Below, piece after piece: positions 1 to 64,000 of a stretch of DNA of 64,000 nt. How positions within the stretch are numbered: position 1 is the stretch's first letter; each line of letters starts with the position of its first letter. Source of the stretch: Planctomycetota bacterium (GTDB lineage Bacteria; Planctomycetota; UBA1135); contig JAAESM010000050.1 of NCBI GenBank assembly GCA_024229395.1, positions 58,043-122,042 on the forward strand, written 5' to 3'. The notes under the pieces are model-generated. The model did no database searches. It was given only the letters and a program-made list of their open reading frames with translations, and was not told the origin of the DNA. The position numbers and the translations under genes were made by a program.

Positions 1-29
1 CCCCCCAGAATCGTTATCCTTTGCGGGTG

Positions 30-1544
30 ATGGCGAATCTACGTTGGCTGACCTTGCTGCTGCTGTTCGCGGCATGCTCGCCTAGCCGTGCCGAGCTGGT
101 GATTGCCAATGGCCCCGACGTGGAGGTGCTCGATCCGCAGCTGGCCAACACCACTGCTGCCGCACGCGTCTTTCAGGCACTATTTGAGGGCCTGACCCGC
201 CTCGACCCAGTCACCCTAGAGGTCCTGCCGGGCCTGGCCGATGACTGGCAATCCAATGAGTCCGCCACCAACTGGCGCTTTCATCTGCGCGAAGGCCTGC
301 AATGGTCCGACGGCACGCCGCTGACCCTGGATGACGTACGCGAGTCGTGGCAACGCTTGGCGGATCCTGCCACCGGCGCCAGTTATGCCGATTGGATGCG
401 TGATACGCGGATCGAGACTTACCACGACAACGGCTGGGTGGTGGTTTACTTCACGCGCCCCATGCCGCTGTTCGATCGCATGTGCGCCTATCACGCCTTG
501 ACGCCGATCCCCAAGGCCCTGCGTGAGGCTGCACCAGGAAGCCTGCCGGACCCATTACCGAGCAGTGGCCCCTATCGCTTGCTCGAACGACGTATCCGCG
601 ACCGCATTCGCGTAGAGCGCAATCCCTTCAGCTGGCGCGCAGATTCCGTCGGCCTCGAGACGATTGATTTCCGCACCATCGATTCGCAGTTCACCGCACT
701 GAACCTGTTCCTCACCGACGAGGTCCTGTACACCCCAAATGTGCCGTCGTTGGCGGTACCGGAACTACTTGCTGAGCATGCGGATATCTACACACCTGCG
801 CCGCAGTTCGCGACTTACTTCCTGCGCTTCAATGCCAGCAAGCCGCCCTTCAACAACCAAGATCTGCGCCTGGCATTAAGTCATGCGATCGATCGCGAAG
901 CGCTTGCCAAGCAAGCCGGTGGTGGCCGGCCAGCGGCAGCGACCTTGGTGCCGGGATTGGTGGAAGGTTATGAGCAGGTGGCTGCTCCCAGCTTTGATGC
1001 AGAGCAGGCGCGCGCTTATTTTCAAAAAGCCAAAGACGCCATGGGCGGCTCGATCGGGCGATTGGAGTACATCTACCCGTCGTCGGAGTTGAACCGCGCT
1101 GTGGCGGAAGTGTTGCAACAACAGTGGCGCGAGGTGCTCGGCGTGGATGTGGCTTTGGTGAACCTGGAGAACCAGAGTTTCCGTCCGCTACAACGTGGCC
1201 TGGAGTACCAAGTCTCGCACTCCAGTTGGATCGGCGATTACTTGGACCCGCTGACTTTCCTGGAATTGTTCCACACCCAGAGCAGCAACAACCGCACCGG
1301 CTACTCCGACACCAGTTACGATTCCCTGCTCGATGAGGCCACCGCACGCCCAATCGCCAGTGAGCGTTTCGAACTGCTGGCGCAAGCGGAGACCATGTTG
1401 CTGCAACAGGCGGTAGTGTTGCCCTTGTTGTTGGACATCAGTCAGGAGTTGGCCAGTCCGCGGCTGCAAGGGTTCCATCGCAACGCCGCTGGAGTGATCG
1501 ACTGGGCAGCATTGCGGATCACGTCGGAGGACGGCAGTGAGTAA
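30..1544 (+). CDS. ABC transporter substrate-binding lipoprotein, peptide/nickel family 5 (Opp/Dpp-like)
   Basis: 507-aa ORF (TTG at 21, ATG at 30). Signal peptide with lipobox LFAAC. Size and sequence fit family-5 binding proteins, and two coupled permease genes follow. Confidence 0.8.
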   Translation: MANLRWLTLLLLFAACSPSRAELVIANGPDVEVLDPQLANTTAAARVFQALFEGLTRLDPVTLEVLPGLADDWQSNESATNWRFHLREGLQWSDGTPLTLDDVRESWQRLADPATGASYADWMRDTRIETYHDNGWVVVYFTRPMPLFDRMCAYHALTPIPKALREAAPGSLPDPLPSSGPYRLLERRIRDRIRVERNPFSWRADSVGLETIDFRTIDSQFTALNLFLTDEVLYTPNVPSLAVPELLAEHADIYTPAPQFATYFLRFNASKPPFNNQDLRLALSHAIDREALAKQAGGGRPAAATLVPGLVEGYEQVAAPSFDAEQARAYFQKAKDAMGGSIGRLEYIYPSSELNRAVAEVLQQQWREVLGVDVALVNLENQSFRPLQRGLEYQVSHSSWIGDYLDPLTFLELFHTQSSNNRTGYSDTSYDSLLDEATARPIASERFELLAQAETMLLQQAVVLPLLLDISQELASPRLQGFHRNAAGVIDWAALRITSEDGSE

Positions 1545-2457
1545 GCGCTTCGCAAAACGTCTGCTCAGTCTGTTAATCAGCATTCTGTTGGTCCATGCGG
1601 TGGCCTTCATGATGGTGCGCAGCACACGCGGCGGGCCCTTTGATGAAGAGCGTTCGCTGTCGCCGCAAGTGCGGGTGGCATTGGAGCAACGTTATGGCTT
1701 GGATGATCCTTTGGCAGTGCAGTATCTACGCGCCGTCGGCGGCTTGTTGCGCGGCGATTTCGGCCCATCATTGCGTTATCGCGATACCCAAGTCTCGGAG
1801 TTGCTTGCCGACGCCCTGCCGATCAGCCTTGCTTTAGGTGGTGGCGCTTTGCTGTTGGCCTTGTTGATTGGCATTCCGGCTGGCCTGCTTTCCGCCAGCA
1901 AACGGCATCCGCTCGGCGCCGGCATCGCCGCAACTTGCTCCACCCTGCTGCTGGCGATCCCGAACTTCGTCATTGCCGGAGTGGTGGTGGCCTTGTTCAG
2001 TTTCCGCCTGGGTTGGTTGCCCCCAGCTGGCTTTGGACAACTGCGCCATCTGTTGTTGCCATGGTTATGCCTGGCTCTGCCGTTAGCCGCGCAGATCGCA
2101 TTGCTAGTCCGCGCCCGCACCACCGAAACCTTGCAAGGCGCCGCCGTACGTAGTGCAGTGGCGCAAGGATTGGCGCCCGCAGTGTTGTTGAAGCGTTATG
2201 TGTTGCGCCCCAGTCTCACTCCGGTGTTAGCTTTCCTCGGCCCCGCCACCGCTGCCTTATTGACCGGGTCGCTGGTGATCGAACAAGTCTTCGCCTTGCC
2301 GGGGTTGGGCACCTTCTTCGTGCAGGCGGCACTGGCGCGTGACTACACCTTGGCGCTTGGCGTGACTGTGGTCTACACCGCCTTGCTCGGCAGCTGCACC
2401 TTGATTGCCGACTTGTTGATGGCCAAACTCGATCCGCGCGTGGAGGCCTTGTCATGA
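1537..2457 (+). CDS. ABC transporter permease (DppB/OppB-like)
   Basis: 306-aa multi-TM protein. N-terminal RFAKRLL and C-terminal DLLMAKLDPRV are typical of DppB/OppB. GTG start overlaps the binding-protein stop by 8 nt. Confidence 0.85.
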   Translation: MSKRFAKRLLSLLISILLVHAVAFMMVRSTRGGPFDEERSLSPQVRVALEQRYGLDDPLAVQYLRAVGGLLRGDFGPSLRYRDTQVSELLADALPISLALGGGALLLALLIGIPAGLLSASKRHPLGAGIAATCSTLLLAIPNFVIAGVVVALFSFRLGWLPPAGFGQLRHLLLPWLCLALPLAAQIALLVRARTTETLQGAAVRSAVAQGLAPAVLLKRYVLRPSLTPVLAFLGPATAALLTGSLVIEQVFALPGLGTFFVQAALARDYTLALGVTVVYTALLGSCTLIADLLMAKLDPRVEALS

Positions 2458-3287
2458 AGATCAAGTGGCTCACGCGAACGGCTTGGGTTTTCTTGGCATT
2501 GCTGGCCGTGCTGTCCTTGATCGCGCCATGGTTGCCAATCGCGGATTACCGCGCCATGGATCCCGACGCACGCTTAGTCGCGCCGCAATGGACCACCGCC
2601 CCCATGCTCGGCACCGACGCACAAGGTCGCGACATGTTGGCGCGCTTGCTATGGGGCGCACGCATTTCGCTATTCGTGGGTTTGTTCGGCACCATCGTCG
2701 CGATGTTAGTCGGCGTGCCTTATGGTGCCTTTGCCGGTTATCGCGGTGGGCGCTGGGATCGTACGCTGATGCGCTTGGCGGATGCATTGGAAAGCATTCC
2801 GATGGTGGTGTTTGTGCTGTTCTTAATGTCGATCCTGCAGGAGTATCGCGCTGAACTTGCCTTTGTCGGCTTTGGGCGTTTGCAACTCTTCCTGGTCGCG
2901 ATCGGCCTATTGTTCTGGTTGCCCACCGCTCGCGTTGCGCGTGCCGAAGCACTACGCATTCGCCAACTGCCCTATGTGATGGCAGCGCGTTCCGCAGGCA
3001 TGCGCGGCTGGCCGTTGTTGCGCAGTCACATCCTGCCGAACATGATGCCGGCATTGCGCGTGATGCTGTTACTCACCTTGCCACGTGTAATCCTGATGGA
3101 AGCCTTCTTGAGCTTCCTCGGATTAGGTGTGGAACCACCGGCAGTCTCCTGGGGTGGATTGGCCAGTGATGGCTTGGCCGCCATGAACCCATTGGTCGGT
3201 TCAGCTTGGTTGATGCTGTTACCGAGTGGCGTCTTGGCGTTGACCTTATTAGCACTGCAACGCGTCGGCGCCAGCGCGAAGAACTAA
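2454..3287 (+). CDS. ABC transporter permease (DppC/OppC-like)
   Basis: 277-aa multi-TM protein with GTDAQGRDMLARLLWGARISL, typical of DppC/OppC. ATGA start/stop overlap with the upstream permease. Confidence 0.85.
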   Translation: MKIKWLTRTAWVFLALLAVLSLIAPWLPIADYRAMDPDARLVAPQWTTAPMLGTDAQGRDMLARLLWGARISLFVGLFGTIVAMLVGVPYGAFAGYRGGRWDRTLMRLADALESIPMVVFVLFLMSILQEYRAELAFVGFGRLQLFLVAIGLLFWLPTARVARAEALRIRQLPYVMAARSAGMRGWPLLRSHILPNMMPALRVMLLLTLPRVILMEAFLSFLGLGVEPPAVSWGGLASDGLAAMNPLVGSAWLMLLPSGVLALTLLALQRVGASAKN

Positions 3288-3661
3288 GCCTGCGGGCGCG
3301 CGACGACGTCGATCTCTACGCGTAAGTCACGCGGCAAGCGCTGCACTTCCACGCACGAACGCGCTGGCTTGTGGCCATCCATGAACTCCGAATAGATCTC
3401 GTTCATGGTCGCGAACTCATCCATGTCAGCCAGGTAGACGGTGGCCTTGACCACGTCTTTCAAGGTGCAATCGGCAGCACCAAGCACGGCGATCAAGTTG
3501 GCAAAGACCTGCCGCGTCTGCGCAACGATATCCGGGCCGGCAATGCTGTTGTCGGGGCACATGCCCACCACGCCACTGGTGTAGACCCAACCATCGACCT
3601 TGATGGCCTGGCTGTAAGGACCAATGGCCTGCGAGGAATTTTCAGTGTGAATGATCTGCAT
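3284..3661 (-). CDS. ridA: RidA/YjgF-family reactive-intermediate deaminase
   Basis: 125 aa. AIGPYSQAI..GWVYTSG..ATVYL..F..N.Y matches the YjgF/UK114 family along its whole length. Confidence 0.85.
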   Translation of the reverse strand: MQIIHTENSSQAIGPYSQAIKVDGWVYTSGVVGMCPDNSIAGPDIVAQTRQVFANLIAVLGAADCTLKDVVKATVYLADMDEFATMNEIYSEFMDGHKPARSCVEVQRLPRDLRVEIDVVARPQA

Positions 3662-3672
3662 GGATTCAGCTT

Positions 3673-4167
3673 TCAGGATTCAGAGGTCAGGCGTTTCTTC
3701 AGTGCGGTGTGGATCGCTGGAGGTAGGAACTGCTGGATCTCGCCGCCGCCGGCATAGACCTCCTTGATCAGGCGACTCGAGACATAAGCGTAAAGTTCAC
3801 TCGGCATCACAAACACCGATTCAATCTCCTCGTTGAGGCGTCGGTTGGTCATGGCCATTGGGTACTCATACTCAAAGTCAGTGAAGGTGCGCACACCACG
3901 CAGCAAGATCGAGATGCCGCGGTTGCGCGCTTCGTCGACCACTAGGCCATCGAAGCACACCACTTCCACCGGCAGATCGCCGACTTCATCGCGGATCATC
4001 TGCACGCGTTCTTCGGGCGTGAACAGCGGCACCTTGGAGCGATTCTCGGCCACCGCAACCAGCAGCGAGCCGAACAACTTCACTCCCCGGCGGATCAGAT
4101 CCAGATGGCCCAAGGTCATGGGATCGAAGGTACCTGCATACAAGGCACGCGGGGCGGGGTCACTCAT
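3673..4167 (-). CDS. coaD: phosphopantetheine adenylyltransferase
   Basis: The internal ATG at 4167 of the 307-aa ORF gives a 164-aa protein starting MSDPAPRALYAGTFDPMTLGHLDLI (PPAT nucleotidyltransferase motif). The upstream 143 codons are Arg/Pro-rich with no homology. Confidence 0.9.
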   Translation of the reverse strand: MSDPAPRALYAGTFDPMTLGHLDLIRRGVKLFGSLLVAVAENRSKVPLFTPEERVQMIRDEVGDLPVEVVCFDGLVVDEARNRGISILLRGVRTFTDFEYEYPMAMTNRRLNEEIESVFVMPSELYAYVSSRLIKEVYAGGGEIQQFLPPAIHTALKKRLTSES

Positions 4168-4271
4168 GAGGCCGATTGTAGGGTGCCGACGCCGGCGCGG
4201 TGCGTCTTCCTGCAGAGGCTGCCGCAGCGCCAAGTCCTTCTTGGTGCGCGCAAGCGCTTTCGCTCCTGTCC

Positions 4272-6362
4272 ATGTCCGCCTTTTGGTCAACGCTGCCCAC
4301 CGCCGTTTGCTGCGCAACCAGCCACTTAGTGGTGGTGGTCGCGGTGTTGTTGTTCGAGGCACCAAGTCCAGAGATTGCCAAGGTTGCTGGTATCGCCGCC
4401 TTCCTTTTGGCCATATTGGCGGCGGCGCAACGATTCCTGATGTTGCCGGCGCGTGTTTTGTTGATCCTGGCCTGTGCGTGTTTGGCTTTGCAACGCAGCC
4501 CGCAAGATTTTGAGCTGCAGTTCGTTGAGAGCCGACCAGTGGTTCTGCAAGCCAGATTGTTGGAGTGGCACACCCATGAGGATGGCGCATGGGCAATCTT
4601 TGATCGATTGCAGTCGGTCAGTGGTGCAGCCGCAGAATCCTTGGAGCTGGTGGCCGCAGATGTTCGCTTGTTGGGCGTAGCTTCCGGACAGCAAAGACCG
4701 CCGTCGGCAGGAGCTTGGGTTGATCTGGAAGGTCAACTGCGCCACGACGGTCACTACTTCCGCCTGGAGCGCTTCCGCTGGAAGCTACTCGAATATGGCC
4801 GTGCTCCACCCATCACCATGCTGCGCAATTGGGTGCGCCAACGATTGCAAGCAACCTTGTCGGCCGAAGCAGCTGGCTTGGCGCTTGCCCTATTGCTCGG
4901 TGAACGTCGCGATGTGCCCGAACAGATCCACAACGACTACCGACGCTTCGGCTTGATCCATTTGCTTGCGGTCTCCGGTTTGCACTTCTGGTTGTGGGAC
5001 CTGCTGCTGCGCCGAATCTTGCGCGGCCCTTTGGCGCGTGCGCGTTGGCCATTGCTGTTAATGGCGGCCGCCTTAGCAAATGGCACAACTCCGGTGGTAC
5101 GCGCTTGCAGTGTCGTATTGTTGCGCGACGCCAGCGCAGCAATGGCTATGCCAGTACGCGGATTGCATCTTTGGGCCGCAGCCTGGGCAGTGGAAGTAGC
5201 CTTGTTCGCGCCGCGCACGGATGGCCTTGGATTTGCCCTTTCGTACACCGCAACCGCATTCCTGATCGTGGGCACCATTCACCTGCGTGGCGGCTGGTGG
5301 CGCAAGACCCTCGGCGCTTCCTGGGTTGCGTTCTTGGGATCCATGCCGACCCTGCACGCCGTTCAATCCACCATCGAGCCATGGACCATCCTGCTCAGTC
5401 CATTGCTGGCCTTGCTATTACCAATCCGCTTGTTCGCCAGCCTGTTGGCCCTGATTCCAGGATTGGCGTCGATCATGGATTGGGTTCTGCGTGCCGTAGC
5501 CAAGCTGGAACAAGCCTTGTTCCAGAGCTTGGATGGCGCCTTCTTGAGCCCATGGTCCGCACCACAGCTATCCTCATGCTTGTTGCTGGTCAGTGCAATC
5601 AGTGGATTGTGGTTATGTCGAAACTGGCAACAGCTCTCTGCTCCCGGTCGTGGCCTTGGTTTCCTGCTGTTACTCAGTGGATTCTTGATTCCAATCCCAA
5701 ACTCACCAGGAATCTTTGCTCTACCCAGCGGTCATGGCTTGGCGGTCATCCTTCATGGTCAGCATCGCAGCTTGAGTTACGACCTTGGTAGTGGCGACGT
5801 CAACCCGAAGCGCCTGTTCGAGCGCAGCTATATGCCCGCACTGGGTGCACGCCATTGGCCCATGCCAGAGCAGTTCGTGCGTTCGCATAGCGATATCGAT
5901 CACATCAATGCGCTACCGTTCTTGCGGCAACGCATACAAGTCGAGGAAATATCGATTGCTCCATATCAGAAGCGTCGGCTGCAGGGTTACGAGCCGTTGC
6001 AGATCGACGTCATCGGTTGCCGTCCAGCACGCATCGGTGTGAGCAACGATGGTGGTCATGTGTTGCATGTTCAGGCACCAAACTTCCGCATGGTCTTGCT
6101 TGGCGATCAATCCGGCTACAGCTTGCGCCAACTGATCCCGCAACTGGATCCCGGGCCGATCGACATCCTGCTGGTGCCACATCATGGTTTGACCACCGAC
6201 GGCCTCGCGGAGCTCTTAATCCACCTGCAACCGCGCTTGGCGTGGACGTCGTCGGGGCCGCGCAACTATCCGCTGCCGGTGGCACCGTTATTGGAGTACT
6301 TAGGGGTGCCATTGGTTTCGACCCTGGATCACGGCTTGGAGTGGACCTTGGCTGAGGATTGA
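4272..6362 (+). CDS. comEC: ComEC/Rec2-family DNA internalisation channel protein with C-terminal metallo-beta-lactamase-like domain
   Basis: Polytopic membrane protein with the core motif RRFGLIHLLAVSGLHFWLW and a C-terminal HSDIDHINAL / LLVPHHG region. A GTG at 4200 is an alternative start. Confidence 0.8.
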   Translation: MSAFWSTLPTAVCCATSHLVVVVAVLLFEAPSPEIAKVAGIAAFLLAILAAAQRFLMLPARVLLILACACLALQRSPQDFELQFVESRPVVLQARLLEWHTHEDGAWAIFDRLQSVSGAAAESLELVAADVRLLGVASGQQRPPSAGAWVDLEGQLRHDGHYFRLERFRWKLLEYGRAPPITMLRNWVRQRLQATLSAEAAGLALALLLGERRDVPEQIHNDYRRFGLIHLLAVSGLHFWLWDLLLRRILRGPLARARWPLLLMAAALANGTTPVVRACSVVLLRDASAAMAMPVRGLHLWAAAWAVEVALFAPRTDGLGFALSYTATAFLIVGTIHLRGGWWRKTLGASWVAFLGSMPTLHAVQSTIEPWTILLSPLLALLLPIRLFASLLALIPGLASIMDWVLRAVAKLEQALFQSLDGAFLSPWSAPQLSSCLLLVSAISGLWLCRNWQQLSAPGRGLGFLLLLSGFLIPIPNSPGIFALPSGHGLAVILHGQHRSLSYDLGSGDVNPKRLFERSYMPALGARHWPMPEQFVRSHSDIDHINALPFLRQRIQVEEISIAPYQKRRLQGYEPLQIDVIGCRPARIGVSNDGGHVLHVQAPNFRMVLLGDQSGYSLRQLIPQLDPGPIDILLVPHHGLTTDGLAELLIHLQPRLAWTSSGPRNYPLPVAPLLEYLGVPLVSTLDHGLEWTLAED

Positions 6363-6464
6363 TTCTGCACTGTTGCTTGCGAATGCATTGCAGACCCCAG
6401 GAACGGCAGTTGCACGGCACCAGAAAGAAAGCGAACCGCAGTCGGTAACAACCGTCATCCAGGC

Positions 6465-8132
6465 ATGACAGCAGCGGTCTTTGGTGCAACCCTATTCGGC
6501 GATTCCGCACATCTGGTGCGGGTGGAGACCCGTATGGGGCGTGGCTTATCGCGGGTCATCATGGTCGGCATGCCAGATGCCGCCACGCGTGAGGCGCGCG
6601 AACGTTTACCCGCTGCTTTGGCCCGTCATGACTTTAGTTTTCCCAAGGGCAAAGTCCTGTTCAACTTGGTGCCTGCGCAGTTGCCCAAGCGCGGCCTGCC
6701 TTTGGACCTGGCCTTGGCGGTGTCGTTATTGATTCAGGATCGGCAGCTTCCCAAGCTGAAGTCCTCAATCCTGTTCCTGGCTGAGTTGGATCTACAAGGT
6801 CGTCTGCGCCCACCGGCAAGAGGAACTCTGTTGGCCAGCCTTGCCGCCCTAGAAGAGCAATGTTCCACGGTCATCACCGCACCGGAATCGGCCCAAGAAG
6901 CCGCCATCGCTCCCGGTATTCAAGCCTATGGTTTGGTCGACTTGCAAGAGGTCAAGGAGTTCCTGCGCCAAGCCAGCGCTTTCCAGCCTGTGCAAGTTGC
7001 AGGACCAGCAGATTTGTCAGGCATCCAGAATCCCGGAAGGGTTGCACATTCCGGAAATACGACTGCTGCAAGCGCCACTCACGCCCAATCACCCGAATTG
7101 CGCCTGGATGATCTGCGCGGGCAGAGCGTCGCAAGAGAGGCTGCGGCAATCGCTGTGGCAGGGCGCCACTCCCTACTGCTGCAAGGTCCGCCAGGAACAG
7201 GCAAGTCCATGCTGGCACGTCGGCTGCCTGGTCTTCTGCCAAGCCTCGAACAATCGGTAGCCCTGCAACTGGCCAAGGTCGAAGCCCTGTTGGGCCCTGT
7301 GCCGGCAATCCCAAGCATGGCCCCCTTCCGCGCTCCCCACACCAGCGTTTCGGCACAAGCACTGCTCGGTGGCGGTATGCCGTTGCGCCCAGGTGAAATT
7401 GCGCGCGCCCATGGCGGCATCTTGTTCCTCGACGAGCTGCCGGAGTTCACCCGGCCAGTGCTGGAAGGCATGCGCCAACCCCTAGAGGAGAAAGAAGTCC
7501 GCCTACAGCGTGCCCGCGAATGGGCCACCTATCCCGCCGACGTCATGCTGGTGGCAACCAGCAACCCGTGTGCATGTGGATTCGTCACCCACCCTAAGAT
7601 CCCTTGCCGTTGCACACCGAATCGCCTGCAAACTTACCGCAATCGCATCAGCGGGCCACTGCAGGACCGATTCGATCTTTTCGTGGAGATGGGACCCGTC
7701 GGCGCCGAGGAGCTACAGCAAGATTCCACTCCACCACATGACGAGGATCTTCACCTACAACTGGAACAAACTCGCGCCTTCCAGCAGGAGCAACAAAGGC
7801 AACGCGGCTTTGCACTGGCATCGATGGCGGAGGTCGACGCCATCCACAGTGCCGGACTTGAGGCGGCGGCAGCCACCTTGTTACGTCAAGCAGCTACGGT
7901 GATTCCGCTCAGTGGTCGCGGCATGTTGCGCTGTTTACGCGTGGCGCGCACCGCTGCGGACTTGGATTGCTGCCCACAGATTCGTGCCAGCGACATGCGC
8001 AAGGCGCTTAGTTTTCGGCCGTTGCCTGTAGGGCAGGAAACAGCCACAGCTCCACGCCATTCTCCTGGGCAAGCATGGTCGCGCCGGAAGCCTGCAAGCG
8101 CTGCCCAGTCTCCACCACTTGCGGGCGACTGA
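6465..8132 (+). CDS. comM: YifB/ComM-family Mg-chelatase-like AAA+ ATPase
   Basis: Walker A GPPGTGKSMLARRL, Walker B ILFLDELPEF and an N-terminal Lon-like domain. The conserved end (..KALSFR) lies near 8018, followed by a 37-aa non-conserved tail. Confidence 0.88.
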   Translation: MTAAVFGATLFGDSAHLVRVETRMGRGLSRVIMVGMPDAATREARERLPAALARHDFSFPKGKVLFNLVPAQLPKRGLPLDLALAVSLLIQDRQLPKLKSSILFLAELDLQGRLRPPARGTLLASLAALEEQCSTVITAPESAQEAAIAPGIQAYGLVDLQEVKEFLRQASAFQPVQVAGPADLSGIQNPGRVAHSGNTTAASATHAQSPELRLDDLRGQSVAREAAAIAVAGRHSLLLQGPPGTGKSMLARRLPGLLPSLEQSVALQLAKVEALLGPVPAIPSMAPFRAPHTSVSAQALLGGGMPLRPGEIARAHGGILFLDELPEFTRPVLEGMRQPLEEKEVRLQRAREWATYPADVMLVATSNPCACGFVTHPKIPCRCTPNRLQTYRNRISGPLQDRFDLFVEMGPVGAEELQQDSTPPHDEDLHLQLEQTRAFQQEQQRQRGFALASMAEVDAIHSAGLEAAAATLLRQAATVIPLSGRGMLRCLRVARTAADLDCCPQIRASDMRKALSFRPLPVGQETATAPRHSPGQAWSRRKPASAAQSPPLAGD

Positions 8133-9741
8133 TGACCGCCAACGGCCGTTGCGGCATAAAACTGCGCGCAGCCAGCAAGGCTTCGTCGTTGTCGTAAGCC
8201 GGTGTGGGTGCCAGAGCCTTCATGGCCCAGCGACGTCCTTCCCAAAAACCGAGGCATGCGTCCAAGCGTTGTTGGCGATCAGCCAAATCGTTGTTGTGGA
8301 TCTGTGGGGAATCCACCAACAGGGCGTGGGTCAAGGTGGGTGCAAGCTGGTTGCCTTGGGCACCCGTTTGGCCACCTCCAACATTGGGGTGGCGCGGATG
8401 GATCATCAAGACCGCATCCGCGGGCAGGTTTCGTTCCGCATCTTCCACCGACTTTGGCCAACTGCTTAAACGCGCTTCTTCACGCACCTTCAAGCGCCCT
8501 TCTTCGACATGATCGAGCAGATAAGAACCGCCGTCGCCCCAAGCAGAGTAAACCTTGACGGTCTGCCAAGACATAGGCACGCAGATTCCCAGCACCGCAA
8601 TTGCGGCCACTGCACCGGGCCAGCGCTTCGACCATTGACTGAGGAAATGCCCCACCGGGATGGCTAGCAAGATGCCGGCCATGCGCGGGAACTTGTACTC
8701 ATTGCCCCATGGCAAACTCGCAAAGGAGAATGCCGCAGCAATCCCGATCGCCAACGACAGATGCGAGCGACAATTCTGGATTGCCCAAAGACCGGGTAGG
8801 CCGAGCAATAGCAACAACAGCAACGGACCCAACAAGTTTGCCCACGCCACACCTTCGAAGGGCAACTGCGGACTGACGGCATTGGGGTCGCGCTCCGCTT
8901 CGGCAAACAACACCGGCAACAAGAACGGCAGGGCAAGCAGTAACGACAAAGCCCCCACCGGCAGTAGTTTCAGGAAGCTCGCTTCTCCAGCCTTCATGGC
9001 CATCAGCTTGCGTGCCACCACCAACAGCCCCACGAACAAACCAACCAAGGGATTGATTGCCGTAGTCACGCCGAGCAAGGCGCCGCACAACCACATGGCT
9101 TTCGTGCCAGGCTTCAAGTTCTCTGACAAAGTGAACAAGGCAAAAGGCAAAGCCAAGGCGAAGGATGACACATTGAAGAACTTCGGCAGGAAGGACTGCA
9201 GGCGCCCGTCCCAGCGGAAACTATCCAAACGCGTGGAATCCATCAGCGCCGCCAAGGGCATGGCGCCTTCCGGTAAATCCGGCGCATCGGACATCTTCAT
9301 CAGAATCCATCCAAGGCCGTTGAAGCCGGCCACCATGGCGGCAAAGGCGAAACGTCGGGCACGGTAATCCAGGCCGAAGCGTTTGCCGAGTGCATCTAAG
9401 GCTGGCCCCATCAAGGCAGCTGCGAAGATGTTCAAGATCGCGAATCCCCACAAAGGACCGCCACCGAAGCGCCCGAGCAGAACGCCGAGCAACGGGTAAA
9501 GCAGGTAATAGCGCAGGTCCGAGCCAGCGTGATAAGGGTTCTCGGGCAACAAGCCATCGCGCAACACCGATTCACCAATCGCTGTGTGCAGATAGCCGTG
9601 ATAGGAAGTGCGCACGGCCTCGCCGCCAAGAGTTACCACCGCCATCACCACCATGGCAAGCAGACCGCCTTCGATCCACGGGGTGATGCGATCGCGCATC
9701 GACGGTTGCGTGCTTAACGGTTCCATTGTTCGCCGCTCCAT
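8008..9741 (-). CDS. polytopic membrane protein of unknown function (possible GT-C-like glycosyl/lipid transferase)
   Basis: 577-aa ORF with about 10 or more hydrophobic helices plus a soluble C-terminal region of about 180 aa. It has no diagnostic motif. It is the last gene of the sulfatase-like operon. Alternative ATG starts lie at 9726 and 9699. Confidence 0.55.
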   Translation of the reverse strand: MERRTMEPLSTQPSMRDRITPWIEGGLLAMVVMAVVTLGGEAVRTSYHGYLHTAIGESVLRDGLLPENPYHAGSDLRYYLLYPLLGVLLGRFGGGPLWGFAILNIFAAALMGPALDALGKRFGLDYRARRFAFAAMVAGFNGLGWILMKMSDAPDLPEGAMPLAALMDSTRLDSFRWDGRLQSFLPKFFNVSSFALALPFALFTLSENLKPGTKAMWLCGALLGVTTAINPLVGLFVGLLVVARKLMAMKAGEASFLKLLPVGALSLLLALPFLLPVLFAEAERDPNAVSPQLPFEGVAWANLLGPLLLLLLLGLPGLWAIQNCRSHLSLAIGIAAAFSFASLPWGNEYKFPRMAGILLAIPVGHFLSQWSKRWPGAVAAIAVLGICVPMSWQTVKVYSAWGDGGSYLLDHVEEGRLKVREEARLSSWPKSVEDAERNLPADAVLMIHPRHPNVGGGQTGAQGNQLAPTLTHALLVDSPQIHNNDLADRQQRLDACLGFWEGRRWAMKALAPTPAYDNDEALLAARSFMPQRPLAVISRPQVVETGQRLQASGATMLAQENGVELWLFPALQATAEN

Positions 9742-11201
9742 GGTTGGTCTAGATCCGTTGCTCCATCACTACCGCCAGTGGCATAGCCCAAAGATTCAAG
9801 TTGTTCGCGTTCATCGTCGCTCAGCTCGACGATTGGCGCCTCACCATCAATGGCGAGTTGGCGATACCACGTGCTCATGGCATCGAGCATCTGGCGCGTG
9901 ACTTGCGGGTTTTCGGCGGCGACGTCGTGTTGTTCCAAGGGATCTAGTTGGCGATCGTAGAGGGCGACTTGTGGGTAATGGAAGGGCACATCCAACGGTG
10001 GGGCTTCAGGCCCGAGGAGGTTGCCACTGGGATTGTGCATCAAAGTCCAACGCGCATCACGCGCGACGAAGAAGCGACTGCCCCAGGAGGAAAAAGAATA
10101 ACCTGGCTGCGGTTGCTTTCCAAAGATGACCATCGGCAAGACGTCGGCCAAAGCTAGAGAGACGGCCTGCCTTTCTCCCTGTGGCCAGTCGCCGCCGAGC
10201 ACCATCAGCGGTACCTGGGTCACGCCGCGATAGATGCTTTTGGCGTGCATGAAATAGTTCTGGTGGTCGCCAAGCTCCTCACCGTGGTCACTCATCACCA
10301 CCACGATGGCATTATCCAGCAGTCCGCCGCGGCCAGCATTTTGGTACTGATGGTCCAGCCCACCTAAGAACTCCACCACGTAGTCATTGGCGGTCAAAAT
10401 CTCCTCGTCGTACAGGCCACGCAGATGCTCACGGGCGCTGGCATCAAAAGACTCCGGCTGCGCGAACAACTGTTCCAAGGTCTCACGATCGCCAGCCACA
10501 TCAAGCCCCTTCGAGAAGCTGCCGACGTGTTCCGCCTTCGGTGTATAGGGTTGATGCGGTGCCATGTAATGCGCCCACATCAAGGACCTGCGTTGGCCAC
10601 GCGCCACGGTCTTGCCAGTCTTGGACAACAATTTGGCCGACGCCTGCTCCTCTTGCTCATTGGTACTCAGCTGATAAGTCAAGAAACCACGACGCAAACC
10701 ACAGCTTGGGTTCAGCACTCCATTGGAGACCACCGCGTGATTGATCCAACCTTGGTCCGCCAACTGCATGGCGAAGTTCTGCGCGCGCACCTTGCCATGG
10801 TTGGTGGTGGTGCCATGCTCCAACGGTGCAAGTCCGGTCCAGAAGCTGCCGAAGGATGGCAAGGTCAATCCGGCCGGCGCCCATACCTGCTCCAGCACCG
10901 TGCCTTGTTGCGCCAACCAACTTAGCGACCACGGTTCCTCAACGCTGCCACCAGTGGCGTTGGCTCCGCCATAAAACGGTAGGCGATCGGCGCGCAAGGT
11001 GTCGATTGAAACGATCACCAAATCCAAATCTGTTGGTGCGTCGAGCAAGGAGTAGCTCGGCATTTCCACCGAGTTGGCAATGTTTGGGGCAAGGGCTTGA
11101 CCACTTTCCAATCCGGCACCGCCTCCCCCAGCATTGCCCTGCTCTCCAGAACATGCGGTCAGACTCGCCAACAACATCAAGTGATAGAACGCGCTTCTCA
11201 T
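9714..11201 (-). CDS. alkaline-phosphatase-superfamily (sulfatase-like) lipoprotein, copy 2
   Basis: The ATG at 11201 forms an ATGA overlap with the upstream stop. Signal peptide with lipobox LTAC. Metal-site motif VSIDTLRADRLPFYG. TLPSF occupies the place of the sulfatase C/SxPxR motif. Full-length paralog of 11198-12670. Confidence 0.8.
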   Translation of the reverse strand: MRSAFYHLMLLASLTACSGEQGNAGGGGAGLESGQALAPNIANSVEMPSYSLLDAPTDLDLVIVSIDTLRADRLPFYGGANATGGSVEEPWSLSWLAQQGTVLEQVWAPAGLTLPSFGSFWTGLAPLEHGTTTNHGKVRAQNFAMQLADQGWINHAVVSNGVLNPSCGLRRGFLTYQLSTNEQEEQASAKLLSKTGKTVARGQRRSLMWAHYMAPHQPYTPKAEHVGSFSKGLDVAGDRETLEQLFAQPESFDASAREHLRGLYDEEILTANDYVVEFLGGLDHQYQNAGRGGLLDNAIVVVMSDHGEELGDHQNYFMHAKSIYRGVTQVPLMVLGGDWPQGERQAVSLALADVLPMVIFGKQPQPGYSFSSWGSRFFVARDARWTLMHNPSGNLLGPEAPPLDVPFHYPQVALYDRQLDPLEQHDVAAENPQVTRQMLDAMSTWYRQLAIDGEAPIVELSDDEREQLESLGYATGGSDGATDLDQPWSGEQWNR

Positions 11202-12670
11202 GGACTCCACTGCGAACCTGGCCAAGGCAAGTTCAAATCGATCGGGCGGCCGTCGTCGCCAACGGCATAACCCAAGGCCTCAAGGTTGGCGATCTCATCT
11301 GGTGTGAGTGGTTTGCTATTGCGATTGGATTCAGTATCCAAGCCGTAATACCAATCATGCAAGGCATCGAGCAAACGCCGGGTTTCCTCAGGATGGGCAC
11401 TCGCGACGTTGTTTTTCTCGAGTGGATCGGCAAGACGATCGAACAGAGCAACGCTGGGGTAGACGAAGTCAACGGCCTTCGGTGGCTCCTTCGGCCCTTG
11501 GGCGCTGCCGCTTGGATTATGAATCAAGGTCCAGCGTTCGTCGCGCGCAGCGAAGTAACCTTCAGCCCAGGTCGAGAAATGCACCGTGGCTTGTGGCTGC
11601 ACACCATGCAAAACCATCGGCAGGATCTCCTGCAATGAGATTCCTCGAGCAATCCGAGTGCCCTTCCCCCATGTGCCTCCCAAGACCATCAACGGTACTT
11701 GCGTCACACCGGCGTAAAGGCTCTTGGCATGCATGAAGTAGCCTTCATGAAAGGCAAGCTCCTCGCCATGGTCACTCATCACCACGACCACGGCATTCTC
11801 TAACAAACTGCCGCGACCAGCTTGTTGGTACTGCACTTCCAAACCGCTTAGAAACTCCATCATGTAATCATTTGCGGTCAGGATTTCCTCGTCGTAAAGG
11901 CTACGCAGATGATCCAACGTGGCAGCGTCGGCGACGCTGGGGTCGGCGTGGATCACATCTAGAATCTCGCGCGTTCCTGCAGGTCCGTCAGCCTTGCTCC
12001 AAGTTCCAAGGTGGTTCGGGTGCGGCTGATAAGGCTGGTGTGGCGCCATGTAATGCGCCCAAATCAAACTGCGTTTGCTAGCGGCAATATCCGCTGCGGT
12101 CATCTTGAGCAACTCGGCGGGCCCCCTGGGCTCAAGTTCCTTGCGAAAGACTTGATAGCTCTTGAAGCCTGGGTCCAAGCCCGAGCCCGGTTGCTCGCCC
12201 TCTTCCGGCCTGAGCGAATAGTTGGCGACACTGGCGTGTGCTTGCCAACCACTTTTCTCGAGCTCCACCACCATGGTGGGTGCTTGCACTTGATGGAAGT
12301 TGCGCAAAGCTCCATGTTCCAGCGCACTGAGGCCGGTCCAGAACGACCCAAAGGATGGCAGGGTCATGCCAGCCGGCGCCCAGACTTGCTCAAACAAGGT
12401 GCTATTGGCAGCAACCCAGCTCAATGACCACTTCTGCCCAGGGTCGCCGCCAGTGGCGCGCTCCGCCCCGTAGAACGGCAGGCGATCCGCGCGCAAAGTA
12501 TCGATCGAGACCACCACCAGATCGAGTGGTTTCGCGGCCCCCAGCACCCCTTCTTCGGGGATGCCCAGCGGCGCAAGGGTAGTCCCCTGCGGGCCTACCG
12601 AATCGTTGCCGGAACAGCCACCTAAAAGGGCTGTCATCCATCCAAACATCAAGACCAGCTTGCGGTTCAT
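11198..12670 (-). CDS. alkaline-phosphatase-superfamily (sulfatase-like) lipoprotein, copy 1
   Basis: 490 aa. Signal peptide with lipobox LLGGC. Carries VSIDTLRADRLPFYG, GMTLPSFGSFWTG and MSDHGEEL. Colinear with 9714-11201. Confidence 0.8.
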   Translation of the reverse strand: MNRKLVLMFGWMTALLGGCSGNDSVGPQGTTLAPLGIPEEGVLGAAKPLDLVVVSIDTLRADRLPFYGAERATGGDPGQKWSLSWVAANSTLFEQVWAPAGMTLPSFGSFWTGLSALEHGALRNFHQVQAPTMVVELEKSGWQAHASVANYSLRPEEGEQPGSGLDPGFKSYQVFRKELEPRGPAELLKMTAADIAASKRSLIWAHYMAPHQPYQPHPNHLGTWSKADGPAGTREILDVIHADPSVADAATLDHLRSLYDEEILTANDYMMEFLSGLEVQYQQAGRGSLLENAVVVVMSDHGEELAFHEGYFMHAKSLYAGVTQVPLMVLGGTWGKGTRIARGISLQEILPMVLHGVQPQATVHFSTWAEGYFAARDERWTLIHNPSGSAQGPKEPPKAVDFVYPSVALFDRLADPLEKNNVASAHPEETRRLLDALHDWYYGLDTESNRNSKPLTPDEIANLEALGYAVGDDGRPIDLNLPWPGSQWSP

Positions 12671-12727
12671 TCCCCCAGTATAAGCAAGCAGATGGCTAGA
12701 CTATGGCATAGCCCGACAGCACTACCC

Positions 12728-13657
12728 ATGTCCTGGTTCGATTCACTCACTGCCTCTTTCATCCCTCTGGTCCCGAAGTCGATCATGCGTCGGCTCAGTA
12801 CCCGTTACATCGCTGGCGAACAACGCGCCGACGCCTTGCAACGTGGCAGCCAACTCGCGCGTGCCGGTTATCGCGTGACCTATGATCAACTCGGCGAGGC
12901 CGTCAGCAATGAGGCCGAAGTGGCCGAGGCCGTCGCCGAGAACTTGCGCTTGTTGGCCGACTTAAAGGAGGGCAATCTGGAGTTGAACATCTCCACCAAA
13001 CCCACCCAGATGGGTTTGAACATCTCAGAAGATTTGTGCTATGACTCGATGGCCAAAGTGCTCGAGGAAGCGCAATCTTGCGGTGCCTTCGTGCGCTTCG
13101 AGATGGAAGAGTCGTTCACGGTCGATGGCACCTTGCGCGTGTTCGAGAGGTTGCACGCCAACTATGGCAATACGGTCGGTATCGTGATTCAATCGATGCT
13201 GTTCCGCACCGAGGATGATGCGCATGCACTGGTCGCTAGCAGCGAGCAACCGTTGAACGTTCGCTTGGTCAAAGGCATCTATGTGGAGCCCGCGGATATC
13301 GCTTATCAGGAAGGCCCATTGGTCAACGCCAGTTATCTACGCACCCTGCGCGTCTTGCTTGAAGGTGGCGCCTTCGTGGCTGTGGCTTCGCACGACGACT
13401 TGCTGGTTGCTGGCTTGGAAGAAATGCTCGCGGAGAATCCTGCTTGGCGCGAACAGACCGAAGTGCAAGTGCTGCTTGGCGTGCGTGAAGAGATGCGTCA
13501 GCGCGTGCGCGATTCCGGTCTGCCAGTGCGTGTCTATGTGCCCTACGGCGATGCTTGGCATAAGTATGTCACGCGGCGCTTGAAGAAGAATCCGAAGCTC
13601 GCACGTTATGCCTTCTTTGGCATGTTCAAGCGCGGCGAAAAGTTCGACAAGGCCTAA
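12728..13657 (+). CDS. proline dehydrogenase (monofunctional PRODH family)
   Basis: About 310-aa protein with RYIAGE.., VRLVKGIY.EP and YVPYGDAWHKYVTRRLKKNP, typical of short bacterial PRODH. An ATG at 12692 is possible but would leave only 21 bp to the divergent gene. Confidence 0.75.
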   Translation: MSWFDSLTASFIPLVPKSIMRRLSTRYIAGEQRADALQRGSQLARAGYRVTYDQLGEAVSNEAEVAEAVAENLRLLADLKEGNLELNISTKPTQMGLNISEDLCYDSMAKVLEEAQSCGAFVRFEMEESFTVDGTLRVFERLHANYGNTVGIVIQSMLFRTEDDAHALVASSEQPLNVRLVKGIYVEPADIAYQEGPLVNASYLRTLRVLLEGGAFVAVASHDDLLVAGLEEMLAENPAWREQTEVQVLLGVREEMRQRVRDSGLPVRVYVPYGDAWHKYVTRRLKKNPKLARYAFFGMFKRGEKFDKA

Positions 13658-13673
13658 GCTTGCGTATTCTTGT

Positions 13674-14642
13674 CTAGTCCAAGGCGCGCAGTAACTCGTT
13701 GCGCACTTGCTCGACGGCATCGGCCAAGTTGGTTCCAGACGGGAAGGTGGCGCCTGCCGCGCGCGCATGTCCACCGCCACCAAGCTGGCGTGCGACCTGA
13801 TTGACATCAAGACGATGCTTACTGCGCAGGCTTAGCTTGACCATGCCACCATGGCGCTCTGTCAACAATCCAACGGCCTCAACCACGCGCACCGAGCGCA
13901 GCAGGTCGAGTACATCGTCGGTGTCGTCCATACTGCCACCAAGTTTCTCAAGATGCGCTTGGCTGGCCCACGCAATCGCGATCTGGCCGTCGGCGTGATA
14001 CTCAAGGCTCTCGAGCGCGGCGGCGATTCCGCGCGGACGTCCAAGCTCAGCCTGCTGGTAGACCAAGTCATAGATGCGCGAGGTGTTGACGCCATACGCG
14101 ACCAGACGCGCAGCAGCGGCCCATGCGTCGGCGTTGGCATTGGAATACTTGAGCCAACCCGTATCGGTCATCAGGGCTACAAATGCGGCCTCATATGCCT
14201 CGAGTGGCAACTCCTTGACGCCAAGGGCGTCGGCGAAATCCAAGGCCAACATGCCACTTGCAGCCGCACTGCAATCATGCACGCTGGCGGCCCATCCAAG
14301 GTCTTCGCCCATGGGATGGTGATCGATGACGAGACGCGCCATACCGCTGGCTTCAACCGCCTTGCCCATTGAGCCAAGGCGATCCAGCGTATTGCAGTCG
14401 CACACAATCAAGAGATCGGCCTCTGGCAGCTTGCCGTCGTATAAGGTCCACGGCGTATGCGCCTCGAGGAAGCCATAACGATTGTCAGGCGCGTTCGGCA
14501 ACATGACTTCGACTTCCTTACCCAGTTGCTTCAGGGCATGAAAGATCACGCTTTGCGCACCGAGGCAATCGCCATCGGCACGGAGGTGACCAGATAGCAG
14601 CACACGGCGGCTTTCCTTGACAAGGCTGACGGCTTCCAACAC
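13674..14642 (-). CDS. nrnA: DHH/DHHA1 phosphoesterase (NrnA-like oligoribonuclease/pAp phosphatase)
   Basis: DHH motifs HLRADGDCLGA and VIDHHP, plus the DHHA1 motif GGGGHARAAG. Confidence 0.8.
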   Translation of the reverse strand: MLEAVSLVKESRRVLLSGHLRADGDCLGAQSVIFHALKQLGKEVEVMLPNAPDNRYGFLEAHTPWTLYDGKLPEADLLIVCDCNTLDRLGSMGKAVEASGMARLVIDHHPMGEDLGWAASVHDCSAAASGMLALDFADALGVKELPLEAYEAAFVALMTDTGWLKYSNANADAWAAAARLVAYGVNTSRIYDLVYQQAELGRPRGIAAALESLEYHADGQIAIAWASQAHLEKLGGSMDDTDDVLDLLRSVRVVEAVGLLTERHGGMVKLSLRSKHRLDVNQVARQLGGGGHARAAGATFPSGTNLADAVEQVRNELLRALD

Positions 14643-14666
14643 GGGGGAGATTCTAACGGATTGCGA

Positions 14667-15878
14667 TTAAGAGGCAGTTTCGAAGCGATTTGGCCACGCG
14701 CTAACCTGCCGGGGCGGGCACCAGCCCTCACAAAGAGCAGTGCAAACGGATTGGGCGGTAAGTTGCGGAGTCTCGGAATCAGCTAGTTGCAGGCGCAGCA
14801 CGGTGGCGGTCTTGCCCACCGTCAGCTTGCCCCAATCTTGTTGCTGCAGGACTTCGGCTCCACGTGTGGTCAACGCATGCCACCAAGCTTGCGCTCCGGC
14901 GCTGGGCATTGCGTTAAAGGCCAAGGCAAGCTCGAACAAGGGATCCAACCGCGTATTCGACGCCCTGGAATCACAGCCCAATGCCGGCAGCGGCGTGCCT
15001 GATTCCACGAAAGCCGCAGCAGGGCGTTCGAAGTATTGATGCGTTCCAGGACAGAACACCACCCCCACTTTGGCCGCTGCAAGGCGCTGCAACTCCCCCG
15101 CATCCAAGTCGCCGCCATGCACGACCAAGGTGCCAGCGCGCAAGCCACCGACATGCTGCAACCAATCCACCGGCGAAGCCCACTGCTGTGACTTCAAGGC
15201 TCGCCCACGTTTCTGCAACAGCTCCGCCAGCGGCCCACTGCCATGCGCAAGTAGTTGGCGCTCCTCTTGATGTTCGCCAAGATGAATCGAGACCAAGCTG
15301 CCTTGAGCGGCTTCGAAGACCTTGCGGGCGACGTCGTCAGCGATCGAGAACGGTGCGTGCAATGACAACGCTTGTCCTTGGGCGAGTTGCTGCAGCAGCT
15401 GTGGATCAAAATCGGAGTCTGCTGGAGCGAAGACCTCTGGCATGGATAGGACTTGCGGTAACCCGGGCACCTGCTGTTGGCCGTCGGCACCAACTTCAGC
15501 GACATGGGTGGCGACCAAACCACAACCGTAACGCGCGAGTTCCGCCAGCGACAAGGCCGCACTGGAAGCGGCGTCAAGTCGTTGCGCAGTCATACGCCAG
15601 GACAGCAGCTGCTCCACCCAGCCGCTGAAACCCACGCCACGCCAATCGGCGCTCGGTGCATCAAAGCTCTCAAGGTGGGCATGCGCCATCACCGGCGCTG
15701 CAGTCCACAACTCGCCCGGAAACTCCTTCACCGGCAAATCCGCAGGCAACGCGGCAGCTGCAGTGACAGCCTGAATCTGCCCAGTGGGATCGACCACTAA
15801 AGCAGTGCGCTCCTGCAAGGATTCCGAATCCTGCAGGAGCGCGTCGGGCAGCAAAGCCCAGAGACGATCTTGGATCAA
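14667..15878 (-). CDS. metal-dependent amidohydrolase, MtaD/chlorohydrolase/aminofutalosine-deaminase-like
   Basis: Carries HAHLES (HxH), HLGEHQEE, VHGG and LGCDSRASN. The TTG start lies in a TTGA overlap with the stop of the giant lipoprotein gene. Confidence 0.65.
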   Translation of the reverse strand: MIQDRLWALLPDALLQDSESLQERTALVVDPTGQIQAVTAAAALPADLPVKEFPGELWTAAPVMAHAHLESFDAPSADWRGVGFSGWVEQLLSWRMTAQRLDAASSAALSLAELARYGCGLVATHVAEVGADGQQQVPGLPQVLSMPEVFAPADSDFDPQLLQQLAQGQALSLHAPFSIADDVARKVFEAAQGSLVSIHLGEHQEERQLLAHGSGPLAELLQKRGRALKSQQWASPVDWLQHVGGLRAGTLVVHGGDLDAGELQRLAAAKVGVVFCPGTHQYFERPAAAFVESGTPLPALGCDSRASNTRLDPLFELALAFNAMPSAGAQAWWHALTTRGAEVLQQQDWGKLTVGKTATVLRLQLADSETPQLTAQSVCTALCEGWCPPRQVSAWPNRFETAS

Positions 15879-18800
15879 TCGCCCGTGTAATCGAAAGTGA
15901 CTTCGGTCACGCGGAAGTAAGCGCCTGCGCCAGTACCGATCAGCGTCTCGATCTTGTCATGGTCGAAGACGACCAAGTAACGCAAGGCACGCACAATCGA
16001 GCCACTCAGCTCGCTAAGACCATCGGTGACACCGTTGAAGCCTGGAATGATCCATTCCGACTGGTTGATCAGCGTTGGGTTCGCCAAAGCCGATTGTCCT
16101 GCTTCCATCCAACTTTTCTGGAATCCGACCCAGATTGGGGTGGTGTCAGGATCGGTTGGCGAGGCGTTGCTGTAGCTACCGGTGTTGACGGTGGCGCCGT
16201 TAGGCGACCATTCGTACTCGACAGTCCAGCTGTCGAAGACCAACTCCTGCACGGTCGAAGCAGGCTCGTACCAACGACTGCGAACACCACTGGCGTTGCC
16301 GTTGAAGGTGGTGCCATCATCAGCGACGACGTCGCCACCACTGAAAGCCACGGCCATCTGACCGATGTTGGCTTGACCAGGAGAACCGATTGGGGTCAGT
16401 TCCACAGCACTGTCAGGTGCAATCATGCCTTGCAGCGCGGACAAGCTCTCGAGGCCGGTACCGGTCTCGACACGGACCAAACCACTGCCTCCATCGCCAC
16501 CATGGTTACCAGCGGCACCAAGTCCACCGGAACCACCAGCTACCGAGATTGAGTCCAGTCCAGCCTGCAATACCGAGCCGACCTGAATCAACAGGGAACC
16601 ACCGGAACCACCACCGCCACCTGCATCTCCAGGAGGGCCGTAGTCGATTGCGTTGGTATCAGAGAATGGAACCGACAGCATGAAGTTACTGTCGCCGCCA
16701 TCGCCACCTTCGGCGAGGATTGAACCTTCGATGGTCAAGCGCGAGCCGACGTGAATCTGTGCTGCACCACCACCGGCACCGCCACCTGCGCCAGGGCAGT
16801 TGCGGTAAGTACCGATCTCACCAGCCGAACCGGTGTAACGGTCGAAGATCGAACCGTGAATCGACATGCCTGCGCCGCCACCACCACTACCGCCGAGCAG
16901 CAAACCTGCTTCTGGGTCTGCGGTGTGGATGTTCAATGGCAGGCTGTAGTGACCGCCGTCGGCATCAGGAATCACGCCATCGGCTCCAGCATCCCACATG
17001 AAGTAGTTGCCGCCTGCGCCGTCGCCGTTGAACTCACGAATGTTGTCGCCACCATCGAGGTCGATGATCGGCTCATCCAGCGCTGCGCCAGACGGGTTGG
17101 TGCTGGTGGCATCGTAGTACTCGCCGACGTCGCCGTGAGTCCAGTAACCGCCGCCACCGCCACCGCGCGAACGGTGGATTGAGAAATCGCCGAATGCACT
17201 GGCGCTACCACCAGAGAAAGCCGTTGGGTGGGTCAAGACCGGAGCACCGTTGGTGAAGTTACCCAAAGGCATGTTGCCACTGTGCGGCGGCCAAGCCCAT
17301 GAACCCATTCCGGAACCGAGCTGGTAATCAGTCATCAGGTTGGCGCTGCCAGCAAGAGCAGAACCGGTTGCGGCTACACCGCCGACGCCGTCACCGTTGC
17401 CACCGTTGAACTCATCACCGGACTTGTTGCGCTTGAAGCGCGATGAATCCGGATCACCTGGCAAACCGAGGAAGCGTTGCTCCCACATCAGCTTCGAGGT
17501 GTTGAGGTAGGCATCGCCACCACCGCCGAAGACGAAACGGATGCTGTCGTAGTACCACGACTGACCACCCATACCGCCACCACCGGCGCTCAAATCGCCC
17601 GTAGCACCTGCAGTACCGAGTGCCTTGTCTTCAAGGCCCACGCCACCGGCCGCCCCCTTACCGAGATCCGACTCGTTGAAGGTTCCGAACCCTGTGCTGG
17701 TGCCGTTGTCCCACTCCTGGTGGGCAAAGAACTTGCCGTTCGGGTTGAACTGCGCACTTGCACCAGAGAAGTCAATCACGCCTTCGACGAAGGCCCGGCC
17801 GCGCACGACCACGCGTACGGCATTGGTGCCGGTTGCTTCCAGACGCGCAGCCTGATTAATGATCAGTTCCGAGAATGGGAACATGCCACCGGTCACGGTA
17901 ACGTTCTCGCCCAGCAACTCGGAAGCAATCACCATGCTGTCGGTGTCAAGCGTGGTCAAGCCATCTGGCAGGGTGTAAGAGCCCAACACGCCAGAGCCGC
18001 CACCTTTGTGCAAACCGGTGGTGACATCAAGGCCACTATCGAGCGTGCCTGGTGCGCCACTGGTGGCCCACAATCCAGCAGTACTGCCGTTGTCATCGAG
18101 CTTGCCGGAATCGGTGAAGGATTCGCTCAGGGTACCGACGACGGTAGGCAAGTCAGGGAGCAAGGCCGTCTTGATTCCTGGGTTGCACAGGGTGTTACCC
18201 GCCAGGTCAGAAATCTGCTGCGACAAGGAGATGCGCAACTGGCGCTCGCCGTTGTTGGAGCTAGGCCATGGCACATTAGGCGTGAAGGTCACGGTGGTGC
18301 GCAAGGCGTCGCGGTCTGCAACTGCAACGAAGGTCCCCGGAATATCAATCGAACCTGCAGTGGTATCGAAAGACTGAATGGTGATCAGCAAACTCTCACC
18401 GGTTTCTGGGTTCGCCATTGGCAAAGTCGACATGACATCGTCGAAGACCATTACGATCTCGAAGTCACGGCCGGTCGGTGCGGTTAGATCATCGGGAGTG
18501 ATTGAGGTCAGGCAAGGAGGTCCAGGCACAAGGTCAGTCACACCAGTGATGGTGATGTCGCCGGTGATGAAGGACTCGTTGGCGCGTCCGGATGCTGCAC
18601 GAACCACGTTAGGGCTGTCGACATCGAACAAGCGCACTTGATAGACCGCGCCATCCAGGAATCCGAACTGCACACCAGAGGAAGTCTCCACCAACGTTGG
18701 GCGGAAGATCACACGATTACCACTGACGATGAAGCTGCCGGTTGGGGATGCACCAGTAGCCAGATTGACGATGGAAATCGACGAAAAGTTGACCGAGTTC

Positions 18801-19006
18801 GGGTCGACTTTGTCGTTGAAGGTGAACGAGAGATCCTTGTTGGCTGGGTGCGAGTTGAGGGCGAACGAGGCACCGTTGCACCCTAAGGAGCACACGGACA
18901 CGCCGAAAGACTCAACGGCAGCGCCGTCGGTGGAACTGGAGCCGCAAGCGCCAAGCACGAGTAACATGCTGGCGACGGCAAGGGTTTTGCTTGTAGGGAA
19001 AAGCAT
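15875..19006 (-). CDS. giant lipoprotein, glycine-run subtype (hypothetical; SbsA-type Ig-like N-terminal modules)
   Basis: The ATG at 19006 gives MLFPTSKTLAVASMLLVLGAC (signal peptide plus lipobox). Ig-like module ..LSFTFNDKVDPNSVNFSSISIVN... Gly-run core in ORF aa 490-890. Paralog of 26266-29841. Confidence 0.8.
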   Translation of the reverse strand: MLFPTSKTLAVASMLLVLGACGSSSTDGAAVESFGVSVCSLGCNGASFALNSHPANKDLSFTFNDKVDPNSVNFSSISIVNLATGASPTGSFIVSGNRVIFRPTLVETSSGVQFGFLDGAVYQVRLFDVDSPNVVRAASGRANESFITGDITITGVTDLVPGPPCLTSITPDDLTAPTGRDFEIVMVFDDVMSTLPMANPETGESLLITIQSFDTTAGSIDIPGTFVAVADRDALRTTVTFTPNVPWPSSNNGERQLRISLSQQISDLAGNTLCNPGIKTALLPDLPTVVGTLSESFTDSGKLDDNGSTAGLWATSGAPGTLDSGLDVTTGLHKGGGSGVLGSYTLPDGLTTLDTDSMVIASELLGENVTVTGGMFPFSELIINQAARLEATGTNAVRVVVRGRAFVEGVIDFSGASAQFNPNGKFFAHQEWDNGTSTGFGTFNESDLGKGAAGGVGLEDKALGTAGATGDLSAGGGGMGGQSWYYDSIRFVFGGGGDAYLNTSKLMWEQRFLGLPGDPDSSRFKRNKSGDEFNGGNGDGVGGVAATGSALAGSANLMTDYQLGSGMGSWAWPPHSGNMPLGNFTNGAPVLTHPTAFSGGSASAFGDFSIHRSRGGGGGGYWTHGDVGEYYDATSTNPSGAALDEPIIDLDGGDNIREFNGDGAGGNYFMWDAGADGVIPDADGGHYSLPLNIHTADPEAGLLLGGSGGGGAGMSIHGSIFDRYTGSAGEIGTYRNCPGAGGGAGGGAAQIHVGSRLTIEGSILAEGGDGGDSNFMLSVPFSDTNAIDYGPPGDAGGGGGSGGSLLIQVGSVLQAGLDSISVAGGSGGLGAAGNHGGDGGSGLVRVETGTGLESLSALQGMIAPDSAVELTPIGSPGQANIGQMAVAFSGGDVVADDGTTFNGNASGVRSRWYEPASTVQELVFDSWTVEYEWSPNGATVNTGSYSNASPTDPDTTPIWVGFQKSWMEAGQSALANPTLINQSEWIIPGFNGVTDGLSELSGSIVRALRYLVVFDHDKIETLIGTGAGAYFRVTEVTFDYTGD

Positions 19007-19156
19007 CTTCACAATGACCTGAGCAGGACAAACCGATACCCCCCGTTGACAGTCGTCGACGAGGTTTCTCGGTGGGGCAAGTTTAGCAGAGTAAACACCA
19101 TGGGCACACAGACTTACGTACATCAACCGAGGCAGTTACCAAAGCCACACATTTCT

Positions 19157-20059
19157 ATGCGAATAGCGTGCCAGAGCTGGCTTTTGGCCATATCTGCATT
19201 ATGGCCACTTCTGCTCGGCAGCTGTTCGGGCAATTCCGACGCAAGTTCTTTTATTTCAGAGGCTTCACGTACTTTGGCCGACTCTTTTGAGAGCTCGAAA
19301 GATGCCATCGAAGAGATGCAAGTGCGGGCTCGCACAGTGGCCGAGCGACTCCACACAGGTGTGGCGGTCGCCGAGATGGAAGGATTGCAGGCTGAGTTGG
19401 AGGAATATGTGCGCACTTTGGCCGCCCTCCCCAACGCCGAAACGCTGCCGTGGAACCAGTGGATCCACGACACCTGGAAGACGATTCCGGAACTAACCGA
19501 GCAGTACATCCTCTGTGCCGAGCATCTGCTCAAGGACGAAGCCGCCCTGCTGGTGGCGCGCACCACCGATATCCGCGAGATGCCGATCCAGGTTCGCCTG
19601 GTTTCGCACCGCATGTTGTGGAGCCTGGACCCCAACGAGGCCTTGGCGCGTGGCAACAAGATGTTGTTCCGCGAACGTCCGCGTGCCAGCGACCGCATGC
19701 GCCCGCTGTACGTCGAGGAAATCCTCCTGCCTTCCACCCACCCATTCGCCACCGACTTGTTGTTGGATGTCGCCGCCGACGACTCAATGGAATCGCGCGC
19801 TCGCACCATGGCAATTCGTGCCCTAGGAGACCGCGGCTCCATGGAAGCTCCCGCAATCCTCGAAAGTGTCTTCGACACGGAGTCGGTGAACTTTCTGGTA
19901 CGCAAAGAAGCACTACTGTCGATCCTCAAGCTCGATCCACCACGCGCGCACAACATGCTGAATACACGCATGCCACAACGCTCGGTGGAACCCGGCCTGT
20001 GGGAATTCATGCAGTCCCTGCGCGAGCAAGAGAACCTCGACTCCCCTGCACAAGACTAA
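19157..20059 (+). CDS. HEAT-repeat lipoprotein (hypothetical)
   Basis: The ATG at 19157 gives a signal peptide with lipobox LLLGSC. The C-terminal half looks like HEAT/PBS-lyase repeats (SRARTMAIRALGDRGSMEAPAILESV, VRKEALLSILKL). The opposite-strand 295-aa ORF is Arg/Ser-rich and I treat it as an artefact. Confidence 0.6.
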   Translation: MRIACQSWLLAISALWPLLLGSCSGNSDASSFISEASRTLADSFESSKDAIEEMQVRARTVAERLHTGVAVAEMEGLQAELEEYVRTLAALPNAETLPWNQWIHDTWKTIPELTEQYILCAEHLLKDEAALLVARTTDIREMPIQVRLVSHRMLWSLDPNEALARGNKMLFRERPRASDRMRPLYVEEILLPSTHPFATDLLLDVAADDSMESRARTMAIRALGDRGSMEAPAILESVFDTESVNFLVRKEALLSILKLDPPRAHNMLNTRMPQRSVEPGLWEFMQSLREQENLDSPAQD

Positions 20060-20060
20060 G

Positions 20061-20840
20061 ATGCGCCTGATCGATACGCACTGCCACTTGGTGTGGCGTG
20101 AACAAGAGAACCCACCCGGTCCGCAACTAGAGCGGGCGCGCGAAGCGGGTGTAGAACGCTTCGTCTGCGTGGCCACCGATCTGGAAAGTGCAGGGCGTTG
20201 CCAAGCCTTGGCGCAAAAAGAAGACGACGTCTTCGCGACGGTTGGCATTCACCCGAATGACGTCGGCAGCATGGAGGAGTTGCAACCGCAACTGCAACAG
20301 CTGCATTCGATGTTGCAGGAATCGGATTGGGTGGCGATCGGCGAGACCGGTCTGGATTTCTTTCGTGATTGGGCTTCGCCAGAAGTGCAGGTGGTTTCCT
20401 TGGAACGCCACCTGGAGTTATCGCACGAGTTCAACCTGCCAGTAATCCTGCATTGCCGTAACGCCATCGAAGGATTGCTACCGGTACTGGAGAACTTCGA
20501 GGGCAAGTTGAACGGCGTCATGCACTGCTACTCCGACGGCCCCGAACCGATCGAACGCCTGATCGAGCTGGGCATGCATGTCAGCTTCGCCGGCAATATG
20601 ACCTTCCCGAAATCGCAGGCCTTGCGCGATGCCGCGCAAGTGGTGCCACTGAATCGTTTGCTGGTCGAAACCGATGCACCATTCTTGGCGCCGCAAGCCA
20701 AACGCGGCAAACGCAATGAGCCTGCTTATGTGGCGTACACCTTGCAGGTGTTGGCGGAGTTACGCGGTCTGGATGCCAGCGAATTAGCGCTGACCACTTC
20801 GAGCAACGCGAGCAAGTTGTTCAACTTGCATTGGTCCTGA
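20061..20840 (+). CDS. tatD: TatD-family metal-dependent hydrolase/DNase
   Basis: MRLIDTHCHL, GETGLDF, ILHCR and ETDAPFLAP motifs. 259 aa. Confidence 0.9.
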   Translation: MRLIDTHCHLVWREQENPPGPQLERAREAGVERFVCVATDLESAGRCQALAQKEDDVFATVGIHPNDVGSMEELQPQLQQLHSMLQESDWVAIGETGLDFFRDWASPEVQVVSLERHLELSHEFNLPVILHCRNAIEGLLPVLENFEGKLNGVMHCYSDGPEPIERLIELGMHVSFAGNMTFPKSQALRDAAQVVPLNRLLVETDAPFLAPQAKRGKRNEPAYVAYTLQVLAELRGLDASELALTTSSNASKLFNLHWS

Positions 20841-20925
20841 TTCCGACACGGCGGACAAGGGAGCACTTGATTGCGCTCGCCTTTTGTGGCACACGGGCAA
20901 CCGCTGGAACCTGCCCCTGCAATCC

Positions 20926-21453
20926 CTAATCGCCGATTGGGCGTAGGCCCACGCGGTCCGGCGCCAAAGTGCCTGGCGTATCGTTCCACGACGCGGCCAC
21001 TGGGCTGATCGAGACTCTGGCTGTTTCGAAGTCGATCCAGTAAGTGTCGTAGCCAGAGTAATCACGCAGGTTGGGCCAAGCCCAGCACCCCACCGCACGG
21101 CTTTCTTCATTCATGCCGATACGGAAGCGATAACCGCCGCGGTGCGCGATCCCTTCCCCGTCAAAGACCATCGGCGAATCGAAGGCCAACCCTGGCGTGC
21201 GCAGATGATTACGGTGCTCAGGTGGGTTCGGCACTGACTCCGAGAGCCTGCGCAGGTCCACAAAAGACCCCATCTCGCGCTGCCACACCTGTTCCGATGC
21301 AGCAATCATGCGCAGGTATTCACGCGCATGGTTTTCGTTCTCTTTCTGGCGCGCTTCCAGGGCCAGCGGCAACAACCAAACAGACAATGCGGTCAACAGC
21401 ACCACGAAGGCAAGCAGTTCGCCGAGTACGAATCCAGGAGCATGAGCCTTCAT
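20926..21453 (-). CDS. prepilin-type (type IV pilin/pseudopilin-like) protein
   Basis: Class-III signal MKAHAPG|FVLGELLAFVVLLTAL with Gly-1, Phe+1 and Glu+5, followed by a hydrophobic helix. A TTG at 21483 is an alternative start that would give a 17-aa leader. Confidence 0.65.
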   Translation of the reverse strand: MKAHAPGFVLGELLAFVVLLTALSVWLLPLALEARQKENENHAREYLRMIAASEQVWQREMGSFVDLRRLSESVPNPPEHRNHLRTPGLAFDSPMVFDGEGIAHRGGYRFRIGMNEESRAVGCWAWPNLRDYSGYDTYWIDFETARVSISPVAASWNDTPGTLAPDRVGLRPIGD

Positions 21454-21461
21454 GCTCCTGG
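21434..21461 (-). promoter_or_regulatory. perfect hairpin enclosing the SD-like AGGAG and the ATG of the pilin-like gene
   Basis: The minus-strand RNA 5'-CCAGGAGCAUGA-AGGC-UCAUGCUCCUGG-3' forms a 12-bp perfect stem with a 4-nt loop. The ATG at 21453-21451 lies in the 5' arm. Confidence 0.35.
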
Positions 21462-21488
21462 AGCTATTGGATCTGGGAATCAATGTGA

Positions 21489-23471
21489 TTAATCAACTGC
21501 AAGCTTCTCGCCTTGCGCAGCCATGATGTCGGCCTGCAAGTGCGAAGGTACCTGATCGTAACGCATGAACTTCATCGTGAAACTTCCTTCACCGTGGGTC
21601 ATGGCACGCAGCAAAGTCGCGTAGGTCTGCATCTCTGCCAACGGCACCTGCCCCTCGATGGTCTGGAAATCACCATCGGTGTCCATACCTAGGATCTGTC
21701 CACGGCGCGAGTTTAGGTCGCCGGAGACGTCGCCGAAGTAACGCGCTGGGACGGTGATGGCTACTTCCATGACTGGCTCGAGCAGAATCGGATTCGCCTT
21801 ACTGAAGCCTTCCATTAACGCACGCGCACCGGCCATCTTGAAGGAATGCTCATCACTATCGACGGCGTGGAACTTGCCATCGTAAAGCTCGACCACCAAG
21901 TCAATGACATTGGAGCCAGCAATGACGCCCTTGGTCATCTGCTCTTCGACACCCTTACCAACGGCAGGGATGAACTGGCGTGGCACCGAACCGCCGACGA
22001 CCTTGTCGACGAATTGGAAGCCGGATCCGCGCTCGCCAGGGATCAGGCGAATGTAGCACTCGGCGAACTGACCCTTACCACCGGTCTGCTTCTTGTGACG
22101 GAAGTGACCTTCGGCAGCTGCGGTGATGGTTTCCTTATAGGCGATGCGTGGCAGGTGGGTCTCGACCTCAACGCCACGGACCTCAAGGCGATGCAGCAAG
22201 CCCCTCAAGTGCAGCTCGCTCAAGCCTTCGATGATGGTTTCGTGGGTGGTGTCATCGTGACGCATGCGGAAACATGGGTCTTCACGCTCAAGCTTATGCA
22301 GCTCCTGACCGATCTTTGCCTCTGCGGTGCGGTCCTTTGGAATCACAGCCAGAGCGGTGTATGGCTCAGGCAATGGGAAGTGGTGCATGACAGCCTTGCC
22401 TTCGCTGACCAGGACATCCCCCACCTTCAGGTCATCGATACGCGAGACGGCAACGATATCGCCAGGCCCGGCACTCTTCGTACCTTCCAGATTCTCGCCG
22501 ACGATGTACGACAAGCCGTTCATCTTCACGCCCTTATCGGTGTGCGGATCAATCAACTGCGTATCTGGCGAGATGGTTCCTTGCAGCACGCGCAAGTATG
22601 AGATCTGGCCGAGGTGCTTGTCGGTCATAACCTTCCAGACACGCGCGACGGCGCGTTCGTCTGGACTGCCATTCTCGATGTTCTCGCTATGCATGGCGTT
22701 GACCTGCATGGCGGCGGTCGGGAAATCACGGACCATGAACTCACCGAACTCATCGACACCGATGTTGCGCACTGGATCGATGCAGAACAAAGGAGCGAAG
22801 GTGCCTTGCGCCATTGCGGCTGGCATGGCGGCTTCAAGTTCCTCGTTGCTGATGTCGCCCTCTTCGAGGTACTTTTCCATCAGCTCATCGTTGGCCTCGA
22901 CTACGGCATCGACCAGATGCTCGCGATCTTCGCCAGCGACATTCTCCACTACGGCAACTTCGGTGAAGTCACTGCCGGTGCCATTGGCTAGGGTGAATGG
23001 CACGACCCGCTGACCGAACAGGTTGCGGATGTTCTCGACCACCTGATCCAGGTGCAGGTTGTCTCCATCTAGGCGGGTTACCACTACTGAGCGTGCCAAG
23101 CCGAGTTCACCGGCCAGCTTCCACATCTGCAGAGCGTGGAAAGGAACACCGGTATCGCGCGCGGGCACAACCACTACGGCGGCTCCTGCTGCGCCCATCG
23201 AAGTGATGGCGTCGGCTACGAAATCCGGGTAGCCGGGAGTATCAATAAGGTTGAGCTTGCCGTGTGGGGCCTCAAGGTGGACCACTGCGGCGGCAAGACT
23301 GTGCTTCTTCTCGCGCTCGTCAGGGAGGAAATCACACAGGCTGGTGCCATCCTCAACGGTGCCTACTCGCTCTGTCGCGCCGAAATGATGCGCGACTCGC
23401 TCGACAAGGGTAGTTTTTCCGGCATCGCTTGAGCCGAGAAAAGTGATGTTGTGGATGTCCTTGGCTGACAT
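21489..23471 (-). CDS. elongation factor G-like translational GTPase (short EF-G2 type)
   Basis: 660 aa. G1 GSSDAGKTT, G3 DTPGYPDF and a variant G4 (TRLD instead of NKxD). Domains II-V are colinear with EF-G. Confidence 0.85.
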   Translation of the reverse strand: MSAKDIHNITFLGSSDAGKTTLVERVAHHFGATERVGTVEDGTSLCDFLPDEREKKHSLAAAVVHLEAPHGKLNLIDTPGYPDFVADAITSMGAAGAAVVVVPARDTGVPFHALQMWKLAGELGLARSVVVTRLDGDNLHLDQVVENIRNLFGQRVVPFTLANGTGSDFTEVAVVENVAGEDREHLVDAVVEANDELMEKYLEEGDISNEELEAAMPAAMAQGTFAPLFCIDPVRNIGVDEFGEFMVRDFPTAAMQVNAMHSENIENGSPDERAVARVWKVMTDKHLGQISYLRVLQGTISPDTQLIDPHTDKGVKMNGLSYIVGENLEGTKSAGPGDIVAVSRIDDLKVGDVLVSEGKAVMHHFPLPEPYTALAVIPKDRTAEAKIGQELHKLEREDPCFRMRHDDTTHETIIEGLSELHLRGLLHRLEVRGVEVETHLPRIAYKETITAAAEGHFRHKKQTGGKGQFAECYIRLIPGERGSGFQFVDKVVGGSVPRQFIPAVGKGVEEQMTKGVIAGSNVIDLVVELYDGKFHAVDSDEHSFKMAGARALMEGFSKANPILLEPVMEVAITVPARYFGDVSGDLNSRRGQILGMDTDGDFQTIEGQVPLAEMQTYATLLRAMTHGEGSFTMKFMRYDQVPSHLQADIMAAQGEKLAVD

Positions 23472-23505
23472 GTTCCGGGGATGGTCCTCTATGACGCTCT
23501 AGGGG

Positions 23506-23545
23506 AAAAAAACGGAGCGTCGGGTGGTTAATCCACCCGACGCTC
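23506..23545 (-). terminator. intrinsic terminator after the OmpA-like gene
   Basis: Perfect 13-bp stem GAGCGTCGGGTGG/CCACCCGACGCTC with loop TTAAT, followed on the minus strand by a U7 run (23506-23512). Confidence 0.8.
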
Positions 23546-23565
23546 TAAGAGTAACAAATCCCTGC

Positions 23566-24252
23566 TTATGGAAGGATGAGGATTTCGACGCGGCGGTTGC
23601 CGGCCTTACCGTCCTTGGTGGCGTTGTCGCCAGTTGGGTTGAACTCGCCGTGACCGGAGACCCGGACCTGCTCAGCAGCCAAGCCGCCTTGGTCCATCAG
23701 GTAGTTGGCGACCGACATGGCGCGCTGCACCGAGAGCTCCAAGTTGTTCTTCCAACCGGACTTCTTGGGCTGATCGTTGTCGGTATGGCCTTCTACCCAC
23801 AGGGTATTGCCACCGTAGCTGTCCTTGAGAATCTGAGCCACTTGATTCATGGTCTCCTTACCTTTCTTATTCAGGTCAGCCTTGCCGGAAGCGAAGGTCA
23901 ACGAGGAAGGCAGGTCAAGGACAATCATGCCGCCGCGCGAGGTTGCATCGACACCTGGGGGCAGGTTACGACGCAGCTCATCGAGCTCGGCGTTCTGCTG
24001 GGCGAAAGCAGCATCGCGTGCTGCGCCAGCGGTCTCAAGTTGGGCAACGCGGTCGCGCTCGAAGCGTAGCTGCTCCTCGAGGGCGTCACCCTCTGCACGG
24101 ATGCGTGCTAGCTGTGCGCGAGTCGAATCGTTCTCAGCCATCAAGGCTGCGTTTTGCTGGTCTGCGTCCTCGAGCATCTGCTTTTGCATGCTGCTCTGGC
24201 AGGATGGAGCGATCAGCGCGAGAATGGCGATGAAAAGCGTGGATTTAATCAT
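23566..24252 (-). CDS. OmpA/MotB-domain protein with N-terminal coiled coil
   Basis: Signal peptide, then heptad-like QNAALMAENDSTRAQLARIRAEGDALEEQLRFERDRVAQLE. The C-terminal peptidoglycan-binding domain carries GHTDN, LELSVQRAMSVANYL and NRRVEILI. Confidence 0.85.
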   Translation of the reverse strand: MIKSTLFIAILALIAPSCQSSMQKQMLEDADQQNAALMAENDSTRAQLARIRAEGDALEEQLRFERDRVAQLETAGAARDAAFAQQNAELDELRRNLPPGVDATSRGGMIVLDLPSSLTFASGKADLNKKGKETMNQVAQILKDSYGGNTLWVEGHTDNDQPKKSGWKNNLELSVQRAMSVANYLMDQGGLAAEQVRVSGHGEFNPTGDNATKDGKAGNRRVEILILP

Positions 24253-24286
24253 TTCGGGGTGCCTAAGGACTAGGGCTTTGGGGGTA

Positions 24287-25315
24287 TCAACTCGACAACA
24301 GGCGAGGCCAGGTGTCTAAGAAGAAGTTGTGAACGGCTAAGGGATCCAGCATGACGAGCATGGTTCCCAGGATTAGGGGTGGACCAAAGGGGATGGTTCG
24401 TCCAGCCTGCCAGCCGATGTAGGTGAAAGAATGGACGTAGGTATGGTTCTTGCCTTGCGTGCGACGCCGGTGGCGAACCACCAGAATCATGCGCAACACA
24501 TTCACCACACCTAACAATGCGCCTGCGAAGACGCCGACCGCCAAAGTCCACAGGGAACCTTCGAGGCCGAGGAAGGCTCCAACTGCGGCGATGTACTTGA
24601 CATCTCCAAAGCCCAGAGCTTCCTGCTTTAAAAGATAAGAAAAAAGGCGACCAATTCCAAACAGGAACCCGAAAGAAATCACGGCTCCAAGGATTCCTGA
24701 AATCAAAGCCAGGCTGTTTGGCGAGCGGTCGGCGCTAAGTCCAAGCAAGTCAAGGCCTAGCGGCAATCCGTCTAATCCAGGCCAGAAATGAAAAGCTGGA
24801 ACGGTGGCCGCTGCGAGCAGGCCAAATGGCACTCCACCGATGGTAATTCCATCGGGCAAAATGAAAAAACGGAAGTCGACGGCCGCCGCGATCCATAATC
24901 CGGTGAACGCAACGAAGCCGAAAAGCAGAGCCAAAGCCCCCCCGCCTTGCGCCGGATCTGCCATCCAAGTCTGGCCGGCGAGCCAAAACAAGGCCGCCAA
25001 ACCGATCTCGTGGACCATGTATCCAGGACCATAACTGGCCTTACAGGCACGGCAGCGGCCCATCAAAATCAGGTAGCCGATGATCGGCAGATTGTCATGC
25101 CAGCGGATAGTGGCATCGCATTTAGGGCAATGCGAGCGTGCAGGCTTGACCACCGACATGCCATCGCGCGGAATGCGATAGATCGCCGCCGACGCGAAGG
25201 AGCCCGCCATAGCCCCCGCCACGGCCAGAAAAACGCCGTAGAGAAGTGGAACTTGTTGCAGGTCTTGCAGCCAGGACATCCAAGAGATTGTGCGCTCTCG
25301 GCAGGTAGATTCCAA
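24287..25315 (-). CDS. pilD: A24-family prepilin peptidase / N-methyltransferase
   Basis: CPKC...CRAC zinc knuckle, multiple TM helices and Asp motifs (AAAVDFRFFILPD, LGFGDVKYIAAVG). An ATG at 25279 is an alternative start. Confidence 0.88.
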   Translation of the reverse strand: MESTCRERTISWMSWLQDLQQVPLLYGVFLAVAGAMAGSFASAAIYRIPRDGMSVVKPARSHCPKCDATIRWHDNLPIIGYLILMGRCRACKASYGPGYMVHEIGLAALFWLAGQTWMADPAQGGGALALLFGFVAFTGLWIAAAVDFRFFILPDGITIGGVPFGLLAAATVPAFHFWPGLDGLPLGLDLLGLSADRSPNSLALISGILGAVISFGFLFGIGRLFSYLLKQEALGFGDVKYIAAVGAFLGLEGSLWTLAVGVFAGALLGVVNVLRMILVVRHRRRTQGKNHTYVHSFTYIGWQAGRTIPFGPPLILGTMLVMLDPLAVHNFFLDTWPRLLSS

Positions 25316-25367
25316 GAAGGCTCTGCTTTATTCATACGCGCAGAGCCGTGATTGGAGGTCTCAGGCC

Positions 25368-26195
25368 CTATTGAGCGACACGATGGACCCGCAGGACGCG
25401 ACTGCTTTCCTGCAGCGGCCAGCCTCCCAGTCCCTCCATTTCGGCAGGCAAGGTCAAGACCCCCCAGCCACTCCAACTACCAACCATCACCTCCAAGCGA
25501 GCGCCGTCCAGACCGTTACTCAACAGCCGCAGCGCGCACGGCACCTCCTCAGCCTTGCCCTGGCTACGCAGCGTTGCGACGCCATTCAAAGAGCGTGGGT
25601 CCAGGCCGCCGCGGAACTTCAGGATCATTGGGGTATTGGCAGCAAAGGCCAGGCCCCCGCCGGGCTGCACTCCTTCCAGGGCCAATACCGAAAATTCAGC
25701 ACCACTGCCCAGCAAAGCCCCTGGATCCTTAGCCGCAGCAGTGCGGAAAGGCAGCGCCAACTCACCAGGAAGGACTCCGCCCGCTGTGGAGGTGATGGCG
25801 CCAAGCCGTGGCAAGCCATGCAGCCGAATCTCGTAGCGTCGGTCTGGATGCAAGCTTCCATCTTCCAGGCTGGGGCTCAACGGCAACTGCGGCTTGATCC
25901 GTAGCCAGCTGCCGACGGCGTTGACCTTCACACCATGCACAACGTTGCCGAACTCATCGACGAGGCTGACGGAGCTCTGACGCAGCGGTTGGTGCAGGGG
26001 CTCACTGAACTCGATCGCCAGCTCCTGATCCAGTGGCAAGGCAGCACCATCACTACCGCTCCACGACACCACCGTAAAAGGCACGACGGACTCACTCTCC
26101 TGACAAGCGCAGAGGAGGCTTATGAGGGCCATGGCCCAAAGCCGCCCACCGAGTGAGATGGCAAAGCGATGTACACCAGAGCCTGTTTGAGTCAT
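25368..26195 (-). CDS. Ig-like (SbsA-type) domain lipoprotein, hypothetical
   Basis: The ORF-track start at 26255 lies inside the terminator hairpin, so I chose the ATG at 26195 (or 26132). Signal peptide ends ..LISLLCAC. Ig-like module LAIEFSEPLHQPLRQSSVSLVDEFGN...WLRIKP. Confidence 0.6.
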   Translation of the reverse strand: MTQTGSGVHRFAISLGGRLWAMALISLLCACQESESVVPFTVVSWSGSDGAALPLDQELAIEFSEPLHQPLRQSSVSLVDEFGNVVHGVKVNAVGSWLRIKPQLPLSPSLEDGSLHPDRRYEIRLHGLPRLGAITSTAGGVLPGELALPFRTAAAKDPGALLGSGAEFSVLALEGVQPGGGLAFAANTPMILKFRGGLDPRSLNGVATLRSQGKAEEVPCALRLLSNGLDGARLEVMVGSWSGWGVLTLPAEMEGLGGWPLQESSRVLRVHRVAQ

Positions 26196-26211
26196 AGCTA
26201 CAGCAGCATAC

Positions 26212-26245
26212 AAAAAAACCCCTGTGGCTCGGGGAGCCACAGGGG
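26212..26245 (-). terminator. intrinsic terminator after the giant-lipoprotein operon
   Basis: Perfect 12-bp stem CCCCTGTGGCTC/GAGCCACAGGGG with a 3-nt loop. It starts 20 nt after the stop at 26266 and is followed on the minus strand by a U7 run (26212-26218). Confidence 0.85.
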
Positions 26246-26265
26246 TTGAAAGCATTCGCGCTGGA

Positions 26266-29200
26266 TTACCAGGCGAACGGAAGCTTCAAGTACTCGATGC
26301 CTGGACGCTCCTTGTCGACGGTCGGACCGGAGTCCAATGCATCGATGTCAAAGGTCAAGCGATAACGAATGAAGCGCGAGCCATCAAGCGTTGCCAAAGT
26401 CGTGGTACCACCGTCGCCAGTCCATTCCGACTTGGCGCTGAGGTCAGGATCGTTGGTGCCGGTGATGGCATCGGTGCCCTGGAACTGAATCCGAACACTT
26501 GCCGAAACTGGCAGGCGATCCTTAGTGTCAGTGGTGTTGACACGGAAGAACTTGGACTTCACGACCCAGCTTGCACTTGCCAATAAAGCCATTGGACCAT
26601 CACTGACGCGTGTGGTCAGTACCAAGGTCTCAGGGCTTGCGGTGTAAGTTGCTTCCATGATCTCGAAGGTACTGGCGTTGCCTAAGGCAGCGTTAGGCAG
26701 CACATCGAAACCGACCAGCAGGTTCGGGTTGCGCAGGAACTCAGCTGCGAAGGAGTTGGATGGATTCGCGATCGTGACCGAGTAGTTACTGAAGGTTGCG
26801 GAACCTGCGCCAGCATCACTGCCGATGGTGTCACCTGCAACTACCTTGTTGGCCGAAGAAATCACCATGCCGGTGTCCGAATCGATGCCATCGAAGTGCA
26901 GCAAGGCGTCCAAGTAGGCAGGGTATGTTCCAGCACCACTGTTGGTACGCAGACCAGCCAAACCGGTATCGATCCACTGTGACTGCAGTTGTGACTCAGG
27001 CGAGTAGAACGGCACCAAAGTGAAGGCCTGTGGCATGGTGTACAGACCCAAGATCTCATCTTGGCGATCGGACACCGGTGGGTTGTCCAAGTCTTCGACG
27101 GAGATGTACTGCTTGAAGGCTGCATCCACCGTCGGGTGGTAAGTGATATCGGTGAGTGGGTTCGGTACGTGTACCTGAATCACACCCGAAGCACCTGCGC
27201 CGCCGCGACCAGTACTGTAAGGACCGTTGCCATCAAGATCCGTGTCGTTGGTAGCACCACCATTATTAAAGGTAGCCGAAGCCGTGCTGACAGCCCAACC
27301 ACGACGACCACCAATGGCTTGCACCACGTGGTTGCCGGCCAGGTTATCGAAGAAGGTCGCTGGGACACCTGGGTCACCAGCCGTTCCGACATCGATTGCT
27401 GCGACATTCAGCCCCGTGGTGGTATGGAGAATCATATGGCCACCAGAGCCACCACCGGAACCGGACACTTGCGTGGTAGTTCCCGAAACGGTGCCTTCGT
27501 AGGAAGCTTCACCACCATGACCTGCGCCACCATTGACCCTCAGCGTAGTGCTTGGGCCAAGAGTAATCGCGCCAAGCGCATGGATCTGAACCTGACCACC
27601 GCCACCGCCTCCAGGAGCTCCACGGTAGTAAGCCGGTGTGGCTGGACCGTGGTTCGGGAAGTTTGGGTCCGGCCAGTGATCAATCAATGGCAAAGCAATA
27701 CCCATGCCGGTGCCATCATCGATGTAGCGCAATAGCTGCTGCATATCGCCACTTGCTCCGCCACCGGAGCCAGCATAGGGAGCCATCAGTTCACCGGTAA
27801 CCAAGACTGGGTCGGTGACGCCACCATCCCAGAAGAAACGGTTGCCATAGAAGTCGTTGCTCAGGTCGCCATCAGAGAAGACCGAAGTACCAGCGAGGCC
27901 ACCATCTGGACCATTGGTCAAGCTACCAATGTCATAGCTCATGTTGGCGGTCGTTCGGGCTGGATCGAAGAAATCGTTGTCGGTAGCGTCGCCATCTTCA
28001 AGCAAGTCCTCGTAACCGTGTGTGCCGTGTGCACCTGGGCCTGCTGCTGCACCACCGGAACCACGAGCACTACCCCGTAGGCCTGCTTCTGCCCCAGTGA
28101 AGATTGCATCTTCATCGAGAGTGGTGCCGCCATCAAATGCGGTGTGGCGATCGGCGCGCAAATCTGGACCGGCGTCGTCGAAATTCAGCGGGTTCTCCAG
28201 TGCGCTCCATTGATCCCAGAAAACGGAATCAGTACGTCCAAGGCTGAATGCGCCGCCACCGCCACCGCCAGCAACAATGTACTGAGCAGTCACTCGGCCA
28301 GCTCCACCACCAGTTGCGGCGAACTCGGTGTACTGTTGGAAGCCACCTTCACCACCTTGACCGCCACCGAAGGTTGCGCCGAATGGACCGTTGCCGGTCT
28401 CACCGCGAACAGTGTAGCTATCAATGGTTTGCGAAGAAGTACCACCATCTCCACCACCACAAACGCCTTCAGCGCCTGGGCCAGGCAGTTCCGGGTGGTA
28501 AGCACCACCATCAGGTGCAGCAGCATTGAAGCCACTTGCATCCAACGTTCCGAGCAGGTTGGCTTCGCCAGCGACATAGATGATCAATGGGTTGTCACCT
28601 GCAGCGCGCAAAGTGGCACCTGACTCGATCGTGAAGTCATTGACCTCAAGAACACCATCGGTGATGGTGAAGGTACGACCATTACCATCGGAGAAGTCAT
28701 GGCTGCCGTTATCCGTGGTCAAGGTCAACAGACCCTGGGTGGCGGTCACGACGAGGTTTTCGTCGGTGGCCACTGCCGAACCTGGGAACTCGAAGTCCGC
28801 CGACAACAAGTTCGGAGAGACGCTTGCGGTTGGTTGTGGCAGCGAGGCATCGAGGTCGAGGCCGTTAGGACCTTGGAACTCATCGCGGAACTCATCGACG
28901 GTGACATCGGTCTCCGTGAACGCTGGGCCATCAGCGTATAGCTGTGCCAAGGTCGGCATGCTGACGGGCAAGGAAGTGACCGCGGTCGTGTTGGTCGCAC
29001 CGCCGATATCCTGGAAGTCCGAGGAAGCTACGACGCGAATCGAACGACTTGGCAACAACACGCCGCTTACACGGAAGTGAAGGACTGCGCCGTCGCCACA
29101 GTTTTGCACCACCAACCAATCACCTGCAACGATGTTGCCGGAGGTTGGGAACAAACCCACTGCGTTGGAGTACTGAACGTGAAGACGATCCAGCGCAAGG

Positions 29201-29841
29201 TTGTCCGGAGACGGGTTGATCGACTGGTTAAAGGTCACCACGATCTCGGTCATGTCCTGCGACAGCAAACCGAGAGAGTTCGGAATCTCGACGGTGTCGA
29301 AAGCTGGTGGACCGATGATGGTATCTGCGAAAAGAGCCTCACCGATTTCAGGCGTCTTGAAGTCGCGGGTCAGGCCAGTGGCCAATTGATGGCCCTGGGT
29401 ATCACGCAAAATCGACGAGCCTTGGTTACCCAAAGTAGGCAGAACCAACTCGTAGTTGTTGCCGCCAGGTACTAGGCCACCGTTGGTGTTGCCAGCGTTG
29501 GTCGGGCAGGAAGGCGTGAAAACAATCATGCGATTAGCGCGTCCACTGGTATCCGCCGTCAATTCGAAAGTGCCGGTCACTGGCTGGCCAAGGCCGCCTG
29601 CATCCGTAGGACGAATGATGATGGAAGCGAAGCCGATCGAAGCCGGGTTGATCGCACTGTTGAACACGATCTGAATCGGACGGTTCAGAGCCCAGATGTC
29701 GCCATCACTGATGTTGGTGGTCAGGGCTTCGAAGGTGCCGACTGTCGGCGAGGATGACTTACATCCCCCCGCGAAGACGGCACTAAGTACGCCGCCCGCG
29801 ATCAGGAGGTTACGCAGGATGGGAAAACGAGATGGGAGCAT
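26266..29841 (-). CDS. giant lipoprotein, glycine-run subtype (hypothetical)
   Basis: The ATG at 29841 overlaps the upstream stop (TGATG). A TTG at 29844 is also possible. Signal peptide with lipobox VFAGGC. Ig-like module IQIVFNSAINPASIGFASIIIRP. Gly-run core at aa 400-895. Paralog of 15875-19006. Confidence 0.85.
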   Translation of the reverse strand: MLPSRFPILRNLLIAGGVLSAVFAGGCKSSSPTVGTFEALTTNISDGDIWALNRPIQIVFNSAINPASIGFASIIIRPTDAGGLGQPVTGTFELTADTSGRANRMIVFTPSCPTNAGNTNGGLVPGGNNYELVLPTLGNQGSSILRDTQGHQLATGLTRDFKTPEIGEALFADTIIGPPAFDTVEIPNSLGLLSQDMTEIVVTFNQSINPSPDNLALDRLHVQYSNAVGLFPTSGNIVAGDWLVVQNCGDGAVLHFRVSGVLLPSRSIRVVASSDFQDIGGATNTTAVTSLPVSMPTLAQLYADGPAFTETDVTVDEFRDEFQGPNGLDLDASLPQPTASVSPNLLSADFEFPGSAVATDENLVVTATQGLLTLTTDNGSHDFSDGNGRTFTITDGVLEVNDFTIESGATLRAAGDNPLIIYVAGEANLLGTLDASGFNAAAPDGGAYHPELPGPGAEGVCGGGDGGTSSQTIDSYTVRGETGNGPFGATFGGGQGGEGGFQQYTEFAATGGGAGRVTAQYIVAGGGGGGAFSLGRTDSVFWDQWSALENPLNFDDAGPDLRADRHTAFDGGTTLDEDAIFTGAEAGLRGSARGSGGAAAGPGAHGTHGYEDLLEDGDATDNDFFDPARTTANMSYDIGSLTNGPDGGLAGTSVFSDGDLSNDFYGNRFFWDGGVTDPVLVTGELMAPYAGSGGGASGDMQQLLRYIDDGTGMGIALPLIDHWPDPNFPNHGPATPAYYRGAPGGGGGGQVQIHALGAITLGPSTTLRVNGGAGHGGEASYEGTVSGTTTQVSGSGGGSGGHMILHTTTGLNVAAIDVGTAGDPGVPATFFDNLAGNHVVQAIGGRRGWAVSTASATFNNGGATNDTDLDGNGPYSTGRGGAGASGVIQVHVPNPLTDITYHPTVDAAFKQYISVEDLDNPPVSDRQDEILGLYTMPQAFTLVPFYSPESQLQSQWIDTGLAGLRTNSGAGTYPAYLDALLHFDGIDSDTGMVISSANKVVAGDTIGSDAGAGSATFSNYSVTIANPSNSFAAEFLRNPNLLVGFDVLPNAALGNASTFEIMEATYTASPETLVLTTRVSDGPMALLASASWVVKSKFFRVNTTDTKDRLPVSASVRIQFQGTDAITGTNDPDLSAKSEWTGDGGTTTLATLDGSRFIRYRLTFDIDALDSGPTVDKERPGIEYLKLPFAW

Positions 29842-32800
29842 CAATTGGTAGTGTAAGCGAAGCCAAAGGCGTCGAGTTCTGCTTCAAGGTCTTGGTCGAT
29901 GTTGGCGACGAAGGTGAAGCGTAGCTGGAAGAAGCGTTTGCCGGAGGCAACCAAGTCTGCTGCATCGTCGGACCAATCGGTTGGTGGGTCGACGTTGCCA
30001 CAGGCAGTATTGTCGTAATCGCCGTAGGCGTCAAAGCCGGACGATGCATCGTCCAAGGGCGATGCGAGGTCGGTACAGCCAGTTTCCTGGACCAGAGTCG
30101 TAGCACGGTAATCGACCAGTACCGAGGTTCCTGGGTTGGCTTGAGTGGAGGTTGGCTCCAAAGTCACCGAAGACAGCGACTGGATATCACCACCGAAGTC
30201 GAACCAGTGGGTGTAGATCTTGCTGACCTTGGTCACGAAATCGACCTGGCCCCAGTAGAGCTCAGGACCGAAACCCTTGGTCACGGATCCTTGGGTTGGA
30301 CCAGAAGTCACGTAGCCGCCATAAGGGTGCGTACCCTTCGGGGGCAAGTCAGGGCTAACTAGTTGCCAAGTAGGAGCAGTGTCCTGACCACCGGCGCTGA
30401 ACACGCGGAAGGCCGGGATGTTGGACGAACCAACCATGATCTGCACCTGGAAACCGTTGAAGCCCCATTCACCACCACGTGGGTAGCAACGGTAACGCAT
30501 CAACAGTGGCAGGGCGATACTTGGGTAGTAACCCTTGTTGTAGGTCGGAGGAGCTGCGGAGACCACGCGTGGTGGCACGCCCCATCCATCCAGTGGGTTA
30601 CCGCCTTCCAAGCTACCGCCGTTGGGTTTCGGGAAGGAAGTATCGCGCCACGTGTAAGTCGTCGAGAAGTCTGGCCATGGGTACATGAACACACCACCAG
30701 GAGTCTGGAACTTATTGATGGTCGAGATCGAATAACTGCTATCGAAGCAGATCACCTCATCCAAGTCCGCGTAGGTGTTTGGGTTCTGACCGTAGCCGTA
30801 GATGTTCTCGTCGAAGCCGTTCGAAGTCAGACGACGCAGACCCGAGTTCTTGTGTCCTGGGTAACCGGTCATCGGGTTGATGTAGTCATCCGGGAAACGA
30901 CGCGAGTGTGCGAGCGCAACGGAGTAACGTGCGAAGGTGTCATCAAACAAGACGCCTTCGAATGGTGACCAGTTGAGGCCTTCGACATCAAGGTTGAACT
31001 CGGAGTTCGAGGTCAGACCGAAGCCAAGGTGGTGATAACCCCAGACCGTCATCATGACCGAACCGGAAGGTACCAATGGCGTCATGATGCCAGCGGTGAA
31101 CTTCAGACGGTTACCGATGTACAGGTTGGTCTGGTCAGCTTGGCGCGAGAAACGCGTCAGCGAACGACCGCGGAGTACACCATCGCCAAGTTGAGGACCT
31201 AGCTGACCACCGTATTCAGGAGCCTGATCGTTATCTTCATCAGCACCGTTACCGCGCAAGGCGAAGTAAGCGTCTGCTGGGACACCAGCTCCGGTATCGT
31301 CCAAGGTCAACTGTCCAGCCGCTTGGCTGGAGTGACCTGCAACGAAGCCAGTGAAGTTCATCGGGTTACCCGACAAGTCGAGGATACCGGTGGAACCATC
31401 ACGAAGAGCCAACGAAATCTGCTGCAATGCACCAAGACCGAATGGGTCCGTGACACCTGCAACTGGAGCCATGGTGAAGCTTTGCGCATCACCGGATACC
31501 GAAACCGGACCGAACATAATCGCACCGGAACCTGCACCTGGGCTGAAGCCTGGCAAACGGTCGATGTAATCAGCGACGGCCTCACCGCCGAGCTGGTCCC
31601 ACTCATCATCCACGACTTCTACGTTGGCGTCGTCGGTGCTGGCGAGCACCATCGAATCCAGGGAACGTACGGTGCCGACGTCAATCGGCTCACTGAAACG
31701 TACGGAGAAGGTTGCGAAAGGATCGACATCCGTAGCCGGGAAGGAAGCCGGCGATGGAGTGATGGTCACGAAGCAGTACTGCACAGGAGCATCAGCCACC
31801 GTGTACTTGGTGGTCAACAGACCACTGATGCCGGAGCCACCTGCGGATAGTGATCCGGACAACAAGGTACCGGTCACGACATAAGCGCTGTCATCGACTG
31901 CACTGACGACGCTGGTGACCTGGATCAGCGCATCGCCAACCTCGTGGACGTCACCGACCTTCGGCGTGATCGGACGACAACCGACCGCGTCAATCGCGTA
32001 GGTCAAGGTGCGCAAGTAACCAGCTTCGGTGACGGCAGAGATGGTGATCTCTTGACTCACGATCAGGTCAGGGCGCAGATTATCGATCAGGAAGCCGTTG
32101 AAGACGTCGAAGTTGTTTCCAGTACGGAAAGCGCGGACGGAAACAGGATCAAAGCCGGCGAACTCATGGGGCTCGAGAATCGAGGAGCCGTTGGAATCAC
32201 GCACGACATCGAAGGTCTGCGTGCCAGCCTTGTTGGTCAGCAACATGTTCTGGTTCAAGAACGGGTTGCGCGCGGTTGGGATCCGAACCTTGACGTTCGG
32301 GTTGACCTGACCAACCGATTCAGGGAAACCAACACCATTCTCAGGAATGCTGTAGGTCTCCGAGTCCTTACGCGAGATGGTCGGATCAAGAATCACCAAA
32401 CCTCTTGGCGAACCGTCTTGGCCAATGCCTTCCTTGACGATGTATCGCAACTCAAGACTCTGGAAAGTTTCGTTGCTGGTACCGACCAAAACCTGGATCG
32501 TCTGGCGGTCTACCGTAGCTGGATCGAGGAACTCGCTGAAGACCAACTGGATGCAGCCGTTACGCGCCACCTTGGTGAACGGTGCTGGAGCATCGAAGCT
32601 CTTGGACTGCAGTGATGCGAGTCCGTTGGTCGCTGCCGTATAGGCGGCGTTGAAGGCGGCGGTGCCATCCTCCAGTTCAATGGTCAGGGTTTCACGCTGG
32701 GTGATTGGGTTGAGCCCGAGGTTGTAGATCACACCATCGCTCTGCACGCTCTCGCGAATCAGGACGTCGGACTCTACCAACAGCCCGGTGCTGTCAAAGA

Positions 32801-32987
32801 CATCAACCAAACGCCCCCACTGCATGTCTTCCAAGACTAGCGTGGACTTGCCACTGCCGGCTCCAGTACTGCTACCAGCAGAACCAAGGTCATTCTTGGC
32901 GGCACCACACCCCATCAGCAAGATTGCTGGAAGGGCAAGGCTGAGGAGTGAAGTCTTCTTCAGGAGGTTGTTCACGGTGAAATCCAT
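29841..32987 (-). CDS. giant lipoprotein, non-glycine subtype (hypothetical)
   Basis: 1048 aa. Signal peptide with lipobox ILLMGC. Full-length paralog of 32989-36108. The start ATG lies 1 nt after the upstream TAA. Confidence 0.85.
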   Translation of the reverse strand: MDFTVNNLLKKTSLLSLALPAILLMGCGAAKNDLGSAGSSTGAGSGKSTLVLEDMQWGRLVDVFDSTGLLVESDVLIRESVQSDGVIYNLGLNPITQRETLTIELEDGTAAFNAAYTAATNGLASLQSKSFDAPAPFTKVARNGCIQLVFSEFLDPATVDRQTIQVLVGTSNETFQSLELRYIVKEGIGQDGSPRGLVILDPTISRKDSETYSIPENGVGFPESVGQVNPNVKVRIPTARNPFLNQNMLLTNKAGTQTFDVVRDSNGSSILEPHEFAGFDPVSVRAFRTGNNFDVFNGFLIDNLRPDLIVSQEITISAVTEAGYLRTLTYAIDAVGCRPITPKVGDVHEVGDALIQVTSVVSAVDDSAYVVTGTLLSGSLSAGGSGISGLLTTKYTVADAPVQYCFVTITPSPASFPATDVDPFATFSVRFSEPIDVGTVRSLDSMVLASTDDANVEVVDDEWDQLGGEAVADYIDRLPGFSPGAGSGAIMFGPVSVSGDAQSFTMAPVAGVTDPFGLGALQQISLALRDGSTGILDLSGNPMNFTGFVAGHSSQAAGQLTLDDTGAGVPADAYFALRGNGADEDNDQAPEYGGQLGPQLGDGVLRGRSLTRFSRQADQTNLYIGNRLKFTAGIMTPLVPSGSVMMTVWGYHHLGFGLTSNSEFNLDVEGLNWSPFEGVLFDDTFARYSVALAHSRRFPDDYINPMTGYPGHKNSGLRRLTSNGFDENIYGYGQNPNTYADLDEVICFDSSYSISTINKFQTPGGVFMYPWPDFSTTYTWRDTSFPKPNGGSLEGGNPLDGWGVPPRVVSAAPPTYNKGYYPSIALPLLMRYRCYPRGGEWGFNGFQVQIMVGSSNIPAFRVFSAGGQDTAPTWQLVSPDLPPKGTHPYGGYVTSGPTQGSVTKGFGPELYWGQVDFVTKVSKIYTHWFDFGGDIQSLSSVTLEPTSTQANPGTSVLVDYRATTLVQETGCTDLASPLDDASSGFDAYGDYDNTACGNVDPPTDWSDDAADLVASGKRFFQLRFTFVANIDQDLEAELDAFGFAYTTN

Positions 32988-32988
32988 T

Positions 32989-35900
32989 TTAGTTTTTCCA
33001 AACGATGCCTAAACCGTCGAGCGCTGGGCGCAAGCCCAGGTCCGCGTTGGAGTTGAAGGTCACTCGTACCTGGAAGTACTTGTAGCCAAGTCCTTCAAGG
33101 TCAGCGAAGTCGGTGGTCCAAACACTTGGCGTACTGACGTTACCGGTAAATCCATCCCAGTCGCCGTAGTTATCCAGTGGCGTATCTGCGGTGGTCAACG
33201 GCGATGGGCTGCCCTCTGGGTCGTTGTTCTCGTGGCTGACTGCTGCAGCGCCACGGAACTCCACGACCATCGACGTACCAGTCGGCTGTGCAGCGGCTGG
33301 TGGTTCCACAACGACGTCGACCACAGCATCAGGGCTGAGGTTGGCGCCAAGGTCGAACCAGTGGCTGTACATACGCGAGACGTCGAGGGCGAAGTCGGCT
33401 TGCACCCAGTAGATAGCTTGGTCACCGATGGATGGCGTTGGGCCACCACCTGGCAAGAAACCACCGGTAGGGCGCGTACCACCCTTGGCAGGGTTGTCTG
33501 GCTGAACCTGCTCCCATTGGCTACTGCTGTTCTGACCACCTACTGAGTAGATGCGGCAGATTGGCGAGTACAGCGGGTTGCGTCCCTGCGGCACGATGTC
33601 CGTGACGATGAAGGAGTTCAAACCCAACGTGTTGCTTTGCGGGAAGGTGCGGTAGCGATACAGCAAAGGCAAGGCAACCGAAGGTGCGAAGCCGGGGTCC
33701 CAAGCGAAAATCTCACCGGAGTCCGTCAAGTATTGAGGGCCTGGCGTAGTTGCCTGAGCGCCACCGAGATAAATCTGAGGAATGGTGGTGTCTCGCCAGA
33801 CGTAGTTGCTGGTGAACTCGGGCCATGGCAGGTAGTTCACACCATTGGTCACGAAGGTGTTGATCGACTGGGTGAAGTAGCTGCTGCGGAACACTTCCAC
33901 CTCATCTACGCCCGTGTCGACGCCCTCTTGATAACCGAGGATGTTGGCATCGAAGCTTTCGGTGACCAGACCCGATTGTGCATTCACAGGGTTGCCTTGA
34001 ATGTCGAGGACTTCGTCCGGCTGGTACTCCGAGTGCGCGAAGGACAAGGAGATGTCGGCGAAGGTTTCGTCATAGACCACACCGTTGTTCGGTGCCCAGT
34101 TCCAGCCCACGACCGTGACGTTGTATTCCGTCGGATCGGTGTAACCGAAGCCGAAGTCGTGTGCGCGGTGCATGCCCATCACTACGGCACCAGCCGGAGT
34201 CAGTGGCTCGTTGACCGGAGCACCCAGTGGGCGGTTTGAGATCGACTCACGCGAAGTATCCGCAGTACGCGAGAAACGCTCAGGCACGCGACCAGTGACT
34301 TCACCGGCATTGATGATGTTGACTTGGCCAGCCCATTCGGCAAGGCCGTCGCCGTTCTCATCCAAAGATGCGGCGGAGAGCACGAAGCTCTTGTAGCCAA
34401 TATCAATCGAAGAGACGGTAATCGATTCCGCTTGACCGTCGTTACCTGCGACGAAACTCGACAAGTCGATGGGGTTACCGGAAAGGTCCTTGATGCCATC
34501 GGCGCCATCACGCAGAGCAACCACGAATGCGTGGTCGGTTCCTGGGTCACGCCAGCCAGCGGAAGGTGCCAAAGTGAACTGACGGTTGCCGTCGGTTGCC
34601 TCAATGGAACCGAACAGCAGGCGACCACCAAACTCAGAAGCTGGGTCGGCGCCGGCTGCGACTGCACGGAAATCAAAGCCACGCTGACGGTCGATGAAAT
34701 CACCGACGCTTTCCGCGTTCTCGATCTGGCGGAACCAAGCTGCTTCGATCTCGAAGGGCTCGTTGATCGCGCCCGTTGCGGTGTCGTCTGGGCTGGCAAC
34801 CACGAAGGTCTTCATGGAGCGCATCGAGTTCGGGTCGATTGGCTCATCGAAACGCACCGTAACGGTGGCGTTCGGATCGATGTTGGTGGTCGGGAAATCG
34901 CCAGCCACGACAGGTGGCGGTTGAATGTCCAAGTAACAGACTTGAACCGACGCATCGACTGGGGTGTAACGCGTGGTGTAACGCGCGGACAAGTTTGCTG
35001 CGCCCGTGATGATGCTGGTATCTGCAGCTTCGATCGAGGTACGTACGCGGTAAGCAGCTGGGTTGCTGGAGTTCAAGACATCGGTCACCAACAACAAGCC
35101 GGTGCCGACCTCGAAGATGTCACCCACCTTGGGCAACATAGGCTGACAACGCACGGCATCGACGCTGTAGACCACATCGGCGGTTGCGCTGGTCGCGGCA
35201 GTCACGCTTGAGATGGTTGCCTGCTGCACACCGATCAGGTGTGGGCGGGTGGCATCGCGCAGGAAACCGCGATAGGCATCGACCTCGTTACCGGAGCGTG
35301 CGGCGCGCACCAAGACAGGCTTGCCACTGATGAACTCCTCGAAAGGCTCGGTTGCAGGGTTCTGCACAGTTGGTGTGCGACGGCCATCGAGGCTCTTCAG
35401 CACCAACGGCTGGCCGAACAATGGATCCGGCACGGTTGGGATGCGGAAAGCCATGTTCGCCGAGAAGGTGTCGACCGAACCAGGAAAACCAACCGCGTTT
35501 TGCGGGATGGCCTCTTGAGCAGCCTCTTGTGCCGAGACTGTTGGATCGAAGATCACATATCCCTTACCCGTCACGGAATCGTTATCAACCACATAGCGCC
35601 CTGCGAACGACAGCAGAGGTGGGTCGCCAACGTAGACCTGAACCGTGGTGAAGTCCACGGTGTTGGGATCGACTTGTTGCGAGAACTGCAGACGGACCGC
35701 GCCGTTACGAGCGATCATGCTCATGGGCGGTGCAGTTGTTGTCTTCTTAGCCGTGACATGCTGCAAGTTGTCTTCGGCCGACGCCAGCAAGGTGTCGAAT
35801 GCCGAGGTACCGAATGCCTGCAAGATGGTCAGCGTTTCACGCTGCGTTGCAGGGTTGGTGGACAACTCGTAGTTGATGCCGTCGGAATCGAGCAGGTGAT

Positions 35901-36108
35901 TGATCACCACATCTGCATCGATGAGGGTGCCATTGACATCATGGACATCGACAAGACGCCCCCAGTCAACACTCTCGAGGAATAGACCTAGGGTCTCTTG
36001 GTTGGAGCTGCCGATGCCGCTTCCAGAGTCGGAGCCTCCAGTGATACAGCCGCCGCCAACGGTGGCAGCAGCGAGGCTGAGGAGTGCAATTCTCGAGAAA
36101 AGTTTCAT
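32989..36108 (-). CDS. giant lipoprotein, non-glycine subtype (hypothetical)
   Basis: The ATG at 36108 gives MKLFSRIALLSLAAATVGGGC (signal peptide plus lipobox). 1039 aa. First gene of the operon, preceded by 224 bp of non-coding DNA. Confidence 0.85.
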   Translation of the reverse strand: MKLFSRIALLSLAAATVGGGCITGGSDSGSGIGSSNQETLGLFLESVDWGRLVDVHDVNGTLIDADVVINHLLDSDGINYELSTNPATQRETLTILQAFGTSAFDTLLASAEDNLQHVTAKKTTTAPPMSMIARNGAVRLQFSQQVDPNTVDFTTVQVYVGDPPLLSFAGRYVVDNDSVTGKGYVIFDPTVSAQEAAQEAIPQNAVGFPGSVDTFSANMAFRIPTVPDPLFGQPLVLKSLDGRRTPTVQNPATEPFEEFISGKPVLVRAARSGNEVDAYRGFLRDATRPHLIGVQQATISSVTAATSATADVVYSVDAVRCQPMLPKVGDIFEVGTGLLLVTDVLNSSNPAAYRVRTSIEAADTSIITGAANLSARYTTRYTPVDASVQVCYLDIQPPPVVAGDFPTTNIDPNATVTVRFDEPIDPNSMRSMKTFVVASPDDTATGAINEPFEIEAAWFRQIENAESVGDFIDRQRGFDFRAVAAGADPASEFGGRLLFGSIEATDGNRQFTLAPSAGWRDPGTDHAFVVALRDGADGIKDLSGNPIDLSSFVAGNDGQAESITVSSIDIGYKSFVLSAASLDENGDGLAEWAGQVNIINAGEVTGRVPERFSRTADTSRESISNRPLGAPVNEPLTPAGAVVMGMHRAHDFGFGYTDPTEYNVTVVGWNWAPNNGVVYDETFADISLSFAHSEYQPDEVLDIQGNPVNAQSGLVTESFDANILGYQEGVDTGVDEVEVFRSSYFTQSINTFVTNGVNYLPWPEFTSNYVWRDTTIPQIYLGGAQATTPGPQYLTDSGEIFAWDPGFAPSVALPLLYRYRTFPQSNTLGLNSFIVTDIVPQGRNPLYSPICRIYSVGGQNSSSQWEQVQPDNPAKGGTRPTGGFLPGGGPTPSIGDQAIYWVQADFALDVSRMYSHWFDLGANLSPDAVVDVVVEPPAAAQPTGTSMVVEFRGAAAVSHENNDPEGSPSPLTTADTPLDNYGDWDGFTGNVSTPSVWTTDFADLEGLGYKYFQVRVTFNSNADLGLRPALDGLGIVWKN

Positions 36109-36332
36109 CCTGAGTGGGTTCTGTCGTTCGAATTCAATGGGACGGTCTGTGACAAAGCGCGTGAGCCATGACACAGACCTTCTATCCTAAAGGTGCGCAT
36201 GCTTGTTCGCTTGGGTCATATGAGCAAATCCCGTACCAGCCCTAAGAAGTAGCCTGGAAGGCCCTTATGTGGACAAGAGCGCCCATGAAGTGCGGAAACG
36301 CACAGGCTCCGTATGGAGTCCCATTTTCGGCA

Positions 36333-37649
36333 TTATCCGCCCCAGGTGTAGCCCGCAGCAGTGGCTTCGTCACGGCGCAAGAATGGCCGTAAATTCTCTG
36401 GAGAAATCCGCAATGCAGCCTGGGAGTGCGCGGGGTGCACACGATGAGTGGATCGGCAGCCGGCATAATCGACCGGTAGCAGCGAATCGCAGTAGGAGCA
36501 CAGGAAGGTCCTACGAGCCAGGCCGACGACCCTCCAGGGAGCGGTGATCCCCTCTGAGCGAGTGATGCAACCCTCGTTGGGGCAAAGACCTAGGTCGTGC
36601 TCCTGGCTTCCAGCAGGAAGTGGAGCCAAAGCCGGCAAGGGCCATTTATCCTCTCCCAGCATGGCCAAAAAGACCACCTGACGCACGACTGGGCCCATTG
36701 CAGCCTGCTCGAAGTACAGGGCTCTAGGGTCGTGGTCGACCGAGGCGGGCAACTCTTCGCAGCGCGGAAGCGGGTGCAATAGCTGGCAAGACTCCATCAG
36801 TGGATTCTTCAAATGATCCGCAGTGACCCCCGGATAGCCCCCAGAACCGACCTCAGCGCCGCGCTCGGCCTGCATGCGTGTCAGGTACATGGCGTCGAGC
36901 CTGTCGATTTCGGGCGGGTCCTCGCGGAATAGGCTTTTCTGCACCAAACCCTTCGGTTCCAGAACACGCGCCTCTGTAGAACCGGTCCACTCCGCAAACA
37001 ATGGGTGCTTGCCCCAACGCAGGCGGTAATCGAACTTATCGAGGATGCGTCGCTCGAAACTGGCTTCCCAGTCAAGACCTTTGCCTGGCAGCAAAAGGAT
37101 ACGTGCGCCCAACATGGCAAGGCCCCAGGCCAGCGAGCGGGCGGTGCGTCCATGGCGCAAATCCCCCATCAAGGCCACTGTGCGTCCTTCGAACTCACCC
37201 CATTTGCGATACAGGGTGTAAAGGTCAACTAGGGTTTGAGTGGGATGTCCAAGTCGACCATCGCCCCCGTTGACCACCGGTACTCCGGCATATTGGCTGG
37301 CCAAACGTGAAGCGCCATCGTTGGGGTGACGCAAGACCAGCAAGTCACAGTAGCTGCCGACCACCTTAGCCATATCAGCTAGGGTCTCTCCTTTGGTGCC
37401 GCTGGTGGTGCTTGGGTCCGAAACCGAGATCACCGAGGCGCCAAGTCGATGCGCGGCGGACTCGAAGGACAAGCGGGTTCGCGTGGACGGCTCGGCAAAG
37501 ACGGTGGCAATGATGCGCCCGCGAAGGGCTTCGCTGAATTCCAATGGCCGGTTCTCGACTTCACGGGCGCGCTGAAAAAACGCTTCCAGAAACGCAGGGT
37601 TGAAGGCTTCAGCAGAATGAAGACCTTCCATAACCGGCAAGAGTTGCAT
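36333..37649 (-). CDS. pyrB: aspartate carbamoyltransferase catalytic chain fused to a PyrI-type zinc domain
   Basis: ATCase motifs STRTR, HPTQ and HPLPR. The C-terminal extension of about 106 aa carries CPNEGC-x23-CSYC. This matches the Cx4C...Cx2C zinc domain of the regulatory chain. Confidence 0.85.
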   Translation of the reverse strand: MQLLPVMEGLHSAEAFNPAFLEAFFQRAREVENRPLEFSEALRGRIIATVFAEPSTRTRLSFESAAHRLGASVISVSDPSTTSGTKGETLADMAKVVGSYCDLLVLRHPNDGASRLASQYAGVPVVNGGDGRLGHPTQTLVDLYTLYRKWGEFEGRTVALMGDLRHGRTARSLAWGLAMLGARILLLPGKGLDWEASFERRILDKFDYRLRWGKHPLFAEWTGSTEARVLEPKGLVQKSLFREDPPEIDRLDAMYLTRMQAERGAEVGSGGYPGVTADHLKNPLMESCQLLHPLPRCEELPASVDHDPRALYFEQAAMGPVVRQVVFLAMLGEDKWPLPALAPLPAGSQEHDLGLCPNEGCITRSEGITAPWRVVGLARRTFLCSYCDSLLPVDYAGCRSTHRVHPAHSQAALRISPENLRPFLRRDEATAAGYTWGG

Positions 37650-37739
37650 CACAGGGAATCCGTTGGGCGTTTCAGCAAGGGGGTGAGTACCACCACGCGA
37701 ACAACAGGATACCCCCACAACCTGCCGACGGGAATGCCC

Positions 37740-38831
37740 CTAAAGAGCTTCCAGGGCGTCGCGTTCAGCCAGGCTGACTGCGACCAACTGCCCGACCGGA
37801 GGCGGCGAGCCCAATTGCCCCAGCAGGCGCTGCTCCAAGGCCTGCAACAAGGCGACCTGAGATTGCGGTTCGCCACGTAAAAACGGGCGCGGCAGGACTT
37901 CCTCGGCCGTCCAGCTTGCCTTGCGATCGCAACGGTTGACCACCAACGGATCCCGCTCGGTACGCCGGGCAACGGCATCGAGGATCTGCGCGCTCGGTGG
38001 CTCGGCGGCATCGAAGACCCAGATGACTCGCCAGGCCGACGTCAATGCTTGCTCAGTCATCTTCACCGCCGCCTTGTCGACGCCCTGCGCCTGCTCCCAA
38101 ACGCCAGCGCTATCGACCAACTCCACCACGAAGGCTTCGGCATCCAGACCAAGCTGCAGGGGTGCGGCTACCAAGTCTCTTGTTGTGCCGGCCGCTTCAT
38201 TGGCGGTCACGCGCCGCTCCTGCAACCAAGCATTGAACAGCGTCGACTTGCCGGCGTTGGGTGGACCGGCGATCAGCACGGTTGGTGGTTGCGCCAAGAC
38301 TTGTCCCCACGCATTCCATTTGCGCAACGCTGCGACTTGTTGCTGCCGTTGCGGCTCCGGCAACCTGCTGATGCGTTTCAACTCCGTGTTCCAAGGAGTG
38401 GCCAAACGTGCACTGAAGATGCGCGCGGCCAATGGCGAAGTGGCTTGCAAGAAGGCTGCTTGTTCCGCATTGCTTGCATTCGTTACTGCACCCTCCCTTT
38501 CCATATCAAGAAGCTCTTCGCTTTCGACCCAACCGAGTCGATGCAGGAAATCACGCAAGGCTGCGGCCACTCCAAAGCCACCGTGCATGTGAAGCTCAAT
38601 CACAGTGTCTCGCTGCTGTTCTCCGCCGACTGCGCGACACCAACACAAGGCTTCATCAAAGGCGAAGCGATTGCGCATCAATACCACCTTGCCGACTTGC
38701 ATCGCCTCACCGTTGCCGAGCAACTCCTGCATCTTGTCGGCCGAAGCACGCAGCTCCCAAATCGACAATGCGCTGGCTCCAGCAGCAGATAGTCGCCGAT
38801 AGCGTGGTTGCCTAATGCTCTCGCCGGGCAT
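37740..38831 (-). CDS. MnmE/TrmE-like GTPase, divergent with short C-terminus
   Basis: N-domain ..ELHMHGG... G1 GPPNAGKST, G2 GTTRD, G3 DSAG, G4 NRCD. It lacks the C-terminal CIGK. The start is uncertain (38831 or 38912) and either choice overlaps coaX. Confidence 0.55.
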   Translation of the reverse strand: MPGESIRQPRYRRLSAAGASALSIWELRASADKMQELLGNGEAMQVGKVVLMRNRFAFDEALCWCRAVGGEQQRDTVIELHMHGGFGVAAALRDFLHRLGWVESEELLDMEREGAVTNASNAEQAAFLQATSPLAARIFSARLATPWNTELKRISRLPEPQRQQQVAALRKWNAWGQVLAQPPTVLIAGPPNAGKSTLFNAWLQERRVTANEAAGTTRDLVAAPLQLGLDAEAFVVELVDSAGVWEQAQGVDKAAVKMTEQALTSAWRVIWVFDAAEPPSAQILDAVARRTERDPLVVNRCDRKASWTAEEVLPRPFLRGEPQSQVALLQALEQRLLGQLGSPPPVGQLVAVSLAERDALEAL

Positions 38832-39522
38832 AAGCAGCAAGGGCTTCCAGCACGAGGTTCTCGCACCGTTGCCATGTAGGCAAGAACTCTTGGATGCGTG
38901 GACTATCGCCACCGCTCAAGAATCGTTGCGCTTGGCATGTCTGCTCCTGTTCGAAGCGATGCGCCAAGCCTTCGATCGCATAAGACATTGCCAATGAGGT
39001 TCCGGCAAAGACGGCGCCGGCGGTATTCGGTGGGATAGCCGCAGCACTATTCAAGGGTGCATCCAGATGCGGACACGCCTCGGCCAAGGCGCGTTCTTGA
39101 ACGCTCAAGCCAGCACCAATTGCACCGCCTTGAAAGCGCCCTTCGGCATCGACGAAATCAACCGTGAAGGCGGTACCACAATCAGCAACCAAGACGGCAC
39201 TTTGACATTGCTGCCATGTGATCCAAGCGGAGAGCAAACGATCCATGCCGGTGCCTTCGGTGAGGATCTCCAACGGCACGTCGGTCGCGCGGAGTTGCTG
39301 CAACGGAAAGCTGAACCAGCACTCGTTATTGAGGAAGGCGTCGGCGCGCGGCGAGGTACTGGCCACGTAGATGAACTGCGGCTGCAAGTCCTCGACCAAG
39401 GCGCGCAACTCACGTCGGCCGGCACCGGCTTGCCAATCAAATGCGGTGACTCTGCTGTGCCCAAGCAAGCACACCTTCACCCTGCTGTTGCCAACATCCG
39501 CCAGCAAGACAGGCTTGGTCAC
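38812..39522 (-). CDS. coaX: type III pantothenate kinase
   Basis: N-terminal LLADVGNSRVKV (DxGNS/T motif). 236 aa, colinear with CoaX. Confidence 0.85.
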   Translation of the reverse strand: MTKPVLLADVGNSRVKVCLLGHSRVTAFDWQAGAGRRELRALVEDLQPQFIYVASTSPRADAFLNNECWFSFPLQQLRATDVPLEILTEGTGMDRLLSAWITWQQCQSAVLVADCGTAFTVDFVDAEGRFQGGAIGAGLSVQERALAEACPHLDAPLNSAAAIPPNTAGAVFAGTSLAMSYAIEGLAHRFEQEQTCQAQRFLSGGDSPRIQEFLPTWQRCENLVLEALAAYARREH

Positions 39523-39524
39523 GA

Positions 39525-40502
39525 TCAGCGCGGCAGCCTGTAGGACAAGGTGCGTACGCCGCCCAAACGCTCAATGCGTACGGTGATCAGGTTGGTATCG
39601 AGGTTTTTGACCGATTCGAAAAGCTGATCACGATTGGTGGCTGGTTCACCGTTGACATCCAACACGATGTCGTCGGCGCGCAGACCGAGGCGCTCGAACA
39701 CCGAGTTGGCCGGCACGCTCTTGATGCGCAAGCCGATGACCTCGTTGGACAGCGGGTCGCGTTGCACACGGTGCGGCAGCGAGCTCAAGATCTCTTCCTG
39801 AGACATGGACTCGAGGACCTCGACATCTTTCTTGCCGACGGCATAGCTATTGGCCTCGCTGAGCTCCTTGGTGTAATCCGGAGCGACGGTGACGACCGCC
39901 TCGGTGTTGCCATCGGTGGCACCATCCCTGTTCTTGCCATCGGCAAAGACCTGGGCGGCGTCGACCTCATAGGTCAGAGCGTAGACCTTGATGATCTCCT
40001 TACTTTCGACCAACTCCAACTCGACCCAACCAGGCTGTACTTCCTTGAGACGGATCTTTAGTCCTTCTTTGCCCTTCAGCTCGAAGACTTCGCCCACGAC
40101 CAGGAACTTACCAATGAACTTATCATCGGCGGCGGTCTCGCCGCGCGCTTGGATCCAAGCCGCGTTCGGCGACTGGATCAGAGGGACCTCGACATCTTCT
40201 GCTGCCAAAACAGCCTTCTCGACCACGGGATTGTTGTCCTCTGGCACTGGCGGTGGCGCCACATAACCCGTGACATTGAGTTCCTGCAGGACTGCGTATT
40301 GGTTGTAAGGCTTCAAGTGCGTGATCCCTTGACCACCGATCGGTGCCTTCACCTGCGAATCCACCTTATTCAAATCCAACCTGCTGATGATCTTCTCCTG
40401 GTTCAGACCATAGTCAGCCATCTTCCAACCGAAGCCGGCGAGAGCTGCAATGCCCACAAGTACGAGCAAAAGGCGGATGAGTTTTTCGTTCACGAATAGC
40501 AT
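39525..40502 (-). CDS. membrane-anchored PDZ-domain protein (GspC-like architecture)
   Basis: Single N-terminal TM helix (LIRLLLVLVGIAALAGFGW), a central beta-rich region and a C-terminal PDZ domain (GLRIKSVPANSVFERLGLRADDIVLDVNGE). Confidence 0.55.
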   Translation of the reverse strand: MLFVNEKLIRLLLVLVGIAALAGFGWKMADYGLNQEKIISRLDLNKVDSQVKAPIGGQGITHLKPYNQYAVLQELNVTGYVAPPPVPEDNNPVVEKAVLAAEDVEVPLIQSPNAAWIQARGETAADDKFIGKFLVVGEVFELKGKEGLKIRLKEVQPGWVELELVESKEIIKVYALTYEVDAAQVFADGKNRDGATDGNTEAVVTVAPDYTKELSEANSYAVGKKDVEVLESMSQEEILSSLPHRVQRDPLSNEVIGLRIKSVPANSVFERLGLRADDIVLDVNGEPATNRDQLFESVKNLDTNLITVRIERLGGVRTLSYRLPR

Positions 40503-40540
40503 CTTAGCGGTGTCCTCTAGCGATTGCGACGCGCTAGAGC

Positions 40541-41563
40541 CTAGGCTTCTTCCCCTTCAGCGACCAAGGACTGCAGGGATTTAAGCATTTGTTCCAGCCC
40601 TTTTCCGGTTGCCGACGAGATGCAGCGCTCCGGATGGCCGATTTCAACGAAGAAATCCTTAGCGATCTGGGCTGATTCCTCGTCTTCGACCTTGGTGGCG
40701 ACGACCATTGTTGGGCGGCTGGCCAATTCGGCGCTGTAGCCATCCAACTCGCCGCGGATCACGCGGTAAGCTTCTTCAGGTGGATCTGAGGACATCGACG
40801 AGCAATCCACCAGATGCAGCAAAACGCGGGTGCGTTCGACATGGCGCAGGAACTGGTGGCCCAAGCCCTTGCCCTCATGGGCACCCTCGATCAACCCGGG
40901 AATATCGGCGATCACGATCTGGCGTTCCAAGTCGCCAAAATCGAGAATCCCCAAAGAAGGGTCCAGGGTGGTGAAGGGATATTCCGCCACGCGTGGGCGT
41001 GCAGCCGTCACGCGGCGAATAAAAGTGCTCTTGCCAGCATTCGGCAGGCCGAGCAGGCCGACGTCGGCGACCAGCTTCAACTCCAGGCGCAACTTGCGGC
41101 TTTCCCCATCCATGCCGTCTTCGGCACGTTCGGGCGCTTGGTTGACCGAGGTCGCAAAGCGCGCGTTGCCGCGACCAGCCTTACCACCGGCACAGACCAC
41201 GACCTTGGCGCCATCGACATCCAGGTCGGCGAGCAGGTTGCCGCGCTCGAAATCGAACACTTGCGTTCCTACAGGAACACTGATGACCAACTTCTCGCCG
41301 GACTTGCCGGTACGGTTATTGCCGCCACCAGGCTGACCATCGCCAGCGCGCGCGTGATAGTTACGCGACACCCGGAACAGCGAGTTCTCTTGGCCATCCG
41401 CGATCATCTCGACGTCGCCGCCGCGACCACCATCACCGCCATCAGGACCGCCCATATTGACGTACTTCTCACGGTGGAAGGATCGGCAACCACCACCGCC
41501 CTTTCCGGCGCTAGCGATCATGACCGCTTCATCGCGGAACATGTTCTCGATCTTTTGTCCCAT
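40541..41563 (-). CDS. obg: GTPase Obg/CgtA
   Basis: Obg-fold glycine repeats (GGDGGRGGDV), G1 GLPNAGKST and G3 DIPGLIEGA. Confidence 0.92.
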   Translation of the reverse strand: MGQKIENMFRDEAVMIASAGKGGGGCRSFHREKYVNMGGPDGGDGGRGGDVEMIADGQENSLFRVSRNYHARAGDGQPGGGNNRTGKSGEKLVISVPVGTQVFDFERGNLLADLDVDGAKVVVCAGGKAGRGNARFATSVNQAPERAEDGMDGESRKLRLELKLVADVGLLGLPNAGKSTFIRRVTAARPRVAEYPFTTLDPSLGILDFGDLERQIVIADIPGLIEGAHEGKGLGHQFLRHVERTRVLLHLVDCSSMSSDPPEEAYRVIRGELDGYSAELASRPTMVVATKVEDEESAQIAKDFFVEIGHPERCISSATGKGLEQMLKSLQSLVAEGEEA

Positions 41564-41643
41564 GTTTTTGTCCTGGTCAGGTAGCCCTGCTGCTCTAGCT
41601 AAAAAGACTGCGGGGCAAGAATAGCCTCAGCGCTGTCTCAAGG

Positions 41644-41674
41644 AAAAAGCCTGGAAGTCGTGAGACTCCCAGGC
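41644..41674 (-). terminator. intrinsic terminator after rplU-rpmA, upstream of obg
   Basis: 11-bp stem with one mismatch (GCCTGGGAGTC/GACTTCCAGGC on the minus strand) and a 4-nt loop, followed by UUUUU. Confidence 0.6.
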
Positions 41675-41708
41675 TCAAGGCCGCGTGATCCACGCGCGGC
41701 TGAAATGC

Positions 41709-41960
41709 TTAGCCCTCGAGAGGAGGGACGATGCGCACCCGACGGCGAGACTGGAACTCAACAGTGCCATCCCACAGTGCGTACAGGGTGTAATCGGTGC
41801 CCATGCCGACACCGCGACCTGGGTGATGCTTGGTTCCACACTGGCGGATCAGGATCTCGCCGGCTTGGACCTTTTGGCCACCGTACTTCTTGATACCGCG
41901 CATCTGCGCGTTGGAATCACGACCGTTCTTGGTCGAGCCGCCACCTTTCTTATGTGCCAT
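41709..41960 (-). CDS. rpmA: 50S ribosomal protein L27 (bL27)
   Basis: [17 protein letters not shown]...GTKHHPG. Confidence 0.95.
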
Positions 41961-41993
41961 TGTTCTGTTTAACTGTTTGGGCTAGGAGACGCC

Positions 41994-42311
41994 TTAGGCG
42001 CGAATCTCCTTCACGCGGATGTGAGTGTACTTCTGACGATGGCCAACGCTCGAGCGGCTGCTCTTGCGGCGACGGAACTTGGCGACGGTGATCTTCTTAT
42101 CAAGAACTTCACCGACGACTTCGGCGACCACGGAGGCGCCATCGACATTAGGGGTGCCGACTTCGACAGATCCATCCTCCTTCTTCAGGAGTTGGACTTG
42201 ATCAAAGACGAGTTCACTGCCAGCCTCAACGGTGGACATGCGGTCAATCCACAGGTCTTCACCAGGCGTGAGAGTAAGGCAGCGGGAGCGGTCGCGGACG
42301 ATTGCGTACAA
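41994..42311 (-). CDS. rplU: 50S ribosomal protein L21 (bL21)
   Basis: The TTG at 42311 gives (M)YAIVRDRS...FRRRKSSRSSVGHRQKYTHIRV (105 aa), with an AGGA about 8 nt upstream. The 174-aa ORF-track version is a 5' extension. Confidence 0.9.
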   Translation of the reverse strand: MYAIVRDRSRCLTLTPGEDLWIDRMSTVEAGSELVFDQVQLLKKEDGSVEVGTPNVDGASVVAEVVGEVLDKKITVAKFRRRKSSRSSVGHRQKYTHIRVKEIRA

Positions 42312-42343
42312 GGTATTTTTCCTATGCAAAAGGGGCGGACATT

Positions 42344-43972
42344 CTAACGAGGGTCCGGTGCATCGGCAAGAGCAGTAATGGGTTCTAGGACAGATTCTCC
42401 AGAGGGAACCTGCAGATCCTCCACGAACTCGACCTTGTGAGGTAGATCCTGGAGGGCGTTTTGATGGCGACGGAGCTGGTGTACAACCCCCTCTTGAGCA
42501 CGAATTCGCACCTGCCAAGCGCCCGTAAGGGCCCTCAAACGGCGTAAAACGCGCAAAGCGCCGGCACTATGGTGGGCGTAGTTGCCGCTGCCACCACAGC
42601 TGCGGCACATGGCGTCGGCGGCGCGGGCGGGCCCGGTGCCGAGACGCCGGCGGGTAAAGGAGAACAGCCCAAAGCTGCCGATTCGCCCGGTTTTCATGCG
42701 TGCGCGGTCGCCCTGTAGGGCCTCGCGCATGGATTCTTCGACCTGCCGACGGTTGTCAGGGGACCTCATATCGATGAAATCGACCACGATGATGCCGCCC
42801 AGATCGCGTAGGCGAACCTGATTGGCAACCTCTTTGGCAGCCAGCAGATTGGTCTCCAGTGCGGTCTCTTCCAAGGTGGTGCCTTCGACCCGGCCACTAT
42901 TGACGTCGATGGCGGTCAGGGCCTCGGTCGGATGGATCACGATCGACGCGCCACGCCCGATCGGCACGCGGCTGCGGAACAAGCGCTGGTAATCGGTCTC
43001 CAAACCAAGTTGCTCGAACAACGGCACATCATCTTCATAAAGACGCAGCTCAACGCGTTCGGTCGCGGCTTTGCGCTCGAGGAATGCAGCGATTGATTCA
43101 AAGCCCTTCTGTTCGTCGCATTGAATCTTGTCGATCCCGGCGTGGAACAGCTCGCGAATGGCGCGCATCACGATGGTCTCTTCCTCCACCAACAAGGCAG
43201 GTGCTTGTGCCGCCGACGCCGTCTTGGTCATATTGCTGATGCGCTTTTGGATGCGCGTCATATCGGCTTGCAAGACGCGCTTGGGTTCCCCCGCTGCGGC
43301 CGTGCGTGCAATCACTGGCATCTCTGCACCGCCACCAAGCTCGGTGAGAATCTCACGCAGACGTTCGCGCTCTTCTGTTTCCTCAATGCGACGACTGACA
43401 CCGATGCGACCAAGCGATGGCATCCACACCAGACCAAAACCAGCTAAGGAAATGATGGTCGATAAGGTGGCGCCTTTGCCGCGAACGGGATCGCGCACCA
43501 CTTGCACCACGACTTGACGTCCGACCTTCAGCAGATCGGAGATGCGGTTCCGTGCAGGCGCTTCGAATTCAGCTTCGGCGTCCGCCTCTTCGACTTGCTC
43601 TGCATCAGTTGTTTCAGCCGTTGCCTCCTTCTCCTCAACCTCAGCTTGCGCGGCACCCTCTTCACTGACCCGCTCTGGACGCTCGATGACCGCAGTCGCT
43701 GCAGCCATCGCATCGGCACTTGGATCAAGATAAGCAGGATGCACATTGCCGACATGCAGGAAGCCTGCACGTCGGTCGCCGAAGTCAACGAATGCGGCGT
43801 CGAGGCTGTCCTCAACTTGCTTGACCACACCCAGGTAGATGTTGCCGACCATCGAGCCGGCATCGGGGCGGCCACTGCGCAAATCGCAGATCTGCCCCTG
43901 ATCAAGCAAAGCAATGCGCACCTCTTCGGGGTCACGAGCATTGACCACCAGCATGTTTCCGGACCTTGACAT
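42344..43972 (-). CDS. rng: ribonuclease E/G family endoribonuclease
   Basis: N-terminal S1 domain (GNIYLGVVKQVEDSLDAAFVDFG) and the RNase E/G catalytic core (..IVVDFIDM..). Carries an acidic insertion. Confidence 0.8.
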   Translation of the reverse strand: MSRSGNMLVVNARDPEEVRIALLDQGQICDLRSGRPDAGSMVGNIYLGVVKQVEDSLDAAFVDFGDRRAGFLHVGNVHPAYLDPSADAMAAATAVIERPERVSEEGAAQAEVEEKEATAETTDAEQVEEADAEAEFEAPARNRISDLLKVGRQVVVQVVRDPVRGKGATLSTIISLAGFGLVWMPSLGRIGVSRRIEETEERERLREILTELGGGAEMPVIARTAAAGEPKRVLQADMTRIQKRISNMTKTASAAQAPALLVEEETIVMRAIRELFHAGIDKIQCDEQKGFESIAAFLERKAATERVELRLYEDDVPLFEQLGLETDYQRLFRSRVPIGRGASIVIHPTEALTAIDVNSGRVEGTTLEETALETNLLAAKEVANQVRLRDLGGIIVVDFIDMRSPDNRRQVEESMREALQGDRARMKTGRIGSFGLFSFTRRRLGTGPARAADAMCRSCGGSGNYAHHSAGALRVLRRLRALTGAWQVRIRAQEGVVHQLRRHQNALQDLPHKVEFVEDLQVPSGESVLEPITALADAPDPR

Positions 43973-43976
43973 TTAT

Positions 43977-44246
43977 TCAGCCTTGGTCGGCACAGAGTAT
44001 CTCCACCATCTTGACGGCGGCTTGTTCGGCCTGAGGACCCGAAGCGTGCACTTCGATTTCAGCGCCATGGGCGGCGCCGAGGGTCATGACCGAAAGGATA
44101 CTGCGTGCATCTGCCACCCTCCCATCGCAATGCAATTCGATGGTGGCTTCGAAGTCGATTGCCGCCGACACGATGGCATGGCTCGGACGAGCATGGATGC
44201 CATGTGTATTCACGACCTTCGCCTTGCGGACGATGGTCTCAACCAT
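43977..44246 (-). CDS. ptsH: HPr-family phosphocarrier protein (NPr-like)
   Basis: The ATG at 44246 gives an 89-aa protein with the active-site His in NTHGIHARP and a Ser46-like region ARSILSVMTLG. Confidence 0.85.
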   Translation of the reverse strand: MVETIVRKAKVVNTHGIHARPSHAIVSAAIDFEATIELHCDGRVADARSILSVMTLGAAHGAEIEVHASGPQAEQAAVKMVEILCADQG

Positions 44247-44259
44247 GTTTTGGTTTGAG

Positions 44260-44721
44260 TTAAGCCGCTGCAAGCTCGGACAGGAGATCAATCACCTGCT
44301 GAGCTTCATTGGCCTGTACCGAGAACGACACGAAATCCTCGTGCTTGGCGATGCCGGCTAACCAGCGCAGCAGGCCAAGATGTTCTTCAGCACCTTCTTC
44401 AGGGCGTACCACACAGAAAAAGACCTGCACCAGGCTGCCGTCGAGGGCAGCGAAGTCGAGGCCTTCCTTATGGATGCCGATGACGACGGAGACGTCGGTG
44501 ATGCCAGCCAGCTTGACGTGCGGCATGCCTACACCAGCGTCGCCGGTGGACCCTTGTGCCTCACGCGCAATCAAGGCAGCCAAGAGCTCATCCTTACGCT
44601 CGGCCAAGGCCGGGTTGTTGGATGCCATCTGGTCAACCATGGCGGACAAGGCGCTGTCAGAGTCAGACACCTGAAGATCAAGCAGTACAGTCTGCTCGGA
44701 AAAGAGATCCACGTAGTTCAT
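44260..44721 (-). CDS. ptsN: PTS EIIA-Ntr-type protein
   Basis: 153 aa. EIIA (fructose/Ntr) fold with GVGMPHVKL. Sits in the hpf-ptsN-HPr context. Confidence 0.8.
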   Translation of the reverse strand: MNYVDLFSEQTVLLDLQVSDSDSALSAMVDQMASNNPALAERKDELLAALIAREAQGSTGDAGVGMPHVKLAGITDVSVVIGIHKEGLDFAALDGSLVQVFFCVVRPEEGAEEHLGLLRWLAGIAKHEDFVSFSVQANEAQQVIDLLSELAAA

Positions 44722-44738
44722 GGAGTATTGATGTTCCG

Positions 44739-45044
44739 CTAGTGAGGACGACGGTCCTTCGCGGATTGTTTTTCTTTGGACTTGAGGAACTGGCGCTCGA
44801 TCTTGCCGACGACGCCGTCGACTGCCGTGCGGCCGTCGGATGCCTTATCAGAGGCAACAAAAGATTCACCACGCTTGCGGTGAATGATGACATCACAGGT
44901 GACGTCTCCGCCATCATGGTCAAAGACCACCTCACCCTTCTCAAACTCTTCTCCAAGGCGCTCAATATGGTTGAGCTGCTTCTGGGCATACTCCAACAGG
45001 GCCTGTGGGAAGGACTCGTGACGACAAGTAGTTTCGATTCTCAT
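44739..45044 (-). CDS. hpf: ribosome hibernation promoting factor (short HPF/RaiA)
   Basis: The internal ATG at 45044 gives a 101-aa protein, MRIETTCRHESFPQALLEYAQKQL... The upstream 60 codons of the track ORF overlap truA. Confidence 0.8.
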   Translation of the reverse strand: MRIETTCRHESFPQALLEYAQKQLNHIERLGEEFEKGEVVFDHDGGDVTCDVIIHRKRGESFVASDKASDGRTAVDGVVGKIERQFLKSKEKQSAKDRRPH

Positions 45045-45097
45045 GTTTCTCGGGGGTGGCAGGAGATGTCCCACCACCATTAAGGATACGTGCTCCC

Positions 45098-45898
45098 CTA
45101 GTCCTGGCAAAGCCCCGTGAAGGGATCCGGTTGGTAGAACACGCGCCATAGGTAAAGACCCTCGGCTGCGGCGGTTGCGCCGGCCCGTTGGCGATCGCGG
45201 CCATCCCGCACCTGGGTCACCCACTGCGGCCCGCGCTTTCCGTAGCCAACCTCCAACAGGGTGCCGACCATATTGCGCACCTGGCGGTAGAGAAAGCCCT
45301 TGCCGCGGAAGTGAAAGGCCAAGCCGCCGCGCATCGGTTTGATGTGGGCCGAGGTAATCGTGCGGATGGTGGTGGTGGTACTGCGACCGGCAGCGGCGAA
45401 GGCTTCAAAGTCGTGGGTGCCAATCAGGGCCGGCAGCGCTTGGCGCATGGCATCCATGTCCAACGGGCGACGAATCCACGCCACCTTGCCGCGCTGCAAT
45501 ACCGGGCGTTCGGAACCGGTCGCTGCGAAGTAGACATAGTGTTTGCCGACGGCACTCTGGCAAGCGTGGAATCCTGGCGGCGCTTCCGCCGCGCAACGGA
45601 CCGCCAGGTCATCGGGCAAGTAGGCATTCATGGCGCGCACGATCTTGTCGGCCGACAAACGTTTCACGGCCGGCAAGTGCACCACTTGGCCGAAAGCATG
45701 CACACCACTATCGGTGCGGCCACTGCCATGCACGACTTGGCTTTCACCCGAAACCGCAGTCCATGCGGTTTCCAACTCCTCCTGCACGGTGCGGAAACCT
45801 GGCTGCCGTTGAAAACCACAGAAGGCACCACCGTCGTACTTGACGATCATGGCAACGCGGCGTGGCGCGACGAAGTCGGCAGCAGGATCCTTAGTCAT
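45098..45898 (-). CDS. truA: tRNA pseudouridine(38-40) synthase
   Basis: Carries IVKYDGGAFCGFQRQPG and GSGRTDSGVHAFGQVVH (catalytic Asp). The start is uncertain among 45931, 45898 and 45850. Confidence 0.9.
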   Translation of the reverse strand: MTKDPAADFVAPRRVAMIVKYDGGAFCGFQRQPGFRTVQEELETAWTAVSGESQVVHGSGRTDSGVHAFGQVVHLPAVKRLSADKIVRAMNAYLPDDLAVRCAAEAPPGFHACQSAVGKHYVYFAATGSERPVLQRGKVAWIRRPLDMDAMRQALPALIGTHDFEAFAAAGRSTTTTIRTITSAHIKPMRGGLAFHFRGKGFLYRQVRNMVGTLLEVGYGKRGPQWVTQVRDGRDRQRAGATAAAEGLYLWRVFYQPDPFTGLCQD

Positions 45899-46493
45899 CC
45901 AATGGACGACGCCCACGATAGGCGTCGGCAAGAATCTCGCCGTGCAGGTATTCCAAGCGTGCGCCCGCTGGCAAACCGCGCGCCAGACGAGTGATGTTGG
46001 CCTTGGTATCGCTGAGCACTTCCATCACGCTAAGTGCAGCACCCTCGCCTTCACGATCGGGCGCAGTCGCAAGCACGACTTCCGTCACGCCTTCTTGTTC
46101 GACACGCCGACGCAATGCGTTCAATGCGTTGGCGTCGGGTTCGGCACCTTCACGCGGTGCGAAACCTTCCAACAACACGTGATACAAACCTTCGTGAACG
46201 CCGGCACTCTCGAGCTTCTCGACCTCACGTGGACCTTCGACCACGCACACTACTGAAGGATCACGTCCCTCGTCGGAACAGATCGCACAGGGGGAACGCA
46301 AGGTAATGTTGCCACAGGTCTCGCAACGTTGGGTTTCGATGCGCGCATCGCGCAAAGCCATCGCCAGGTCAGCGACCTCTTCACGCGAGGAACGCAAGAC
46401 ATGCAAAGCCATCCGCTCAGCACTACGCGCGCCAACGCCAGGGAAGCGCTCCAAGGCGCGGATCAATCGCTCTAGTGGTTCCGGAAAGGCCAC
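45891..46493 (-). CDS. recR: recombination protein RecR
   Basis: HhH N-terminus, zinc finger CETCGNITLRSPCAICSD and a Toprim domain. Confidence 0.93.
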   Translation of the reverse strand: MAFPEPLERLIRALERFPGVGARSAERMALHVLRSSREEVADLAMALRDARIETQRCETCGNITLRSPCAICSDEGRDPSVVCVVEGPREVEKLESAGVHEGLYHVLLEGFAPREGAEPDANALNALRRRVEQEGVTEVVLATAPDREGEGAALSVMEVLSDTKANITRLARGLPAGARLEYLHGEILADAYRGRRPLDD

Positions 46494-46495
46494 GC

Positions 46496-46819
46496 TTACA
46501 TCATGCCTGGCAAGCCCATGCCGCCAGTTACACCTTTCATCGCTTCGGAGTGGGCCGCTTCGGCTTGCTTCAGGGCTTCCTTGACGGCTGCACCGACGAG
46601 GTCCTCGAGCATTTCTACTTCCTTCGGGTCGACGACTTCCGCATCGATCTTGATCGATTGGAATTCGCGCGCGCCACTGACGAAGACCTTCACTGCACCA
46701 CCACCGGCACTGCCCTCAAAGCTCTTCTTGTTGAGCTCATCCTGCATGTCGGAAACTTGCTGCTGCATTTTTTTAGCTTGGCGCAACAAACCGCCAAGAT
46801 CACCGAGACTTCCTGCCAT
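46496..46819 (-). CDS. ybaB: YbaB/EbfC nucleoid-associated protein
   Basis: 107 aa. Sits in the conserved dnaX-ybaB-recR position. ..LLRQAKKMQQQV..GGGAVKV... Confidence 0.9.
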   Translation of the reverse strand: MAGSLGDLGGLLRQAKKMQQQVSDMQDELNKKSFEGSAGGGAVKVFVSGAREFQSIKIDAEVVDPKEVEMLEDLVGAAVKEALKQAEAAHSEAMKGVTGGMGLPGMM

Positions 46820-46840
46820 CGTTTTCTTTTGTGTGTTTGG

Positions 46841-48658
46841 TTAGGGCATTTCCTCTTGTCCGCCAAAGGATTCGAGCAGACTGTCGACCACCGGATCCTG
46901 CTCCACGCTGGCGCCTGTGTCATAAGTGAAACGCCACGGCCCGGGACTCCATGCCAAGCGGGCCAATGCCTTCAGTTCAATCGGGTCTTCGACCAGATTG
47001 CGATCACGCTGTTCCAAGGGATACAAGGTGATGACGACGGTGTCGCCTTCGAGCACACCGGCGACGTAGTTGCGTCGCACGACCGCGGCCAAAGTTGGGC
47101 GTTCGTTTTCGAGGCGTTGCAGCAGTGCTTCGATGTCGCGCAGGACGACGCTGCTGGGTGCTGCGGGTGTGGTGGCCGCGGGTGCTTGCGTTGGTGCGGG
47201 CGCCGAAGTTGCTGCGGGTGCAGGTGCACTTGCTTGCGGCACTGCCGCTGGCGCAACACTTGGTTGTGCTAGTGCTGCAGGAACAGGCGGAGTTGTAGCG
47301 GCTGACGCTGCTGGTGCGGGCGCCGGCACTGTAGGTGCTTGCGACTGCGGCATAGGCGCCGGGGTCGGAACAGGTGTTGGCGTTGCTTGCGGCACAGGAG
47401 CTACAGGCGCAGCGGCTGGCGCAGGTGCTGGAGTTGCTACGGGCGCAGGCGGCGCAGTTTGTGGCGCAGCGCTTGGGGCGGCAGCGACCGGCGCTACAAA
47501 GTCACTGCCCTGGCTCTTTCCCAGCAGTTGCGCCAGGTCAAAGAACTGCCCAACACGCGCTGCTCGTAACAAGGTCCATTCCAACAAGGCGCGCGCGCCC
47601 AGAGGCGATTTCTGCATGCGGTTTTCCAGATGGAACATCATGCCGAGCACACCTTCAAGATTGTCGCGACCCATTTGGCGGGCCAACTCGATCATGCGTG
47701 CGCGCCGCTCCGGAGCAGGCTCTACACCGAGTGCATCCTCTCCCAGCAAAGCCACGTGCAACAAGTCGCGCAAAGCATCGACCGCTTGCTCGACAAAATC
47801 ACGTTCGGTGCCACCGCGTTCCAAGAAGCCTTCGACCTCTTGCAGGATGACTGCAGCTTGATCGGCAGCCATGGCTTCGAACAAAGTCAACCAACGCTCG
47901 GGTCGGGCCAGACCAGCCACGCTCTCCAAGTCATCCAAAGTGACTTTCTCACCGGCGGTGGCGAGTACTTGATCGAGCATCGATTCTGCATCCCTCATGC
48001 CGCCACGACATCCACGCGAGATTGCTTGCAGCACTTCGGGATCGACCTGCATGCCTTCGGCCTCGCAGACGCGCGCTAATTTGGCCTGAATATCGATCTC
48101 GCGCAGGCGTCGGAATTCGAACAGCTGACAGCGCGACACGATGGTGTCGGGAATCTTGTGCGGGTCGGTGGTCGCGAACAGGAACATTGCGTGTTCCGGC
48201 GGCTCCTCCAACGTCTTCAACAAGGCGTCGAAGGCTTGACCGGAAAGGCGCTGCACTTCGTCAATGATGTAGATCTTGCGGCGGTCGCGAATCGGCTGGG
48301 TTTGCACAGCATCACGAATGCCACGCACATCATCCACACCGTTGTTGGAAGCACCATCGATCTCGATCACATCAATATCGCCGCCGCGTTCGATATCGCG
48401 GCACATGTTGCATTCCAGACAAGGCTCCACGGTGGGCCCTTGTTCGCAGTTCATCGATTTGGCGATGATCCGTGCGGTGGTGGTCTTTCCCACACCCCGC
48501 GGCCCGATCAGAAGATAGGCCTGGCCCACGCGCTGGCGCTCAATCGCGCGGCTGAGCGCATGCACGATGTGCTCCTGACCGATGACCTCGGAGAACGTAC
48601 GCGGGCGATATTTGCGCGCAAAAACGCGGTAGGTCGGGGCGGGCTCGCTCACTTGCAT
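46841..48658 (-). CDS. dnaX: DNA polymerase III subunit gamma/tau
   Basis: Walker A GPRGVGKTT, zinc module CEQGPTVEPCLECNMC and SRC motif. Carries a 115-aa Pro/Ala-rich linker (47153-47497). Confidence 0.93.
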   Translation of the reverse strand: MQVSEPAPTYRVFARKYRPRTFSEVIGQEHIVHALSRAIERQRVGQAYLLIGPRGVGKTTTARIIAKSMNCEQGPTVEPCLECNMCRDIERGGDIDVIEIDGASNNGVDDVRGIRDAVQTQPIRDRRKIYIIDEVQRLSGQAFDALLKTLEEPPEHAMFLFATTDPHKIPDTIVSRCQLFEFRRLREIDIQAKLARVCEAEGMQVDPEVLQAISRGCRGGMRDAESMLDQVLATAGEKVTLDDLESVAGLARPERWLTLFEAMAADQAAVILQEVEGFLERGGTERDFVEQAVDALRDLLHVALLGEDALGVEPAPERRARMIELARQMGRDNLEGVLGMMFHLENRMQKSPLGARALLEWTLLRAARVGQFFDLAQLLGKSQGSDFVAPVAAAPSAAPQTAPPAPVATPAPAPAAAPVAPVPQATPTPVPTPAPMPQSQAPTVPAPAPAASAATTPPVPAALAQPSVAPAAVPQASAPAPAATSAPAPTQAPAATTPAAPSSVVLRDIEALLQRLENERPTLAAVVRRNYVAGVLEGDTVVITLYPLEQRDRNLVEDPIELKALARLAWSPGPWRFTYDTGASVEQDPVVDSLLESFGGQEEMP

Positions 48659-48730
48659 ATCCTAGCAGCCGAAACTCGCGCTGCCGTCGGGGGCAAAAAG
48701 CCCACGCTAAGGCCCAAGGGAGGGGTTTTT

Positions 48731-48851
48731 GTAGGAACCGGAGGCCCGGACATCCACGGCGCCCGAGAACTTCCCCTTAGGGCTGCTTCGTTCCCGACCT
48801 GACCCGGTTCAAGAAAGTCTCGCCGCGTGGCGCCGGACCCCCGGTTCCTAC
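48731..48851 (-). ncRNA. ffs: signal recognition particle RNA (small 4.5S type)
   Basis: The minus strand reads GTAGGAACCGG...GGGTCAGGTCGGGAACGAAGCAGCC...CCGGTTCCTAC. This covers the conserved helix-8 motif with its GGAA tetraloop, and the termini pair with each other. It sits upstream of dnaX as in many bacteria. The ends are approximate. Confidence 0.85.
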
Positions 48852-48862
48852 AAAAGACCGAA

Positions 48863-48950
48863 TGGCGGAGAGGGAGGGATTTGAACCCTCGGTACCTTAC
48901 GATACACACGCTTTCCAAGCGTGCTCATTCGGCCACTCTGACACCTCTCC
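48863..48950 (-). tRNA. tRNA-Ser(GGA)
   Basis: GGAGAGG acceptor stem, anticodon loop TTGGAAA, long variable arm, T-loop GGTTCAAATCC, discriminator G and an encoded CCA. Confidence 0.9.
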
Positions 48951-48989
48951 ACGTATTCGGTTAAACAACGAATCCCCCCGATGAGGGAT

Positions 48990-49079
48990 TGGCGGAGAGG
49001 GAGGGATTTGAACCCTCGGTGGCCTCTCGACCACACTGGTTTTCGAAACCAGCCCATTAAGCCGCTCTGGCACCTCTCC
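48990..49079 (-). tRNA. tRNA-Ser(CGA)
   Basis: Same acceptor and T arms as the neighbouring tRNA-Ser. Anticodon loop TTCGAAA, long variable arm, encoded CCA. Confidence 0.9.
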
Positions 49080-49123
49080 TTGGGCGGAGGATGATACCCG
49101 TGCCGACCTTACGAGGAAAGCCC

Positions 49124-49666
49124 CTATTCCTGACTGCTTGGCGGGATTTGCTCTGGAGCATCCGCGAGTGGCTGTTTGGCGCGCTTGCGACGAAAGAACT
49201 CGCGTAAAAGTGCGGCCGATTCTTCAGCCAGCACCCCGCCGACGGCCTCGATGCGGTGATTCAGTCCTGGCAGCTCCAACAACCTTGCGAGCGATTCCAC
49301 ACCACCGAATTTAGGATCGGCTGCTCCATAAACCAGACGCTTGATGCGCGCGTGCAATAAAGCACCGGTGCACTGGATGCATGGCTCGAGCGTGCAGTAG
49401 AGCTCGGCATCGACCAGGCGTTTCTCCCCCGCTGCCGCAAAGGCCTGCGAAAGCGCCAGCATCTCGGCATGGGCAGTCGCATCCTTCAGTGCCTCGACGC
49501 CGTTAGCACCACGGCCAATGATCTGCTTGCCACGCACCACGACGGCACCCACAGGCACCTCTTCCGCCTCCCACGCAGCTCGCGCCTGCCGCAACGCCAG
49601 CTCCATGATGGCCTCATCACGTTCACGCTGACTCTCTGGCTCACGCAGTGGGAAAAGTAAAGTCAT
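49124..49666 (-). CDS. tadA: tRNA adenosine(34) deaminase
   Basis: CDA-fold zinc motifs HAEMLAL and PCIQCTGAL. 180 aa. Confidence 0.9.
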   Translation of the reverse strand: MTLLFPLREPESQRERDEAIMELALRQARAAWEAEEVPVGAVVVRGKQIIGRGANGVEALKDATAHAEMLALSQAFAAAGEKRLVDAELYCTLEPCIQCTGALLHARIKRLVYGAADPKFGGVESLARLLELPGLNHRIEAVGGVLAEESAALLREFFRRKRAKQPLADAPEQIPPSSQE

Positions 49667-49750
49667 GCTCCAAGCCTAGCGGATTCCCTCAAATGCTCAT
49701 CACTCACTGATTGAGGCAACTAAGTCGCCCGCAAGTTCTCTGCTGACGTA

Positions 49751-49820
49751 GCGCCCGGGAAGATTCGAGGCGGAGCCGGCATTGCGAAGCGATGCCAACC
49801 GCCTCAAGATTCCGCGGCGC
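49751..49820 (-). pseudogene. decayed tRNA-sized element related to the adjacent tRNA-Arg
   Basis: 49751-49768 (gcgcccgggaagattcga) matches the tRNA-Arg 3' acceptor/T-loop segment 49873-49890 at 17 of 18 nt. A 70-nt span can pair GCGCC/GGCGC at its ends, but the T-stem is broken and the anticodon loop is non-canonical. Confidence 0.3.
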
Positions 49821-49868
49821 CCCGCGAGCGAGTAAGTTTCCCGCCTGCGGGAAGAACTTACGAGTGAG

Positions 49869-49945
49869 TGGCGCGCCCGGGAGGATTCGAACCCCCAACC
49901 CCCTGATCCGTAGTCAAGTACTCTATCCAGTTGAGCTACGGGCGC
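49869..49945 (-). tRNA. tRNA-Arg(ACG)
   Basis: GCGCCCG acceptor stem, anticodon loop CTACGGA, T-loop GGTTCGAATCC and an encoded CCA. Confidence 0.9.
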
Positions 49946-50056
49946 GTATTTGAGAGGCAGATTTCACAGTCGCCTGCGGCTGCCGTCAAGAGCTAAACGG
50001 AATTCTACTTCAGCCACCTCTGAGTGGCAGCGTATTGCTAGGCTAGATGCTTGTCG

Positions 50057-53000
50057 ATGGAACCCTTCGTTCACCTTCACGTACACACCGAATACAGCCT
50101 TCTGGACGGCGCAAACCCGATCGGAAAGTTGGTTGACGCTGCCGTCGCCGATGGCCACACCGCCCTCGCGATCACCGATCACGGCAACCTTTTTGGCGCC
50201 ATGGAGTTCTACCAGGCTTGCCATAAGCGTGGCGTGAAGCCGATCCTGGGCTGCGAGTTCTACATTGCAGAGGATTCAATGCTGAAGCCGCATAGCCGGC
50301 GCGCCAATCCTTACAGCCACTTGACCCTGATGGCGCATAACGAGAAGGGCTGGGAGAACATGATGGCGTTGTCGTCGGCGGGTTTCATCGAAGGGCAGCA
50401 CTTCCGCCCGCGCATCGACATGGATTACCTGTCCGAGCGTGCCAGTGGATTAACTTGCTTGTCGGGTTGTTTGAGTGGCCCGGTCAACAAGCGCTTGCGC
50501 GTCGAAGATGAGCCTGGTGCGATCCAGACCGCAGGCATGCTGCAAGACATGTTCGGCAAGGAGCATTTCTACCTGGAGATCATGCGCAACGGTATCGCCT
50601 TGCAGGACAAGATGACCGAGGGCATGACGCGCCTGCAGGGTCAGATGAATGCGCCGTTGATCGCAACCAATGATATTCATTACTTGCGCCACGAAGACTG
50701 TGCCGCACAAGATGCAATGATTTGCTTGAACACCGGTTCGCGTTTGGACGATCCGGATCGCTGGCGCATGGACAGCGATACTTTGTACTTCCGCACCCGC
50801 GAGGAGATGAACCGCATCTTCTCCGACATCCCGGAAGCGTTGCGCAATACGCAATTGGTGGCCGATCAGGTCAATGTGGAACTCGAAATCGGGCGCTTGC
50901 GCTTGCCGGTCTTCACGCCTGAAGATGGACGCACTCCCGAACAGTTGTTCCGCGAGTTGTGCGAACGCGGCTTCAAGGAGTTGTACCCCGAGGCCACCCA
51001 AGAAGCGCGCGAGCGTCTTGAGTATGAGATTGGCGTGATCACCGAAATGGGATTCATTTCCTACTTCTTGATCGTCTGGGATTTGATCCGCTACGCGCGC
51101 GATTCAGGAATTCCCGTCGGCCCAGGGCGCGGTTCAGCCGCAGGCTCGATCGTGGCTTATGCGCTGGGGATCACGCGTATCGACCCATTGGAGTACGACT
51201 TAATCTTCGAGCGTTTCCTCAACCCTGCACGAATCTCGATGCCTGATATCGATATCGATTTTTGCAAGGATCGTCGTGAGGAAATGATTCACTATACGCG
51301 TGAGCGTTACGGCGACGAAAACGTCTGCCAGATCATCACCTTCGGCAAGCTCAAGGCCAAGAACGCATTGCGCGACATGGGCCGCATCATGGAGGTGCCG
51401 CTTCCTGAGGTCGACAGGGTCACCAAGAAGATCCCCGAAGGCCCTGGCGTCAAGCTTGGCAAGGCCATCGATGACGAACCTGACCTGAAGAAGTGGTTTG
51501 AGGAATCCGAGCTGCACAAGAAGTGGTTCGACTTGGCGCTGAAGGTCGAAGGCCTGCCACGCAACTCCGGCATCCATGCCGCTGGCGTGATCATCGCCGA
51601 CCAACCGTTGCGTGAGATCGTGCCGCTGGCCAAGGTGTCCGGCAACATCACCACACAGTGGGATATGAAGTACGCTGAGCAGTTCGGACTGCTGAAGATG
51701 GACTTCCTTGGTCTGCGCACCCTGTCGATCCTGCAAGAGGCCGTCAATCAAGTGGAGCGCCGTCTCGGCGAAACCATCATTCTCGATGACCTTGAGCTCA
51801 ATGACGAGGACACCTATGAGCTGCTGCGCAAAGCCGACACCGAAGGCGTGTTCCAGTTGGAATCAGGGGGCATGCGTAAGTTGCTGGCGCAGATCAAGCC
51901 CACGCATTACGAGGACATCATCGCAGTCCTAGCACTGTTCCGACCTGGCCCTCTGGGTTCAGGGTTGCATGAGACCTACGCGCGACGCAAGCATGGTGAG
52001 GAGAAGGTCTCCTTCCAACACGAGATCCTCGAGGACATCCTTGCCGAGACCTACGGCGTGTTGATCTACCAGGAGCAGATCATGCGTGTGGCCCAGTTCA
52101 TGGGTGGCTTCAGCCTTTCCGATGCGGATTCACTGCGTAAGGCGATGGGCAAGAAGGACGCCGCCATGATGGGTAACTTCGAAGGCCAGTTCCTGGAGGG
52201 TGGTGCTGAGCGCGATGTGCCCCCGGAGATCGCCAAGGAAATCTGGGACATGATGGTCAAGTTCGCGGAATATGGCTTCAACAAGTCACACTCCGCCGCC
52301 TACGCAATGGTCACCTATCAGGCCGCCTGGATGAAGGCGCATTACCCCGCCGAGTTCTTCGCAGCCTCGTTCACCTATGAAGCCAGCGACACCGACAAGT
52401 TGCGTTCCTTGATCGAGGATGCACGTCGCCATGGTGTGCATCTGCTGCCACCTTGCGTGAACGCATCGGATTCCCGATTCACCGTAATCGACGGCGAGAC
52501 CGTGCGCTTTGGTTTGGAAGCGATTAAAGGAGTCGGTGGCGGTGCTGCTGATTCGATCATCGAACTGCGCAAGGAGCAGGAGAATGGACATTTCACCAAT
52601 GCCGATGAAGTCTTCATTGGTGGAGTGGCGGCCAGCATTAACCGCGGGACTTTTGAGAGTCTGACCAAGGCCGGTGCCATGGATAGCTTCTCCGAGAGTC
52701 GCGTACATCTGCTGCCGCAACTGGAAGATCGCATCCGCGTGGCGTCGGCCTTGGCCAAGGACCGCGCCAAGGGTCAGGGGTTGTTGTTCGATGCGGCCCC
52801 ATCTCCCACGCCGGCTGTGACCAGCGCCGAGGGCGACTCGCCCCCCCCCCACGGTTCGGCTGCCGAGCTCGATCCCGCCGGACAGGAATTACTGCTGCAG
52901 TATGAAAAGGAGTCACTCGGCTTTTACCTGACTTCGCACCCGCTGGACAACTACCGCGACATCCTCGGCGGTGTCTCGCCGTGGGATAGCCGTTCGGCCA

Positions 53001-53569
53001 AGGAAGCCGGCAGCGACGCCATCTTGGCCTTACCTGGAATCGTCAGTCAACTGAACGTACGAGGCACACGCAACGACCCGGCCAAGAAGTACGCCAAGTT
53101 CAAGGTCGAAGACCTGCATGGAGCCACCAATGCGATCATCTTCCCACGCACATGGGAAGAAGTGCATGAGTTCATCAAGGAGGACTTCGTAGGCTTGTTC
53201 CACGGCCGCCTGCAGGTCAGTAACGATGAAGCCGAGATGATTGTCGACAAGATCGAACCGCTCGGCAGCAAGGACGACATGCGTCTACAAGGAAGCCTCG
53301 AGGTTCGCCTTCATAGTGACCAATCTCCACCGATCAAGGAGATGCAGGAAATCCTGCTGCGTCATGCCGGTGAAGACCGCGTACGCTTCATCGTCCATGA
53401 CGGTAAGAAGGGCGCGCGCTTCGTACGCGCCGGCAAGGAATGGTCGGTGAAGCTCAGCAGCACCTTAGTCGATGAGCTGAACCTGCTGCTCGGTGCCGAC
53501 AGCGCTAAGCTGTCGATGGAACGCGGTACGGTCAAACGTGAGCGCGGTCCGGCTTGGAGCCGCAACTAG
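50057..53569 (+). CDS. dnaE: DNA polymerase III alpha subunit
   Basis: PHP domain MEPFVHLHVHTEYSLLDG and the polymerase core. About 1170 aa. A TTG at 50051 is an alternative start. Confidence 0.95.
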   Translation: MEPFVHLHVHTEYSLLDGANPIGKLVDAAVADGHTALAITDHGNLFGAMEFYQACHKRGVKPILGCEFYIAEDSMLKPHSRRANPYSHLTLMAHNEKGWENMMALSSAGFIEGQHFRPRIDMDYLSERASGLTCLSGCLSGPVNKRLRVEDEPGAIQTAGMLQDMFGKEHFYLEIMRNGIALQDKMTEGMTRLQGQMNAPLIATNDIHYLRHEDCAAQDAMICLNTGSRLDDPDRWRMDSDTLYFRTREEMNRIFSDIPEALRNTQLVADQVNVELEIGRLRLPVFTPEDGRTPEQLFRELCERGFKELYPEATQEARERLEYEIGVITEMGFISYFLIVWDLIRYARDSGIPVGPGRGSAAGSIVAYALGITRIDPLEYDLIFERFLNPARISMPDIDIDFCKDRREEMIHYTRERYGDENVCQIITFGKLKAKNALRDMGRIMEVPLPEVDRVTKKIPEGPGVKLGKAIDDEPDLKKWFEESELHKKWFDLALKVEGLPRNSGIHAAGVIIADQPLREIVPLAKVSGNITTQWDMKYAEQFGLLKMDFLGLRTLSILQEAVNQVERRLGETIILDDLELNDEDTYELLRKADTEGVFQLESGGMRKLLAQIKPTHYEDIIAVLALFRPGPLGSGLHETYARRKHGEEKVSFQHEILEDILAETYGVLIYQEQIMRVAQFMGGFSLSDADSLRKAMGKKDAAMMGNFEGQFLEGGAERDVPPEIAKEIWDMMVKFAEYGFNKSHSAAYAMVTYQAAWMKAHYPAEFFAASFTYEASDTDKLRSLIEDARRHGVHLLPPCVNASDSRFTVIDGETVRFGLEAIKGVGGGAADSIIELRKEQENGHFTNADEVFIGGVAASINRGTFESLTKAGAMDSFSESRVHLLPQLEDRIRVASALAKDRAKGQGLLFDAAPSPTPAVTSAEGDSPPPHGSAAELDPAGQELLLQYEKESLGFYLTSHPLDNYRDILGGVSPWDSRSAKEAGSDAILALPGIVSQLNVRGTRNDPAKKYAKFKVEDLHGATNAIIFPRTWEEVHEFIKEDFVGLFHGRLQVSNDEAEMIVDKIEPLGSKDDMRLQGSLEVRLHSDQSPPIKEMQEILLRHAGEDRVRFIVHDGKKGARFVRAGKEWSVKLSSTLVDELNLLLGADSAKLSMERGTVKRERGPAWSRN

Positions 53570-53697
53570 AGTTCGACTCCGGCTGCCCACTTCTGAGACT
53601 TCGCACGGTCTATCGCCCGATTCATTTCCCATTCCACTCCCCAAGCCTTCCGTGCCCGTTCTTAAGGTGCTGAAATGGAGGCCTTGGCCGGAATAAG

Positions 53698-53729
53698 AAA
53701 AGCCGGTTGGTTTTCACCAACCGGCTTTT
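53698..53729. terminator. bidirectional intrinsic terminator between dnaE and rplQ
   Basis: Perfect 13-bp stem AAAAGCCGGTTGG/CCAACCGGCTTTT with loop TTTTCA. A T-run follows the GC core on both strands. Confidence 0.8.
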
Positions 53730-53750
53730 GCCGTAATCACCTAGTGGTGA

Positions 53751-54143
53751 TTAGCCTTCGTCGCTTTCGAAGTCAGGCTCGGAACGCTCGACCAACTCGA
53801 AGATGGCCATGGGAGCTTGGTCGCCGAGACGGGTCTTGTCCAACTTCAGGATGCGAGTGTAACCACCTGGACGATCCTTGAAGCGAGGGCCAAGTACATC
53901 GAAGAGCTTGGTGGTTGCCGTGCGGTTGTTGCCGAGCATTGCCAGGGCACGACGGTAGTTATGAAGGTTCTTCTCCTTCGCCAGAGTAATCAACTTCTCG
54001 GCGAATGGACGGTGGACTTTAGCCTTGGTAACGGTGGTCTCGATGCGCTCGTGCTCGATCAAAGCGATCACGATGTTACGAGCCAGGGCACGCCGGTGGG
54101 AGCCAGTACGGGAAAGGTTGTTGGTCTTTACGCGGTGACGCAT
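53751..54143 (-). CDS. rplQ: 50S ribosomal protein L17 (bL17)
   Basis: The internal ATG at 54143 gives MRHRVKTNNLSRTGSHRRAL... Confidence 0.95.
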   Translation of the reverse strand: MRHRVKTNNLSRTGSHRRALARNIVIALIEHERIETTVTKAKVHRPFAEKLITLAKEKNLHNYRRALAMLGNNRTATTKLFDVLGPRFKDRPGGYTRILKLDKTRLGDQAPMAIFELVERSEPDFESDEG

Positions 54144-54153
54144 GTTCTTGCTC

Positions 54154-55170
54154 CTAGTTGACGGCGCCGAGAAGCTCTTCCCGGTCCATGCCGATGCCCA
54201 GATCCAGATCACCGAGCTTGCGCTCGATCTCAGTTAGGACGGTCTGGCCAAGGTTCTTGATTGCCAGCAGTTCATCCGAGGTCTTGAAGACCAGGTCTTC
54301 GAGAATGCGGACTTCTGCGACGTCCAGGCAGTTACGTGCCCGGGTGGAAAGATCGAGCCGCTCAATCGGCTCATTAAGTAGACCGGCGACGCGCTCGCGG
54401 CGACGCTCAGCAGCTGCATCGACAGCTTGGACTTCTTCAACCACCGAACGACCCTGCATAGCGTTGTTGAACTGCACGAATGGGTTCAAGTGCTTGCGGA
54501 AGATCTTGGCGGCCTCGACCAAAGCCATCATGGGCTCGACGGTACCGTTGGTCCAGATTTCCAGGACTAGGCGATCGTAGTTGGTGAACTTACCGACACG
54601 AGTTGCCTCTACGCCGTAACGCACACGCAACACTGGGCTGTAAGCAGCATCCAATGGGATCAGGCCGACTTCGTCCATGGCCTCTCCGGTCTCATCGGCA
54701 GCGACGTAACCACGGCCACGACGCACGGTCAACTTGACCGACACCTTGGCAGAGGCACCGTTCAAGGTGCAGATGTGTAGATCCTTGTTGATGACCTCGA
54801 CGCCGGTTGGGCATTCGATGGACTCGGCAGTCACGACACCGTCGCCACTGGCTTCAAGGGTCAAGGTAACCGGTAGCTCAGCGGTCTCGACTTTCACGTA
54901 GAGACGCTTGAATGCCAACACCAACTCGGTGACATCTTCTACGACGCCATCGATGGAGCGGAACTCATGCTCGATGCCATCGATCTCGACTGCGGTGACC
55001 GCAGTGCCTTCGATGGAACCAAGCAGCACACGGCGCAAGCCGTTACCGATTGAATGGCCGAACCCCTGCTCGAAGGGTTCGATGAGGAATTTCCCATAAG
55101 AGTCGGTTGCGGTGGACTGCTCGTGCACCACACCGGAAGGAAGTTCAAAGTCACGCCAACGGATTCGCAT
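54154..55170 (-). CDS. rpoA: DNA-directed RNA polymerase alpha subunit
   Basis: GKFLIEPFEQGFGHSIGNGLRRVLL and a C-terminal alphaCTD. Confidence 0.95.
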   Translation of the reverse strand: MRIRWRDFELPSGVVHEQSTATDSYGKFLIEPFEQGFGHSIGNGLRRVLLGSIEGTAVTAVEIDGIEHEFRSIDGVVEDVTELVLAFKRLYVKVETAELPVTLTLEASGDGVVTAESIECPTGVEVINKDLHICTLNGASAKVSVKLTVRRGRGYVAADETGEAMDEVGLIPLDAAYSPVLRVRYGVEATRVGKFTNYDRLVLEIWTNGTVEPMMALVEAAKIFRKHLNPFVQFNNAMQGRSVVEEVQAVDAAAERRRERVAGLLNEPIERLDLSTRARNCLDVAEVRILEDLVFKTSDELLAIKNLGQTVLTEIERKLGDLDLGIGMDREELLGAVN

Positions 55171-55220
55171 GGTATCTGGATGGTTTGGGTTTCAGAACCT
55201 TGATGAAGGACCGACGTCGC

Positions 55221-55607
55221 TCAGACGCGACGCTTCTTCGGTGGGCGGCAGCCGTTGTGCGGCAGCGGCGTGAAATCCTCGATAGAGGTAATGCGCAAAC
55301 CACCATGGTTGAGACCACGGATTGCGCTTTCCCGGCCGGAGCCAGGGCCCTTGACGCGGACTTCCACTTCGCGAAGACCCATCTTGCATGCAGTTTCAGC
55401 TGCGCGAATGGCAGCCTGCTGTGCGGCAAAAGGAGTGGACTTGCGCGAGCCCTTGTAACCGACGTTGCCTGGGGAGCCCCAAGCGATCGTGTTACCTTTG
55501 GCGTCTGTCAAGGTGATGATGGTGTTGTTGAAAGTCGAACGAACGTAGGCGATGCCTCGGGCACCGACCTTCTTCAACTTCCGTTTGCTGCTGCGTGCTG
55601 CGCTCAT
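55221..55607 (-). CDS. rpsK: 30S ribosomal protein S11 (uS11)
   Basis: [18 protein letters not shown]...[13 protein letters not shown]. Confidence 0.95.
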
Positions 55608-55641
55608 GTCTTAATCTTTAAGCTTGTAGCCGATCAACCGG

Positions 55642-56025
55642 TTACTTCATGGACTTGACGGACTTCTTGCCAGCCACAGTCTTCTTGGGACCCTTACGGG
55701 AACGAGCATTGGTGCGAGTGCGCTGACCACGAGCCGGCAAGCCACGACGGTGGCGCAGGCCTCGGTAGCAAGCGATATCGCGGAGGCGGTTGATGGCTGC
55801 CGCGTTGGTACGCCGCAATACACCTTCTGCCAATAGGTTGCTTTCTGCGTAGCTGGCGATTGCGGCCAACTCTTCGTCAGAAAGTTCTTTTGCGCGACGA
55901 CTCTTGTCGAGGTTGAGGTCCTCGCAAATCTTGTTCGCCGTGGTATTACCAATACCAAAGAGGTAAGTAAGCGCAATTACTGTGCGCTTATCGTTAGGAA
56001 TGTCTACACCGATGAGACGTGGCAT
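55642..56025 (-). CDS. rpsM: 30S ribosomal protein S13 (uS13)
   Basis: MPRLIGVDIPNDKRTVIALTYLFGIG. Confidence 0.95.
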   Translation of the reverse strand: MPRLIGVDIPNDKRTVIALTYLFGIGNTTANKICEDLNLDKSRRAKELSDEELAAIASYAESNLLAEGVLRRTNAAAINRLRDIACYRGLRHRRGLPARGQRTRTNARSRKGPKKTVAGKKSVKSMK

Positions 56026-56062
56026 GATCTATTTCTGATTTCTCTTGGTAGGAAAACCCGGT

Positions 56063-56179
56063 TCAGCCCTGGACCTGCTTATGGCGAGGATCACGGCTGC
56101 AGATGACACGAACTTTGCCGTGGCGACGGATCACCTTGCAAGAGCCGCAAATGCGGCGGACGGAGGCGCGTACTTTCAT
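56063..56179 (-). CDS. rpmJ: 50S ribosomal protein L36 (bL36)
   Basis: Absent from the ORF track. The minus strand translates to [38 protein letters not shown] (38 aa). Confidence 0.9.
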
Positions 56180-56208
56180 CTTCTTTCTGAGTTGTATCTT
56201 GGTTTGGC

Positions 56209-56454
56209 CTAGCGGCGACCACCGTAACGGCGACGACGTTCTCCTCGGTACACGATGCGGCAGCGAGTGAGATCGTAAGGCGACAATTCGATGGTTACTG
56301 TGTCCCCCGGAGTGATTCGGATGTAGTGCATCCTCATTTTTCCGGAGATGTGTGCCAGGATTTGCTGGCCGTTTTCAAGCTCAACGTTGAAAGTGGCGTT
56401 CGGGAGGGTCTCCCGGACAACCGCGGTCAACTTGATGGGCTCTTCTTTGGCCAT
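56209..56454 (-). CDS. infA: translation initiation factor IF-1
   Basis: [32 protein letters not shown]. Carries an Arg-rich C-terminal tail of about 9 aa. Confidence 0.93.
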
Positions 56455-56456
56455 GA

Positions 56457-57026
56457 TTAGGCCGATTCCTTTTGTGAGAGTACGGACTTCACGACCTGCG
56501 AGGTATCCTTTTGGATGGCCTCTACAGGGCGGTCTGCCTGTATTTCACGGAGTATTTTCTGGTCGCGGTAATACGCCACCAGAGGTTCGGTAGTCTCCCG
56601 GTAAACCGTGAGACGGTGCTGGATGACCTCTAAGGTGTCATCCTGGCGACCACGGCCTAACAAACGCCCTGTGAGGACGTCGTCGGAAGCCATGAAGTAT
56701 AGCGCGAGGCCGATTGAGCCGCTAGGGGCGGCTTTTCCGAGTTCCTCAGCTTGTGGCAAAGTGCGCGGGAAACCATCCAAGAGCAGAACATCGTCTGCTT
56801 TCAGTGATTCGATCCGTGCGACGACCAAACCGACCATGACCTCGTCAGGGACAAGATCTCCGCGGCTCATGTATTCGTTGGCCTTGAGGCCTAATTCAGA
56901 GCCCGCTGCTGCTTCTTGACGAAGCAACTCGCCGGTGGAGAGGTGGACCCAGCCATTGGCCTCTGCGGCCAACTCTGCTTGAGTTCCTTTCCCGACGCCG
57001 GGCGCACCTAGCAAGATGGCAATCAT
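56457..57026 (-). CDS. adk: adenylate kinase (short-lid type)
   Basis: P-loop [10 protein letters not shown]. 189 aa, with no zinc lid. Confidence 0.92.
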
Positions 57027-58327
57027 GTGCGTTTCTTGGTCCAGCTGCTCTTGCTGCCCTTCATGAAGCCATCGTAGTTACGCATGACCAATTGGGCATT
57101 GACGCGGTCCACCATGTCGAGGGCAACACCGACCACAATCAGGATCGAAGTACCACCGAGGAAGTAGGCAATCATTGGATCGACGTGCAAGTTGCCGATC
57201 AAGATGTTCGGCATGACGGCGATCACCGCGAGGAAGACCGAACCCGCGAGGGTAATGCGGTCAAGGACGAAGCTCAGGTACTCAGCGGTCGCCTTACCCG
57301 GGCGGATGCCAGGAATGAAGGAACCGTTCTCCTTGAGGTTCGTGGCAATCTCATCAGGCTGGAACATCAATCGCGTCCACATGAACGAGAAGAAGATAAT
57401 CATTGCCGTGTATGAGGCCAGGTATACGAAGCCGGAGTGGTTGAATGCACTCTGCAGCCAGCCGAATCCAGGCATCGCTCCCAGGACATTAGGCACGATG
57501 AACAACGCCGAAGCGAAGATGATCGGCATTACGCCTGCTTGGTTTACCTTCAGGGGCAAGTAGTGCTTCTGCCCCCCCATCACCTTACGCCCACGTGTGA
57601 GCTTGGCCTGCTGGATCGGAATCCGACGCTGACCACGGGTGAGATAAACCACCACGATGACAATCAAGAGCCACATCAGGCCGAGGGTTACTGCCAACTG
57701 GTGGCCGTCCTCGCGCATACTGAATGCCTTGGTAACCGTGGAAGGTAGGTTGGCAATAATGCCAGCCATAATGATCAACGAAACACCATTACCCATGCCG
57801 TATTCGGTGATCTGCTCACCGATCCACATGATAAAGATCGTGCCCGCGGTCAACGCCAGCATGATGGTCAAGGTGTAGAACAACGAACCGCCACCTGGCA
57901 TCAGGTTGAACGATGGGTTGTAGATCACGGCCTGCACTACGAACACCGACTGCAACAAGCAGATCGGCACAGTAGCCAGTCGTGTGAGTTGGCTAATCTT
58001 CTTTTGCCCGGATGCGCCTTCCTTGGAGAGGGCTTCGAGCGATGGAACCACCTTGGTGAGGAGGCTGAAGATAATCGATGCCGAGATATACGGCATGACC
58101 CCCAACGAGAACAATACGGCCTGACCAACACCGGCACCGGTGAAGGCGTTCATAATGCCGAACAATGCGTTTTCGTCGGCTTTGTTTGCGGCCACCGCTA
58201 CCTGCTCCAGGTCAATGCCTGGAAGAGGAATGTGGAAGCCTAAACGGTAGATGAACAGCAGCACGAAGGTGGTGATCAACTTCGAGCGCAGTTCAGGTAC
58301 GCGCAGAATGGTCAGGAACTTGTCCAT
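57023..58327 (-). CDS. secY: preprotein translocase subunit SecY
   Basis: 434 aa, 10-TM pattern, conserved position in the spc operon. Confidence 0.95.
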   Translation of the reverse strand: MDKFLTILRVPELRSKLITTFVLLFIYRLGFHIPLPGIDLEQVAVAANKADENALFGIMNAFTGAGVGQAVLFSLGVMPYISASIIFSLLTKVVPSLEALSKEGASGQKKISQLTRLATVPICLLQSVFVVQAVIYNPSFNLMPGGGSLFYTLTIMLALTAGTIFIMWIGEQITEYGMGNGVSLIIMAGIIANLPSTVTKAFSMREDGHQLAVTLGLMWLLIVIVVVYLTRGQRRIPIQQAKLTRGRKVMGGQKHYLPLKVNQAGVMPIIFASALFIVPNVLGAMPGFGWLQSAFNHSGFVYLASYTAMIIFFSFMWTRLMFQPDEIATNLKENGSFIPGIRPGKATAEYLSFVLDRITLAGSVFLAVIAVMPNILIGNLHVDPMIAYFLGGTSILIVVGVALDMVDRVNAQLVMRNYDGFMKGSKSSWTKKRT

Positions 58328-58336
58328 AGTTGGTGA

Positions 58337-58783
58337 TTAGGAAATCACTTCGACAGAGCCACCCGCCGCTTCGATTTTGCTCTTGGCGGAACCGGAGAAC
58401 TTGTGTGCCTTGACGGTGACCTTCGCAGAGATCTCGCCTTGGCCAAGGACCTTCAGCATGTCGCCGGTTTTACGGGCGAGGCCATGGTCCAGCACCGACT
58501 GGAGGTCAACGATGTCACCTTCACCGAATGCGGAGAGGGCTTCTACGTTTACCAAGGTGTAGTGCTTCTTGAAACGGGCGTTGGTAAAACCGCGCTTAGG
58601 CATACGGCGGAAGATCGGCATTTGACCGCCTTCGAAACCGATGCGTGGGTGGTCACCGGAACGGCTGCGTTGACCGTTGTGGCCACGTCCAGCAGTTTTA
58701 CCTTTACCGGAACCGACACCACGTCCGACGCGCTTGCGCTTATCGTGGTTGTTGCCCTGGGCTGTTACGTCGTGAATCTGCAT
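58337..58783 (-). CDS. rplO: 50S ribosomal protein L15 (uL15)
   Basis: KRVGRGVGSGKGKTAGRGHNGQ. Confidence 0.95.
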   Translation of the reverse strand: MQIHDVTAQGNNHDKRKRVGRGVGSGKGKTAGRGHNGQRSRSGDHPRIGFEGGQMPIFRRMPKRGFTNARFKKHYTLVNVEALSAFGEGDIVDLQSVLDHGLARKTGDMLKVLGQGEISAKVTVKAHKFSGSAKSKIEAAGGSVEVIS

Positions 58784-59295
58784 TAGATTTCAACTCCTCG
58801 TAGCTCAGCGATTTCCTCTTTAGTGCGGAGGGCGCCGAGAGCGACGATAGTAGCTTTAACAAGGTTGATTGGGTTGGTCGAGCCGTAGCACTTGGTGAGT
58901 ACGTCACGCACGCCAGCGAGCTCAAGTACTGCACGCACCGTGGAGCCAGCAATGATGCCGGTACCAGGGGAAGCAGGAATCAAGCGCACCTTCGAAGAGC
59001 AGTAGATGCCTTCGATCTCGTGCGGGATGGTGGTCTCAACGCGTGGAACGCGAACCAGATGCTTGCGGCCATCCTTGAAGGCCTTCTGCATGGCGGAAGG
59101 AATCTCCTTCGCCTTACCGAAGCCGAAGCCGACGATGCCATCCTGGTTACCGACTACAGTCAGCGCGGAGAAGGCAAAACGGCGGCCACCCTTGACGACT
59201 TTCGCCGACCGGTTGACCTTGACGCGCTCCTCTTTTAGCTCACCGAGCTTCTCTGCTTCGGTGCGATCGAGGAATTCAGGCAGTTTGTTGTACAT
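58783..59295 (-). CDS. rpsE: 30S ribosomal protein S5 (uS5)
   Basis: [27 protein letters not shown]. Confidence 0.95.
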
Positions 59296-59307
59296 GTCTT
59301 ATTTCGC

Positions 59308-59682
59308 CTAGAACTTGAGGCCACCTTCACGAGCGGCATCGGCCAAGGCCTTCACGCGGCCATGATAGAGGTACCAAGAACGGTCGAACTTGACCGCCTC
59401 AATGCCAGCGGCTTTCGCACGCTCGGCAACGGTGTTGCCAATGACGACAGCACATTCAGTTTTGGTCTTGCCAGCACACTGGTCGCGCAGGGCGGCCTCT
59501 TGGGTACTAGCGGATGCCAAGGTCGTACCCGCAAGATCATCGATGACTTGCACCGAGATGTGCTTGGAGCTACGGAAGACGCTAAGCCGCGGATGATCCG
59601 AGGATGCGCCCAAACGGCGACGAACACCCATGGCCTTGCGCGAACGGCGCTTCCACTTTTTCTTCTGTTGGAGATGGTCCAT
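59308..59682 (-). CDS. rplR: 50S ribosomal protein L18 (uL18)
   Basis: [18 protein letters not shown]...[19 protein letters not shown]. Confidence 0.95.
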
Positions 59683-59684
59683 GA

Positions 59685-60227
59685 TTAGGCGAGGGACTTA
59701 CCAGCTTTGCGACGAACCATTTCGTCAGAGTAACGGATACCTTTGCCCTTATAAGGCTCAGGTGGACGGACGCGGCGAATGTTGGCAGCGAACTGTCCAA
59801 CGGCCTGCTTATCGATTCCGCTCACCACGATGGTGGTCGGGTTCGTGAGGGTGACAGCGACGCCTTCAGGAGGCATGCACTTCACCAGGTGACAGAAACC
59901 AATCTGCATCTCGATACCTTGGCCGGACGGCTTAGCGTTCCAACCTGTACCGTGGATCTCCAAGGTCTTGGAGTAACCTTCGGTCACACCGACCACCATG
60001 TTGGCGATGTGCGCGCGAACCAAACCGTGCAACGCCGAAGCGTTCTTCGGTGCACCAACGCCGGTCGTGGAGACACGGACGCTGTTGTCCTCGACCTCGA
60101 CCTTGACCTCTGGGAACACAGGGAAGGTCAATGAGCCTTTATCGCTCTTGACCTCGACACTGTTTGCCGAAGGGGTCACGGTGACGCCTGCAGGAATGGC
60201 GACTTCCTTTTTGCCGATTCGTGACAT
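59685..60227 (-). CDS. rplF: 50S ribosomal protein L6 (uL6)
   Basis: [17 protein letters not shown]...[11 protein letters not shown]. Confidence 0.95.
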
Positions 60228-60230
60228 GGT

Positions 60231-60632
60231 CTAGAACAGGGTGCAGATGACTTCACCACCGACGCCGAGCTCACGGGCCTTGCGACCGCTCATGATGCCC
60301 TTCGAAGTAGTGATGATGGTGGTACCCAGACCGCGACGAACGATCGGGACGTTAGCGGCGTCGCGGTAAACGCGGCAACCAGGCTTGGAGATGCGAACCA
60401 CCTCTTGAAGCGAAGAGTTGCCGTCGCGGTCGTATTTCAGGTGGAGACGCAGGGTGCTGCGTGGTCCGCCTTCATCGACTACCTCGACGTCGGAAAGGTA
60501 ACCTTCCTCTTTCATGGTCAGAGCAATCAAGCTCTTCACACGCGAGGTTGGCATGTCCACCGACTTGCGGCGCACTTGGATTCCATTGCGAATCCGCGTG
60601 AGCATGTCGGCGATTGGGTCGGTCATTGTCAT
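60231..60632 (-). CDS. rpsH: 30S ribosomal protein S8 (uS8)
   Basis: DPIADMLTRIRNG. Confidence 0.95.
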   Translation of the reverse strand: MTMTDPIADMLTRIRNGIQVRRKSVDMPTSRVKSLIALTMKEEGYLSDVEVVDEGGPRSTLRLHLKYDRDGNSSLQEVVRISKPGCRVYRDAANVPIVRRGLGTTIITTSKGIMSGRKARELGVGGEVICTLF

Positions 60633-60664
60633 GATGAAAACTCCTTTTAGGAGGCAGTATCCCC

Positions 60665-60970
60665 CTACCAGGAGGACTTACGAACACCGGGGAGCTGGCC
60701 TTCGTGCGCCAAGCGACGCAGGACCAAGCGGGAGATACCGAAACGACGGGAGTAACCCTTCGGACGGCCGGTGATGGAACAACGGTTGTGCAAACGGACG
60801 CTGGAGGCGTCGCGTGGCATCTTCTGGATGCTCTTATAAGCTGCATCTTTCTCCTCGAGGGTTGCCTCGGGATTCTTGATGACTTTCACGAGCTCGGCAC
60901 GGCGAGCGGCGTGGGTTGCAACGAGACGCTGACGCTTCTTCTCGCGGTAAATTGCGCTGGTTTTTGCCAT
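60665..60970 (-). CDS. rpsN: 30S ribosomal protein S14 (uS14, long form)
   Basis: The internal ATG at 60970 gives MAKTSAIYREKKRQRL...RLHNRCSITGRPKGY (101 aa). Confidence 0.93.
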   Translation of the reverse strand: MAKTSAIYREKKRQRLVATHAARRAELVKVIKNPEATLEEKDAAYKSIQKMPRDASSVRLHNRCSITGRPKGYSRRFGISRLVLRRLAHEGQLPGVRKSSW

Positions 60971-60972
60971 GT

Positions 60973-61524
60973 CTAGTTCTCTTCGTTGCGGCGGCGGAAA
61001 GGCATGCCGAATCCTTCGAGAAGGGCGCGGCCCTCTTCGTCGGTGCAAGCAGTGTTGACGAAAGTGACGTTCATACCCTGTGGGAACTCCACGCGGTCGA
61101 GGTCAATCTCAGGGAAGAGGCTTTGCTCGGTGAGACCCAGGCTGAAGTTGCCGCGGCCGTCGAACTTGTCCTTGACGCCTTGGAAGTCACGAATACGAGG
61201 AAGAACCACTGAGATCAGACGGTCCATAAACTCGAACATGTGAGCTCCACGCAAGGTGGTGACACAGCCGATTGGCATGCCCTCACGCAAGCGGAAGTTT
61301 GCGACCGATTTGGTCGCGCGCTTGATCACCGCCTTCTGGCCGGTGATCTTGGTCAAATCCTTGGCGGCAGCCTCAACTGCCGCTTTGTTTTCAACCGCCT
61401 TCGAGACACCCATGCTGACCACGATCTTGGTCAGGCGAGGGATCTGATTGACGTTGCGGTAACCGAAGCGCTCTTTGAGGCTTGGTACTACCGTGTCCTT
61501 GTACTGGTCGCTTAGACGTGCCAT
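60973..61524 (-). CDS. rplE: 50S ribosomal protein L5 (uL5)
   Basis: Conserved uL5 sequence and operon position. Confidence 0.95.
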   Translation of the reverse strand: MARLSDQYKDTVVPSLKERFGYRNVNQIPRLTKIVVSMGVSKAVENKAAVEAAAKDLTKITGQKAVIKRATKSVANFRLREGMPIGCVTTLRGAHMFEFMDRLISVVLPRIRDFQGVKDKFDGRGNFSLGLTEQSLFPEIDLDRVEFPQGMNVTFVNTACTDEEGRALLEGFGMPFRRRNEEN

Positions 61525-61527
61525 GGA

Positions 61528-61836
61528 TTAATCAAACTTGGTGCCGCAGGGAACCCCGACACGAATCTTCTTGTCACCTTCGATGACACTCTTGGTACGG
61601 ACGCCTTTGCCAGCCTTCTCAGACCAGATGAGGACGTTAGATGCGGCGATCGGGAATTCCTTCTCGACCTTGCCACCTTCTGGGTTTGCTTGGGTCTTTT
61701 GCAGGTGCTTGACGCGAATGTTCACGCCTTCCACCAAAACGCGGTCAGTCTTATCGATCACTTTCATGACCTTGCCACGCTTACCCTTGTCGTTACCGGC
61801 AAGGATTTGGACCTCATCTCCTTGTTTAATGTGCAT
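61528..61836 (-). CDS. rplX: 50S ribosomal protein L24 (uL24)
   Basis: KQGDEVQILAGNDKGKRGKV (KOW motif). Confidence 0.95.
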   Translation of the reverse strand: MHIKQGDEVQILAGNDKGKRGKVMKVIDKTDRVLVEGVNIRVKHLQKTQANPEGGKVEKEFPIAASNVLIWSEKAGKGVRTKSVIEGDKKIRVGVPCGTKFD

Positions 61837-62204
61837 CAGACAACCTCCTGAGCCAACGAAACAATCTTCATGAAGTTGCGCTCACGAAGCTCCCGAGCCA
61901 CAGCTCCGAAGATACGCGTACCGCGCGGGTTATTCTCACCATCAACCAGGCAAAGGGCGTTGCCGTCGAACTTGACGTAGCTGCCATCCTTGCGACGGAC
62001 GCGCTGCTTCGTACGAACGATCACACCACGCACGACCTCACCGGTCTTGATGTCGGCACCTGGAGCAGACTTCTTCACAGAAGCTACGACCACGTCGCCG
62101 ATGCTGGCGAAGCGACGGCCTGAACCGCCCAACACCTTGATACACATGACTTCCTTGGCGCCGGAGTTATCGGCGACCTTCAGTCGGGTTTGCATCTGAA
62201 TCAT
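61836..62204 (-). CDS. rplN: 50S ribosomal protein L14 (uL14)
   Basis: [28 protein letters not shown]. Confidence 0.96.
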
Positions 62205-62219
62205 CTTCTTAGCTTCCTA

Positions 62220-62498
62220 TCAGTCTTGTGGTGCTGTTTCGGTGATCTTGACCAGACGCCAGCACTTGTTTTTGCTGAGCGGACGTGTGCCCATGATCTC
62301 GACCTTATCCCCTAACTGTGCCTCGTTCTTCTCGTCATGAGCGTAGAACTTCTTACGGATGCGGATGGTCTTGCGATAAAGCGGGTGCTGCGAGGTCCGT
62401 TCGACCTCGACGGTGATGGTCTTGTCTGCCTTGTTGGCAATGACCTTGCCGTTGAGAACCTTGCGGGTTCCGCGGACTACTTCTTTCTCTTCAGTCAT
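62220..62498 (-). CDS. rpsQ: 30S ribosomal protein S17 (uS17)
   Basis: [18 protein letters not shown]...[13 protein letters not shown]. Confidence 0.95.
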
Positions 62499-62513
62499 CA
62501 GTAGATTCCTGCG

Positions 62514-62729
62514 TTAGCGCGATTCCTGACCGCGAATGCCGAGCTGGCGCTCCTGGAGGATCGTCTTCATCCGCGCGATATCGCGACGGTTACGACGAAT
62601 CTTGGATGGATCCGAATTGGCCTCAACCATGGAACGGAACCGTAGGTCAAACAACTCCTTCTCGAGCTGCTCGGTGTCGAAGCGGAGTTCCGCATCTTCT
62701 TTGCCGCGTACTTCGTTTGCTTTCATCAT
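62514..62729 (-). CDS. rpmC: 50S ribosomal protein L29 (uL29)
   Basis: The internal ATG at 62729 has a GGAG 4 nt upstream. ELR..T..L...L..LRF. Confidence 0.9.
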   Translation of the reverse strand: MMKANEVRGKEDAELRFDTEQLEKELFDLRFRSMVEANSDPSKIRRNRRDIARMKTILQERQLGIRGQESR

Positions 62730-62737
62730 TAACTCCG

Positions 62738-63244
62738 CTAGATGGTCTTCTTGGTGATCATGCGGCAACGGACTGGCATTTTGTGTGCCACGCGGTTGAA
62801 CGCAGTGCGGGCGGTTTCGATGTCGGTGCCGCCAATCTCGTAGATGACGGTTCCGGGTAGGACGACGGCGACCCAGCGATCTACATCGCCTTTACCGTTA
62901 CCCATTCGAACTTCTTGAGGCTTCTTGGTGACCGGCTTGTGTGGGAAGACGCGGATCCACATCCGGCCCTCACCCATTGCGCGGTTACAAGCAATACGAC
63001 CAGCCTCGATAGTGCGCGAGCTGAGCCAGCACCACTCCAAAGCCTGTAGGCCGTAATCACCAAAGCTGACGCGGTTGCCGCGGCTTGCTTCAGTGGTAGC
63101 GACTCGTTTGTTCGGCGTCTTGATTCCACGCCGGTGCATGTTGGAACCTGCAGGGCCTTTGCCGTCTGGCTTCTGGCACTTGTAAGTTCCTTTGATCTTG
63201 CCGCGTTGTACCTTCCGGTACTTCGTTCTTTTAGGCATCATCAT
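62738..63244 (-). CDS. rplP: 50S ribosomal protein L16 (uL16) with N-terminal-region insertion
   Basis: MMMPKRTKYRK...RGNRVSFGDYGLQALE...MGNGKG. 168 aa compared with about 137 aa typical. Confidence 0.93.
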   Translation of the reverse strand: MMMPKRTKYRKVQRGKIKGTYKCQKPDGKGPAGSNMHRRGIKTPNKRVATTEASRGNRVSFGDYGLQALEWCWLSSRTIEAGRIACNRAMGEGRMWIRVFPHKPVTKKPQEVRMGNGKGDVDRWVAVVLPGTVIYEIGGTDIETARTAFNRVAHKMPVRCRMITKKTI

Positions 63245-63276
63245 GGCTTTATTCTCCTGTTCCTAAACCGTGAGGT

Positions 63277-63909
63277 TTAGTCGCGGGTACGTTCTCCAGT
63301 GAAGATCCACACCTTCACACCGAGGATGCCGTAGCTGGTTTCAGCTTCAGCGAATCCGTAATCGATGCGTGCGGACAAAGTGGAAAGAGGTACCCGACCA
63401 GTGCGGGTCGTCATGGTGCGACTCATCTCCTTGCCATCGATACGGCCAGAGACTTGAATCTTTACGCCTTCAGCGCCAGCGTTCATGGTGTTCTCCATGA
63501 TGCGCTTCATCTGGAAGCGAGGCGAGATGCGACGCTCGATCGCAGCTGCAAGGTTCTCGGCGACGGTCTGGCTGTCCAGGTCCCAGTGACGGACTTCCTG
63601 GATGTCGAGCTTGATCTCCATGCCGGTGATCTTCTCGAGGTCAGCGACCAGTTGGTCACGCGTTGCGTAACCGCGACCGATCACTTCACCTTTGCGAGTC
63701 ACCAACAGACCAATGGTCATGCGATCACTGCGCTGCTGAATGTCGATGCGCGAGATGATTCCCTTGCGGAAACGCTTCTTGATGAGCTTACGGACGTTGT
63801 AGTCCATAAGAACCTTTGCGGGGTAATCCTTACCGCGAGCGAACCAGCGTGAGCGCCAAGGCTCGCTGATACCGATGCGGAATCCGATTGGGTGAATCTT
63901 CTGTCCCAT
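63277..63909 (-). CDS. rpsC: 30S ribosomal protein S3 (uS3)
   Basis: MGQKIHPIGFRIGI. KH domain. Confidence 0.95.
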   Translation of the reverse strand: MGQKIHPIGFRIGISEPWRSRWFARGKDYPAKVLMDYNVRKLIKKRFRKGIISRIDIQQRSDRMTIGLLVTRKGEVIGRGYATRDQLVADLEKITGMEIKLDIQEVRHWDLDSQTVAENLAAAIERRISPRFQMKRIMENTMNAGAEGVKIQVSGRIDGKEMSRTMTTRTGRVPLSTLSARIDYGFAEAETSYGILGVKVWIFTGERTRD

Positions 63910-63911
63910 GA

Positions 63912-64000
63912 CTAGCTGACCTCCTTCTCGGAGACGGAAATGCGGAAATGCGAGGTGCGACGGCGAATGGTCATTGCACGACCCATTGGACCTGGGCGGA
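63912..64000 (-). CDS. rplV: 50S ribosomal protein L22 (uL22), 3' end only (truncated by window edge)
   Basis: The minus strand translates to ..RPGPMGRAMTIRRRTSHFRISVSEKEVS*, which matches the uL22 C-terminus. Confidence 0.8.
   Translation of the reverse strand, partial: RPGPMGRAMTIRRRTSHFRISVSEKEVS

Follow-up and report, generated by a model that had tools for sequence, protein, structure and literature searches.

The glycine-rich core of two paralogous Planctomycetota lipoproteins: a conserved folded domain with a putative beta-helix spine and polyglycine-II-type segments

Glycine runs are often labelled as disordered by sequence-based intuition, and the window (the whole analysed stretch of 64,000 nucleotides from a Planctomycetota bacterium, contig JAAESM010000050.1) raises the question of what such runs build in the central regions of two giant lipoproteins, A and B. 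A preliminary description considered these proteins as paralogs and proposed for their cores a beta-solenoid with turns of poly-Gly, in which every run leads into a hydrophobic strand. The peptides quoted there and both minus-strand open reading frames (ORFs) are all present, and the features of the two genes are collected in Table 1.

Table 1. Position of genes A and B and of their parts in the window, with the evidence used for each assignment
Feature	Residues	Window position	Strand	Basis
Gene A, lipoprotein of 1191 aa		26266-29841	minus	ORF (1192 aa counted from TTG at 29844)
A, predicted signal peptide and lipobox (..LSAVFAGG-C28-KSS)		29761-29841	minus	Sequence reading; Cys28 conservation; model
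A, Ig-like (Big_5-type) beta-sandwich domains	~38-335	28840-29733	minus	Pfam, Foldseek
A, entry segment with ten short strands, including LEVNDFTIESGATLRAAGDNPLIIYVAGEANLLGTLDASG	364-438	28531-28755	minus	AlphaFold2, conservation
A, first Gly-motif block (GVCGGGDGGTSS, GGGQGGEGG, AGGGGGGA)	457-533	28246-28476	minus	Conservation, model
A, middle of the core	534-683	27796-28245	minus	Conservation, model
A, Gly-run-then-strand block	684-895	27160-27795	minus	Model, conservation, alignment to B
A, helical segment past the last strand	896-935	27040-27159	minus	AlphaFold2 helices 896-899, 907-914, 925-932
A, C-terminal beta-rich region, ending ..YLKLPFAW	936-1192	26269-27039	minus	Model
Gene B, lipoprotein of 1043 aa, same domain order as A		15875-19006	minus	ORF, homologs, Big_5, profile-profile comparison
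B, entry segment GGMFPFSELIINQAARLEATGTNAVRVVVRGRAFVEGVIDFSG	373-415	17762-17890	minus	Aligned to A 396-438 (BLASTP, hhalign)
B, Gly-rich core (limits of the preliminary description)	450-850	16457-17659	minus	Run list, 25% Gly
B, Gly-run-then-strand block	705-850	16457-16894	minus	Runs GAGGGAGGGAA-QIHVGS.., AGGGGGSGGS-LLIQVGS.., GGDGGSG-LVRVE

The product of gene A is 100% identical to the Planctomycetes MAG protein P0001 (NCBI), which begins at ATG 29841 and is 1191 aa long, while the ORF tool starts at TTG 29844; the residue numbers of A used here run from this TTG, and numbering from the ATG is lower by 1. Besides P0001 the protein has 65 further homologs, nearly all full-length and a few partial. 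From the N- to the C-terminus it comprises a signal peptide with a lipobox, Ig-like domains, the Gly-rich core, and a C-terminal beta-rich region, and the full-length AlphaFold2 model reached pLDDT 86.6 and pTM 0.75. In this model residues 9-23 form a helix followed by a low-confidence tether, and Cys28 is kept in at least 90% of the 62 orthologs. In Foldseek the N-terminal domains match Ig-like domains from L,D-transpeptidases as well as the S-layer protein SbsC (best E=2e-9), and the Pfam Big_5 model (PF13205) scores E=3.7e-4 and 21.6 bits, slightly under its gathering cutoff of 23.6. The C-terminal region is modelled as strand-rich with pLDDT ~90, and its terminal W is nearly invariant in the 62 orthologs.

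The ORF of gene B itself reaches up to 19126; its start was set at 19006 because the signal MLFPTSKTLAVASMLLVLGAC begins there and the orthologs of 1035-1075 aa agree with this length. The lipobox of B reads ..LLVLGA-C-GSS, and its Cys is also at least 90% conserved in B-family orthologs. Big_5 is matched above the cutoff of 23.6 (E=3.4e-7, 31.4 bits) and was found in 40/40 B-family members scanned; 46 homologs of B are known from the search, and those with names all belong to Planctomycetota. The Gly-rich core measures about 500-570 aa in the two proteins. By their lipoboxes both A and B fall among bacterial lipoproteins, with predicted lipidation, and in contrast to autotransporters they possess no C-terminal barrel, the lipid anchor being N-terminal instead, as had been proposed for them earlier.

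The paralogy of A and B proved to be real but distant (23% identity by BLASTP, 98.5-99.9% probability in profile-profile comparison). In BLASTP residues 7-545 of A align with residues 3-510 of B over ~585 alignment columns including the entry segment (E=6e-8). In profile-profile comparison the N-terminal 430 columns of the two families align with 99.9% probability, the 379 columns spanning entry segment and Gly-run block with 98.5% (E=3e-15), the Gly-run/strand block alone with 91% (E=1e-6; the aligned part of B is residues 733-822), and the C-termini only weakly with 70%. The conserved entry segment that had been claimed for both proteins was recovered by BLASTP and hhalign, with the segment of A that includes LEVNDFTIESGATLRAAGDNPLIIYVAGEANLLGTLDASG aligned to FSELIINQAARLEATGTNAVRVVVRGRAFVEGVIDFSG of B, and the A-core HMM matches the entry segment of B with E=2.5e-8. 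No other ORF in the window rose above background against the core profile (next best E=0.86), and the core is absent in C and D, the other giant lipoproteins nearby. The latter two, considered as possible kin of A and B, are mutual paralogs unrelated to A/B by BLASTP, where a lone marginal B-D match had E=0.01 over 60 aa.

The Gly/Ser/Ala runs noticed earlier lie far beyond chance in both cores. Runs of at least 5 residues number 7 in A and 8 in B; the stricter count (at least 6 [GSA] with at least 4 Gly) within the cores gave 6 runs in A, whose composition-preserving shuffles (n=5000) average 0.58 and reach 6 in 0/5000 cases, and 6 runs in B, whose shuffles average 0.97 and reach 6 in 1/5000. 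The spacing of the Gly-run/strand units is 49-96 residues in A and 13-90 in B. Among 62 orthologs, 31-86% identical to A, Gly occupies 45/51 invariant core columns (88%), invariant Gly columns are also present in the B core (40 orthologs), and the homolog alignment shows fixed positions of the runs without variation in their length. The order of the core motifs is kept in the 38-member superfamily alignment. Within the superfamily the entry segment is among the best-conserved parts; the majority of the distant relatives match profile positions ~4-180.

In the first Gly-motif block of A the invariant residues are G463-465, G467-468, G494-495, G497-498, E499, G527, and G530. The middle of the core carries conserved motifs outside of Gly runs, namely, DAGPDLRxDRHT, GAExGLRGS, GPDGG, and NDFxGxRxFWDG. 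The block 684-895 consists of the units GELMAPYAGSGGGASGD-MQQL, GAPGGGGGG-QVQIHA-LG-AIT-LGPST-TLR-VNGGAGHGGE, SGSGGGSGG-HMILHT, and GRGGAGASG-VIQVH, where G692, G694-696, G699, D700, G745-750, G772-773, G775, and G778 are invariant in the first part and G795, S796, G797, G799, G801-802, H803, G881-882, G884, and G887 in the second part. The set of invariant or nearly invariant non-Gly residues of A includes E499, D700, S796, H803, R847-R848, D871, N873, H567, E586, and R590, while the non-Gly features retained across the superfamily are GEL, GGD, NDF, and the Q/H in IQLHVP. The conserved charged residues among them (E499, D700, H803, R847-R848, D871, and N873) may belong to an active site or bind metal, a point against the reading preferred below. 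Within Gly-rich segments a spacing of 3 between non-Gly residues has a frequency of 0.21-0.26 against 0.14 expected and a spacing of 2 is depleted, a modest signal counted in sequences related to one another.

AlphaFold2 modelled the core of A (621 residues) as one probably compact domain with pLDDT 89 and pTM 0.90, where the Gly-run blocks (pLDDT 92-97) are among the most confident parts and the poorly conserved loops are the lowest. The entry region 364-435 is 57% strand at pLDDT 96-98, with ten short strands 5-10 residues apart, and looks in the model like beta-helix rungs with three strands and 20-27 residues each; residues 751-769 (QVQIHA-LG-AIT-LGPST-TLR) are modelled as one more such rung within a 22-residue unit at 751-772. 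The first Gly-motif block is neither helix nor strand (pLDDT 90-97), the middle of the core is 80% non-helix/non-strand with pLDDT mostly 72-95, and the blocks of 684-895 reach pLDDT 92-98. Residues 436-900 taken together comprise 15% strand, 11% helix, and 75% other, and all 7/7 Gly runs of A fall in the "other" state. The helical segment that follows the last strand would cap the core, judging from the model.

The core is a conserved folded domain outside any curated family or solved-structure fold match. With A and B, the two cores, 39 orthologs of B, and 37 diverse relatives as queries, Pfam, NCBIfam, and PHROGs yielded Ig-like domains only. A PDB sequence search with A alone gave nothing, and that with the A-family profile gave a single weak match, MTG2. 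In Foldseek the core model had no fold match in the PDB, presumed to include 7N00, 6F45, 1LNZ, and the snow-flea antifreeze protein 3BOG (best E=4.5), although this program may handle PPII-bundle folds poorly. The full-length model search was swamped by the N-terminal Ig-like domains and is uninformative for the core. Among viral models (BFVD) only low-TM matches (TM 0.2-0.28) to collagen-like and other Gly-rich proteins appeared, which were read as compositional or local-geometry echoes and speak at most weakly for the reading preferred below. Also, the RTX beta-roll (tandem GGxGxDxUx, Pfam HemolysinCabind) was not matched, tandem periodicity was absent, and the Gly segments are not nonapeptide arrays.

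Several readings of these data have to be weighed. That the core is merely disordered low-complexity Gly-rich linkers between folded domains is suggested by composition alone, with 23-25% Gly in the cores (25% in B) and all-Gly runs; it is scarcely credible beside the high pLDDT of the Gly-run blocks, the pTM of the core, and the 45 Gly columns that stay invariant down to ~31-40% identity at fixed run positions. The model thus supports a folded, strand-containing domain, in agreement with the preliminary description, which had set its proposal against disordered linkers. The plain right-handed beta-solenoid, where each Gly run is a rung turn and the regular strand stack forms an extended fibre or passenger-like rod, is more plausible but still improbable. 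The earlier proposal survives in the rung-like strand spacing at 364-435, in the three-strand rung of 22 residues at 751-772, and in the 4/7 runs of A (residues 691, 745, 794, and 881) that lead straight into strands; the remaining runs do not, and the predominance of non-strand, non-helix structure at 436-900 and the distances of 49-96 aa between the units of A, against ~20-27 aa per rung, do not fit it. Furthermore, regular periodicity did not emerge, since profile self-comparison of the core revealed no significant internal repeat, and Pfam gave no match to beta-helix (pectate-lyase-like, PATR), autotransporter, or RTX families in A, B, or 38 diverse relatives. The pTM of 0.90 over 621 residues indicates one confidently packed unit, of compact or rod-like shape. 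The non-significant Foldseek matches do include the autotransporter passenger 8e7f, which is the best beta-helix match in the PDB (E=7.1, TM 0.05), and a phage pectate lyase (E=8).

A divergent form of the Obg fold or of the ALK/LTK glycine-rich domain (GRD), both known Gly-rich families, appears a quite remote possibility, although the Obg N-domain is the only solved-structure family matched by the core sequence profile. With the superfamily profile three PDB chains were found over the Gly-rich N-domain, namely, 1LNZ (B. subtilis Obg, E=1.3e-4), human MTG2 (E=1.8e-3), and T. thermophilus Obg 1UDX (E=0.056); the alignment pairs the local pattern strand-GGxGGxG-linker-GGxGGxGG-strand, and the period-3 GGx spacing is also present in Obg. 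The B. subtilis Obg score was reached by 0/500 block-shuffled decoys, but that of E. coli ObgE by 39/500, and hhalign scores of the core against Obg were inside the null range, so the similarity to the Obg fold is borderline at the sequence level. PF01018 (GTP1_OBG) matches no family member scanned, while its B. subtilis Obg N-domain control gave E=1.5e-65. Unlike the exported core, which is 3-4x larger and carries no GTPase, Obg is a cytoplasmic, ribosome-binding protein whose fold of ~155 aa is joined to a GTPase. The ALK homology is attractive by eye, for instance, in IVAGGGGGGAFSLGRTD versus IIAAGGGGRAYGAKTD, but was rejected by hhalign with block-shuffle nulls, where the A and B cores scored 22.3 and 22.4, inside the ranges of 14-26 and 19.5-25.4, respectively. 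PF12810 detects its own control (ALK GRD, E=4.9e-15) and has no match at E<=10 in A, B, or the cores, nor any in the 39 orthologs of B and 37 diverse relatives scanned, and the superfamily HMM gives ALK only -22.8 bits. Clear homology to a characterised Gly-rich family, which the preliminary description had also set against its proposal, did not emerge in these tests. Many carbohydrate-active enzymes have a beta-helix fold, and the Planctomycetota degrade polysaccharides. An extracellular enzyme on a beta-helix (polysaccharide lyase/hydrolase or peptidase), with an acidic/His/Arg active site and Gly runs as its scaffold, is nevertheless an unlikely reading, a shade less probable than the plain solenoid. 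The conserved non-Gly residues of A and the superfamily-wide GEL, GGD, NDF, and Q/H features speak for it; against it, no Pfam or NCBIfam catalytic family matches the proteins scanned, the invariant core positions are overwhelmingly Gly, and most conserved polar residues directly flank Gly segments. No conserved transporter, sulfatase, or glycosidase neighbourhood was found at the distant homologs examined.

The reading that we prefer, and to which we give about even chances, is that polyglycine-II-type segments pack on a beta-helix spine and that the two together build a rigid head for an envelope protein. According to this model-based proposal the core would begin with a short beta-helix-like stack of 3-4 rungs with three short strands each, followed by units in which an invariant Gly segment of 6-9 residues (all-Gly or GGxGGxGG-like) passes directly into a beta-strand. 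The post-Gly strands would extend the beta-helix or sheet by more layers, while the Gly segments would pack backbone-to-backbone against the spine as polyglycine-II/polyproline-II-type (PPII) helices. We infer this type of packing from segments that the model places with confidence although it assigns them to neither helix nor strand; the near-all-Gly invariant positions would be explained if only Gly fits PPII packing, and the enrichment of spacing 3 matches the three residues per PPII turn. Such a rigid head on an Ig-like, lipid-anchored stalk would make A and B, as far as architecture can indicate, structural or adhesive envelope/surface proteins and not enzymes.

To our knowledge only about seven kinds of natural PPII-bundle domains have been described. 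The Obg fold has strand-PPII-PPII-strand hairpins. In the ALK/LTK GRD (7N00, 7NX1), which like the core is extracellular and where all-Gly runs of 6-8 residues stand in ALK directly before beta-strands, 14 PPII helices are packed as a lattice against a (TNF-like) beta-sandwich; the core differs from it in the negative PF12810, hhalign, HMM, and Foldseek tests. The Gly segments of Obg form six PPII helices in the crystal structure, and gp38, the adhesin at the tip of the long tail fibre of phage S16, contains ten PPII helices with beta-solenoid layers from linking segments (bioRxiv 10.1101/2023.11.25.568672). In gp38 (6F45), a polyglycine-II "sandwich", short Gly-rich segments as PPII are interleaved with beta-solenoid layers in an extracellular surface-exposed head, and the core, with Gly-rich segments of ~6-9 residues, would be alike in both respects. 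However, the core has no sequence match (PHROGs) or fold match (Foldseek against the PDB) to gp38, which is a small phage tip domain, while the core is a cellular and usually lipid-anchored domain of 370-570 aa with a longer beta-helix-like entry. The helices of known PPII bundles have 4-11 residues, all-Gly runs included, and the GGxGG motifs of PE_PGRS proteins are predicted to form PPII bundles (PMC13243192). The mycobacterial PE_PGRS proteins, like A and B, are bacterial, exported, and Gly-rich, but there a PE domain stands before a long array of tandem GGA/GGN repeats, whereas A and B have 7-8 isolated invariant Gly segments between unique conserved sequence; neither a PE domain (Pfam) nor a tandem repeat (self-comparison) was found in them. 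As in the right-handed parallel beta-helix proteins, 20-27 residues of the core contain three short strands and turns rich in Gly/Asn, in its entry and in one later unit, and a helical segment comes after its last strand; it differs in having ~4-8 rung-like layers in ~540 residues and not ~24, with three quarters of it outside strands.

The Gly-rich segments, usually dismissed as disordered linkers, are here the part of a large domain with the highest conservation and the highest model confidence. If the combination of beta-helix and polyglycine-II is true, a large bacterial family joins the very few natural PPII-bundle domains on record, which are of interest to protein design, antifreeze proteins, and receptor biology, and a recurrent multi-copy envelope protein class is recognized in a poorly understood Planctomycetota branch with cultured members, for example, Engelhardtia mirabilis; if it is wrong, a well-delimited new domain remains. 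A more extended version, to which we give less than even chances, considers the core as an undescribed fold, in which a short beta-helix spine would be interleaved with ~8-9 polyglycine-II helices, and as a new cellular PPII-bundle class that would be largely Planctomycetota-specific. It would be a module used by itself or on Ig-like stalks, would occur in several copies per genome, and might make up much of the envelope in Saltatorellus-type lineages.

The family defined by the core has been seen so far almost only in Planctomycetota: its 54 loci in genomes are all labelled so except those of one MAG. A further homolog search with the superfamily alignment re-found only the B family, as its candidates were chosen by the first sequence in the alignment. 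The gene order D-C-A-E295-prepilin peptidase-OmpA is kept only in close relatives (50-59% identity) and is absent at 42% identity and in E. mirabilis, which carries a remote homolog; it was therefore read as general synteny and not as a functional module, and an operon-based function for A was rejected. At 42% identity and in E. mirabilis the homologs stand alone amid housekeeping genes. Altogether at least 479 clusters (50% identity) match the core profile, so the family amounts to hundreds of sequence clusters. Three of its proteins (P0245, P0254, and P0260) are secreted versions of ~400 aa that comprise a signal peptide and the core alone, which argues that the core is autonomous and offers a natural minimal version suitable for expression.

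The glycine-rich domain (core) shared by A and B, two large lipoproteins of the window, is best described from its predicted structure as a compact domain, conserved and 370-570 aa in length, with a short beta-helix-like spine, in which further strands would each be introduced by an invariant glycine segment. Both open reading frames were located as in the preliminary description, together with all the peptides quoted there, and each protein opens with a lipoprotein signal (..VFAGG-C28 in A and ..VLGA-C21 in B). Residues of A are numbered here from the TTG codon; the identical NCBI MAG protein starts one codon later, with the ATG at 29841, and has 1191 aa. The mechanical ORF of B reaches 40 codons further upstream, but a start at the ATG of position 19006 is favoured by the lipoprotein signal and by the lengths of most orthologs (1035-1075 aa). 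Glycine makes up 14% of A overall, 23% of its residues 436-900, and 25% of the B core.

Coordinates of the genes and sequence features discussed
Feature	Position	Strand	Description
A ORF	26266-29844	minus	1192 aa, counted from TTG
A, C-terminal ending	26269-26300		
A, DxDxDG-like motif	about 27697-27735		residues ~704-716
B ORF	15875-19006	minus	1043 aa
B, mechanical ORF	15875-19126	minus	TTG at 19126
C	29841-32987	minus	~1050-aa lipoprotein, weak Big_5 match
D	32989-36174	minus	~1050-aa lipoprotein, weak Big_5 match
295-aa lipoprotein	25368-26255		
Prepilin peptidase; OmpA-family lipoprotein	24287-25315, 23566-24252		
Pilin-like ORF	20926-21483	minus	185 aa, no Pfam match
Aspartate carbamoyltransferase ORF	36333-37718	minus	461 aa

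By sequence comparison A and B are paralogs, as previously proposed, though distant ones. BLASTP aligned their N-terminal halves, including the strand-rich entry segment that precedes the glycine runs (A residues 364-438), at 23% identity (E=6e-8). When profiles built from 62 A-type and 40 B-type orthologs were compared, the first ~430 columns matched with 99.9% probability, and a more global setting extended the match from the entry segment to the Gly-run block (379 columns, 98.5%, E=3e-15), while the A stretch Y-R-G-A-GGGGGG-QVQIHA ... SGSGGGSGG-H-ILH was paired with TYRNCPGAGGGAGGGAAQIHV ... AGGGGGSGGSLLIQ of B at 91% probability. Among the other ORFs of the window the best match to the core, at E=0.86, was no better than background.

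The excess of glycine runs was likewise confirmed, since A and B each contain 6 long Gly/Ser/Ala runs against shuffle means of 0.58 and 0.97, a number reached in 0/5000 and 1/5000 shuffles, respectively. The 62 A orthologs (31-86% identity to A) share 51 invariant core columns, of which 45 are glycine, and the positions and lengths of the runs are fixed in the alignment. AlphaFold2 on the ortholog alignment gave pLDDT 86.6 and pTM 0.75 for full-length A, and pLDDT 89 and pTM 0.90 for residues 340-960 alone; the 10-residue blocks with glycine runs reached pLDDT 92-97, the low-confidence parts being poorly conserved loops. The invariant glycine columns, the fixed runs and this high confidence together rule out a low-complexity linker.

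The preliminary description interpreted the core as a beta-solenoid whose turns are made of poly-Gly, and this interpretation is supported only in part. In the predicted structure A residues 364-435 are 57% strand and form ten short strands with starts 5-10 residues apart, that is, three per 20-27 residues, which is the pattern of a triangular beta-helix, and QVQIHA/AIT/TLR at 751-769 makes one further three-strand rung. The claim that each run is followed by a hydrophobic strand is borne out for most runs: four of the seven in A (at 691, 745, 794 and 881) lead directly into a predicted strand. However, strand accounts for 15% and helix for 11% of residues 436-900; 75% have neither assignment, and all the glycine runs of A lie among them. 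Consecutive run-plus-strand units in A are spaced by 49-96 residues, and profile self-comparison revealed no significant internal repeat. Foldseek found no match of the core model among solved structures (best E=4.5), an autotransporter passenger appearing only at E=7.1 and TM 0.05, and the Pfam beta-helix, autotransporter and RTX models had no match in A, B, 39 B orthologs and 37 diverse relatives.

Polyglycine-II/PPII helix bundles have as their hallmark segments of 6-9 residues that are placed with confidence, lie outside helix and strand, and accept no residue but glycine. We regard the chances as evenly balanced that the glycine segments of the modelled core pack as polyglycine-II-type helices, as in phage S16 gp38 and Obg. 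Inside the Gly-rich segments a spacing of 3 between non-Gly residues is enriched (0.21-0.26 vs 0.14 expected) and a spacing of 2 is depleted, consistent with the three-residue turn of a PPII helix; Obg has the same period-3 preference. PPII-type segments are also favoured because Obg is the sole solved-structure family reached by sequence, and because Foldseek against a viral model library returned only matches of low TM, to collagen-like proteins and others rich in glycine. Natural PPII bundles are described in snow-flea and springtail antifreeze proteins, the Obg N-domain, acetophenone carboxylase, phage S16 gp38 and ALK/LTK (bioRxiv 10.1101/2023.11.25.568672; PMC13243192; PMC11364801), with helices of 4-11 residues (PMC13243192). 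The Obg N-domain has six PPII helices and gp38 ten, the linking segments of the latter supplying beta-solenoid layers (bioRxiv 10.1101/2023.11.25.568672), while ALK/LTK has fourteen, all-Gly runs among them (PMC13243192; PMC11364801).

Against solved structures the A-family profile matched MTG2 weakly (E=0.45), while the superfamily profile reached B. subtilis Obg at E=1.3e-4, MTG2 at 1.8e-3 and T. thermophilus Obg at 0.056, the Obg alignment pairing strand-GGxGGxG-linker-GGxGGxGG-strand. The B. subtilis Obg score was reached by 0/500 block-shuffled decoys, yet E. coli ObgE scored within the decoys, and hhalign against Obg stayed within the null range. Pfam PF12810 and PF01018 detected their own controls and none of the core-family members scanned. 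Homology to ALK was rejected by the hhalign null comparison and the superfamily HMM score, and the core was placed in none of the ALK/LTK-GRD, RTX, PE_PGRS and classical beta-helix families against which it was tested.

At E<=1e-3 a core-only profile of 14 sequences matched 479 cluster representatives (clustering at 50% identity), 298 of which reached E<=1e-10. Most are proteins about 1050-1250 aa long in which the core keeps its position. Conserved among them are two modules, one comprising the entry segment and the first Gly motifs, the other the Gly-run/strand block. Three homologs from Logan assemblies (P0245, P0254 and P0260, ~402 aa) are complete secreted proteins comprising a cleavable type I signal peptide and a compact core, with neither Ig-like nor C-terminal domains, which shows the core to be an autonomous domain some 370 aa long and makes these proteins naturally occurring minimal constructs for structural studies. 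From architecture alone we infer the function of the core in A and B, which would be the rigid head of a lipid-anchored envelope protein on an Ig-like stalk.

The core occurs in two or three copies in several genomes, and a homolog (QDU67020.1) is encoded by Engelhardtia mirabilis Pla133, which is in culture and belongs to the shape-shifting Saltatorellus clade (bioRxiv 10.1101/817700). All named sources are Planctomycetota except one MAG, 'Myxococcota bacterium 3300053785_31' (JBLINB01), whose two core copies (L012 and L039) bear the sole non-Planctomycetota label among 54 core-encoding loci; misbinning, mislabelling or lateral transfer are possible explanations.

The ending ..L(K/R)LPF(A/R)(W/F), in which the last aromatic residue is nearly invariant, is shared by the A-type proteins with the E. 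mirabilis homolog (P0140); B ends differently, in ..FDYTGD. The A-type ending resembles the C-terminal signature of outer-membrane proteins, although the modelled C-terminal region is unlike a transmembrane barrel. The A-family consensus also contains RxDxDGDxxxDP, possibly a Ca2+-binding loop, which is degenerate in A of the window (RYIDDGTGMG).

The genes for the neighbouring giant lipoproteins D and C, for A and for the 295-aa lipoprotein lie close together: successive ones overlap, or are spaced, by 1 to ~10 nt (in TGATG the stop of C runs into the ATG of A), which suggests translational coupling. C and D are tandem paralogs, 37% identical over their full length, and sequence comparison placed them in a separate family, unrelated to A and B and devoid of the Gly core. 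The order around A is kept in relatives at 50-59% identity, while a core homolog at 42% identity and that of E. mirabilis each stand alone among housekeeping genes, and for this reason no functional module was read into the neighbourhood. The group is followed by a prepilin peptidase (A24_N_bact and Peptidase_A24) and an OmpA-like lipoprotein with a coiled-coil N-terminal half, near which lies an ORF with a type IV pilin-like N-terminus, ..APGFVLGELLAFVVLL (G|FxxxE). The 461-aa ORF combines the catalytic domains OTCace_N and OTCace with a C-terminal match (E=3.9e-6) to the regulatory-chain zinc domain PyrI_C, and may be a fused catalytic-regulatory aspartate carbamoyltransferase.
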